Part shown: one piece after another, positions 1-64,000 of the stretch
Layout: the number at the start of each line of letters is the position of its first letter
Position numbering within the stretch: the stretch's first letter is position 1
DNA from: Eledone cirrhosa
Lineage: Eukaryota
NCBI GenBank assembly: GCA_964016885.1
Contig: OZ024744.1
Span: 123,504,001 to 123,568,000, forward strand
Reading direction: 5' to 3'
Length of the DNA stretch: 64,000 nucleotides
Notes under the pieces: generated by a model
The model's input: only the letters and a program-made list of their open reading frames with translations
Told to the model about the DNA's origin: nothing
Databases searched by the model: none
Position numbers and translations under genes: made by a program

Positions 1-496
1 CCTGCCTGACCAATTTATAGTGTGAGATGTGGCCTTTTTGTTGTGACACCTACATGACCACTTTACAGTGAGTACTGGGTACTTTTTGTCATGACACCCA
101 AATAACTACTGTACCGTGTGTACTGGGTACTTTATGTTGTGACACATACATGACCACTTTATAGTGTGGGGTGGGTGATTTTTTGGTGACACCTACATGA
201 TCAGTTTACAGTGTGTATTGGGTACCTTTTGTTGTGACACCTACATGACCACTTTTCAGTGTGGACTGGATTCTTTTTGTCATGACTTCTACATGACCAC
301 TGTACAGTGTGTACTGGGTACTTTTTGGTGTGACATCTACATGACCACTTTATAGTGTGGGGTGGGTGATTTTTTTGGTGACACCTACATGACAACTTTA
401 CAGTGTGGACTGGGTTCTTTTTGTTGTGACACCTACATGTCTACAATGTGTACTGGGTACTTTTTGTCATGACAGCTACATAACAACCTTACAGTG

Positions 497-830
497 GAGA
501 GATTATAAGAAGTGATTAGGACTCTTAGGCGCTAAAACAGCCAAGTACCCTCACAAGTATCACCTAACAGCTCTGTAGACAAATTGCTACCAATGACAAA
601 ACATACAAGTTAAAAAATAGGTTAAGAAGACCTAAATTATTCGCAAATTACACTCACATTTTATGACATATCATCAAAGTCATCACAGTATAACGGCCAT
701 TTTACTACACTAGCATGGGTTGGACAGATTGTACTATTTGAGGCAAGTCAGGTCAGATGACCGTGTCTTACTCATATAGATGTTTCTCGCTTGGTTTCTA
801 CAAATAAATGCCCATCCTAACGCCAACTAT
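497..830. repeat. ~330-bp spacer block within the satellite, copy 1 of 5 (others at ~12089-12425, 13660-13995, 17997-18315, 18500-18835)
   Basis: The same TTATAAGAAGTGATT...CTAGCATGGGTTGGACAG...GATGCCCTTCCTAA sequence recurs. Its right half is the reverse complement of an RTE-type 3' tail. Confidence 0.9.
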
Positions 831-878
831 ATTTACAGTCTGTACTGCGTACTTTTTGCAATGACACCTTCATGACCA

Positions 879-1241
879 TGTAGATGATCACACCACCTAT
901 CGTCGACTTTGGAGGCAGTCGAATAACTGCCCTTAGTTCTAACGTCATGTTCTGACGCCAGTAGCTGAAATAATAGGCTCTTGAATGGTAATACCTCGGA
1001 GTTAATAGACGTGTTTCATGCAGTGACCCAAACAGCGATATCACAACATGCGGTCGCGGTATAATACAATTATTGACAATTACCCAACCTAGGAGCACTG
1101 ATGTATTTAACTATATTATTTAATTGCTCTAATTAAAATGTTAACATAACATAATTTTGAGGTATGTTCCTTCTTCCTTGGTTGACCATGTGCCAGTATA
1201 TTATATCCAATTAGACGGGATGTCTGAACACGCCGGCTAAA
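879..1241. mobile_element. Solo-LTR-like insertion (363 bp) in a satellite unit
   Basis: Starts TGTAG and ends CTAAA (one mismatch from CTACA). Flanked by ACCA/ACCA; removing it restores the satellite unit. Confidence 0.55.
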
Positions 1242-1834
1242 ACCACCTTGCAGTGTGTACTGAGTACTTTTTGTCATGACACCTATATGACGACTACAGT
1301 GTGGATTGGGTACTTTTTGTTGTGACACCTACATGACCATTTTACAGTGTGTACTGGATACTTTTTGTTGTGACACACCTACATGGCCACTTTATATTGT
1401 GTGGTGGATGACTTTTGTGGAGACATCTACATGACCAGTTTACAGTGTGTACTGGATACTTTTTGTTGTGACACACCTACATGGCCACTTTATATTGTGT
1501 GGTGGATGACTTTTGTGGAGACACCTACATGACCAGTTTACAGTGAGTACTGGGTGCTTTTTATTGTAACACCTACATGACCACTTTAGAGTGTGTGCTG
1601 GGTACTTTTTGTGGTGACTCCTACATGATCAGTTTACAGTGTATTCGGGGTACTTTTTTTCATGATACCTACATGAACACTTTACAGTGTTTACTGGGTA
1701 CGTTTTGTTGTGATATCTACATGAACCCTTTAGAATCTGGACTGGGTACTTTTTGTTGTGACACCTACATGACCAGCTTACAGTCTGTACTGGGTTCTTT
1801 TTGTCATGACACCTACATGACCAGTTTACAGGGT

Positions 1835-1962
1835 CTGACCGGAAGTGACCAACAGGGTGTCTGTCAATCACAAAGGGAATCAACTCCAGCTACTTCCTGT
1901 CTAGAGAGCGTTACTCTATTTGTGATGTGCTCATCACAACAAGGGAGTCAACTCTTGCTACA
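1835..1962. other. ~128-bp non-satellite insert ending ...GCTACA, possibly an LTR remnant; duplicated at 13472-13600
   Basis: Non-repeat sequence between satellite units, present in both duplicated segments. Confidence 0.4.
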
Positions 1963-2171
1963 CACCTACATGAGTACAATGTGTACTTTTTGTCATGACA
2001 CCTACATGACCAGTTTACAGGGTGTACTGGATATTTATTGTTCTGACACCTACATGACTACTTTATAGTGTGGACTGAGTAGGTTTTACTGTGACACCTA
2101 CACTACCACTTTACTGTGTGAACTGGGTACTTTTTGTCTTGACACCTACATGACCACTTTACAGTGTGTAC

Positions 2172-2439
2172 TGGGTGTATGGTGTGACGTACGATGGCCG
2201 GAAGCTGGTGCATGCTCGACCGGAAGAGTGCTTGACTGGAAAGGTGCTTGGCCGGAAGGGTGCTCGACCGGAAGGGCCAGTAGATTGGCCTCTCTCTTGT
2301 GGTGACCAGGAACGGTGTGGACGCGACTTTTGGCAGCTCCCGGTGTTAATGAGTCGGACGCACGTGGAAGAGGAGAAATCAGCAATCGGATTTAGCGGTG
2401 CCTATGAAAAGCGGTAAGTGAGATAGCTTTTTCTAACCA
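2172..2439 (+). repeat. 5' LTR (~268 bp) with internal ~17-18-bp repeats carrying CCGGAAG
   Basis: Matches 5955-6220 with roughly 20 substitutions counted by eye. Confidence 0.93.
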
Positions 2440-2441
2440 CA

Positions 2442-2453
2442 AGCTATTTCGGC
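2442..2453 (+). promoter_or_regulatory. Putative non-canonical primer-binding site AGCTATTTCGGC
   Basis: Lies immediately after the 5' LTR and lacks the usual TGG start. It is the reverse complement of nt 1-12 of metazoan tRNA-Phe(GAA) as recalled (GCCGAAAUAGCU). Confidence 0.5.
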
Positions 2454-2559
2454 ACTGGAAACTGAGATCTGATAGAAAAAAAAAAAAAAAAAGGTACTGG
2501 AAAAACAGGGAGGTGTCTGTTGTTTTTTTTTTATCATGTACCGCAAGACAAATTAGGAT

Positions 2560-3230
2560 ATGACGACGAGACTACAAACGAGCGAAGCGATTAGGGCATT
2601 TACCGGTGAAGGCGATGTTGTCTCTTGGTTGCGAAATGTCCGGCTGGTCGCAAGCTTACAGAAGATAGAAGCTGTGGCGGGCCTCATGGCACTGTACCTC
2701 GAGGGGGATGCGTTGGTACTCTTCCTTGAGTTGGATGAACACAGCCAAAGAGATGCGCAAAAGATTGAGAGGCGCATGCTGGAAGCGTTCGCAGAGGGAC
2801 CATTAGCCGCTTTTGCTAAGCTGGCAAGAATTAGATGGAACGGTGGACGCGTTGACATTTTCGCAGCGGAAATACGATGATTGGCCATGTTGGCTGGATA
2901 TCAGGTGGAATGCGAACGCACGGTGCGGTTGGCGTTCGCATCATAGCAGAAGATGCCAAGAAGAGTGTCGCGGCGATAGCAACTACAGAGGCTCAAGACA
3001 GCTGGCAGCGAAATGGTGAAAGGGAGGCAACCACGGCACGCGGTCGCCCGCGAACGTTTAGAGATCGCTGTTTTAGGTGCCAGAGCCCGCACATGGCTAG
3101 AGACTGTAGAGAGACAAGGCCGGAAATAATATGCTACCGGTGTAAGCAACCAGGCCACATCGCTACTAACTGCGACCAGAGAAACGATCCAAGAGGAACT
3201 ACTACGCCGGTAGTTGCCCCTTACGAGTAG
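2560..3230 (+). pseudogene. gag: gag (disrupted) with two zinc knuckles
   Basis: CFRCQSPHMARDC and CYRCKQPGHIATNC; has an internal stop and a ~90-bp deletion relative to the copy at 14681. Confidence 0.88.
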
Positions 3231-5936
3231 AGGCGCTGCCCGTGGTGGAAGTCTTCGTGAGGTGTAAGCCACAGCGAGCCCTCGTGGACACGGGCTGTAT
3301 GACGACACTGGTGACCGCAGGGGTAGCGCAGAGGTGGAGAGGGAAGAGCAGTGTAAGGGCAGTCGACGGCAGGAAAATTGAATGCCGAGGTCGCACCGAG
3401 GTGGAGATGGCGGTACGTGGAAAGAAAATAAGGCTTTCTGCCATCGTAGTTGACAACGTGGTGGATGGGATCGGCGTAGTTATGGGCATGGACGCAATTG
3501 GCTGTCTAGGAGGCGTCACAGTGAACAACGTCGGTGTGTCGTTTGGCGGCGCCGCATCAGTATGCACTGTGAGTACGCGACAGGAGAACCAGAAGGCCCA
3601 TGAGGAGAAATACCCCGCTTACACCGTGCAGGACAAAGACTTCAAGGCCGTGTTCGATGGGCAACGTTGGGTTGTTGAGTGGTACTGAAGGGAGAACCAC
3701 CAACACTGAAGACCAAAGTGGGCTGCTATCAACATACATTGAAGGGAAACATTAGGAGCGAGTTCGAGCGAGAGGTAGAGAGATGGATTGAGGAGGGCAT
3801 ACTGCTTCCCTGGAAAGAGGAGGTGAAGTGTGGAGCATTGCCATTAATGGCGGTGGCGCAACCCAAGAAAAGCAAGGTGAGGCCACAGATGTCTGTGGGG
3901 AAAACCTGCGTGAGTGGAGTGGTTCAGCAATCGTAGATCTAAAGTCGGCATACTTGCAATTGCATATAGATGAGAAACTCTGGCAGTATCAGCTGGTCAG
4001 GTATAAGGGCCGGACATATTGCCTGACCAGGCTCGGTTTCGGGCTGAGCTCTGCACCGAATTCATGGCGGCAGTCCTCAAGACCATTCTGGGAAAGGCCG
4101 ACAAGATGAAGAGGGCCACTAACTCCTAGTGGACGAGTCTGTGGTATCGGCGGCGGAGGTCACGAGCCATTTACAGGGGTATGGACTGTCTGCAAAGCCG
4201 TCAGAAGCGTTGGAGGGAGGAGCCGCGCTGGGACTTAGGCTACGGCGAGACAGGACGGGCGTCTTGGTATTCCAGAGGGTAAATGAAGTTCCAGAACTGG
4301 GCCCAAGTATGAGTAGGCGGGAGCTTTTCTCGGTGTGTGGAAAGTTTGTGGGTCACTACCCGGTTGCTGGGTGGCTCCGGACGGCATGCAGCTATGTCAA
4401 GAGACGAGCGGGAGGGGTGACTTGGAGTGACAGAGTGGGAGAGAGGACGGTGGCCATGATGCAGGAGATTGTGGGGAGGGTGAAGGCAGACGACCCAGTG
4501 CGGGGACGCTGGTATGTTCCCAAATCGCAGAGCGGGACCGTATGGTGCGATGCCAGCAGCATAGCGCTGGGTGTCACGTTGGAGATAGGAGGTGTTGAGG
4601 TCAAGGATGCAGCCTGGCTTAGGAAGAAGGATGACTGCAACCACATCAATGTGGCCAAACTGGACGCGGTGTTGAGAGGGGTGAACCTCGCCCTGAGGTG
4701 GAGACTGCGCACCATCGAGATACTCACCGACTCGGATACTGTACTCGGATGGGTGACATCAGTGCTCACCAGTGAGAAGAGAGTGCGAACGGGAGATGCT
4801 GATAAAGCGCTGTCTGGGAACTTTAGGAGAGCTGGCCACCGAGTTCGACCTGAGGCTGAGCGTAATTTTCGTGCCCTCAGAGAAAATGAGGACGGACGTC
4901 TTAACTAGGGTGAAGAAAGCCTGGATGGAAGCGCCGGAGGAGGTAGAAGATGAGATAGCTGCCGTGTGTCGGCTGACCGAGTTGGATCTGAAAGGGTTGC
5001 ATGACATGCACCACATGGGAGTGGATAGGAGCCTGTTCCTAGCCAGGAGAATCGACTCGGACATTAACAGACACAGTGTTCAAAGGGTGGTTAGAGGTTG
5101 CATCCGATGTCAGTCCATTGATCCTGCCGCGGGTATGCACAAAACGGGAAGCCTCCCGGTGGATCGCGACTGGAAGCGATTGGCGGTGGATGTAACGCAC
5201 TACCGACAGGGAACGTATCTCTCGATGGTCGACTGTGGACCAGGACGGATGGCGATATGGAGGGAGATGAAGACTGGAATGGCCGAGGAAATCATGCGGA
5301 CGTTGAGAGAGGTGTTCTTGGAGCGGGGCCCTGTGGACGAACTGCTGATGGACAACAGCACAGCGTTCCGCTCGGAGGCGCTGAGGGAGATGCTCGATGG
5401 ATGGAAGGTGGACCGTTTTTTCGGAGCAGCGCACAGGCCGAGCGGGAATGGAATTGTGGAGCGACACCACCGGACGATCAAGGCAATGGCGGAGCGGGGC
5501 CATATCTCACCAATGGAGGCAGTGTTCTGGTAAAACATGGCCCCTCGGGTGGGACAGGTTGAGGAATCGGTGCCACACAGAGCAGTATTCAGATACGAGT
5601 GGCGGCACCCGTGCACGCCACCACAACGGTCAGTGGGGAGAGAGGGTGCATTCGTGCAGGTGGGCAAAGAAGTCTGGGTTAAGACCCCAGATGCGCGTTG
5701 CACATCTCAATGGGGAAGGGGAACGGTGACGGCCGTAAATTCCCAGAACAATGTGTCCGTGGACGGAGTACCACGTCATGTCCTGGATGTCCGTAGAATT
5801 ACTGTCAACGGACTCCGAGGAAGAGGAAACCCAAAGTGCAGCCCCAACACTGCGGAGATCGCAAAGAAGTAGCAAACCACCAACCTGGGCAGCAGACATT
5901 CATATGCAGAAGGACGAGGGGGAAATTGATCCTTGA
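3230..5936 (+). pseudogene. pol: pol (frameshifted): aspartic protease, RT, RNase H, integrase
   Basis: ALVDTGC; VDLKSAYLQ...LGFGLSSAP; WCDASS...HINVAKLDAV...TDSDTV; HDMHH...CIRC, AVDVTHY, MDNSTAF, GNGIVERHHRTIK. The YxDD motif appears deleted near 4125. Confidence 0.92.
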
Positions 5937-5940
5937 GATC

Positions 5941-5952
5941 AGGGGGGGGGGG
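5941..5952 (+). promoter_or_regulatory. Polypurine tract
   Basis: An A followed by 11 G, 2 nt upstream of the 3' LTR. Confidence 0.85.
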
Positions 5953-5954
5953 TA

Positions 5955-6220
5955 TGGGTATGGTGTGACGTGCGGTGGCCGGAAGCTGGGGAGTGCTCAA
6001 CCGGAAGAGTGCTTGACTGGAAGGGTGCTTGGCCGGAAGGGTGCTCGACCGGAAGAGCCAGCAGATCGTCCTCTCTCTAGTGGTGACCAGGAACGGTGTG
6101 GATGCGAGTTTTGGCAGCTCCCGGTGTTAATGAGTTGGACGCATGTTGAAGAGGAGAAACCAGCAATGGGATTTAGCGGCGCCTATGAAAAGCGGTAAGT
6201 GAGATAGCTTTTTCTAACCA
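5955..6220 (+). repeat. 3' LTR
   Basis: Direct repeat of 2172-2439, followed by satellite. Confidence 0.93.
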
Positions 6221-9200
6221 TACTGGGTACATTTAGTTGTGACACCTACATGAACACTTTATAGTGTGTACTGTGTACTTTTTATTGTGACACACCTACA
6301 TGACCAGTTTACAGTGTGTGCAGGGTGCTTTTTGTTGTGACCCCTACATGACTACTTTTTTCAATGTGTGCTGGGTACTTTTTATGGTGACACCTACAAG
6401 ACCACTTTACAGTGTGTACTGGGTGCTTTTTGTCATGACACCTACATGACCATATTACATTGTATACTGGGTACATTTTGTTTTCACACCTACAGGACTA
6501 CTTTACAGTGTGTACTGGGTACTTTTTGTCATGACACCTACATGATTACTTTACAGTGTGTTCTGCATATTTTTTGTTGTGACTCCTACATGACAACTTT
6601 ACAGTGTGGACAGGGTACTTTTTGTGTGTCACCTACACTACCACATTACAGTGTGTACAGGCTACTTTTTGTTGTGACACCTACATGACCACTTTACATT
6701 GTGTACTGGGTACTTTTTGTGTGACACCTACATGATTACTTTACAGTAGGTACTGGCTGCTTTTTGTTGTGACACCTCCATGACCATATTATATTGTATA
6801 ATGGGTACTTTTTGTTTGCACACCTACATGACTACTTTACAGTGTGTACAGGGCACTTTTTGTTGTGACACGTACTTGACCACTTTACAGTCTGGACTGT
6901 GTCCTTTTTGTTGTGAGACCTACATGACCACTTTACAGTGTAGACTGGGTACTTTTTGTTGTGACACCTACCTTACCTCTTTACAGTGTGTTCTGCGTAC
7001 TTTTTGTTGGGACACCTACATCACCACCATACAGTGTGTACTGGGTACATTTTGTTGTGACACCGACATGACCACTTTACTGTGTGGACAGGGTACTTTT
7101 TGCTGTGTCACCTACACTACGACATTACTAGGTACTTTTTGTGTGACACCTACATGACCACTTTACAATGTGTACTGGGTACTTTTTGTTGTGACACCTA
7201 CATGATTACTTTACAGTAGGTACTGGCTACTTTTTGTTGTGACACCTACATGACCACTTTACATTGTGTACTGGGTACTTTTTGTTGTGAGACCTACACA
7301 ACCACTTTAAAGTGTGTACTGGGTACATTTTGTCACACCTACACAACCCTTTACAATGTGGACTGGGTGTTTTTTGTCATGACACACATGTGAACACTTT
7401 ACTGTGAGGACTGGGTGCTTTTTGTTGTGACACCTACATGAACACTTTACAGTGTGGACTGGGTACTTTTTGTTGTCACACCTACAGGACCACTTTGCAG
7501 TGTGGACTGAGTACTTTTTGTTGTGACACCTACATGACCACTATACAGTGGGTACTGAATACTTTTTGTCGTGACACCTACATGACCACTTTACAGTGTG
7601 TACTAGGTAGTTTTTGTTGTGACACCTACATGACCACTTTACAGTGTGTATTGGGTACTTTTTGTTTTCACACGTACATGACCAGTTTACAGTATGTACT
7701 GGGTACTTTTTGTTGTAACACTTACATGACTACTTTACAGTGTGTACTGGGTACTTTTTGTCATGGCACCTATATGACGACTTTATAGTGTGTACTGAGT
7801 ACTTTTTGTCATGGCACCTACATGACCACTACAGTGTGCACAGGGTACTTTTTGCTGTGACACCTACACTACCACTTTACAGTGTGTATTGTGTACTTTT
7901 TGTTGTGACACCTACATGACCACTTTACAGTGAGTACTTGGTACTTTTTGTTGTGACACCTACATGAGCACTTTATAGTGTGGGGTGGGTGATTTTTGTG
8001 GTGACACCTGCATGATCAGTTTACAGTGTGTACTGGGTATCTTTTGTTGTGACACCTACATGATAACTTTACAGTGGGCCATGCATACTTTTTGTTGTGA
8101 CACCTACATGACCAATTTATAGTGTGGACTGGGTACGTTTTGAAATGACACCTACACTACCACTTTACAGTGTGTACTGAGTACTTTATGTCATGACATC
8201 TACATGACCACTTTACAGTGTGTACAGGGTACGTTTAGTTGTGACATCTACATGACCATTTTACAGTGTGTACTGGGTACTTTTTATTGTGACACACCTA
8301 CTTATTGTGACACACCTACATGACTACTTTATAGTGTGGGGTGGGTGCTTTTTGTTGTGACACCTACATGACCACTTTTTTCAGTGTGTGCTGGGTACTT
8401 TTTGTGGTGACACCTACATGACCACTTTAGAGTGTGTACTGGGTGTTTTTTGTCATGACACCTACATGACCATATTACAATGTGTACTGAGTACTTTTTT
8501 TGTTTTCACACCTACAGGACTACTTTACAGTATGTACTGGGTACTTTTTGTCATGACACCTACATGACTACTTTACAGTGTGTACTAGGCACTTTTTGTT
8601 GTGACACCTACATGACCACTTTACAGTCTGGACTGGGTCATTTTTGTTGTTGCACCTACATGACCACTTTACAATGTAGACTGGGTACTTTTTGATGTGA
8701 CACCTACATGACCACTTTACAGTGGGTACTGGGTGCTTTATGTTGTAACACCTACATGGCCACTTTACAGTGTGTACTGGGTACTCTTTGTTGTGACACA
8801 CCTACATGACGACTGTATAATGTGGGGTGGGTGATTTTTGTGGTGACACCTACATGACCAGTTTACAGTGTGTACTATGTGCTTTTTGTTGTGACACATA
8901 CATAACCACTTTACAGTGTGTGCTGGGTACCTTTTGTTGTGATACCTACATGGCCATTTCACATTGTGTACTAGGTACTTTTCTTGTGACACCTACATGA
9001 CCACTTCACAGTGTGGACTGGGCACTTTTCGTCATGATACATGCATGACCAATATATAGTGTGTAATGTGGCCTTTTTGTTGTGACACCTACATGACCAC
9101 TTTACAGTGAGTACTGGGTACTTTTTGTTGTGACACCTACATGACCACTTTACAGTGAGTACTGGGTACTTTTTGTTGTGACAACTACATGACGATGTTA

Positions 9201-9383
9201 CAGTGTGGACAGGATGCCTTTTGTTGTGACACCTATATGACGACTTTACAGTGTGTACTGGGTACTTTCTGTCATGACACCTACACAACACCTTTACAAT
9301 GTGGACTGGGTGTTTTTTTATCATGACTCCCATGTGAACACTTTACTGTGAGGATTGGGTGCTTTTTGTTGTGATACCTACAT

Positions 9384-10494
9384 AACAAAGAAAACAGAAC
9401 CCAGATCCCCTCAGGGAAATGGTTTTGCTCAGTATGTAGGAAAGGTGTAGGTAGGAACTCCATTCTCTGCCACAAATGCAAATAATGGGTACACATGAGA
9501 TGTAGCGGGATCTCAGGATGCTTAATTAAGAATGTAGGCTTCACATGCAGCAGCTGTGCTGGGACAGCAAGCAGCAAACAGCCACAGGAAGGGAGGGCTC
9601 TGTAGAAACAGTAGACAGCTTCTGTTACCTAGGTGACTCAATTAGCAGGGGAGGTGGGTGTTCAGAAAGTACAATAACTAGGGTAAGGACGAGATAGAAG
9701 AAGTTCAGGGAGCTACTACCACTGCTAGCTGCAAAAAGCTTCTCTCTCAAAATGAAAGGCAGACTGTATGATGCGTGTATCCGAACATCAATGTTACATG
9801 GTAGTGAGACCTGGGCGCTGAAGGTGGAAGACTTACGTAGATTAGAGAGAAACAAAGCCTGCATGCTCCGATGGATGTAATAGTAATATACGCAAACGAC
9901 AAAGCATAAATGAATTGAGAGAGAGACTGAGCATAAGAGTAATCAAATGCTGTGTGCAGGAGAGGCGGTTGCGTTGGTATGGACATGTGATGCATATGAA
10001 GGATGACAGCTGCATAAAAAGATGCATAAAAAGGTGCAGAAGTCGATGGAAACTGTGGAGTGGGGAGACCCAAGATGACCTGGGATGAGGTGATAAAAGC
10101 CGACCTTACCCAATTACACCCCTCAAAAGCGATGACACACGACTGTGACCTCTTCGTCACGCAGTAATAAAGAGTACCCGACCTCCCATGGGTACAAGCT
10201 GAAGCATATAGACAATATGCCCCCACACCCTCCCACTGCAAGGTGGTCGTGGAGGTGCCACGGCAAAAAAGCACCGAGCCCACACTGTAAAGTGGACGTG
10301 TAGGCGCCACGAAAAAGCACCCAGCACTCACTGTAAATGAGGTTGGTCTTAGGAAGGGCATCCAGCTGTAGAAATCAAGCCAAATCAGTTCCTGTATGAG
10401 CAAGGCATGGTCAACCGACCAGACACTGCCCACAACAGGACAACCCATCTAACCCATGCTAGAGTGGAAGAACGGACGTAAAACGGTGATGATG
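9384..10494 (+). mobile_element. 5'-truncated RTE-clade LINE with long 3' UTR and (TGA)n tail
   Basis: Degenerate GKWxCSVCRKGVG...FCYLGD...GRLYDAC...HGSETW motifs; tail ...AACGGACGTAAAACGGTGATGATG; apparent TSD ACCTACAT (9376-9383 / 10495-10502). Confidence 0.88.
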
Positions 10495-12472
10495 ACCTAC
10501 ATGACCACTTTACAGTGTGTACTGGGTACTTTTTGTTGCGACACCTACATGATCACTTTACAGTCAGTACTGGGTACTTTTTGTCGTGACACCTACATGA
10601 CTATTTTACAGTGTGTAGTGAGGACTTTGTCATGGCACCTACATGATCACTTTACAGTGTGTACTGGGTACGTTTAGTTGTGACACCTACACTACCACTT
10701 TACAGTATGTACTGGGTACGTTTTGTGTGACACCTACATGACCAGGTTACAGTGTGTACTGGGTACTTTTTGTTGTGACACCTACATGACCACTTTACGG
10801 TATTTACTGGGTAGGTTTTGTGTGACACCTACATGATTACTTTACAGTCTGTACTGGGTACTTTTTGTTGTGACACCTACATGACTACTTTACAGTGTGT
10901 ACTGGGTACTTTTTGTTGTGACACCTACATCACCACTTTACGGTATGTACTGGGTACATTTTGTGTGACACCTACATGATTACTTTACAGTGTGACTGGG
11001 CCCTTTTTGTCATGATACCTGCATGACCAATTTATAGTGTGAAATGTGGGCTTTTTGTTGTGACACCTACATGACCACTTTACAGTGTTTTCTGGGTGCT
11101 TTTTGTCATGACACCTACATGACCACTTTACAGTGTGTACTGTGTACTTTTTGTTGTGACACCTACATGACCACTTTACAGTGTGTACTGTGTACTTTTT
11201 GTTGTGACACCTACATGACCACTTTACAGTGTGTACTGGGTATTTTTGTCGTGACACCTACATGACCACTTTACTGTGTAGACTGAGTACATTTTGTTGT
11301 CGCACATACTGGACCACTTTACAGTGTTTTCTGGGTACTTTTTGTTGTGACACCTACATGATCACTTTACAGTCAGTACTGGGTACTTTTTGTTGTGACA
11401 CCTATATGACCATTTTACGGTGTGTAGTGAGGACTTTATGACATGGCACCTACATGATCACTTTACAGTGTGTACTGGGTACGTTTAGTTGTGACACCTA
11501 CATGACTACTTTATAGTGTGGGGTGGGTGATTTATGTTGTAATACCTACATGACCACTTTACAGTATGTACCGAGTGCGATTTGTGTGACACCTACATGA
11601 CCAGGTTACAGTGTAGACTGGGTACTTTTTGTTGTGACACCTACACTGCCACTTTACAGTGTGTAGTGGGTACTTTTTGTTGTGACACCTACATGACCAC
11701 TTTACTGTATGTACTGGGTATGTTTTTGTGACACCTACATGATTACTTTACAGTGTGTACTGGGTACCTTTTGTTGTGACACTTACATGAATACTTTACA
11801 GTGTGACTGGGCCTTTTTTGTCATGATTCCTGCATGACCAATTTAGAGTGTGAGATGTGGCCTTTTTGTTGTGACACCTACATGACCACTTTACAGTGTG
11901 TACTGGGTACTTTTTGTCATGACACTTACATGACCACTGTACAGTGTATACTGGGTACTTTTTGTTGTGACACCTACATGACCACTTTATAGTGTGGGGT
12001 GGGTGATTTTTTTGGTGACACCTACATGACCACTTTACAGTGTGTACTGGGTACTTTTTGTCATGACAGCTACATAACCACCTTACAGTGGAATGATTAT
12101 AAGAAGTGATTGCGACTCTTAGGCGCTAAAACAGCCAAGTACCCTCACAAGTATCACCTAACAGCTCTGTAGACAAATTGCTACCAATGACAAAATATAC
12201 AAGTTAACAAATAGGTTAAGAAGACCTAAATTATTCGCAAATTACACTCACCTTTTATGACATATCATCAAAGTCATCACAGTATAACGGCCATCTTACT
12301 ACACTAGCATGGGTTGGACACATTGTACTATTTGAGGCAAGTCAGGTCAGATGACCGTGTCTTACTCATATAGATGTTTATCGCTTGGTTTCTACAAATA
12401 AATGCCCATCCTAACGCCAACTATATTTACAGTCTGTACTGCGTACTTTTTGCAATGACACCTTCTTGACCA

Positions 12473-12828
12473 TGTAGATGATCACGCCACCTATCGTCGA
12501 CTTTGGAGGCAGTCGAATAACTGCCCTTAGTTCTAACGTCATGTTCTGACGCCAGTAGCTGAAATAATAGGCTCTTGAACGGTAATACCTCGGAGTTAAT
12601 AGACGTGTTTCATGCAGTGACCCAAACAGCGATATCACAACATGTGGTCACGGTACAATTTGACAATTACCCAACCTAGGAGCACTGATGTATTTAACTA
12701 TATTATTTAATTGCTCTAATTAAAATGTTAACATAACATAATTTTGAGGTATGTTCCTTCTTCCTTGGTTGACCATGTGCCAGTATATTATATCCAATTA
12801 GACGGGATGTCTGAACACGCCGGCTAAA
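12473..12828. mobile_element. Second copy of the solo-LTR-like insertion
   Basis: Near-identical to 879-1241 with the same ACCA flanks. Confidence 0.55.
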
Positions 12829-14290
12829 ACCACTTTGCAGTGTGTACTGAGTACTTTTTGTCATGACACCTATATGACGACTACAGTGTGGATTGGGTAC
12901 TTTTTGTTGTGACACCTACATGACCATTTTACAGTGTGTACTGGATACTTTTTGTTGTGACACACCTACATGGCCACTTTATATTGTGTGGTGGATGACT
13001 TTTGTGGAGACACCTACATGACCAGTTTACAGTGTGTACTGGATACTTTTTGTTGTGACACACCTACATGGCCACTTTATATTGTGTGGTGGATGACTTT
13101 TGTGGAGACACCTACATGACCAGTTTACAGTGAGTACTGGGTGCTTTTTATTGTAACACCTACATGACCACTTTAGAGTGTGTGCTGGGTACTTTTTGTG
13201 GTGACTCGTACATGATCAGTTTACAGTGTATTCGGGGTACTTTTTTTCATGATACCTACATGACACACTTTACAGTGTTTACTGGGTACGTTTTGTTGTG
13301 ATATCTACATGAACCCTTTAGAATCTGGACTGGGTATTTTTTTGTGGAGACACCTACATGACCAGTTTACAGTGAGTACTGGGTGCTTTTTGTTGTGACA
13401 CCTACATGACCAGCTTACAGTCTGTACTGGGTTCTTTTTGTCATGACACCTACATGACCAATTTACAGGGTCTGACCGGAAGTGACCAACAGGGTGTTTT
13501 GTCAACCACAAAGGGAATCAACTCCAGCTACTTCCTGTCTAGAGAGCGTTACTCAATTTGTGATGTGCTCATCACAACAAGGGAGTCAACTCTTGCTACA
13601 CACCTACATGAGTACAATGTGTACTTTTTGTCATGACATGTACATAACAACCTTACAGTGGCAGCATTATAAGAAGTGATTGCGACTCTTAGGTGCTAAA
13701 ACAACCAAGTACCCTCACAAGTATCACCTAACAGCTCTGTAGACAAATTGCTACCAATGAGAAAATATACAAGTTAATAAATAGGTTAAGATGACCTAAC
13801 ATATTTACAACTTACACTCACATTTTATAACATATCATCAAAGTCATCAGAGTATAACCTCCATTTTACTACACTAGCATGGGTTGGACAGATTGTACTA
13901 TTTGAGGCAAGTCAGGTCAGATGACCGTGTCTTACTCATATAGATATGTTTCTTGCTTGGTTTCTACAAATGGATGCCCTTCCTAAAGCCAACCTAAAGT
14001 GTACTGGGTACTTTTTGTTGTGACACCTACATGAACACTTTACAGAGTTTACTGGGTACTTTTTGTTGTGACACCTACATGACCAGCTTACAGTCTGTAC
14101 TGGGTACTTTTTGTCATGACACCTACATGACCAGTTTACAGGGTGTACTGGATACTTATTGTTCTGACACCTACATGACTACTTCACAGTGTGGACTGAG
14201 TAGGTTTTACTGACACCTACACTACCACTTTACTGTGTGAACTGGGTACTTTTTGTCTTGACACCTACATGACCACTTTACAGTGTGTAC

Positions 14291-15774
14291 TGGGTGTATG
14301 GTGTGACGTGCGATGGCCGGAAGCTGGTGCATGCTCGACCGGAAGAGTGCTTGACCGGAAAGGTGCTTGGCCGGAAGGGTGCTCGACCGGAAGGGCCAGT
14401 AGATTGGCCTCTCTCTAGTGGTGACCAGGAACGGTGTGGACGCGACTTTTGGCAGCTCCCGGTGTTAATGAGTCGGACGCACGTGGAAGAGGAGAAATCA
14501 ACAATCGGATTTAGCGGCGCCTATGAAAAGCGGTAAGTGAGATAGCTTTTTCTAACCACAAGCTATTTCGGCACTGGAAACTGAGATCTGATAGAAAAAA
14601 AAAAAAAATGAAAGGTACTGGAAAAACAGGGAGGTGTCTGTTGTTTTTTTTTTATCATATACCGCAAGACAAAGTAGGATATGGCGACGAGACTACGAAC
14701 GAGCGAAGCGATTAGGGCATTTACCGGTGAAGGCGATGTTGTCTCTTGGTTGCGAAATGTCCGGCTGGTCGCAAGCTTACAGAAGATAGAAGATGTGGCG
14801 GGCCTCATGGCACTGTACCTCGAGGGGGATGCGTTGGTACTCTTCCTTGAGTTGGATGAACACAGCCAAAGAGATGCGCAAAAGATTGAGAGGCGCATGC
14901 TGGAAGCGTTCGCAGAGGGACCATTAGCCGCTTTTGCTAAGCTGGCAAGAATTAGATGGAACGGTGGACGCGTTAACATTTTCGCAGCGGAAATACGGTG
15001 ATTGGCCATGTTGGCTGGATATCAGGTGGAATGCGAACGCACGGTGCAGTTGGCGTTCATAAATGGATTTCCAGACGACATAGCGGTGAAACTGCAGCAA
15101 GTGCCGGGTTACAAAGAAATGGAAATGTGTTCACTGGTGGAACAAGGCCGGATCATAGCAGAAGATGCCAAGAAGAGTGTCGCGGCGATAGCAACTACAG
15201 AGGCTCAAGACAGCTGGCAGCGAAATGGTGAATTGTAGGCAACCACGGCACGCGGTCGCCCGCGAACGTTTAGAGATCGCTGTTTTAGGTGCCAGAGCCC
15301 GCACATGGCTAGAGACTGTAGAGAGTCAAGGCCGGAAATAATATGCTACCGGTGTAAGCAACCAGGCCACATCGCTACTAACTGCGACCAGAGAAACGAT
15401 CCAAGGGGAACTACTGCGCCGGTAGTTGCCCCTTACGAGTAGAGGCGCTGCCCGTGGTGGAAGTCTTCATGAGGGGTAAGCCACAGCGAGCCCTCGTGGA
15501 CACGGGCTGTACGACGACACTGGTGACCGCAGGGGTGGCGCAGAGGTGGAGGGGGAAGAGCAGTGTAAGGGCAGTCGACGGCAGGAAAATTGAATGCCGA
15601 GGTCGCAGCGAGGTGGCCGGAAGCTGGGGAGTGCTCGACCGGAAGAGTGCTTGACCGGAAGGGTGCTTGGCCGGAAGGGTGCTCGACTGGAAGAGCCAGC
15701 AGATCGGCCTCTCTCTAGTGGTGACCAGAAACGGTGTGGACGCGAGTTTTAGCAGCTCCCGGTGTTAATGAGTC
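14291..15774 (+). mobile_element. Internally deleted duplicate of the LTR element (5' LTR, gag, part of protease, partial 3' LTR)
   Basis: Same left junction as 2172. The protease region joins the 3' LTR at GGTGG (15612-15616). Confidence 0.92.
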
Positions 15775-18700
15775 TCGTACTTGACCACTTTACAGTCTAC
15801 TCTGTGTCCTTTTTGTTGTGAGACCTACATGACCACTTTACAGTGTAGACTGGGTACTTTTTGTTGTAACACCTACCTTACCTCTTTACAGTGTGTTCTG
15901 CGTACTTTTTGTTGTGACACCTACCTTACCACTTTACAGTGTGTACTGGGTACTTTTTGTTGTGACACCGACATGACCACTTTACAGTGTGGACAGGGTA
16001 CTTTTTGCTGTGTCACCTATACTACGACATTACAGTATGTACTGGGTACTTTTTGTTGTGACACCTACACAACCACTTTAAAGTGTGTACTGGGTACTTT
16101 TTGTAATGACACCTACACAACCCCTTTACAATGTGGACACTTTACTGTGAGGACTGGGTGCTTTTTGTTGAGACACCTACATGACCACTTTACAGTGTGG
16201 ACTGGGTACTTTTTGTTGTCACACCTACAGGACCACTTTACAGTCTGGATAGATACTTTTTGTCATGACACCTACATGACTACTTTACAGTGTGTGCTGA
16301 GCACTTTTTGTTGTGACATCTACATGAACACTTTACAGTGTGTACTGGGTACTTTTTGTTGCAAGACCTACATGACCACTTTACACTGTAGACTGGGTAC
16401 TTTTTGTTGAGACACCTACATGACCACTTTACAGTGTTTTCTGGGCACTTTTTGTTGTGACACCTACATGATCACCTTACAGTCGGTACTGGGTACTTTT
16501 TGTGGTGACACCTACATGACCATTTTACAGTGTTAACTGGGTACGTTTAGTTGTGACACCTACATGACCACTTTACAGTGTGTACTGGGTACTTTTTGTT
16601 GTGACATACCTACATGACCACTTTATAGAGTGGGGTGGGTGATTTTTGTGGTGACACATACATGACCAGGTTACAGTGTAGACAGGGTACTTTTTGTTGT
16701 GACACCTACACTACCACTTTATAGTGTCTACTTGGTACTTTTTGTTGTAACACCTATATGATCACTATACAGTGGGTACTGAATACTTTTTGTTGTGACA
16801 CCTATATGACCACTTTACAGTGTGTACTGGGTACTTTTTGTTGTGACACGTACATGACCAGTTTACAGTATGTACTGGGTACTTTTTGTTGTAACACTTA
16901 CATGACTACTTTACGGGGTGTACTGGGTACTTTTTGTCATGACACCTATATGAGGACTTTATAGTGTGTACTGTGTACTTTTTGTCATGGCACCTACATG
17001 ACCACTACAGTGTGGACAGGGTACTTTTTGCTGTGACACCTGCACTACCACTTTACAGTGTGTATTGTGTACTTTTTGTTGTGACACCTACATGACCACT
17101 TTACAGTGAGTACTTGGTACTTTTTGTTGTGACACCTACACAACCACTTTACAGTGAGTACTTGGTACTTTTTGTTGTGACACCTACATGACCACTCTAC
17201 AGTGTGTACTGGGTACTTTTTGTTGTGTCACCTACATGACCACTTTACAGTGTGTACTGGGTAGTTTTTGTTGTGACACCTACATGACCACTTTACAGTG
17301 TGTACTGGGTACTTTTTGTTGTGTCACCTACATGACCACTTTACAGTGTGTACTGGGTAGTTTTTGTTGTGACACCTACATGACAACGTTACTGTGTGGA
17401 CAGGATGCCTTTTGTTGTGACACCTATATGACGACTTTACAGTGTGTACTGTGTACTTTTTGTCATGACACCTACATGACCACTTTACTGTGTGTACTGA
17501 GTACTTTTTTTCATGACACCTATATGACGACTTTACAGTGTGGATTGGGTACTTTTTGTTGTTACACCTACATGACCACTTTACAGTGTGGATTGGGTAC
17601 TTTTTGTTGTTACACCTACATGACCACTTTACAGTGTGTACTGTTGTGACACACCTACATGACCATTTTATAGAGTGGGGTGGGTGATTCTTGTTCTGAC
17701 ACTTACATGAACACTTTACAGTGTTGGCTGGGTGTTTTCTGTCATGACACCTACATGACCACTTTACAGTGTGTACTGGGTACTTTTTTTTGTGACACTT
17801 ACATGACCACTTTATAGTGTCGGGTGGGTGACATATTTGGTGACACCTTCGTGACCACTTTAGTGTCTACTGGGTACTTTTTGTTGTGACACCTAGATGA
17901 CCACTTTATAGTGTGGACTGGGTACTTTTTGTTGTGACACCTACGTGACTACAATGTGTACTTTTTGTCATGACACCTACATAACCACCTTACAGTGGCA
18001 GCATTATGCGACTCTTAGGTGCTAAAACAACCAAGTACCCTCACAAGTATCACCTAACAGCTCTGTAGACAAATTGCTACCAATGAGAAAATATATAAGT
18101 TAATAAATAGGTTAAGAAGACCTAAAATAGTCACAACTGACACTCACATTTTATGATCGAAGTCATCAGAGTATAACCTCCATTTTACTACACTAGCATG
18201 GGTTGGACAGATTGTACTATTTGAGGCAAGTCAGGTCAGATGACCGTGTCTTACTCATATAGATATGTTTCTTGCTTGGTTTCTACAAATGGATGCCCTT
18301 CCTAACTCCAACCATATATACAGTGTGTACAGGGTACTTTTTGTCATGACACCTACATGACCATTTTACAGTATATACTGGGCCCTTTTTGTCATTACAC
18401 CTACATGACTACTTTACAGAGTGTGCTGGGTATTTTTTGTTGTGACACTTACATGACCATTTTACAGTGTGTACTGGGTACTTTATGTCACCTTACAGTG
18501 GCAGCATTATAAGAAGTGATTGCGACTCTTATGCGCTAAAACAACCAAGTACCCTCACAAGTATCACCTAACAGGTTTGTAGACAAATTGCTACCAATGA
18601 CAAAATATACAAGTTAATAAATAGGTTAAGATGACCTAACATATTTACAACTTACACTCACATTTTATGACATATCATCGAAGTCATCACAGTATAACCT

Positions 18701-19204
18701 CCATTTTACTACACTAGCATGGGTTGGACAGATTGTACTATTTGGGGCAAGTCAGGTCAGATGACCGTGTCTTACTCATATAGATATGTTTCTCGCTTGT
18801 TTTCTACAAATGGATGCCCTTCCTAATGCCAATCATATTTACAGAGTGTACTGGGTACTTTTTGTTGACACCTATATGACCAATTTACAGTGTGTACTGG
18901 GTACTTTTTGTTCTGACACCTACATAACCATTTTACAGTGTGTACTGGGTACTTTTTGTTCTGACACCTACATAACCATTTTACAGTGTGTACTGGGCCC
19001 TTTTTTTCATGACACCTGCATGACTACTTTACACTGTGCAATGTGGGCTTTTTGTTGTGACACCTACATGACCACTTTGCAGTGTGTACTGGGTACTTTT
19101 TGTTGTGATACCTACGTGACCACTTTACAGTGTGGACTGGGTACTTTTTGTTGTGGTACTGCCACTATGGGAGAACAAGTCCGTCTGGAGCTTGGAGGCT
19201 CATC

Positions 19205-19400
19205 AGACTGGCACTTATTCCAGTTTTTGAGGCATGAAGCAACTGAGAGTACAACACTTCCTTCTGGACAGGACACCAAGCCATTACAGGTTTAAACTCC
19301 CAGCTGTTAATTTTCAGCTGTGTATATAGGTGTATACAAACAACCAGGAATTGGACCTACAACAAGTCCAGGAATTGGACCTACAACATTACGATTGTAT
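19205..19400 (-). mobile_element. Old SINE remnant, possibly Nin/Deu-domain type
   Basis: CCAGTTTTTGAGGCATGAAGCAACTGAGAGTA...CTGGACAGGAC resembles, from memory, the conserved Nin-SINE domain. Confidence 0.35.
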
Positions 19401-19855
19401 AAGTTGAAACAGTAACCACATCTTGCCCATACATTCCTGTGGTGCATGTCCAGTGCTATTATTCCATTGTATTATAGGAATTCATTCGTTCATCACTAAT
19501 AATATTTTATTCTGTCCAACACAGAAGAAAAAGTTTGAAAGGAGACAATCATCAGATCAGACCAAGGAAACAATGTTTCTATTGGTCTTTCCATTAATGA
19601 TACTATCTCTCAGTCACAACACCTGACAGAAGAAAGGAGCTGATCATCAGATCAGACGAAGGAAACACAGATAACATCTAGGAGTAATAACTACTCATAG
19701 ACAGAAATTTGATTTGAACCGAGCACCAGCTCCCGAACACTAGCTCTCTAGACAAACACTACACCACATCACAGTGGTGTCACAGCTCCCTAGACAGTCA
19801 CAACACCCCAGCTTGTGTGGTGACTCGGCCACACCCAATCTACAAATTTACAAAG

Positions 19856-21026
19856 GTGTGTACCCAGTACACACTGTAAAGTGGTCATGCAGGTATCACA
19901 ACAAAAAGTACCCAGTCTACACTGTAAAGTGGTTATGTAGGTGTCACAACAAAAAGTACCCAGTCCACACTGTAAAGTGGTCATGTACGTGACACAACAA
20001 AAGATACCCAGTACACACTATAAAGTGGTCATGTAAGTGTCACAACATAAAGTACCCAGTACACACTGTAAAGTGGTCATGTAGGTGTCACAACAAAAAG
20101 TACCCAGTCTACACTGTAAAGTGGTCATATAGGTGTCACAACAAAAAGTACCCAGTACACACTGTAAAGTGGTCATGTAGGCGACACAACAAAAGATACC
20201 CAGTACACACTGTAAAGTGGTCATGTAGGTGTCACAACAAAAAGTACCCAGTACACACTGTAAAATGGTCATGTAGGTGCCACAATAAAAAGTACCCAGT
20301 ACACACAGTAAAGTGGTAGTGTAGGTGTCACAGAAAAAAGTACCCAGTTCACTCTGTAAAGTGGTCATGTAGGTGTCACAACAAAAAGTACACAGTATAC
20401 TCTGTAAAGTGGTCATGTAGGTCAAACAGAAAAAGTACCCAGTACGCACTGTAAGCTTGTCATGTAGGTGTCACAACAAAAAGTAGCCTGGCTACACTGT
20501 AAAGTGGTCATGTAGATGTCACAACAAAAAGTGCCCAGTACACACTGTAAAGTGGTCACGTAGGTGTCACAACAAAAAGTACCCAGTACACACTGTAAAG
20601 TGGTCATGTAGATGTCACAACAAAAAGTGCCCAGTACACACTGTAAAGTGGTCATATAGATGTCACAAGAAAAAGTGCCCAGTACACACTGTAAAGCAAT
20701 CATGTAGGTGTCATGGCAAAAAGTACCCAGTACACAGTGTAAAGTGGTCATGTAGACGTCAGAACAAAAAGTACCCAGTACACACTGTAATGTAGTCATG
20801 TAGACGTCAGAACAAAAAGTACCTAGTACACACTGTAAAGTGGTCATATTGCTGTCACAACAAAAAGTGCCCAGTACACACAGTAAGGGGGTCATGTAGG
20901 TGTCACAGCTAAACGTACCCAGTCCACACCGTAAAGTGATCATGTAGGTGTCACAACAAAAAGTACCCAGTCCACACTGTAAAGTGGTCATGTAGGTGTC
21001 ACAACAAAATGTACCCAGTCCACACT
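19856..21026 (-). repeat. 48-bp satellite, inverted orientation
   Basis: Units read GTACCCAGTACACACTGTAAAGTGGTCATGTAGGTGTCACAACAAAAA, the reverse complement of the main array. Confidence 0.96.
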
Positions 21027-21146
21027 CTAGATGGTAGGGGGTGGGGGTGATAGTGGTGGTGGTGGTGACATTATCGAAAGTGATATTGGTTAATAGAGGT
21101 ATGCGAGAGTGTGTGTTTTCGTGTGCACGAGTATAAGTGGGTCTGT

Positions 21147-24100
21147 CACTCTGTCGACAGAGGTAGACGTGTATTAACGAGCTCTGTGTTTTACATTGGT
21201 TTTACCTTGTAAAGAGTGAGATTTGGGATTTATTTTTCTATTGTGATATAATTTAACCCATCGTTATGGCCTGCAGACGTTGGGGTTATTATTATTTCCG
21301 CTCCTTTTTGGGGTGAAAGTTTTCTTCTTACAATTTTGTGAACTCAGCTTGTAGTAATGGACGGCATTAATACAAGTGATGGTCCCACACTCCCCAAAGA
21401 AAAAATATCTTCGAGGAAAAATGAAAGCACAAAGTGCCCAGCTTCCCCCTTCCCTTAACGAAAAACATTAATAAGGAACAACAGACAACAACCGAAAAGA
21501 CAAAAATTGGAAATAATACCAGCAACGGAAAAATTATCGATACCAATACGAACACCAAAGTGAACAGCGACAACAACAACAATGACAAGAAAAACAACGA
21601 CAACAAAATTTCCTTTGCGGAAACTGTAAAAAAAAACCAACGCAAAGCAAAAGTTGGAAGAAGCAAAAAGGTATGTGACTTTCGAACCCGATGGTTCATT
21701 CAGCATTAATTCCCCAGAAGAAATAAAAAGAGAAATTGCCACGAGCACGGTGGTGTTCAGGACAATCTCGAATGCTACAAAAAAACCAGTACAACTGTCT
21801 CAGAGTGAGATAGAGCTGGTTTTAAGGAACCAAATGGAAAGCATTTTGTTCATTCAAAAAGGAAAACTCTTCGGTAGCATCTCGGTTCTTATGAAGGATC
21901 AAGAAACGGCGCAAAAACATTCTATTGCGCCCATTGTATCCACCCACTTCACCTTTTCCCCATCTTAGATGGGAAGAGGGTTTTCCAAAATTAAAATTCA
22001 ACTGCATAAGACCCAAAGTAGACAGTTGGTGGCTACTTTGTGGCGTTTTAGACCTTGACCAAGACATTATAATCTCAGGTGGAAAGTCCCCCAGAGAGGT
22101 CTTTAGTGGGACCAGCGTAGAACTTCTGGTGCAAATGAGCCTGGAAAGGATAGCGAAGATCCCACAGAGAATTCATTTAGATGGAGGGACCTACATAAAT
22201 ATTTCAGTTGAGGGTAGGCGACCCGCGTGTTACCACTGCGCAAGCAGAGGTCACTTGAGGGCTGCATGCCCTCAACTGATAAAAAAGAAACCATTATTAC
22301 AAACGTGGATTGGCAGTATCGGTAGAGGGTCGGACGTCATGCTTTCCAGCATAGTTACGTCTCTTTACAATCTGAGTTCAAATGCCGCCGAGGTTGACTT
22401 TGCCTTTCATCCATACGGGGTCGATAAAATAAAGTACCAGTAATACACTGGGATAATTTCTGGCCTTGTGCCTTAAGTAGAAATAATTATTACAAACACC
22501 ACCAACACCACCACAACCACCACAACAACAACATCCCAAGAAATCAACCCAAAATACGATCCCACCCAGCCCCTCCCCTCAGAACACAAATACAAAAACA
22601 CACGCAGTGCAAACACAACCTGGCAATATACCCCTCCTCTCCAATACGGAAGAGGAGCTCATATCCTCGGAAGACGAGGAGGCTCCCTTCCAAAAAGTCA
22701 AAAGAAAAAATGTACACACACCACACAAACAAAAATAACCCACCTGACAACACAACACATACAACAAAACGCAAGCACACCCAAGAACAACAAACAAAAA
22801 CAATCACAACAACACAAAAACTCTACACATACATAAACAAAAACAATAAAAACTTAGTAGACAAAATAAACAATATCCCTTGGTGAAGGCGAAGCTTTTA
22901 GGCTGGTCACCGTTTACGCCCCTTTTGGGGCAATGCGGTCGGACTTCTTCCATCGTCTGGAGACTTTTCTAGGGATGTGCCGCTCCTTGATTAGAGTAGT
23001 TTCAATAGGAGTTAGTAAGGAGTTAGCCTCAGATAGAAATAGGAAGGAAAAGGAGTTGGTAGTTAATGTTGAAGAGGCAATTAGAAGCGGCAACGTGGCC
23101 AGAGTGCAAGCGTCGAAAACGGCCTTGAGCCAGTTCTTCGCCGCGAAACACGAAGGCTGCGTTGTCCGAAACAAAATACGTGCTCTGGGAAACGAGGGGA
23201 CCAAAGCTGTTAGCTGGGCCCGCGTGATACAAGCCAAAAGTGGGATTAGATCCATTATCCGCTCTTTGCGAGACCAGGATGGACGGGTGATCCTTGAACC
23301 TAAGCAAATGTGCGAGGCCTTTCAAAGGCACTTTTCCCGATTGTTCGGGAGGGACGGGGGCCGGTTGGGGATGTGGTTTTCGGTCCATACCTCGACGGCC
23401 TGCCGCGTCTTTCGGACGAGGAGGCGAGGTCCTGCGACAGGCCGATCTCATAGGGGACGTGCTAAACCTATGCGGCAAACGCATATCTCCAGGCCTCGAT
23501 GGTCTGCCCTACGAACTATATATAATATGCCGGACTTGTTCCCCGATCTCCTCGAGGCGGTCTACTGCAACTGGCAACAGAACGGGAGAATTCCCTGTTC
23601 TGTGACCAAGGGCGTAGTCTCGTTAGTGAGGAAGGACGAGAACAAGGGGGATGACATTAGTAATTTTAGGCCCATAACTCTGCTGAACCCAGAGTTAAAG
23701 ATTTTGGCCAAGGTGTTAGCGAAGAGGCTGGCGCTTGTCGTGGGGGGCCTGGTGGGAGATGCGCAGACATGCACTATCCCGTCCAGGTCCATCCACGACA
23801 ACCTCCACCTCATGCGATACATCATAGAGAGGGTTGGGAACAAACCCGGCTTTGGTGGGACCCTGATCAATTTAGATCAGTCTAAAGCTTTCGATAGGGT
23901 GGACCATGGTTACCTGGATGCGGTGCTAGCGGCGGCTGGTTTCGGACCCGTTTTCAGGGGCTGGATCACTGCCATGCATAACAGCCGCATCTGCTCTAGA
24001 GTCAAGGTGAACGGCTACCTCTCGGAGCCGTTCTAAATCACCCGTTCCATCCGACAAGGATGCCCTCTCTGCTCCCTTCTGTAAATATTGGCTCTCGAGC

Positions 24101-25784
24101 CACTACTGCGGAAGTTGGAGTTGTTGCAGGGCATCCCTTTGGAACCGGGATTGCTCAAAGAAGTGTCAGCCTACGCCGATGACGTAACAGTAATGGTGTC
24201 GACCACCTCGGAATTCGGGGCAATCGGCACCTTACTGGAGGAGTACGAAAGATTGACAGGGGCTAAGCTGAACCGGGACAAGTCAGTCGCTTTGCAACTC
24301 GGCGAGTGGAAGGGCAAACCGATGTCGTCCGACGGTATCGTCGGAAGGTTGACGGAGGGCCCGATGAAGTTGCTTGGGGTCTGGTTCGGACCGGACCTCC
24401 AGGTGGGGAAAAACTGGGGTGAGGTTACCAATAGGGTGTTTGCACTGACCCGGAGTGGGGCGAGTGCAAACTATCCCTGAAAGGTCGGGCGGAGGTGGCG
24501 AACGCTTACATAGCGTCCGTCAACTATTACCGCTTGACTGTCGTGCCTTGCCGAGTGAGATCCTCACCAAAATGGAGCGCGCTCTCTTCTAATTCCTTTG
24601 GAAGAAGAGGGCTCCTCTGGTGAGGAGATCCATCTGCTGTCAACACCCTTTGAAAGGAGGGCTGGGGATGCCGTGGCTAAAAATGCGTAAACACGCATTG
24701 AGGCTACGACACCTTCAGGTATTCCTCACCGGTCAACCGGTGTGGGCCCCGTTTGTGAGGCGAGCCTTTCCGAGGCTCATCTCGCTCACCGCCGAGCTGC
24801 AGTCCTGGGTGAAGCAAAGACCGAGAAAACTGGGCGACTGGCACACCGAGTGTGCCCAGGCGCTCACGGGCAAGCGGACCCGGCTATCGGTGGAGACTCC
24901 ACCTCCTCATTCTATAGAGGGCTAGTGGTTAGCAAGAGCAACGACGCCCTCGGAGAAACCGTAGGCATGGAGGAGGACGAACAGGCCAGCCTCTTCGGCA
25001 GGACTTTCGGCACGGGACCTATGGACAACTTCCAGAAGTCCTTGGCCTGGCAGTGTTACCGAGGGGCTCTGCCCGTTCGGGATAAGCTCTACAGACACGG
25101 GCGCCCGGGTAGGGACCCCTCGAAAAAGATCTGTCCCAGTGTACCAATGCGTGCGCGACGAGGAAACCGTCGCGCACGCATTGATACACTGCCCCGGCGT
25201 TGCCGATCTGTGGGGCTATGTAGAACAACTGCTGTCACGGGTGGGACCAATCAGGTTGACCACCGAGTCCATTGTAACGATCAAGCCACCTCCCCCCTTC
25301 TAAAATGAACGAGAGGCGGTCTTCTTCTGTGTAATAGCCATGGTAAAAGAGGTTGTATGGTGGACGCGTCTAAAAGGGCTGAGGTCGGACACCTTTCTTT
25401 CCGGCCAACAACTAGTCCTTTTCTTCCGATACCATTTCGGAAGAAGGATCAGGATGGAGAGAGAGGTGCTCCACTCCAGCCAGTTTTATGAAGGTGGGTG
25501 AAAGTTGCGAGAATGGCCCGTGTGAATGGGCCTTCTCTCTACCTCAGCCTGTAGGTGGAAAAGGATGAAGGAAGAAGGCAGCACCCTCTCTTTGTGCTCC
25601 CGTGAAGAGTCGCACATTTTTTTTCGGGGGTGCGTGTGACCCCAAAACGATCCCTCACTATTGAGGACCTTTTTGTTATAATTTTATTTGTTATTACATT
25701 TTTTTTACTCGATTTCTATGTAACCCCCCCCCCCCCCATGTATGTGTCCCTTTCTTTTGTGCCCTCGTGGCAAATAAACAAAAA
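21147..25784 (+). mobile_element. Tx1/L1-clade LINE copy 1 (subfamily A), with internal deletions of the ORF1 end and endonuclease, plus a SINE insertion
   Basis: ORF1 CX2CX4HX4C knuckle (CYHCASRGHLRAAC); RT motifs LDQSKAFDRV and AYADDV; AATAAA followed by (TGTC)n. Deletion junctions at ~22881 and ~22989. Confidence 0.93.
22305..22485 (+). mobile_element. tRNA-derived SINE inserted in ORF1
   Basis: A-box-like TGGCAGTATCGG, B-box GAGTTCAAATGCC, 12-bp TSD ATTATTACAAAC; absent from copy 2. Confidence 0.9.
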
Positions 25785-26007
25785 TGTGTCTGTCTGTCAC
25801 TCTGTGGACGGAGGTAGACGTGTATTAACGAGCTCTGTGTTTTACATTGGTTTTACCTTGTAAAAAGTGAGTTTTGGGATTTATTTTTCTCTAGTGATAT
25901 ACTTTAACCCATCGTTATGGCCTGCAGACGTTGGGGCTATTATTATTTTCGCCCCTTTTTGGGGTGAAAGTTTTCTTCTTACAATTTTGTGAACTCAGCT
26001 TGTAGTA

Positions 26008-27677
26008 ATGGACGGCATTAATACAAGTGATGGTCCCACGCTCCCCAAAAATCTTCGAGGAAAAATGAAAGCACAAAGTGCCCAGCTTCGCCCCCCTTCC
26101 TTTAACGAAAAACATTAATAAGGAACAACAGACAACAACCGAAAAGACAAAAATTGGAAATAATACCAGCAACGGAAAAATTATCGATACCAATACGAAC
26201 ACCAAAGTAAACAGCGACAACAACAATGACAAGAAAAATAACGACAACAAAATTTCCTTTGCAGAAACTGTAAAAAAAAACCAACGCAAAGCAAAAGTTG
26301 GAAGAAGCAAAAAGGTATGTGACTTTCGAACCCGATGGTTCATTCAGCATTAATTCCCCAGAAGAAATAAAAAGAGAAATTGCCACGAGCACGGTGGTGT
26401 TCAGGACAATCTCGAATGCTACAAAAAAACCAGTACAACTGTCTCAGAGTGAGATAGAGCTGGATTTAAGGAACCAAATGGAAAGCATTTTGTTCATTCA
26501 AAATGGAAAACTCTTCGGTAGCATCTCGGTTCTTATGAAGGATCAAGAAACGGCGCAAAAACATTCTATTGCGCCCATTGTATCCACCCACTTCACCTTT
26601 TCCCCGTCTTACATGGGAAGAAGGTCTCAAAAAATAAAATTCAATTGCATAAGACCCAAAGTAGACACTTGGTGGCTACTTTGTGGCGTTTTAGACCTTG
26701 ACCAAGACATTATAATCTCAGGTGGAAAGTCCCCCAGAGAGGTCTTTAGTGGGACCAGCGTAGAACTTCTGGTGCAAATGAGCCCGGAAAGGATAGCGAA
26801 GATCCCACAGAGAATTCATTTAGATGGAGGGACCTACATAAATATTTCAGTTGAGGGTAGGCGACCCGCGTGTTACCACTGCGCAAGCAGAGGTCACCTG
26901 AGGACTGCATGCTCTCAACTGATAAAAAAGAAACCATTATTACAAACACCACAAACAATAACACCACCAACACCACCACAACCACCACAACAACAACATC
27001 CCAAGAAATCAACCCAAAATACGATCCCACCCAGCCCCTCCCCTCAGAACACAAATACAAAAACACACGAAGTGCAAACACAACCTGGTAATATACCCCT
27101 CCTCTCCAATACGGAAGAGGAGCTCATATCCTCGGAAGATGAGGGGGCTCCCTTCCAAAAAGTCAAAAGAAAAAAAACCTACACAGACCACACAAACAAA
27201 AAAACCCCACCTGACAACACAACACATACAACAAAACGCAAGCACACTCAAGAACAACAAAAAAACAAACACAACACAAAAACTCTACATATACATAAAC
27301 AAAAACAATAAAAACTTACTAGACAAAATAAACAATAACCCTTCGGTACAAACCGAACGGCCGAATTTTACAATGGCATTGGGTCTCCCTAACCTGAAAA
27401 TGGTGAAGGTCCCACTTGACATTTTTAAAACATTGAAAAGCATTGAAAAACATTGAAAAACTCCCTGAGGACGTGGAACCACCCTGCACCAGGCCACACA
27501 AACGCGTCCTCCTGAAAGGTTTTCCCCGCCCCTCCTCAAACACCCACACAATTCCAAACACCCCAACCCCTCCACACACTAATACCCTCACACCACCACA
27601 AAGCACCGCCCCACCCAACAACCCCTCCACCGCACAGGGAAACTGAACAGCCCGGACCCCGGGACGCAGAGAGGTAA
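26008..27677 (+). pseudogene. ORF1 (nucleic-acid-binding, zinc knuckle, Pro/Thr/Asn-rich), frameshifted
   Basis: 337-aa open part (26298-27311) contains EGRRPACYHCASRGHLRTAC; the C-terminus ...RDAER* is shared with copies 3 and 5. Confidence 0.85.
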
Positions 27678-27700
27678 GTGCCTCTCTCTTTACCACCAAC

Positions 27701-30700
27701 ATAGCTGTGTTAAGAGTAGGTTGTCTAAATGCGCGTGGCCTGGGCTCACCTTGGAAGCAAGCTAAACTTCTAAATGACCTCAGGTCACGATGTATAAATG
27801 TGATGGTTATTTGCGAGGCGCGGATCAGCAGCGTGCGACAGCTAGACCCCACCTTTGATGACTTTGAGATGTACGTATCTCTCTGTCAGCCCGGAAGTGG
27901 GGGTGGGGTTGTCGTCCTGCTGCAAAAACATCTGGGTCTCGCTACACAGACGGTACACTTGGACCCGGAGGGTCGACTAGTGGTTCTGGACCTTGGCAGT
28001 GGTGAAGGCGAAACTTTTAGGCTGGTCGCCGTTTACGCCCCTTTTGGGGAAATGCGGCCGGACTTCTTCCATCGTCTGGAGACTTTTCTAGGGACGTCCC
28101 GCTCCTTGCTTTTAGTGGGGGACTGGAATGGTATCCTAGATGCACGTTGGGACTATGTAGGGGCATGTCCCGATAGAGGGGGTGTAACAACCTCAAGGGG
28201 TTAATCGGCCGATTTGGCCTGGCCAATAGATATCGACTAGATTTTCCGACTGTGCCAACCTGGACTTGGACAAACCATAGCGGTCAATCTAGATCGTACC
28301 TAGAAAGGTTCTTAGTTAGAATTAAGGATAGGGACTTTTTAAGTTGTCCAGAAATGCTCATGGTTGGCTATTCAGACCGCAAGTTAGTGACCTGCATAGT
28401 CTACCTTGATAGAACGCATAGGCAGGGACCCGGTTACTGGAAGCTCAACTTGTCCTTACCGGCAAGTAGAGCTTACAGGGACCGGATTAGGACCTTAGTT
28501 AAGGTGCGGTTGACGGGCGCCATCGTTAACAGCAGGTGGTGGGGCTCTCTGAAAAGAGAGATTAGAGTAGTTTCAATAGGAGTTAGTAAGGAGTTAGCCT
28601 CAGATAGAAATAGGAAGGAAAGGGAGTTGATAGTTAATGTTGAAGAGGCAATTAGAAGCGGCAACGTGGCCAGAGTGCAAGCGTCGAAAACGGCCTTGAG
28701 CCAGTTCTTCGCCGCGAAACACGAAGGCTGCGTTATCCGAAACAAAATACGTGCTCTGGGAAACGAGGGGACCAAAGCTGTTAGCTGGGCCCGCGTGATA
28801 CAAGCCAAAAGTGGGATTAGATCCACTATCCGGTCTTTGCGAGACCAGGATGGACGGGTGATCCTTGAACCTAAGCAAATGTGCGAGGCCTTTCAAAGGC
28901 ACTTTTCCCGATTGTTCGGGAGGGGCGGGGAGCCGGTTGGAGATGTGGTTTTCGGTCCATACCTCGACGGCCTGCCGCGTCTTTCGGACGAGGAGGCGAG
29001 GTCCTGCGACAGGCCGATCTCAGCTGCTGAAATAGGGGACGTGCTAAACCTATGCGGCAAACGCATATCTCCAGGCCTCGATGGTCTGCCCTACGAACTA
29101 TATATTAATATGCCGGACTTGTTCCCCGATCTCCTCGAGGCGGTCTACTGCAACTGGCAACAGAACGGGAGAATTCCCTGTTCTGTGACCAAGGGCGTAG
29201 TCTCGCTAGTGAGGAAGGACGAGAACAAGGGGGATGACATTAGTAATTTTAGGACCATAACTCTGCTAAACGCAGAGTTAAAGATTTTGGCCAAGGTGTT
29301 AGCGAAGAGGCTGGCGCTTGTCGTGGGGGGCCTGGTGGGAGATGCGCAGACATGCACTATCCCGTCCAGGTACATTCACGACAACCTCCACCTCATGCGA
29401 TACATCATGGAGAGGATTGGGAACGAACCCGGCTTTGGTGGGGCCCTGATAAATTTAGATCAGTCTAAAGCTTTCGATAGGGTGGACCATGGTTACCTGG
29501 ATGCGGTGCTAGTGGCGGCTGGTTTCGGACCCGTTTTCAGGGGCTGGATCACTGCCATACATAACAGACGCATCTGCTCTAGAGTCAAGGTGAACGGCTA
29601 CCTCTCGGAGCCGTTCGAAATCACTCGCTCCATCCGAGAGGGGTGCCCTTTCTCCTCCCTTCTGTAAATATTGGCTCTCGAGCCACTACTGCGGAAGTTG
29701 GAGTTGTTGCAGGGCATCCCTTTGGAACCGGGATTGCTCAAAGCAGTGTCAGCCTATGCCGATGACGTAACAGTAATGATGTTGACCACCGTGGATATCG
29801 GGGCAATCGGCACCTTACTGGAGGAGTACGAAATGTTGACAGGGGCTAAGCTGAACCGGGACAAGTCAGTCGCTTTGCAACTCGGCGAGTGGAGGGGCAA
29901 ACCGATGTCGTCCGACGGTATCGTCGGAAGGTGGACGGAGGGCCCGATGAAGTTGCTTGGGGTCTGGTTCAGACCGGACCTCCAGGTGGAGAAAAACTGG
30001 GGTGAGGTGACGAATAGGGTGTTTGCACTGACCCAGAAGTGGGCCGAGTGCAAACTATCCCTGAAAGGTCGGGCGGAGGTGGCGAACGCTTACATAGCGT
30101 CCGTCATCTATTACCGCTTGACTGTCGTGCCTTGCCCGGGTGAGATCCTCGCCAAAATGGAGCGCGCTCTCTTTCACTTCCTTTGGAAGAAGAGGTCTCC
30201 TCTGGTGAGGAGATCCATCTGCTGTCAACACCCTTTGAAAGGAGGGCTGGGGATGCCGTGGCTAAAAATGCGTAAACACGCATTGAGGCTACGGCACCTC
30301 CAGGTATTCATCACCGCTCAACCGGTTTGTGAGGCGAGCCTTCCCGAGGCTCGTCTCGCTCACCGAGCTGCAGTCCTGGGTGAAGCAAAGACCGAGAAAA
30401 CTGGGCGACTGGCACACCGATTGTGCCCAGGCGCTCACGGCTCTCTGGCAGGCGGACCCGGCTATCGGTGGAGACTCCACCTCCTCATTCTATAGAGGGC
30501 TGGTGGTTAGCAGGTGCGACGACGCCCCCGGAGAAACCGTAGGCATGGAGGAGGACGAACTGGCCAGCCTATTCGGTAGGACTTTCGGCACGGGACCTAT
30601 GGACAACTTCCAGAAGTCCTTGGCCTGGCAGTGCTACCGAGGGGCTCTGCCCGTTCGGGATAAGCTCTACAGACACGGGCGCCCGGGTAGGGACCCCTCG

Positions 30701-31133
30701 AAAAAGATCTGTCCCAGTGTACCAATGCGTGCGCGACGAGGAAACCGTCGCGCACGCATTGATACACTGCCCCGGCGTTGCCGATCTGTGGGGCTATGTA
30801 GAACAACTGCTGTCACGGGTGGGACCAATCAGGTTGACCACCGAGTCCATTGTAACGATCAAGCCACCTCCCCCCTTCTAAAATGAACGAGAGGCGGTCT
30901 TCTTCTGTGTAATAGCCATGGTAAAAGAGGTTGTATGGTGGACGCGTCTAAAAGGGCTGAGGTCGGACACCTTTCTTTCCGGCCAACAACTAGTCCTTTT
31001 CTTCCGATACCATTTCGGAAGAAGGATCAGGATGGAGAGAGAGGTGCTCCACCCCAGCCAGTTTTATGAAAGGTGGGTGAAAGTTGCGAGAATGGCCCGT
31101 GTGAATGGGCCTTCTCTCTACCTCAGCCTGTAG
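27701..31133 (+). pseudogene. ORF2 (AP endonuclease-reverse transcriptase), disrupted
   Basis: CLNARGL, GDWN, SDR/HKLV, SPGLDGLPYE, KAFDRV and YADD motifs; several stops and frameshifts. Confidence 0.93.
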
Positions 31134-31375
31134 GTGGAAAAGGATGAAGGAAGAAGGCAGCACCCTCTCTTTGTGTTCCCGTGGAGAAGGGTCGTACATT
31201 TTTTTTTCGGAGGTGTGTGTGACTCCAAAACGATCCCTCCCTATTGAGGACCTTTTTGTTATAATTTTATTTGTTATTACAATTTTTTACTCGATTTCTA
31301 TGTACCCCCCACCCCTCATGTATGTGTCCCTTTCTTTTGTGCCCTCGTGACAAATAAACAGAATTTGTCTGTCTC

Positions 31376-31410
<35 letters not shown>

Positions 31411-31424
31411 GGCTGGCTGGCTGG

Positions 31425-32228
<804 letters not shown>

Positions 32229-32279
32229 TGACACTAAATTATTTGCCACGTAAATAGGTACCATAAATGTATACCCGAC

Positions 32280-32379
32280 TGTCTATCTATCTATCTAGCT
32301 GTATATCTCTCTGACTGTCTAGCTGTATATCAGACTGTCTGTTTATCTATCTATCTAGCTGTATATCTCTCACTGTCTG

Positions 32380-32450
<71 letters not shown>
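32280..32450. repeat. (TATC)n/(TGTC)n microsatellite with TAGCTGTATATC interruptions
   Basis: Read directly from the sequence. Confidence 0.95.
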
Positions 32451-32451
<1 letters not shown>

Positions 32452-35400
32452 ACCCCCCCCCCCCAGACACCCACTCAACGACAAACACCCCAACCCCACA
32501 ACACACCGATGCCCCTTCACTTCCACAAACCACCACCCCACCCAACAACCCATCCCCAACCAGCATGGAAATTGAGCGGCCCGTTTCCCGGGACGCAGAG
32601 AGGTAAGTGCCTTTTCTCTTTACCACCAACATGGCTGTGCTAAGAGTAGGGTGTCTAAATGCGCGTGGCCTGGGCTCGTCTTGGAAGAAGCAATGCTTCT
32701 AAATGACCTCAGGTCACAATCTATAAATGTGATGGTTATCTGCGAGGCCCGGATCAGCAGCATGCGACAGCTAGCCCCCACCTTTGACGACTTTGAGATG
32801 CACGCATCTCTCTGTCAGCCCGGAGGTGGGGGTGGGGTTGTCGTTCTGCTGCAAAAACATATGGGCCTTGCAACACAGATAGTTCACTTGGACCCAGGGG
32901 GTCGACTGGTGGTGCTGGACCTTGGCAGTGGTGAAGGTAGAGCCTTTAGGCTGATAGCCGCATATGCCCCTTTTGGGACAGAGCGGCCCGACTTTTTCCA
33001 GCGTCTGGAGTCTTTTCTAGGGACGTCCCGTTCCCTGCTTTTAGTGGGGGATTGGAATGGTATCCTGGATGCACGTTGGGACTATGCAGGGGCATGTCCC
33101 GATAGAGAGGGGTGCAACAGCCTCAAGGGGTTACTCGGCCGATTTGACCTGGCCGATAGATTTCGACTAGATTTTCCGACGGTGCCAACCTAGTCTTGGT
33201 CAAATCGCAGCGGATCATCTAGATCGTACCTAGATAGATTTTTAGTTAGAAATAAGGACAGGGACTTTTTAAGCTGTCCAGAAATGCTCATGGTTGGCTA
33301 TTCAGACCACAAGTTGGTGACCTGCATGGTCAACCTTGATAGAACGCATAGACAGGGCCCCGGTTACTGGAAGCTCAACTTGTCCTTGCCGGCAAGTAGA
33401 GCCTACAGGAATCGGATTAGTACGTTAGTTAAGGAACGGTTGACTGGAGCGATCGTCAACAGCAGGTGGTGGGTATCTCTAAAGAGAGAGATTAGAGTAG
33501 TCTCGATTGAATTTAGTAAGGTTCTAGCTGCGGATAGGAATAGGAAGGAAAGGGAGCTAATAGATAGAGTAGAAGAGGCAATTAGAAGCGGCGACGTGGC
33601 CAGAGTGCTAGCGTCGAGAACGGCTTTGAGCCAGTTTTTCGACGCGAAGCACGAAGGTTGCGTTGTCCGAAGTAAAATACGTGCTCTAGGAAACGAGGGG
33701 ACCAAAGCTGTTAGCTGGGCCCGCGTGACAGAGGCCAACAGTGGAACTAAATCCACCATCCGGTCTTTGCGAGACCTGGATGGACGGGCGATTCTTGAGC
33801 CTAAGCAGATGTGTGAGGCCTTTCAAAGGCACTTTGCCCGACTGTTCGGGAGGGGCGGGGAGCCGGTTGGGAACGTGGACTTCGGTCCATACCTCGACGG
33901 CCTGCCGCGCCTCTCGGACAGGGAGGCGAAGTCCTGCGAGGAGCCGATTTCGGCCGCTGAGATAGAGGACGTGCTGAGCCAATGCGGCAAACGCAAATCC
34001 CCGGGTCTCGATGGTCTTCCTTACGAATTATATCTAGCTATGCCGGACTTGTTCCCCGATCTCCTCGAGGCGGTCTACTGCAACTGGCAACAGAACGGGA
34101 GAATTCCCTGTACTGTGACCAAGGGCGTAGTCACGCTAGTGAGGAAGGACGAGAACAAGGGTGACGAAATAAGTAACTTCAGGCCCATAACTCTGCTAAA
34201 TACAGAGTTACAGATTTTGGCCAAGGTGCTAGCAAAGAGGTTGGCGCTTGTCGTGGGCAACCTGGTGGGAGATGCGCAGACATGCGCTATCCCGTCCAGG
34301 TCCATCCATGACAACCTCCACCTCATGCGATACATCATAGAGAGGGTTGGGAACGAACCCGGCTTTGGTGGGGCTCTGATCAACTTGGATCAATCTAAGG
34401 CGTTCGATAGGGTCGACCATGGTTACCTGGATGCGGTGCTAGCGGCGGCAGGCTTCGGACCCGTTTTCAGGGGCTGGATCACTGCTATGCACAGCAGCCG
34501 CATCTGCTCTAGGGTCAAGGTGAACGGCTACCTCTCGGAGCCGTTCAAAATCGCGCGGTCCATCCGACAAGGGTGCCCTCTCTCCTCCCTTCTGTATGTG
34601 TTGACTCTCGAGCCACTACTGCGGAAGTTGGAGTTGTTGCAGGGCATCCCTTTGGAACCGGGATTGCGGAAAGCGGTGTCAGCCTACGCCGATGATGTGA
34701 CAGTAATGGTGTCGACGGCCTCCGAAATCGAGGCGGTCGGCACCTTACTGGAGGAGTACGAAAAGTTCACAGGGGCTAAGCTGAACCGGGACAAGTCGAT
34801 CGGTTTGCAACTCGGCACGTGGAGGGGCAGACCGATACCCTCCGATGGCGTCGTCGGACGCTGGACGGAGGGCCCGGTGAAGTTGCTCGGGGTCTGGTTC
34901 GGACCGGACCTCCAGGTGGAGAAAAACTGGGCGGAGGTTACGAACAGGGTGTTTGCACTGACCCAGAAGTGGGCCAGTTGCAAACTATCCCTGAAAGGTC
35001 GGGCGGAGGTGGCGAACACTTATATAGCGTCCGTCATCTACTACCGCCTGACCGTAGTGCCCTGCCCAAGGGAAACCCTCACCAAGATGGAGCGCGCGCT
35101 CTTCCAATTCCTTTGGAAGAGGCGGGCTCCTATGGTGAGGAGATCCATCTGCTGTCAACACCCTTCGAAAGGAGGGCTGGGGATGCCGTGGCTAATGATG
35201 CGTAAACACGCATTAAGGCTACGGCACCTCTACGTATTCCTCACCGGACAACCGGTGTGGGCCTCGTTTGTGAGACGAACCTTTTCCAGACTCGTCTCAC
35301 TCACCGAGCTGCAATCCTGGGTCAAGCAAAGACCGAGAAAACTGGGCGCCTGGCACACTGAGTGTGCCCAGGCGCTCACCGCCCTCTGGCAGGCGGACCC

Positions 35401-36330
35401 GGTTATCAGTGGAGACTCCACCGCAACATTCTATAGAGGGCTGGTACGCAGCAGGTGCGACGACGCCCTCGGAGAAGCCCTAGACATGGAGGAGGACGAA
35501 CTGGCCAGCCTGTTCGGTAGGACATTCAGCCCGGGACCTATGGACAACTTCCAGAAGTCCCTGGCCTGGCAGTGCTACCGAGGGGCTTTACCCGTTCGAG
35601 AAAGGCTCTACAGACACGGGCGCCCGGGTAGGGACCCCGCCAAAAAGATCTGTCCCAGATGCGTGTGCGACGAGGAAACCGTTGCACACGCATTGGTACA
35701 CTGCTCGGGCGTAGCCGATCTGTGGGGCTATGTCGAACAACTGCTGTCAAGGGTGGGACCGATCCGGTTGACCACCAAGTCTATTGTAATGATCAAGCCG
35801 CCTCCCCCCTTCAAAGATGAAGCAGAGGCGGTGTTTCTGTGCGTAATAGCCATGGCGAAAGAGGTTGTATGGTGGACGCGTCTGAAAGGACTGAGGTCAG
35901 GCACCTTTCTCTCTGGCCAACAACTGGTCCTTTTCTTCCGATATCATTTCGGAAGAAGGATCAGGATGGAGAGAGAGGTGCTGCACCCCAGTCGTTTTTA
36001 TGAAAGGTGGGTGAAAGTGGCGAGAATGGCCCGTGTGAATGGGCCTTCTCTTTACATAAGCCTGTAGGTGGAAAAGAGGAAGGAACGAGGGAGCACCCCC
36101 TCTCTGTGCTCCTGAGGAAAAGGGTTGCACACTTTTTTCGGGGGTGTGTGCGACCCCCCAAGGCGCCTCCTCTCTATTGAGGATTTTGTTATAAATTTTA
36201 TTTTTGTTATATCTTATTTTATTTTTATATTTTGTTATTGCCTCCTCCTTATTGAGGACGCCTTTTTGTGTAAACTCCCCCCTTTGTACTTGTCCCACTT
36301 TTGATGCCCTAGTGGCAAATAAAAGAAACA
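32451..36330 (+). mobile_element. Tx1/L1-clade LINE copy 3, 5'-truncated within ORF1
   Basis: ORF1 tail ...SRDAER*, near-intact ORF2, AATAAA; flanked by (TATC)n on both sides. Confidence 0.95.
32631..36067 (+). pseudogene. ORF2 EN-RT-CCHC; 927-aa open segment at 33284-36067
   Basis: One early frameshift and a TGG>TAG at 33191. Motifs SDHKLV, RQGCPLS, YADD and CPRC...HALVHC. Confidence 0.95.
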
Positions 36331-36340
36331 TATCTATCTA

Positions 36341-36711
36341 TTCAAATACCACTTTGGAAGAAGAATCAGGATGGAGAGAGAGGTGCTGTACCCCAGCAAG
36401 TTTTATGAAAGGTGGGTGAAAGTGGCGAGAATGGCCCGAGTGAATGGGCCTTCTCTCTATATCAGCCTGTAGATTGAGGAAAAGGAGGAGGAGAGGAAAG
36501 GAGTACAAGCTCTTCGTACTCCTGGAGATGAGGGTTGCACATTTTTTTCGGGGGTATGTGTTACCCATATAAACTGTCTCCCTCTATTGGGGAAAATCGA
36601 CTAACTTTTAAATTCCATCTGTGATAACATTTTACACGTTTTTATTGTATGTAAACTTCCCCCTTTGTATTTGTCCCCTTCTTTTGTGCCCCTGTGGCTA
36701 ATAAAGAAATA
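36341..36711 (+). mobile_element. Tx1 3' fragment (copy 4)
   Basis: ORF2 C-terminus plus 3' UTR, nearly identical to 43503-43873; TATC repeats on both sides. Confidence 0.92.
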
Positions 36712-36821
<110 letters not shown>

Positions 36822-37046
36822 GCTGTCATCTGTTCTACAGCGTAGATGTAATTCACTTCGCGCAGAAGTTTTGTTCCAATTTATTGCGGAAATTTTGTAA
36901 GTTCAATTTTAATTTTGATACTATTGTGTAGCTTGACCCCCCGTCTGAACTGTCAGACGGTGGGTCAGCTCATCTTCGCCCCTCCCAGGGGTGAAAAACC
37001 TGTTTTTAAAAATTTTGTGGCATACAATTTCAATCGTCTGACAGAA

Positions 37047-38953
37047 ATGTTAAACGAAGCTAACGAAAATAGTGGTGGGGGGACAGCGGTAAGAGTTGTA
37101 AGCTCGCACGCTTTAGTCCCCCCTTCCTTCCCAACTAACGTCATAGAGAAGGAAAGAAAAAATAAAATAAAAACAGACGGATGTGCGGAGAAAAATGACG
37201 AAAACACAAATCTGGACATTGATTCCAACAACAAAAAAAAAAATTGAAAAATTGCATGACAATATTAATACCACAAACAAAAACACAACAAACACAAAAA
37301 TAACATTTGAAAACAGCATCATAACAGAAAGCAAAGCAGACGACAAAGTCAACACCAATAATATTTCATTTGCACAAACAACAAAGAAATATTTGACATA
37401 TATACCTGAAAATATTTCAGATGTGGCACAAAGAATTAAAAACGCCAAACAATACATAACTCAAGGGGAAAATGGTATTTTATCGGTAAAAATGCCTCAA
37501 GAACTCACCAAAGACATTGAAAGTCGGAGGGTCGTTTTCCGCACCATCAACAACATTTCTAAAAAACCTCAACAACCAACACAAACAGAAATCAAAGCAG
37601 TACTTACAGAAGTACTTAATGAAACCACTTTCATAAGAAAAGACAGACTGTATGGAAGCCTAGCGATTATTATGAAGAACGAATCGGCGGCAAAAAAATA
37701 TGCTTTGTCGCCGATTCGTTCGACAAATTTTACCTTTTATCCATCTTATATGGGTAAAAGAACTCAGCGCATATGGCTGGATGCGATGATGCCAGATGTG
37801 GACTACTGCTGGCTCATAGCTGGCTTCATCGATCCAGCAAATGACAACGTGATTTCCATTGGGAAAACCACAGGCAATGCGTTCAGTGGAACAGGTATAG
37901 AACTTGTAGTGCAAATGAAGCCTGAACGCATTGCCCAAATACCTGACAGAATCCTATTAGAGGGCCACGGGTATATAAACATTAACGTGGAGGGGAGAAG
38001 GCCGTCCTGTCATATCTGTGCAGGCAGAGGGCACCTGAAGGCGGCTTGTCCCCCAACTCAACAAGAAGAAAACCCTGCTACCAACACCAGCTCCACCACC
38101 ACCACAACATATAAACAAACAACAAAACTCAGTCCCACCCAACTCGTCCCTCAATAAAATAACACCACCACCACAACACAAACAGTCACAACACATTACC
38201 CAAAAACAAAAAACAGTCCCACCCAACCCCTCACTCAATAAAACAACACAACCACCGCAGCCACAACACACAACACAGTCTAACATAGTGACATCCATCT
38301 ACCCCACAAAGAAAACCAACACGGAAACACTACCAGCAAACATACCTCTTCCCTCCAACACTGAAGATAACCCAACGAATTCGGAGGAAGAAACGGAGTC
38401 CTTCAGACAGATTAAAAGAAAAAAAAGAAAACATGTGCAAAACACACAAGGCCAAACAACCCCTACCCAAATGTCAACACAATCCAACAAAACACAAAAC
38501 ACCCCTCCAGCAACAAACAAAACCAAGCCTGTCCCTCCCCTCTTCGAAACACTCACACCATCCGAAAAAAAGACATTACACTATACTTACATCAACAGAA
38601 ACAATAATAAATTAAATGAACTCATAAACAATAACCCTTCGGTACAAACCGAAGGTGTAAACTTTGTTTCTTCAGAAAACTACCCACATTTAAAATTAAT
38701 AAAGATCCCAATGAACCTCTACCAAAAACTAAAAAAGGATTTTAAGGAGGACGTAGGACCACCCTCTGTCAAACCCATAAACCGCGTCCTACTAAAAAGC
38801 TTTCCCCCTCCCCTTCCCCTCCCCAACACAACTCCAAACACCCCAACCCCACAACACACTGACGACCCCACACCACCACAAGACACCCCTTCACCCAACA
38901 CCCCCGACCCCATGGAAGTCGTGCGACCCGAACCCCGGGAAGCAGAAAGGTAG
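37047..38953 (+). pseudogene. ORF1 of copy 5, disrupted
   Basis: Homologous to copy 2 ORF1 (VVFRTI, FYPSYMGKR, INVEGRRP-CCHC, NNNPSVQTE, ...EAER*). Confidence 0.87.
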
Positions 38954-38986
38954 GTCTCTACACTCTCCTTTGGCTTTGCCGCCCAC

Positions 38987-41900
38987 ATGGATGTGTTAAG
39001 AGTAGGATGTTTGAATGCACGTGGCCTGGGCTCAACTTGGAAGCAAGCAAAGCTTCTAAATGACCTCAGGTCACGTGGTATAAATGTAATGGTTATCTGT
39101 GAGACTCGGATCAGCGTCGTGCGGCAGCTGGCCCCTACCTTCGATAACTTTGAGGTGCATGCATCTCTCTGTCAACATGGAGGTGGGGGTGGGGTTGTCG
39201 TACTGCTGGAAAAACACCTGGGTCTCGCCGTACAGGTTGTTCACTCGGACCCGGAGGGTCGTTTGTTGGTGCTAGACGTTGACAGTAGTGAAGGTGCGGC
39301 CTTGAGACTGGTCGCCATCTACTCCCCTTTCGGAGCTGAACGACCCGACTTCTTCCAGCGTCTGGAGACTTTTCTGGGAACGTCGCGTTCCCTGCTTCTA
39401 GCGGGGGACTGGAATGACATCCTAGATGCACGTTGGGACTATGCAGGAGCATGTCCTAATAGAGGGGGGTGTAACAGCCTCAAGGGGTTACTCGACCGTT
39501 TTAACTTGGTCGATAGATATCGACTAGATTTTCCAACTGTGCCAACCTGGACTTGGACGAACCACAGTGGTCAATCTAGATCGTACTTAGATAGATTCTT
39601 AGTTAGAAGTAAGGATAGGGACATATTAAGCTGTCCAGAAATGCTCACGGTTGGCTATACGGATCACAAATTAGTGACCTGCGTAGTCAATCTTGAGAAA
39701 ACACATAAACAGGGTCCCGGTTACTGGAAACTTAATTTGTCTTTACCGGCAAAAGAGACTTACAGAAACCGGATTAGCAGATTAGTTAAGGAGAGTTTAA
39801 CGGGTGCAATCGTCAACAATCGATGGTAGGCATCTCTCAAAAGAGAGATTAGAACAGAATCAATAAGTTATAGCAAGATGTTAGCTGCCGGTAGGAATAG
39901 AAACGAGAAAGAATTAACAGGTAAATTAGAAGAGGCAATCAAGAGTGAAGATGTGGCCAGAGTACTGGCATCGAGGACGGCCTTGAGCCAGTTTTTCGAT
40001 GCAAAGCACGAAGGCTGCGTCATTCGAAGTAAAATACGTGCTCTAGGTAATGAGGGGGCCAAAGCCATTGGCTGGGCCCGCGTGACAGAAGCTAAGAGTG
40101 GAAATCGATCCACCATCCGGTCTTTGCAAGACGAGGATGGACGGGTAATCCGGGAGCCTAAGCAGATGTGCGAGGCCTTTAAAAGGCACTTTGCCCGATT
40201 ATTCGAGGGAGGCGAGGGTCCGGGCAGGGACGTGGATTTCAGTCCATACCTCGACGGCCTGCCGCGTCTCTCGAGCGAAGAGGCAGAGTCCTGCGAGGGA
40301 CCAATCTCGGCTGATGAGATCGGGGATGCGCTGAGCCAATGCAGCAGACGCAAATCTCCAGGTCTCGATGGTATACCTTACGAACTTTATTTAGCAATGC
40401 CGGTCTTCTTCTCCGAACTCCTCGAAGCGGTCTACTGCAATTGGCAGCAGAACGGGAGAATTCCTTGTTCTGTAGCCAAGGGCGTAGTCTCGCTGGTGAG
40501 GAAGGACGAGAACAAGGGGGATAGTATAAATCATTTTCGGCCCATAACCCTGCTAAACACAGAGTTAAAGATTTTGGCCAAGGTGTTAGCAAAGAGGTTG
40601 GCGCTTGTCGTGGGTGGCCTGCTGGGAGATGCGCAGACATGTGCTATCCTATCCAGGTCCATTCACGATAACCTCCACCTCATGCGATACATCATAGAGA
40701 GGGTTGGCAACAAACCCGACTTCGGTGGGGCCCTGATCAACTTGGATCAGTCTAAGGCATTCGATAGGGTCGACCATGGTTACCTGGATGCGTTGCTAGC
40801 GGCGGCTGGGTTTGGTCCTGTTTTCAGAGGCTGGATCACTGCCTTACATAGCAACCACATCTGTTCTAGGATCAAGGTGAACGGCTACCTTTCGAAGCCA
40901 TTCGAAATCACACGATCCATTCGACAGGGGTGCCCTCTCTCCTCCCTTCTGTACGTATTGACTCTCGAGCCTTTACTGCGGAAGTTGGAGTTGTTGCAGG
41001 GTATCCCCCTGGAACCAGGATTGAGCAAAGTGGTGTCGGCCTACGCCGATGACGTAACAGTAATGGTATCGACCGACTCGGAGATCGAGGCGATCGGTAC
41101 CTTACTGGAGGATTACGAAAGGTTGTCAGGAGCGAAACTGAACCGGGAAAAATCCATCGGAACGTGGAGAGGCAGACCGATGCCTCCCGACGGTGTCGTC
41201 GGACACTGGACGGAGGGCCCAGTGAAGTTGCTTGGGGTCTGGTTTGGACCGGACCTCCAGGTGGAAAAGAACTGGGACGAGGTTACGAACAAGGTGTTTG
41301 CACTAACCCAGAAATGGGCCAAGTGTAAGGTGTCCCTAAAAGGTCGGGCGGAGGTGGCGAACATTTACATAGCGTCCGTCACTTACTACCGCCTGACTGT
41401 CGTACCTTGCCCTAAGGAAACACTCACCACCATGGAACGCATGCTCTTCCAATTTCTTTGGAAGAAGCGCCCTCCTATGGTGAGAAGATCCATCTGCTGC
41501 CAACAACCATCGAAAGGAGGGCTGGGGATGTCGTGGTTGATGATGCGTAGGCACGCATTAAGGCTACGGCACCTAAAGGTATTCCTCACTGGTCAACCGG
41601 TGTGGGCTCCGTTCGTGAAACGAGCCTTTCCGAGACTCGTCTCGCTCACTGAGCTGCAGTCCTGGGTCAAGCAAAGATCCGGAAAACTGGGAGACTGGCA
41701 CACTGAGTGTGCCCAGGCGCTCAGGGCTCTCTGGCAAGCGGGCCCGGTCATCGGTGGAGAATCCACCTCATCATTCTATAGAGGGCTGGTGGCTAGCAGG
41801 GGCGATGACACCCTTGGAGAGTCTCTGGACATGGAAGAGGACGAACTGGCCAGCCTGTTCGGTAGGACTTTCGGCCCAGGACCAATGGACAACTTCCAGA

Positions 41901-42402
41901 AGTCACTAGCCTGGCAGTGCTACCGGGGGGCTCTATCCGTTCGAGAGAGGCTCTACAGACACGGGTGCCCGGGCAGGGATCCCTCGAAAAAGATTTGCCC
42001 TAGATGCGTGCGTCACGAAGAAACCATTGCGCACGCATTGGTGCAATGTCCGGGCGTGGCTGATCTGTGGGGCTACGCCGAACGACTGCTGTCGCCGATT
42101 CGATTGACCGCCGAGTCCGTGATGACAATCAAGCCGCCTCCCCTCTTCACAAAGGAAGCAAAGGCGGTTTTTCTGTGCGTAATAGCCATGTTGAAAGAGG
42201 TTGTTTGGTGGACACGATTGAAAGGTCTGAGGTCAGGCAACTTCCTCTCTGGCCATAGTCTGGTCTACTTCTTCCGATATCACTTCGGAAGAAGGATAAG
42301 AATGGAGAGAGAGGTGCTTGGCCACGGGCAGTTTTATGAAGGTGGGTGATAGTGGCGAGAATGGCTCGTGTAAATGGGCCTTCTCTGTATACCATCCTGT
42401 AG
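38987..42402 (+). pseudogene. ORF2 of copy 5 (EN-RT), with one internal stop and a late frameshift
   Basis: 280-aa and 823-aa segments in the same frame, separated by a stop (TGG>TAG at 39827). Confidence 0.94.
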
Positions 42403-42652
42403 GTAAAGAAGTGAAGGAGAGGGGAGCACCTTCTCCATGTGCTCCCCGGGCAAAGGATTGCACACTTTTTCGGGGGTGTATGCAACCCCCATCACGTCCC
42501 CTCCCTTTTGAGGTTGTTTTCGATTATTTTCATTTTATACCCTTTTTACTCGATTTTATGTAAACCCCCCCTTTGTATTTGTCCCTTCTTTTTATGCCTT
42601 TATGGTAAATAAAGAAATCTATCTATCTATCTATCTAGCTGTATATCTGTCT

Positions 42653-43873
42653 AATGGAGCGCGCGCTCTTCCAATTCCTTTGGAAGAGGCGGGCTCCTTT
42701 GGTGAGAAGATCCATCTGCTGCCAACACCCTTCTAACGGAGGGCTGGGGATGCCGTGGCTGACGATGCGCAAACACGCGCTCAGGCTGCGGCATCTCTAC
42801 GTATTCTTCACCGGACAACCGGTGTGGGCCCCGTTCGTGAGGCGAACCTTCCCACGACTCGTCTCGCTGACCGAGCTGCAGCCCTGGGTCAAGCAAAGAC
42901 CGAGAAAAATGGGCGACTGGCACATCGAATGTGCTCAGGCTCTCACAGCCCTCTAGCAGGCGGACCCGGCGATCAGTGGAGACTCCACTTCGTCATTCTA
43001 TAGAGGGTTGATCCGCAGCAAATGCGACGACGCGCTCGGTGAAACTCTAGGCGTAGAGGAAGATGAACTGGCCAGTCTGTTCGGTAGGACCTTACGCCCG
43101 GGACCGATGGACAACTTCCAAAAGTCCCTGGCCTGGCAGTGCTACCGAGGAGCTCTACCAGTTCGAGACAAGCTCTACAGACATGGGCGCCCGGGCAGGG
43201 ACCCTGCAAAAAAGATCTGTCCGAGGTGCGTGCGTAACGAAGAAACTGTCGCGCACGCATTCATACACTGCCCGGGCGTCACCGACCTGTGGGGCTATGT
43301 AGAACGACTATTGTCGCGGGTGGGACCAATCCGGTTGACCACCGAGTCCATTGTCATGATCAAACCGCCACCCTCCTTCAAAAACGAAGGAGAGGCGGTT
43401 TTCCTTTGTGTGATAGCTATGGCGAAAGAGGTTGTATGGTGGACAAGGTTGAAAGGGCTGAGGTCAGACACCTTTCTCTCCGGCCAACAACTGATTCTTT
43501 TTTTCAAATACCACTTTGGAAGAAGAATCAGGATGGAGAGAGAGGTGCTGTACCCCAGCAAGTTTTATGAAAGGTGGGTGAAAGTGGCGAGAATGGCCCG
43601 AGTGAATGGGCCTTCTCTCTATATCAGCCTGTAGGTTGAGGAAAAGGAGGAGGAGAGGAAAGGAGTAGAAACACTTCGTACTCCTGGAGATGAGGGTTGC
43701 ACATTTTTTCGGGGGTATGTGTTACCCATATGAAATGTCTCCCCCTATTGGGGAAAATCGACTAATTTTTTAAATTGCATTTGTGATAACATTTTACACG
43801 TCTTTATTGTATGTAAACTTCCCCCTTTGTATTTGTCCCCTTCTTTTGTGCCCCTGTGGCTAATAAAGAAACA
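42653..43873 (+). mobile_element. Tx1 5'-truncated copy 6
   Basis: ORF2 C-terminal third plus 3' UTR; TATC repeats on both sides. Confidence 0.93.
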
Positions 43874-44106
43874 TATCTATCTATCTATACATGCCTATCT
43901 ATCTATACCTACCTATCGATCTGTCAATCGATCTACAGGTGATAGATTATTAATTATTTCAACATATTTCGAGGTAACAATTATAATTCTTATAATTACT
44001 AGTTAGTTTCACATAATTTAACGAATTATCTATTTTCCTTCTATTTTCTTTTGAATCAAAACATTCTACAATTACTAAAAGTAATACTACTACTAATAAT
44101 AATAAT

Positions 44107-44193
44107 TGTTTCTACTTTTGGCACAAGGCCAGCAATTATCCCAGTGCATTACTGGTACTTTATTTTATCGACCCCGTAAGGATGAAAGGCAAA
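44107..44193 (-). mobile_element. SINE 3' fragment, same family as 22305
   Basis: Reverse complement of CTTTGCCTTTCATCCTTACGGGGTCGATAAAATAAAGTACCAG. Confidence 0.8.
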
Positions 44194-44914
44194 GGACCGA
44201 CATATAATAATCATAATAGTTTTTCATATATTATAATGGTTTATAACACTGGCTTCGTTGATTTATTATGGCTAGAAAATATGATGGTTTGGACACTTTC
44301 AAGAACATCTTTGATTAAATAATAGATAGAACAGAGTTACAGAGTCGATTTATCATCAAATCTAGTTCAGTTCAGTCACTGTTTGTTACCGATCAATCAA
44401 TCAATCACTGATAATCGATCTTCCATCGATTTCAATAATGAAAATTCTGTACAGTGCTCAGGTGTACTATATATTTGCAATAAAATTTGTAACAAAAAAA
44501 TAATATACACTAATTAATAAATTTGCATTCAGTTGCTGCATCAGTCGAATTTCGTGAGTTAACATTTAAGTCATATAAGTGGTTGAGTATTCCACAGCCA
44601 CTTATAACCATTAATATTTAATAATCACAGCCGAATCAGCATAATATGCGAGCCACTGAATTACGGGCACAGTCCACCACAATAAATCCGATTTACGTCT
44701 TAACTAATTTCACCTCTATGTTTAAAATAGGGTTAACTAGAAGCTATGGGAAAGTAACTCAAGATTCGAAATAGCAAGATTGAACCCAGGGGCGAGGGAG
44801 GTCTCAAGAACCACTTAACCACTTAACAGCTATACCTACGCCCTTATCAATGATAGCAACCACACCATAAGAATTCTTGATTATAGCTTAAATATTATTA
44901 GATAATTACAAGTA

Positions 44915-45150
44915 CTCTCCGATATTACAGACATGTAGTTAGAATGTCTCAGGAAAGAATCACTGGACAGTTTTTACGGGTAAAACCATTGACAGGAGAC
45001 CCAAGGGTAGACCCTCCCGAACAAGATGGTTGGATAACATCTATGATCTTAGCTGGTCTCACTTGGAGATCCAGCCGGATCAGCTGGAGACGATTGCTTC
45101 TGACAGGACCAGCAGGAAGGAGTGTCTGAGGACTCTGACCCCACGAATAA
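44915..45150 (+). mobile_element. RTE-like LINE 3' remnant (second family; also ~48600-49058 and ~58787-58960 on the minus strand)
   Basis: The three loci share a KPTGRRPRGRPRARWLDNIHE-like coding remnant. Confidence 0.7.
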
Positions 45151-45314
45151 GTGAGTGAAAAAGAAGAAACAAGGCTTCCCAGTAAAAGTAATTTAAGAAT
45201 TATGCCCCTTCCTCCTCATGGGAAGTTACTCTGAAATATCTTAAATGTTTATCCTCTGTACAATGAAATTATTATTAATTTATAATAATAATAATAATAA
45301 TAATATATATATAC

Positions 45315-45390
<76 letters not shown>

Positions 45391-46135
45391 ATAATAATAA
45401 ATTTGAAGACTAAAATCCAAAGAGGGCTCGATAAGGATAAATATATATCAAATATATCAGAACCGTATATAAATTTAAGTAAAATACAGCACCATATCAC
45501 CACATATATATATCATGCACCTTGATTGATCTTGGTGTTGAATTGTTGTAAAACAACAATAAAAGACAATTTATAAATATTTTATGTGGCTTCACTGGAT
45601 ACAAGAGGAGATAACTCACGAAAATACAGTTGATAGATTTTTGTATTTCATTTATATAAAATAAATTTATATATAATGGTTTATAATTTAAGAACAATGC
45701 CAGCAATTTATATTCTGATGGATTTTGGGAGGGCCGTGCTGCCAATGAAAAATGTACACATCTTTTAGATATCACCGAAATTCGGCAATTCCCATAAATT
45801 TTCTTAAATTTCTTTAAAAGGAAAAAAAGAAATTAAACTAAATTAAATCTCGTAAGTCTTTTCTTTGAAAAAGAAATGAAGTTCCATACGTTGAAATATA
45901 TCCTTTTAATATATTTTGTTTTGTGTAAATACGTAAAAGAATATTCACCAGTCCACGAAACAAAATATATAATTCTATATAAAGAAATAAGTTAAGTTAA
46001 TAAAAACAAATTTTTTTAAGTTTATAAAACCAAAAAATGTTTTTCTGGAAACAAAAGAAGGTACTTTGACAACAAGGATAAAGAAGGACTTTCCCCACAC
46101 TTTTTGTTGTTTAAAGAAAATCGAAAGTTCAAGTA

Positions 46136-46387
46136 TCAAGTTCGCGGGACATTTTTCTTGCGAACAGGTTTTCTAATTAAACCTTTAAACCACGCTGCCA
46201 TCCTTGAAAGTCTGCCTGGTTGTTCATTAGCTTTCGTTTTACTTTTGCGTTTAACATTTCGTTTTTTAGGTACTTTCCTTCTGTTACATTTTCTTGAATT
46301 ACTCCGTATTTTATTGTTACTTGGAGCTCTCCGTTTCCGTAAAATATACCGCCGCTTGGGTCTTCTAAAATCAGAATCGGGATTCAT
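46136..46387 (-). CDS. Candidate small, highly basic protein (83 aa, 33 Arg+Lys); protamine-like composition
   Basis: Intact ORF in non-repetitive DNA, GCAAAATG start context, upstream CRE-like motifs and a downstream ATTAAA. No homology recognised. Confidence 0.45.
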   Translation of the reverse strand: MNPDSDFRRPKRRYILRKRRAPSNNKIRSNSRKCNRRKVPKKRNVKRKSKTKANEQPGRLSRMAAWFKGLIRKPVRKKNVPRT

Positions 46388-46482
46388 TTTGCTATTGTAA
46401 CAAAGTGTGTATCGACATCCAGTCTCCTCAAAAGGATCCGATAAACCGTTGAAAATATGGATGTCGGATATTGGCGTCCTTC

Positions 46483-46514
46483 TTTAAATGACGTCCTTAA
46501 ATGACGTCATTTAA
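46483..46514. promoter_or_regulatory. Tandem CRE-like sites (TGACGTCC, TGACGTCA); the perfect site lies in an 18-bp palindrome TTAAATGACGTCATTTAA
   Basis: Perfect TGACGTCA at 46502-46509, ~115 bp upstream of the basic ORF. Confidence 0.4.
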
Positions 46515-46789
46515 ACAGGGACGACAATTGACTCTAACGTTTTATTTCTTGATTATTTTAATTCAGCATAGACTTTATATATACTGCAGATATAAGAAGG
46601 TGTATTGAGGATTACGTTATGTCTATAGTTCTATAAACATTGAAAAGATGAAACACTATAGATAAGTTAATGTGGTGTGGTAAATAAATATATACATATA
46701 TACAACAGGTCTGAACACAAAAGAACCAAACTCCCACTGTCACTGCCTCCCGCTCTCCCCATCTCTTACTATTATAAACAAATGGGGGT

Positions 46790-47222
46790 CCACACGCTTG
46801 CCACCCAGTGACCCGGGTAGACAGAATAGAGAAGGTGTTTCCCGGAGGATGGTGAGCCATTCCAGCCGGCTAGGCTCGCACCTGCGGGTAACCAACTTTG
46901 TGCCGACGAGAGGTGGTCCTAGGGCCAAGGATACCAGAAGTCTCCACTGCTGGGAGTTTAGCCTCCTCAGCCCGAAGTGCAACAGAGCCTGGATTAGACG
47001 CAGAATGCACCAGGTTGCCGCTGCATGTGGCATCTCAGATGAACAGTTTACCACCGCGGAACGGGAAGATGGTCATGTCCCCTCGGTCCAGCCCCGCCGG
47101 CTCGAGTTCGGAGAAGAAGCCTACAACATCCAACACATGCTTTATGATCTTGTTGAGACAACATGGCGTGGAAGGTGGCCGGCACTGTAGCGACAGGACA
47201 ACGGAGGTCGAAAGAGTCTACA
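46790..47222 (-). mobile_element. Degenerate CRE-type (restriction-like endonuclease) non-LTR retrotransposon 3' fragment
   Basis: Frameshifted translation: LSCRYSAGHLPRH...ELEPAGLDRGD..MTIFPFRGGKLFI*DATC...AVETSGILGP...GNTFSIL. Confidence 0.72.
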
Positions 47223-47459
47223 GTGGAAATAAAACGTTAGTTTTTTTTTATTTAGCTTATTTTATTGTAAAATTTTATTTTATTCACAGTTGTATAAATA
47301 ACATTACAAATCGTTTACAATTCTTTCAGAATGAAAATATAAACAGAGTATATAAATAAATTTACAGTAGAATAACATAACAAATATGTTTTAAATATAT
47401 ACATAAATAACATTACAAATGCTTAAATAACATTATAAATTGCTCGCGATTCTTTCCAG

Positions 47460-48210
47460 CGCCAAATACTCAGGCGACTGAGTTGATGCCCTACCCGTGG
47501 CCAACGTTGGTGGCCTACTCAGCCCTCAGAGTGGGAGCTGACGTTTGCATGGGTTTAAGGTGCCGATGCGGCAAACTCCTCGACTCCACAGGCCTCCGCG
47601 GTCTTTCTTGCCGCCTGAATGCCGGCCACTTCGCACGTCACACGGAGCTAAACCTCATCCTCAAGAGAGCTTTGGCCTGGGCGAACATCTCCCCAATCTT
47701 AGAACCATCTAGGTTGTCCAGAAGTGACGGCAAGAGACCTGACGGCCTTACCCTGTGCCCCTGGTCGAGAGGCAGGTGCCCTGTCTGGGACGTCACTGTT
47801 AGTGACTCTTTTGCTCTTTCCCACATCCTGGATGCTGCGGTTAGGACGAGAGCCACAGCTTCTGCAGCCGAGCGGAGTAAGACCCTCAGATACTCTGATC
47901 TGTCGGCCAGCTACATTTTTCAGCCTGTGGCTTTCGAGACGTTTGGGGGAGTCGGGCCGCTGACTGTGAGGTTCCTCTCTTCACTGGCGGCTCGCCTAAT
48001 AGAGGTAACTAGCGAATCTCGCGAGGGCACTTGATTGTTTCAGCGCATTAGCCTCGCCATCACCAGAGGCAACGCTGCCAGTGTGCTGGCTTGCCTAAAA
48101 AATCATTAGAGAGGTTGCCCAGTACCCCTCGCTGCTGTCTTTTGCTCTGGTGTTGACTCAGTTCACCCCTTCCTTTACATTTTCTTTAATATTGTAAAAT
48201 AGACTTTAAA
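47460..48210 (+). mobile_element. CRE-type non-LTR retrotransposon 3' fragment (Cys motif plus PD-(D/E)xK endonuclease)
   Basis: CRCG...LSC...RH...DGKRPDGLTLCPW..WDVT...KTLRY...PVAFETFG...QRISLAITRGNA. Confidence 0.88.
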
Positions 48211-48221
48211 CTGAACTGAAG

Positions 48222-48525
48222 CACCCGTCAGTTACGACGATGAGTGTTCCAGTTGATCCGATTAACAGAACAGCCTGCTCATAAAATTAACGTGCAAGTG
48301 ACTGAGCATTCCACAGATATGTGGACACTTAACGTAGTTCTCAGGGAGATTCAACGTGACACAGAATGTGACAATGCTGGTTCTTCGAATTACACGTACA
48401 ATTTATTTTTGCCAGCTGAGTGGACTGGAGCAACGTGAAATAAAATGTCTTGCTCAGGGACACAACACATCGCCAGGAATCGAACTGACAACCTTACGAT
48501 TGTAAACCCTAACCACAATGCCATG
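48222..48525 (-). mobile_element. tRNA-derived SINE, second family
   Basis: Minus-strand B-box GTTCGATTCC followed by a TGTGTCCCTGAGCAAGACA central domain. Confidence 0.75.
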
Positions 48526-49111
48526 AGCCATCACAACATAGATCTTCTTCTTCTTCTTCTTTCTTTTTCTTTTTCTTTTTCTTTTTCTTTTTCTTCGTCT
48601 TCTTCTCGTGGAGGCAGAGTCCTCAAACACTCCTTCCAGTTGGGTCCTGTCAAAAGCAACAGTCTCCAAATAATCCAGCTGGCTGCCCAAGCGAGACCAT
48701 CCATGTTCATGAATGTTATCCAACCATCTTGCACGGGGTCTACCCCTGGGTCTCCTACCAGTTGGTTTTTGCCTGTAAAATCTGTTCAGTGATTCTTTCC
48801 TGAGACATTCTAACCACATGTCTGTAATATCAGAGCTGTGATCTCTCAATTCAGAGAAGTAGTGGCTCTACCTGGAGTGACTCTCTGATCTCCAAGTTAT
48901 GCACTCTATCGAGTAACGTTACTCTGAAGACCCTTCATAGGAACCCCCATTTCGGCACACCTGCATTCACAATCGTATTCTTTTGGTCATTACTCAAGAT
49001 TCATAGGTAAGGGTTGGCACGAATACTGAATTGAAGATAGCGAGTTTTACTTTTACAATTAATACTGAATGCTGAGATCCCTCTGATCTGGTTTCTTACC
49101 ACACCCTTTTG

Positions 49112-49583
<472 letters not shown>

Positions 49584-49752
49584 TATGTATCAAAAGATTC
49601 AGGACCGCGACGGCTGAGCTCTGGCCGTTTCGACCGGTTGAAATGGCCAGAACTCAGCTGTCAGAGTCCTGAACGTTTTCATATTACCTACTCTACTACC
49701 CCAAGTATCGAGTACTCTAGTGTGTTATGGTCTAGCTGGTTTTTACCACAGC

Positions 49753-49784
<32 letters not shown>

Positions 49785-49786
49785 TT

Positions 49787-50041
49787 AACTGATTCTTTTT
49801 TTCAAATACCACTTTGGAAGAAGAATCAGGATGGAGAGAGAGGTACTGTACCCCAGCAAGTTTTATGAAAGGTGGGTGAAAGTGGCGAGAATGGCCCGAG
49901 TGAATGGGCCTTCTCTCTATATCAGCCTGTAGGTTGAGGAAAAGGAGGAGGAGAGAAAGGAGTACAAACTCTTCGTACTCCTGGAGATGAGGGCTGCACA
50001 TTTTTTCGGGGGTATGTGTTACCCATATGAACTGTCTCCCC

Positions 50042-50045
<4 letters not shown>
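49787..50045 (+). mobile_element. Tx1 fragment (copy 7) embedded in (TATC)n
   Basis: Near-identical to the copy 6 3' end; breaks off at CCTAT into (CTAT)n. Confidence 0.9.
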
Positions 50046-50123
<78 letters not shown>

Positions 50124-50124
<1 letters not shown>

Positions 50125-50685
50125 ACTGCTGTCGCGTATGGGACAAATACAGTTGACTGCCGAGTCCATAGTAAGGATCAAACCGCCAGACTCTTTCAAA
50201 AACGAAAGAGAGGCGGTTTTCCTCTGTACGGTGGCTATGGTGAAAGAAGTTATATGGTGGACGAGGTTGAGAGGACTGAGGACAGATGCCTTTCTCTCCG
50301 GACAACAATTGATTCCCTTCTTTAAGTATCACTTTAGAAGGAGAATCAGGGTGGAGAGAGAGGCACTGCACCCCAGTAAATTTACTGAAAGGTGGGTGAA
50401 TGAAGCGAAAATGGCCCGAGTGATTGGGCCTTCTCTGTTTATAAGCCTGTAGGTTGAGGAAGAGAGCAAAAGGAAGAAAGGAGCACTTGCACAACACGCT
50501 CCTTGAGTTGAGGGTTGTTCTATCGACGGGGTATTAAACAACCCATTTGTGGCGCCTCCCCCCTATTGGGGATTTCGATTGTTGAAATTGTTTGTTTTTA
50601 TATTTTTTACACGACTGTATGTAAAATCCCCGGCATGTCTTTGTATTGTCCCCTTTCTTGTTGCGCCCTTGTGGCTAATAAAGAA

Positions 50686-50686
<1 letters not shown>
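50124..50686 (+). mobile_element. Tx1 5'-truncated copy 8 (another subfamily) embedded in (TATC)n
   Basis: ...EVIWWTRLRG...VIGPSLFISL*, AATAAA; (TATC)n on both sides. Confidence 0.92.
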
Positions 50687-50747
<61 letters not shown>

Positions 50748-51059
50748 GTATAAGATCCCGTTAAGGGTGTAAGCAGCGATTCTTTGCTTAAACTTTAATA
50801 TGTATGTACATATATATATATATATGTTTCGAAAATATTCTTACATATATATATATCAATAATGTTAACAACTGGAAACTATCTTTATAAAACCATATTT
50901 ATTCTATTATATATATTACAAAGGTACCAACATTTTTGGTACGCTCTCATCAGATAAAATACAAAAGTTGTTTTATAGACAGTGACATATTCAAAAACAA
51001 GAACTTATCGCCATTCCATCGCACAATATCTTGGTCAGCCTATAGGTTGACCAAGATTT

Positions 51060-51290
51060 TGTTTCTACTTCTGGCACAAGGCCAGCAATTATTTCAGTGT
51101 ATTACTGGTACTTTATTTTATCGAACCCGTAAGGATGAAAGGCAAAGTTAACCTCGGCGTGATTTGAGGTGAACTTTGCCTTTCATCCTTACGGGGTCGA
51201 TAAAATAAAGTACCAGTAATGCACTGGATCGATTTAGTCGACTTTCCCCTCACCCCAAAATTGTTGGCATTGTACCTAAATCAGAAACCA
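51060..51290. mobile_element. Two SINE fragments head-to-head forming an inverted repeat
   Basis: ~60-bp arms around a 10-nt spacer at ~51155-51164. Confidence 0.8.
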
Positions 51291-51810
51291 ATATCTTGGT
51301 CAGTCTATAAACTTTTCAGACCACCCATCCTCCTATATAAAATACTAGTAGCAAAGGGAGGTAATTTACAACTCTTCTTTCCCAGTATTTATTCTACCTT
51401 ACACCGTCTTCATTCAATCAGTGAATAATCTGGTTTTTTTTAAAAAATAACAATAATAACATCGTTCTATGTGAGTATACATTACAAATAATAACATTAA
51501 TAGAGTCGCTGTTGACTCATATTTTCGTGGAAGTCGTTGTGCTGATATTAGTTTTATCTCATATACTTTCAATGTTATGTAGTAATTAATTCTTTGAAAG
51601 TCTTCAGATACGCCCATGTTTCTTGACCTCTGGACACAACCCCAAATTCTACAGTAAGTATCAATTAGTTATATTATTATACAATAACCATTGTTGTCGT
51701 TGGAGCTGTATATATATATATATATATATACATATGGCTTCTACTGAATTACTGTGGTTACCCCCTATTGAACCCGGGACTCATATATATATAAAGTCTA
51801 ATATAGAAAT

Positions 51811-51862
51811 GGCTTCTACAGGACTAGAACTGTTTCATTCAAAAAAAATCATCAGGAAAGCC
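51811..51862 (-). ncRNA. Hammerhead ribozyme motif
   Basis: GGCTTTC-CTGATGA-...-GAAA-CAG(TTCTAGTC)CTG-TA^GAAGCC. Stems I and III pair; stem II is degraded. Confidence 0.6.
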
Positions 51863-51970
51863 CAGGACTTTTCTGATGATTTCTATATTAAACTCGATGC
51901 TTACACTTTACAAATGTATTGAGTACCTTACTTATTGTGGTTACCTCCAATTGAACTCCGAACTCACACG

Positions 51971-52002
<32 letters not shown>

Positions 52003-52244
52003 ATTTGATACATTATTTAATTATATTTACCCTTCTTTCAAACACAGAAGGAAGTACCATTTTATTTTTTGTACTGAATTCTTCACAATCATTAAAAACA
52101 AACAAATAATTATTTACCAACCCATGTTCAAACATCTATATGTGGCCTTCACTAATATTTACTGTTCTGTATATATATATATATATATAAATGTATACAA
52201 AGAGGTGTGTTTATACAAATGTATATATATATATATGTAAATAT

Positions 52245-54372
52245 ATCATCATCATCGTTTAATGTCCATCTTCCACGCTAGCATTTGTTAGACTGGAGTT
52301 GTTCCACTCGAGGCAAGGTTGGTCGGGTGACCGTGTCTCGCTCATATAGGACTATCTGGCAGGTTTTCTACGGCTGGATGCCCTTCCTAACACCAACCAC
52401 ATTTACAGTGTGGAACTGGGAACCTTTTACCGTGTTACCTACACGACCACATTACAGCGTGGACTGTGTGTTTTTTTGTCGTGACACCGAGATGATCTCC
52501 ATCTCGATCTCATTATCTCATTTATTTGGACTGGATGTTGTGGTACCAATTTTACAGAGAGAGGGTGGTGTTGGTGGGAGTGGGAGGTAGGGGTAGTGGA
52601 TTGTGGCGTAAATTTGGTTAAGAGGTGCCTACTGACTGTAGGTTTCGCTTTGTACATAGGCAAGGCGGGTCTTCTGTATTACTGCGTAGCGCCAAAGATC
52701 TTGGTCCAGTGACATTGTCTTAGAGAGAGGTGCAAGTGTGTAAGGTCGGAATTTATCAAATTGTCCCAGGTTTTTCTGGGTCTACCTACTCCGTAGCTTC
52801 CCTGCACTTTTTTTATACAGCTGTCGTCTTTCATGCACATAACGTGACCATACCAACGTAGTCTTCTCTCGAATAAACAGCATCTGATCCCTCTTATTCC
52901 GAATTTCTAACTTAGTTCATTTATGCTTTGCCGTTCATGTATATTACTATTACACATCCAACGGAGCATGCAGGCTTCGTTCCTCTCCAGTCTGCGCACA
53001 TCCTCTGCACACAATGCCCATGTCTCACTGCCATGTAACATAGCTGTTCGTATACAGGCATCATACAGTCTGCCTTTCATTTTTAGAGAGAAACCTTTTG
53101 TGGCTAATAGTGGTATAAGCTCTTTGAACTTTTTCAATCCCGTTCTGACTCTAGCTACTGTACTTTCAAAGCACCCTCCACCACTGCTGATTTTGTCACC
53201 CAGGTAACGGAAAGTGTCCACTATTTCTATAGAATCATCTGGGCAATAGAAGGAGCTAATAACCTGTGGGCACTTGCTACTTATTGCACCTGAACATCGG
53301 CCACATATAAAATCTACGTTCTTAGTTAGTTTACCTGTGACCCCACTCCATCTTTTATGTACCCATAGTTTGCATTTGGGACATAAAATGGAATTTCTGC
53401 CTACTCCTTTCCTACACACTGAGCATGGCCATTTCCCTGAGGGCACCTGTGCCCTATTTTCCTTTCTACAAACTAGAACTTTAGTCTTAGACAAGTTAAC
53501 TTTAAGGCCTTTTGATTCTAGGCCATTATCCATGTTTGGAATTTCTTCTCTAGTTCAGCCATAGATTCAGCTATGAGAGTTAGATCATCTGCGTATAGGA
53601 GTTCCCATGGGCAGCCGGTCTTGAACTCCTCTGTTATAGCCTGAAGGGCAATAATAAATAGGAGGGGGCTAAGGACAGAGCCTTGATGAACACCTACTTT
53701 TACACTAAATTCTTCACAATATTCATTGTTAATTCTAACCTTACTGACTGTTTCTTTATACATGGCTTGTATAGCTCTCACAAGCCATTCATCTACACCT
53801 AGTTTTCTAAGAGCCCACCAGATAATGGAGCGGGGGACTCTGTCAAAGGCTTTCTCCAGGTCTACAAAAGCTAAGTAGAGGGGTTTACTTTTAGCTAGAT
53901 ACTTCTCCTGTAGTTGTTGTACAAGGAAAAGAGCGTCTGTGGTACTTTTACCTGGCACGAACCCAAACTGCATTTCATCTAGATCAATTCGCTCTCTGAT
54001 TAGTTGCGCTATACCTTTTTCTGTGGCCTTCATAACCTGGTCAACTAATTTAATACCGCTATAGTTTCCCCTATCTAAAGCATCCCCTTTACCCTTGAAG
54101 CAGTTAATGATGATGCTGCTACGCCAGTCTTTTAGTATCCAGGTGACCATAGCGTGTCCCACCATTCCAGATGCCTTCAACATCTCAGCAACTATCTCCG
54201 AAGGCTCAGCTGCATTGCCTGTCTTCATATCTTTGATTGCCTTACTTATTATACTACCTTTAACTTGCACTGCTGGTCCCTCAATTGGATCGATTTGGGG
54301 CAGACTATCTTTTTCCCATTTATTCTCCTCATTTAGTAGTCTCTCGTAGTGACACTTCCAAGCTATCTTCTT
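52245..54372 (-). mobile_element. 5'-truncated RTE-clade LINE with long 3' UTR
   Basis: FVDLEKAFDRVP, GVHQGSVLSP, LYADD, Cys-rich insert, FRYLGD; (TGA)n tail. Confidence 0.95.
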
Positions 54373-54467
54373 ATCAGTATACATATACATACATGTATAC
54401 ATATATATATGTATACATATACATATATACACACTCACTATGTATATTAGCAGTTTTCATTATTTAT

Positions 54468-57024
54468 GTATTACGGCTCAAGAAATGAAGGAGTGAGACT
54501 TCTTGAATTTTGTGATGCGAGTACACTGACTATTTGCAACACTAACTTCCAGAAACCTGCCAACCACCTAATAACCTACAAATCAGGCAAGCACATAAGC
54601 CAGATTGACTTCTTACTAGTTAGGCAGCAGGACAGGCAGATGGTTTCAAATACCAAGGCATACCCTGAGGAATAATGTACCCCACAGCATAGGTTAATTG
54701 TTAGTGATATCTCAGTAAGCAAGAGATGGAATGAGACATACAGGAAGGTGTGGAGAAGAAAGGTCTGGAAGCTAAAAGACCTTTCACTGAAATACAAATT
54801 TAGGAAAGCCCTTCAAGATGTGTATGACGAAAAAGATGATGATTTAGAGTCGTATGACATAGATAATAACTGGAATTTCTTACGTGACAACTTACTGCAG
54901 GCTACTAATGAAACTTGTGGCTGGAGCAGAGCTCCAACCAGACAGAGAGTGACCTGGTGGTGTAACAGCACAGTAGATAAGGCCATTAGAAACAAAAGAC
55001 TAGCATGAAAGGCTTGGAAAAAGGGTGGGAGTAGGGAAGGATATACAGCCGCTAAGAGAGAAGCTAGACGTCAGATGTACTTAGCACGCAGGGAGGCTGA
55101 GAGTAGGAGGTTTGCCAATGTTCTGCGACGGGAAGATCAGAGGCGTGCGGTGTTCCACATTGCAAGGCAGTGTGTCAATGCAAATCGGGATGTTGTTGGA
55201 GATAAATGTGTCCGGGATGATGCCGGTGACTTAGTGTCATGAATGATCAGAAAAAGGAGGCCTGGAAATGTCATTATGAGAGACTGATGAATGTGGAGAA
55301 CGAATGGGAGAGAGAGAAATGATAGAGGGACCAGCTATTGAGATTGATGAATATAGGGTCCAAGAGGCGATTAAAGAAATGAAAAATGGTAAGGGAATAA
55401 TTGCTGAGATGCTGAAGGCATCAGGAGACGTAGGCACTAAACTGGTTGCACACATCATAAATCAGGCTATATATGGGGGTGTCGTACCCAAAGACTGTTG
55501 CAGCAGTATTGTCATAAATTGCTACAAAGGTAAAGGGGATGCTCTGGAGAGGAGCAATTATAGGGGCATAAAACTGATGGATCAGGTTATGAAAGTGGCA
55601 GAAAGGATATTAGCACAACTAATTAGAGAAAGGGTCAAACTAGATGAGATGCAGTTTGGTTTTGTGCCTGGGAAAAGTACAACAGATGCCCTCTTCTTGG
55701 TGAGACAATTACAAGAGAGGTTCTTAGAGAAGAATAAGCCACTATACTTAGCCTTTGTTGACCTAGAGAAGGCCTTTGATAGGGTACCTCGATCTGTCAT
55801 CTGGTGGTCCCCAAGGAAACTAGGTGTAGAGGAATGGCTTGTGAGAGCAGTGCAAGCTATGTACAGGGGTGCTCTCAGTAAAGTGAGAGTAGGTATGGAG
55901 TTTAGTGAGGAATTTCAGATACAAGTCGGTGTACATCAGAGTTCGGTCCTCAGCCCCCTCTTGTTCATTATAGTTCTCCAAACCATAACAGAGGAGTTTA
56001 AGACTGGCTGTCCATGGGAACTTCTCTATGCTGACGCTCTGGTTTTTATAGCAGAATCAGTAGAAGAGCTAGAGAATGAATTCTGGCTATGGAAACAGCA
56101 GTTGGAAGCAAGAGGACTGAGAGTGAACCTAGCGAAGACAAAAGTGTTGATGAGTAGAAAAGAGGACAAAACCCTGATTCCGTCAGGGAAATGGCCATGT
56201 TTGATATGCAGAAAAGGAACTGGCATAAATTCTATAAAATGCACACAATGGAGATCCTGGGTACACAAGAGATGTAGTGGGGTAGCAAGCAAACTAACAG
56301 GTAGGGAGAAATACGTATGCAGTAGATGTACAGGGAAATTTGACAGTAGAAGTCGCATTGATAGACACATTTTTCAAATGCAGGCGAGTTCTATAGAAGT
56401 GGTGGATAGCTTCCGCTACCTAGGAGATTAGATTAGCATGGGAGGCGGGGGGTGTTTCGAGGCCATAGTATCTAGAATAAGGACAGGTTGGAAGAAGTTT
56501 AGGGAGCTGCTTCCTCTGCTGACGAAGAAGGGTTTCTCCTTGCATACGAAAGGCCGGTTATATGATGCCTGTGTGAGGAGCGCAATGCTGCATGGTGGTG
56601 AGACATGGGCAGCAACTGCAGAGGATATGCGATGGCTGGAGAGAAATGAGGCAAGCATGCTCCGTTGGATGTGCAGTGTCAATGTGCGTGAACGACCCAG
56701 CAAAATTGTCTTGAGAGAGAAACTGTGTCTGAGAGGGATAGAATGTAGTGTACGCGAGAGGAGACAGGTGGTATGGACATGTGATGCGCATGGAGGATGA
56801 CCGATGGGTGAAGAAGTGCCAGGAAATGCCAGTTGAAGGAAGATGTGGTAGAGGTAGACCACGAAAAACATGGGCGGAGGTGGTGAGAACAGACCTCAGA
56901 TCATTGAAGCTCACGGTGGAGATGACGAGGGACTGTGACAAATAGAGAGATGCTGTGCTGAATAAGACCCGTCCCACCCTTACAAGCAGGGAAAAGCGGA
57001 TGTAAAATGATGATGATGATGATG
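54468..57024 (+). mobile_element. RTE-clade LINE (partial EN plus RT), degenerate, short 3' UTR with (TGA)n tail
   Basis: NTNFQK..HLITY..SQIDF, QHRL, KAFDRVP, LYAD, GRGRPRKTW. Confidence 0.95.
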
Positions 57025-57907
57025 GTACCAGTGGTTTCGTGGATGTAAACATGACACCTCTAACTCCTTTACATGACTGTGTAGCGAGATCTGTCCACGC
57101 CTTGAATCTTGGGTGACACCTAAAGGTCAAATTCTAGGTCACCACCCTTTTGGTGTGAACAGGTTGATGTGTTGGCTATTCTCTAAAGGTGAGAGACAGG
57201 AAGCGACAGGTATATAAAGCCTATATTTTCCCACCTTGAACAGAAAGATCGGAGCATTACGCCTACAACTAACTATGTAAAGATTCACCGCTACCTTCAG
57301 GCCCTTGAGGTCTACAGAAACACAGAGACATCGGAGCACTACGAATTACAACAAGCGATGTAAAGATTCACCGCTATCAACAGACCCCAGTGGTCTACAG
57401 AAATACAGAGATATTAGATTAACGACTACAACGTCAACCTACTACTACAGACCATTCAGAGGTATACAAACCATTACTCTCACTCACTATAGTCTCAGAC
57501 TCACGATGACAATGTCAACCTTCTCAACTTTTGGTAACTGTTTTATTGTACTTTTCAATTGATTCACATGAAGTAAACCATATATAAACCAAATCAATTA
57601 TTCTTATTATACTTGTTATTACATCTAACAACCGTTATAATCACATCTAACTATCATGTTAATCCATCTCACCATTTCTTGCTTATACCCTTCGTTAAAA
57701 CTGTACTGTAAATAATTACTGAGTGAGATTTGTGTTGACGTCTATGAAGCCAGTGTTAGTGAACGTATAAGTGACACTGTTCATGTAAATACTCTCAACT
57801 TCCACTGGTGTGGACCCCCTCCCCCCATATACATATAAAACTAATATTTTTCTTGTACTGTGTTGTTTACTCTTATTTTTGCTTTCTTTTTGCACACACA
57901 TATTGTT

Positions 57908-58030
57908 AGTTTTGCCTTTCATCCTTACGGAGTCGATAAAATAAAGTACCAGTAAAAGCTATATTCAATTTAATGAACTTTCCCCTCCCCCAAAATTGTT
58001 GGCCCTATGCCAAAACCTGAAACCATTATT
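57908..58030 (+). mobile_element. SINE 3' fragment
   Basis: TTTGCCTTTCATCCTTACGGAGTCGATAAAATAAAGTACCAG. Confidence 0.8.
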
Positions 58031-58297
58031 ATTGATAACACTCTGCTTCTTAAGGACGGCAAGTGTACCAACATTGGCATTGAGTGCTGAAACTGGCGAT
58101 CCAATAATAAACATTATACACCAATAAACTGACCATCCCCAAATATAACACATTACACTCCCTGGATATATATATATATATATATATATAGTAGTGAAAG
58201 ATTGAAGAGTAACATGGTCGGCTATAAAAAAAGGGTTTTATTTCAAGTATTAATAATTGTTACACAGTCCCGCGCTTCTTACTTTATTATAGTTTAG

Positions 58298-58555
58298 ATG
58301 GTAATGAAAGGGTTAATGACTTAGACAGTGTCTTTCATTAGAAATATGGTAATGAAAGGGTTAATGACATAGACAGTGTCTTTCATTAGAAATATGGTAA
58401 TGAAGGGTTAAAGACATAGACAGTGTCTTTCATTAGAAATATGGTAATGAAAAGGTTAATGACATAGACAGTGTCTTTCATTAGTAATATGGTAATGAAA
58501 GGGTTAATGACATAAGCAGTGTCTTTCATTAGAAATATGGTAATAAAAGGGTTAA
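58298..58555. repeat. 48-bp minisatellite (~5.5 copies), unrelated to the main satellite
   Basis: Unit ATATGGTAATGAAAGGGTTAATGACATAGACAGTGTCTTTCATTAGAA. Confidence 0.95.
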
Positions 58556-58956
58556 AGTGTTTATATTTATCTAAAAACCTTCTGTCATAATTTTATGTAA
58601 GAACCTTTAAGTTATATTCCAAATACTAACTTAATGAAAAAGTTATATTACCCTTTAAATTCTGAATTATTTTCAAACTTATTTGAAAATCATAGACAGT
58701 GTATTTTGTTAGAAATATAGTGATCAACATCACTATCACCAGCACCACCACCATCACTATCACCACCATCATCACTACCACCATCACTCTGTCAGCAGTA
58801 ACCATCTCCAACTGATCTGGCTGGATCCCCAAGCGAGACCAGTCAAGCTCATGGATGTTATCCAACCATCTTGCTGAGGGTCTACCCTTGGGTCTCCTGC
58901 TGGTTGGTTTGGCCTGTAAAATCTGTCCAGAGATTCTTTCTTGAGATATTCTAACC

Positions 58957-59217
58957 ACATCTGACTAATATAATGACAAGTCAGTCAATCATATTGGTGG
59001 CCTTCCCATAGCCCCAGCAGACAGAATAGAAAGGCATTTCCCTGGAGGACGGCAAGGGAGACACGCTGGAAAAGCGATTTCCAGCTCGCGAAGCTCACAC
59101 TTGCGGCTGGCCAGCTCAGCGCCTATGGTGGTGAGTCGGGAGGTACCTTCTGTCCGCCGGAGCTGTGGGGAAGTCACCAATATGATTGACTGACTTGTTA
59201 TTTTATCAGTCAGATGT
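58957..59217. repeat. ~56-bp inverted repeats enclosing a CRE-type LINE 3' remnant
   Basis: ACATCTGACTAATATAATGACAAGTCAGTCAATCATATTGGTG and its reverse complement at ~59175-59217. Confidence 0.8.
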
Positions 59218-59732
59218 TAAAACTCTTGCTGTTTTAACAGCTTCCTTGCATTGAGTTCTAAGCACATTGTTACTATAGTAGTAAGAGGAAATGTGGTAAT
59301 ACTTGAATGTTTTGTTCTCCTGTCAGACTTTCTAGGAATTAGGTCATATAATGCTAATGCAAAACTCCAACTGCATTTAACATTGTTGCTGCTGGAGAAA
59401 ATTTTAAGTAGTAAAATCCTGTTGCTGCAGGATTTTGAGCATTCCATTGTTGACAGGAAGGAAATGAAAATGAGAAAAGCTAAGTTGGAAGAAACTCATA
59501 GAAATAAAAGGGGGTGATTAAGAAAGACAGAGAAGGAGAAAAGATACTGTGAACGAAGAAATTCATCTTATTGAAAAGAAGGAAGGTATATGCATCTAAT
59601 AGAATTTCTTGCCACCATACATACATATATATATATATAAACCTGTGGTGGGGTGTTTTTCTGAAGACCTGCTGTCCAGCTCTTCTGAGAGTTTCCTCTC
59701 TCACACACACATATATATATATATATTTAATT

Positions 59733-59841
59733 TAGAAAAGGGTTCTACAAGACTAGGACTGTTTCATTCGGTAGAAATCATCAGGAAGCCTGATGATTTC
59801 TACCAAATGAAACAGTTCAACTCCTGTAGAAGCCTTTTCTA
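59733..59841. ncRNA. Palindrome made of two oppositely oriented hammerhead motifs
   Basis: Each arm reads CTGATGA-TTTCTACC(G/A)AAT-GAAA-CAG...(C/T)TG-TA^GAA(G/C)CC. Confidence 0.68.
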
Positions 59842-59946
59842 TATTGAATATTTATACTCTGCTTTGTGTTGAGTACTTTACTGTGTTGAGTACTTTACCT
59901 TGCAAAACTATATATATATAAGTTTATTTGATTGAACCCGGATAAA

Positions 59947-59980
<34 letters not shown>

Positions 59981-59983
<3 letters not shown>

Positions 59984-61062
59984 TTGCAAGGTTTTTGATA
60001 TGAAATCGTGTGTCGAAACAAATATTGTTATACTTGGGGAGGGTCATATTTGTGTAATATTGCCAGAATTAATAACAGAACACACTCACTGTTTGGTTGG
60101 TTTTCGCTTTTCGCTTCTGTGTCTTTTATATCGGTAATCTAATTTATTCGGTCCTCAATGTTGCCATTGACTGACCAACGGTCAAAAATAATACAGATAC
60201 AATATAGACACAAACACATATATATAGTTTATCAAAGTTCTTTCGTTGCACATCTGCAACATCGTCAGTGGTGCTATTGTTTCCTCCCGTTGCATTGTAT
60301 GTCTACGCCATCTTTATTTAGTCTGTTTATATATTTATAATATACTATATTTATAATATACTATACGAACATGCCAGACAACAACACGACGGTAACATAG
60401 ACAACATAGAAATTAGAATAATATCTAAACATAGAAATGACCCAGCAGATAGGCAAATCAGAGAGGCCAGTGAAATAGAACTTAGAAGGCCAAGGCTAAA
60501 CAGAAAGAATGAATGGAATAACAACAACACCCAAACAAACAACACTGACCTAAGAGAAGTATAAATAAATAAATAAATAGATAAATAAATAAATACATAC
60601 ACAAGCACAATAACAACAAACATAAACACACACTAGTAAAGATAGAATACATTAACCAATACACAGTCACCCAATCACGAACACACATCAAACAAAACAC
60701 TAGACACACACGCAAACGCATGCGCAAAGAAGACAAAATAAAATAAACTAATAAATAAATATATAGACAGACTAAATAAAAATGGCGTAGACATACAATG
60801 TAATGGGAGGAAACAATAGCACCACTGACGATGTTGCAGATGTGCAACGAAAGAACTTTGATAAACTATATATATGTGTTTGTGTCTATATTGTATCTGT
60901 ATTATTTTTGACCGTTGGTCAGTCAATGGCAACATTGAGGACCGAATAAATTAGATTACCGATATAAAAGACACAGAAGCGAAAAGCCAAAACCAACCAA
61001 ACAGTGAGTGCGTTCTGTTATTAATTCTGGCAATATCACACAAATATGACCCTCCCCAAGTA

Positions 61063-61066
<4 letters not shown>
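59981..61066 (+). mobile_element. Penelope-like element 3' end with an upstream inverted pLTR, flanked by (TA)n
   Basis: ~60000-60340 is the reverse complement of ~60766-61065. 60358-60564 encodes a GIY-YIG-like C-terminus (LYEHARQQH...RQIREASEI...PRLNRKNEW). Confidence 0.8.
60821..60862 (+). ncRNA. Minimal hammerhead ribozyme motif (mirror copy at 60231-60272, minus strand)
   Basis: CTGACGA-T-GTTGCA(GATG)TGCAAC-GAAA-GAACTT; stem II covaries with 49351-49393. Confidence 0.7.
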
Positions 61067-61106
<40 letters not shown>

Positions 61107-61401
61107 TAAAGGGCTGAAACACTTGCTTAGGGGGTTTCTTCTCTGAAGACCTGCTGTCTATAACTATATATCATCATCGTCGTTTAACGTCTATCTTCCA
61201 CGCTAATATATATATATATATAGAAGTTAAGGGCCAAAACATTTGCTTGAAGTGGGGTTTCTTCTCTGCAGACCTGCTGATTCTTATCACTGGTATAGCA
61301 GGGCAATCCAATGTGCATGAGTAACATAAGAGACAGTTGAGCTACAAAAGCTGTTGAACATGCTTTGGAAAATGGAAGTGAAACAGGCTGTAATTTCCTC
61401 C

Positions 61402-61591
61402 AAGAGGGGTTTATGGTGGGTTTCTATCTATGGTCTGGTTGAAGTAACATAAGAGGGGTGTATGGTGGGTTTCTATCTATGGCCTGGTTGAAGTAACATA
61501 AGAGGGGTGTATGGTGTGTTTCTATCTATGGTCTGGTTGCAGTAACATAAGAGGGGTGTATGGTGGGTTTCTATCTATGGTCTGGTTGAAG
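61402..61591. repeat. 49-bp minisatellite (~4 copies)
   Basis: Unit AAGAGGGGTGTATGGTGGGTTTCTATCTATGGTCTGGTTGAAGTAACAT. Confidence 0.93.
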
Positions 61592-62062
61592 CGACATTAG
61601 TTTGGAGAGTATTCATTGTTGAGGCATATACTCATAGTGTGCAAGTGATCTCTTACAGTATATGTGCTGTAACCAAGTATTGAGCACCTTATAAACACCA
61701 ACTTAATAATGAGAAAATTAGTTATATTACTAAATCCTTTCAAATACTTTTCAAAATTATTTGAAAATTATATTCAATATCTTTCATTAAAAGTATGGTA
61801 ATGAGAAATTTAACTTTGCAATTGAAACTTTTTATTTATTTTCTATTTTATCTTTTTACAGAATTTATTTTTAAGATGCTCTCCTTTCATTTCAATGTAA
61901 TAACATAAATAACATTTCTTTTGATAGAGATATTTTTTAACCTGTCATGGGGAATCAACTCACAGGAATTGCACCTTCACAGATTTTACCTGTGGAACAG
62001 TACTTAGCAGACATTCCAGATTATGAATTTGAAATAAGGTGAGTTGCTTGCTTCACAATATA

Positions 62063-62927
62063 CGGGGTGTGTCAGAAAAGTTCCAGGACTGATGTCACAG
62101 AAGATTTATTTCAAACCCAAACTTCACACTATGAGTTTTCTCCTTCAAAGTAATCCCCCTGGAGTCTAATGCACTTTTCCATCCTTTTCTGCCACGCTTG
62201 AATGCACTCCTGGAAGGATTCTTCCGGGATCCTCCGCAGTTCCGTCGTCACGGCCTTTTTGATGTCGTCCACGTCTTCAAAATGGGTCCCCTCCGGGTTG
62301 TACTCGAAGATCCATGACTCATCACTGCTGATGACTGTCCCTAGCAAGTCTGGTTCGGTTTCAAGACGCTCGAGGATGTCCTGGCACACTTGCATGCGTC
62401 GACCCTTCTGGTCATCGTTCAGCAGTTTTGGCACCATCTTCACACAGACTTTCCGCATGTCCAAATCTTCAGTGAGAATCTTCCAGACACTGTCCTGATT
62501 CATGCCCAGCTCATTTGCCATCTTTTGAACAGTCAGCCGACGATCGCTACACACCATCTGCCTGACGCGCTCAACGTTGATCTCAGTCCTGGTTGTTGAG
62601 GGCCTTCTGCTCCTGGGGTCATCTTGCACCACTCAAAAACACGTGAGCGTGACATCGTCTCATCTCCATACACTTGCTGCAGCAATCCCAGTGCTTCTGA
62701 CGGAGTTTTCAAGTTTGTTTGTTGCTCTGTGCTCATTGCTTGACAACCTGAAACAGAGGACATGTATATAAAATTATGAAGAAAAAAGTTTGATCGCTGC
62801 AGAGAGCTAAGATTACAGTTACATACTCCAGGGAGATTACTTTCAAGGAGAAAACTCTTAGTGTGAAGTTTGGGTTTGAAATAAATCTTTTGTGACATCA
62901 GTCCTGGAACTTTTCTGACACACCTCG
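62063..62927 (-). mobile_element. Internally deleted mariner (Tc1/mariner) DNA transposon with ~103-bp TIRs
   Basis: HTH region, VPKLL (WVP-like), DESWIFEYNPE fused to GTHFEDV...GDYFE; TA on the left flank. Confidence 0.93.
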
Positions 62928-63182
62928 TCTATATAGTGAAAATTTAGTGTGGACGTTAGAAAACGTTCTATACAGATCACATTTTATAAAGAAAATGGTA
63001 AAAAAAAAAAGGGTTTGCAAGCGCACCTGGTATATAAAGGATCTTTATAACAAGTATACCAATTGATGTTAGCAAAGCTTGCTTTTTCCAATTTAGATCA
63101 TCCAAAATAGAGAAAGCAGGTGTATATATCAGGTTCGCTTTTCAAATTCTTTTTTGAAAACAATTTTCCTTATATATTATAT

Positions 63183-63938
63183 CAACATCATCATTATCAT
63201 CACTGTTTAACATCCATTTTTCTATGCTGGAATGGGTTAGATGAGTTGTCCTGTTGTGAGCAATGCCAGGTCAGGTGACCATGCCTTGCTCATACAGAAC
63301 CAACTTTTGATGCCCTTCCTAGCGTCAACCTCATTTACAGTATGTACTGGGTACTTTTTATTGTGGCACCTACATGACCACTTTACAGTGTGTACTGGGT
63401 ACTTTTTGTTGTGACTCCTACATGACCACTTTACAGTGTGTACTGGGTATTTTTTGTTGTGACACCTACATGACCACTTTACAGTGTAGACTGGGCACTT
63501 TTTGTTGTGACACCTACATGACCACTTTACAGTGTGTACTGGGTACTTTTTGTTGTGACTCCTACATGACCACTTTACAGTGTGTACTGGGTACTTTTTG
63601 TTGTGACACCTACATGACCACTTTACAGTGTAGACTGGGCACTTTTTGTTGTGACACCTACATGACCACTTTACAGTGTAGACTGGGCACTTTTTGTTGT
63701 GACACCTACATGACCACTTTACAGTGTAGACTGGGTACTTTTTGTTGTGACTCCTACATGACCACTTTACAGTGTGTACTGGGTACTTTTTGTTGTGACA
63801 CCTACATGACCACTTTACAGTGTAGACTGGGCACTTTTTGTTGTGACACCTACATGACCACTTTACAGTGTAGACTGGGCACTTTTTGTTGTGACACCTA
63901 CATGACCACTTTACAGTGTGTACTGGGTACTTTTTGTC
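63183..63938 (-). repeat. RTE-type 3' tail (63183-63335) running directly into ~12 homogeneous 48-bp satellite units
   Basis: (CAT)n...TTTAACATCCATTTTTCTATGCTGG...GATGCCCTTCCTAGCGTCAACC, then the satellite. Confidence 0.92.
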
Positions 63939-64000
63939 GATAGAAAGACCAAGGGGATGGGGAGGGGAGGGAGGGGGGAGGGGAGGGGGGGAGGTTGTCT

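What the first reader, a model, noticed from the sequence alone, without database searches (positions are those of the whole stretch)
27661..42410. Tx1-like LINEs whose whole ORF2 looks like a spliceosomal intron
Seen: in all three copies that keep the ORF1/ORF2 junction, the ORF1 stop overlaps a consensus 5' splice site. These are AG|GTAAGT at 27673/4 and 32602/3, and AG|GTAGGT at 38949/50 in a diverged subfamily. In all eight 3' ends the ORF2 stop is TAG, preceded by a pyrimidine-rich tract (GGGCCTTCTCT...CCTGTAG). It is followed by GT in 7 of 8 and then by GA-rich, enhancer-like sequence. Splicing 27674-31133, 32603-36067 or 38950-42402 would remove ORF2 exactly and rebuild the final Arg codon (AG+G). 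In copy 5 the join reads AGG TAA, giving exactly the unspliced ORF1p. Inference: an ORF1-only subgenomic mRNA could set ORF1p:ORF2p stoichiometry, analogous to spliced gag mRNA of copia elements. I know of no such precise architecture in Tx1/L1 LINEs.
Basis: partly seen in the sequence, partly recalled or inferred. Interest (0 to 1): 0.82.

Follow-up and report, generated by a model that had tools for sequence, protein, structure and literature searches.

The report
LINE likely splices out whole ORF2
A family of jumping genes in an octopus-like genome keeps a strong splice-start signal where its first gene ends and a splice-end signal at or just after the end of its second gene, with matching RNA strands around both, so it likely makes a first-gene-only message by cutting out the whole enzyme gene, although no spliced RNA has yet been seen.

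Summary
The donor is not chance. It ranks first among 251-333 GT sites in 12 of 13 subfamilies, sits in all three ORF1 phases, and recurs in a 41%-identical relative (40 of 41 junctions). The TAG acceptor is weaker, and TAG retention alone is unremarkable. One subfamily (H) ends ORF2 in TAA, but it alone has gained a textbook acceptor about 170 nt into its 3'UTR (27 of 27 copies; its TAG-keeping sister lacks it in 22 of 23). A stop follows the join within two codons in the matching frame in 8 of 12 subfamilies, against 3 of 24 other frames. The GA-rich 'enhancer' is better read as one strand of a covarying helix with the ORF1 end, donor and spacer (cognate pairing ranks 1 of 720). Against splicing: no spliced genomic copy, no junction contig, copies A and B would gain 73 and 41 residues, and the helix is absent from full-length minimum-energy folds. 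No RNA run was listed. Best reading (about 0.62): an ORF1-only spliced mRNA, copia-like in logic, likely gated by the helix.

The parts
27671..27679 (+). 5' splice-site consensus GAG|GTAAGT over the ORF1 stop (TAA 27675-27677), copy A
   Evidence: rank 1 of 271 GT
27674..27700 (+). pyrimidine-rich ORF1/ORF2 spacer, predicted 5' strand of the long-range helix, copy A
   Evidence: weak in this decayed copy: shuffle p 0.11
27701..31133 (+). ORF2 (endonuclease, RT, zinc finger), broken; start reads ATA; stop TAG 31131-31133 is the candidate acceptor
   Evidence: acceptor rank 3 of 249 AG
32600..32608 (+). 5' splice-site consensus GAG|GTAAGT over the ORF1 stop (TAA 32604-32606), copy B (5'-truncated)
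   Evidence: rank 1 of 333 GT
32593..32630 (+). ORF1 end, donor and spacer: predicted 5' strand of the helix, copy B
32631..36067 (+). ORF2 of copy B (one internal stop); TAG 36065-36067 is the candidate acceptor
   Evidence: (RVT_1, zf-RVT); acceptor rank 4 of 265
36067..36112 (+). purine-rich start of the 3'UTR: predicted 3' strand of the helix; 36089-36112 can form a competing local hairpin
37047..38953 (+). ORF1 of copy D (frameshifted; start position inferred), ends REAER-TAG
38947..38955 (+). 5' splice-site consensus AAG|GTAGGT over the ORF1 stop (TAG 38951-38953), copy D
   Evidence: identical in 32 of 32 D junctions held, which were picked by similarity to this junction
38950..38986 (+). 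spacer of copy D, predicted 5' strand of the helix
38987..42402 (+). ORF2 of copy D (broken); TAG 42400-42402 is the candidate acceptor, followed by G TAA, a stop in the donor's phase
   Evidence: subfamily D acceptor rank 3 of 256 (copy L032)
42402..42450 (+). predicted 3' strand of the helix, copy D; local hairpin 42421-42447 competes
42608..42640 (+). AATAAA and (TATC)n tail of copy D
21143..25790 (+). A-type copy with the ORF1/ORF2 junction deleted; 3' end TAG|GT at 25554
36340..36720 (+). short C-type 3' fragment (TAG|AT at 36472) in the tail of copy B
42654..43890 (+). 5'-truncated C-type copy, TAG|GT at 43634
49790..50720 (+). C-type (49932) and E-type (50452) 3' fragments

Best explanation
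These L1/Tx1-type LINEs carry a conserved 5' splice-site consensus at the end of ORF1 and likely splice from it to an acceptor at, or just past, the ORF2 stop, which would give an ORF1-only polyadenylated mRNA beside the full-length RNA. Shown: the donor, its conservation across three reading phases, the acceptor candidates, and covarying complementarity between the ORF1 end/donor/spacer and the first 35-100 nt after ORF2. Inferred: U1 binds the donor while the 3.4 kb ORF2 is transcribed; once the 3'UTR emerges it either pairs back over the donor and the exon start, blocking splicing and keeping the full-length RNA for ORF2p and retrotransposition, or folds into local hairpins, leaving the sites free so that ORF2 is spliced out. 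The ratio would set ORF1p in excess over ORF2p. The spliced RNA encodes no ORF2p in cis and lacks the spacer strand, which would explain why it is not retrocopied (inference).
For: Donor best of 251-333 GT in 12 of 13 subfamilies with ORF2 nt identity down to 0.69. It varies only among GTAAGT, GTAGGT and GTGAGT (108 of 117 junctions) and is kept where the ORF1 stop has moved 2-12 codons away (C, G, J phase 1; F, G2a phase 0). Relative K (41% aa): AAG|GTAAGT just after the ORF1 stop in 40 of 41 junctions, and the best of about 252 AG lies 51 nt after the ORF2 stop. H lost TAG (20 of 20) and has a U-rich YAG about 170 nt into the 3'UTR in 27 of 27 copies, best of 259 AG; sister J keeps TAG and reads GCAC with an A-rich upstream in 22 of 23; no other subfamily has a 3'UTR AG scoring above 2.8 against 8.2 in H. 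Stop within 2 codons of the join in the donor's frame in 8 of 12 subfamilies versus 3 of 24 other frames (Fisher p 0.002, lineages not independent). Terminal AG ranks 1-6 of about 250 in 7 of 11. Helix: cognate pairing ranks 1 of 720 permutations for 6 deep lineages; K pairs its donor region with the ORF2 end, 0 of 500 shuffles as strong. Distant L1/Tx1-like controls lack the donor: none of 37 loci with an upstream ORF scored 5 or more near its stop, and ORF2 stops were TAG in 14 of 42.
Against: No spliced genomic copy: D 0 (against 1233 junction candidates); A/B/D 9 hits against 7 control, none in an element; C/E 0; G 0 (the 2 hits are unspliced point variants); H 0; 0 of 20 G-like copies. 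A, B and E have no phase-matched stop and F's comes at 3 codons. The terminal AG is weak in B2, G2a, G2b and J (ranks 12-36). TAG retention fits neutrality and its G can pair in the helix. In E, H and J the donor is fully paired, and in D and F the +4 change is matched in the partner strand, so pairing could conserve part of it. K keeps a second donor 14 nt after its ORF2 stop, too close to the acceptor for a usual intron, so U1-like sites may be kept without splicing. The helix is in the minimum-energy fold only when the fragment is cut at its ends; with long flanks it is absent (0 pairs in G and D), and forcing it in G costs 12 of 2251 kcal/mol.
Confidence: 0.62

Rival explanations
1. The site binds U1 but is not spliced. 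U1 suppresses premature polyadenylation at the AATAAA/ATTAAA words in the A-rich end of ORF1 (or in ORF2), and the helix later hides the site so that the full-length RNA can be exported.
For: 11 of 15 representative copies have AATAAA or ATTAAA within 350 nt upstream of the donor. U1 both splices and blocks premature termination in copia EVD (PMC5580714, section 8 read). No retrocopy found. K has a second donor after ORF2 that all copies retain.
Against: It does not predict the gain of a 3'UTR acceptor in the one subfamily that lost TAG, the top acceptor after ORF2 in K, or phase-matched stops. It can coexist with splicing.
Confidence: 0.2
2. The helix is the functional unit. It clamps the ORF2 start next to the ORF2 stop to limit or couple ORF2 translation, or to mark full-length RNA for ORF2p, and the donor-like sequence is kept mainly as helix sequence and stop-codon context.
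For: Covariation is the strongest structural signal. CCAGC-AUG pairs with UAG-GCUGG in G, against CAAC-AUG with UAG-GUUG in C and E. The donor is fully paired in E, H and J.
Against: In A, B, B2, C and the G group positions +2 or +3 to +4 are unpaired yet stay consensus. Pairing would tolerate compensated non-consensus changes, and none is seen in 13 subfamilies or K. The donor sits in three phases and, in K, outside ORF1.
Confidence: 0.13
3. A short 42-59 nt intron removes the ORF1 stop and fuses ORF1 to ORF2 (lead from earlier findings).
For: In D and H an AG 13-14 nt into ORF2 is in phase with the donor (51-52 nt intron) (read).
Against: Out of frame in C, G, J (phase 1) and F (phase 0); no AG there in E; 41-42 nt in A/B; impossible in K, where the donor follows the stop (read).
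Confidence: 0.03
4. Chance inheritance from one ancestor, with no function.
For: All octopod subfamilies share descent, and TAG retention is neutral-like.
Against: Four-fold sites differ at up to 0.49 between subfamilies, the ORF1 ends of H and J are unrelated to the others, and K at 41% aa keeps the same perfect donor.
Confidence: 0.02

Closest known systems
Ty1/copia subgenomic gag mRNA (Arabidopsis EVD; PMC5580714, abstract and section 8 read; Drosophila copia 2-kb spliced gag RNA recalled)
   Same: A conserved U1 site; splicing gives a structural-protein-only mRNA and an excess of structural over catalytic protein.
   Different: LTR elements. In EVD a short intron is coupled to premature termination. 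Here a LINE would remove the whole 3.4 kb ORF2 and keep its own 3'UTR and polyA site, with a covarying long-range helix over the sites.
Human L1 splicing: SpORF2 (PMC2896524, passages read) and SpIREs (PMC5860796, passages read)
   Same: Splice sites inside an L1-clade RNA change which protein is made.
   Different: Those remove 5'UTR or ORF1 sequence and keep ORF2, so they retrotranspose in cis and leave genomic copies. Here ORF2 would be removed, the sites are kept across subfamilies, and no spliced copy was found.
Tx1-clade target-preferring LINEs (Kibi, Koshi, crocodilian microsatellite families; PMC4494074, passages read); L1-Tx1 families are active in Octopus vulgaris (PMC13282606, passages read; 0 hits for 'splic' and 'ORF1')
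   Same: Two ORFs, AP endonuclease plus RT, CCHC knuckle in ORF1, microsatellite tails and clustering.
   Different: No ORF2-bracketing splice sites or clamp helix in the passages read.
HAL1 (half-L1) and HeT-A ORF1-only elements (HAL1 recalled, search listing only; HeT-A from PMC1636488 passages)
   Same: ORF1 made without ORF2.
   Different: Those are separate DNA elements. No ORF2-less copy was found here.

Membership tests
L1/Tx1-type non-LTR retrotransposon | ORF2 with N-terminal AP endonuclease, RT and C-terminal zinc-binding domain | tested here: met
   PF03372, PF00078, PF13966 in intact G ORF2 and in window pieces; best solved relative human L1 ORF2p E 1.9e-57, R2 1e-22
L1/Tx1-type non-LTR retrotransposon | Separate upstream ORF1 with RNA-binding region and CCHC knuckle | tested here: met
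   627-aa ORF1 with CX2CX4HX4C; zf-CCHC weak in the window copy, E 0.038; no Pfam hit for G ORF1; atlas look-alikes are CCHC/ZCCHC3-type at 0.90-0.93 (a lead)
Tx1 clade proper | RT phylogeny groups with Tx1, Kibi and Koshi | not tested
   No named Tx1 reference sequences were retrieved; the label rests on architecture
Tx1 clade proper | Target preference, often microsatellites | tested here: inconclusive
   Copies end in (TATC)n, (TGTC)n or (ATT)n and sit in each other's tails; flanks were not counted
Copia-type subgenomic structural mRNA | Conserved U1-type donor near the end of the structural gene | tested here: met
Copia-type subgenomic structural mRNA | Spliced RNA detected | not testable with these tools
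   No run on record as RNA was listed; only contigs of unknown kind could be laid
Copia-type subgenomic structural mRNA | LTR element with gag-pol, short intron coupled to early termination | tested here: not met
   LINE architecture; the predicted intron is all of ORF2
SpIRE or HAL1-like spliced or ORF1-only genomic copies | Genomic copies joined at the splice sites | tested here: not met

The most novel reading that the evidence does not exclude
A LINE lineage, conserved to at least 41% ORF2 identity, encodes its reverse transcriptase inside a spliceosomal intron and uses a covarying helix of about 35-60 bp between the two ends of ORF2 as a switch: paired RNA hides the U1 site and becomes the full-length, retrotransposition-competent form, unpaired RNA is spliced into the ORF1p message, and the helix also marks only unspliced RNA as a template.
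Probability: 0.3. Interest if true: 0.88.

Novelty: new variant of a known kind. Interest (0 to 1): 0.72.

Why it matters
How a bicistronic LINE RNA yields far more ORF1p than ORF2p is usually put down to poor ORF2 reinitiation (recalled). A selected, ORF2-removing intron would be a second solution, convergent with copia, in one of the most active element groups of this genome: about 340-360 near full-length G copies and at least 40 intact ORF2s. It would also mean that thousands of strong donor and acceptor sites are spread through an octopus-like genome and that ORF1-side RNA-seq signal need not indicate retrotransposition-competent RNA. It can be tested with one RT-PCR or an existing RNA-seq set.

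Tried and rejected
RNA: no RNA holder listed; not evidence either way. Contigs of runs X1, X2, X4 and X5 on copy D showed no 38949-42403 joint among 15 rows shown, 120 hidden. X4 and X5 on G showed no 4031-7489 joint among 15 of 20 rows, and X4 has unbroken contigs across the donor (3988-4563) and across the TAG (7425-7730). In X4 (kind unknown) G-identical contigs have depth about 195 in the 3' half of ORF1, 5-21 in ORF2 and 348 at the 3' end, though the genome holds 357 and 338 copies of words at the two ORF2 ends. The tool warns that contig depth cannot rank parts of a gene, so I give this no weight. The contig break at 4017 is explained by an older subfamily sharing exactly 30 nt. The break at 7425 fits a join to an AG 61 nt before the stop but equally a C/T variant at 7455. 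The excess of 803 ORF1-end words over 357 ORF2 words looked like ORF2-less copies, but 20 of 20 sampled sites continue into the spacer and ORF2, nearly all in older subfamilies. The pattern was mis-designed (it covered only the C-type 3' start) and is uninformative. The whole-region fold was end-biased and was overturned; the constrained fold of D failed on a script error. Viral contigs held no relative. Searching the genome with 40%-identical proteins returned mostly subfamily G. Literature: nine searches listed no paper whose title or abstract start describes a LINE splicing out all of ORF2 or a spacer-3'UTR helix; I read passages of only seven papers, the library lacks most subscription papers and Repbase reports, and no supplements were read.
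Full report
Observation. The window holds a cluster of L1/Tx1-type LINE copies between about 21.1 and 50.7 kb. Joining 38950-42402 regenerates ORF1p exactly, but the other two joins add 73 and 41 residues. The genome is 3.0 Gb. The nearest named homolog is from Argonauta hians at 62% identity, so the host is likely an octopod (inference). ORF2 has endonuclease, RT and zf-RVT domains and is closest to human L1 ORF2p among solved structures. Tx1 placement was not tested by phylogeny.

Subfamilies. Genome stretches gave 13 subfamily representatives (A, B, B2, C, D, E, F, G, G2a, G2b, G3, H, J). Among nine of them ORF2 identity is 0.69-0.97 and only 53 of 225 four-fold sites are identical in all. 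G is young and intact (ORF1 627 aa, ORF2 1139 aa) with about 340-360 copies.

The donor is selected. Of 117 junctions held, 108 read GTAAGT, GTAGGT or GTGAGT (the D loci were picked by similarity to the junction itself). It is the best GT of 251-333 in 12 of 13 subfamilies by a crude recalled matrix. It does not depend on the stop codon: it is phase 2 in A, B, B2, D, E and H, phase 1 in C, G, G2b, G3 and J, and phase 0 in F and G2a, where ORF1 reads 8-12 codons past it. A relative at 41% identity (K, apparently eukaryotic DNA inside a MAG record) has AAG|GTAAGT one base after its ORF1 stop in 40 of 41 junctions; the exception is another family, L251, which lacks a strong junction donor and ends ORF2 in TAA. 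Among 22-33%-identical elements from metagenomes, none of 37 loci with an upstream ORF had a donor scoring 5 or more near its stop (closest 4.7; some starts were mis-called and two stops lay outside the scanned range), and ORF2 stops were TAG in 14 of 42.

The acceptor is weaker but behaves like one. TAG retention is not informative alone, since 25 of 53 two-fold purine sites are equally invariant. The terminal AG ranks 1-6 of about 250 in 7 of 11 subfamilies scored and 12-36 in four. However, H has a U-rich tract ending in YAG about 170 nt into its 3'UTR in 27 of 27 copies, the best AG of 259. Its sister J keeps TAG and has GCAC with an A-rich upstream at the same place in 22 of 23, and no other subfamily has a comparable 3'UTR site. 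This is one evolutionary event, in the predicted direction. In K the stop AG ranks 42 and the best of about 252 AG lies 51 nt after the ORF2 stop. A stop codon follows the join within two codons in the donor's frame in 8 of 12 subfamilies against 3 of 24 other frames. A, B and E fail, F's stop comes at three codons, and the lineages are related, so the nominal p of 0.002 overstates the case.

A long-range helix. Following a lead from an earlier finding, I tested pairing of the spacer with the start of the 3'UTR. Cognate duplexes are -20 to -47 kcal/mol. Cognate assignment beats all of 100,000 permutations over 12 subfamilies and ranks 1 of 720 for six deep lineages. Per-copy shuffle p ranged from below 0.004 to 0.11. 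Matched changes are visible: CCAGC-AUG with UAG-GCUGG in G against CAAC-AUG with UAG-GUUG in C and E, and donor +4 G with C in D and F against A with U in E and H. The pairing can extend over the last ORF1 codons and covers the donor fully in E, H and J and partly in several others. K has its own version, donor region against the last 70 nt of ORF2 (best of 793 windows, 0 of 500 shuffles). The GA-rich sequence is therefore better read as a helix strand than as an enhancer. The helix appears in minimum-energy folds cut at its ends but not with long flanks; forcing it in full-length G costs 12 of 2251 kcal/mol. It competes with local hairpins and rests on covariation, not on global energy.

What is missing. 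No spliced genomic copy was found for D, A/B, C/E, G or H. Cis preference (PMC5860796, passages read) predicts few copies of an RNA without ORF2, so this lowers but does not exclude splicing. No RNA run was listed, and the contigs that could be laid are uninformative (see Tried and rejected).

Mechanism. Most likely (about 0.62) the donor is spliced to the AG at or just after the ORF2 stop, giving an ORF1-only mRNA that ends at the element's own polyA site, while back-pairing of the 3'UTR hides the sites and preserves full-length RNA. Sites, conservation and complementarity are shown; splicing, gating and stoichiometry are inferred. The main rival (0.2) is U1 binding without splicing, to suppress the polyA words just upstream in A-rich ORF1, as U1 does in EVD; the two can coexist. 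A helix-only role (0.13) does not explain consensus at unpaired positions. An ORF1-ORF2 fusion intron fails on phase or length in most subfamilies.

Comparison and novelty. It works like the copia subgenomic gag strategy (PMC5580714) but is not a member of that group. It is the reverse of human L1 SpORF2 (PMC2896524). TART introns in the passages read are antisense (PMC1636488). Nine searches of the held library listed no report of this architecture, within the limits given above. Verdict: a new variant of a known kind, real at the sequence level, unproven at the RNA level. Five earlier findings of this scan on the same genome describe the same donor or helix; they are not independent support. 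The H/J acceptor switch is not mentioned in the few lines shown for them.

Noticed in passing
L229-L248 (subfamily F junction); L051:1704-1745: ORF2 has no ATG at the usual place in 20 of 20 copies: it reads ATA, overlapping the ORF1 TAG in the -1 frame, yet the family is young (99% identity, 1313 search candidates). Non-AUG start or frameshift is possible.
   Followed up: partly
L061-L080; G000:C1:423362000-423418000: Subfamily G copies are nearly all full length (357 and 338 words at the two ORF2 ends) and form head-to-tail arrays of about 5.84 kb units with (ATT)n tails; little 5' truncation for a LINE.
   Followed up: partly
L252:8479-8520; L251 3'UTR: Relative K has a second donor 14 nt after the ORF2 stop, 36-45 nt before the acceptor. 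L251 has a strong donor and acceptor about 145 nt apart in its 3'UTR. Possible 3'UTR mini-introns or U1 sites in the wider clade.
   Followed up: partly
L251-L293 (record CAXXMW01): A bacterial MAG record in genome contigs holds many tandem LINE copies on at least 17 contigs: probably eukaryotic host DNA in the bin.
   Followed up: no
L061:2861-4017 and 7425-7730, run X4: Contigs identical to G are about nine times deeper in the 3' half of ORF1 than just past the donor. Kind of run unknown and contig depth is not a valid measure; raw reads should be checked.
   Followed up: partly
window 42421-42447, 36089-36112 and downstream: Local 3'UTR hairpins with compensated stems (GGAGCAC/GTGCTCC; C has GGAGTAC/GTACTCC) and a second hairpin after them, like the RT-recognition stem-loops of stringent LINEs (PMC5135761, passages read).
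   Followed up: partly
window 42338-42346 and the same place in other copies: A second donor-like AAG|GTGGGT in the conserved ERWV codons 61 nt before the ORF2 stop, also present in K; may reflect protein constraint.
   Followed up: no
window 2200-6080 and 14300-15720: A gypsy-like LTR element (protease, RT and integrase-like ORFs, 16-bp repeats in its terminal repeats) and a shorter related piece, inserted in a 48-bp satellite.
   Followed up: no
window 34-21026 and 63334-63937: Long arrays of a 48-bp satellite on both strands.
   Followed up: no
window 52900-56800 and 62129-62930: RTE-like LINE fragments on both strands and a mariner-like transposase fragment (labels from recalled motifs, not from a call).
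   Followed up: no
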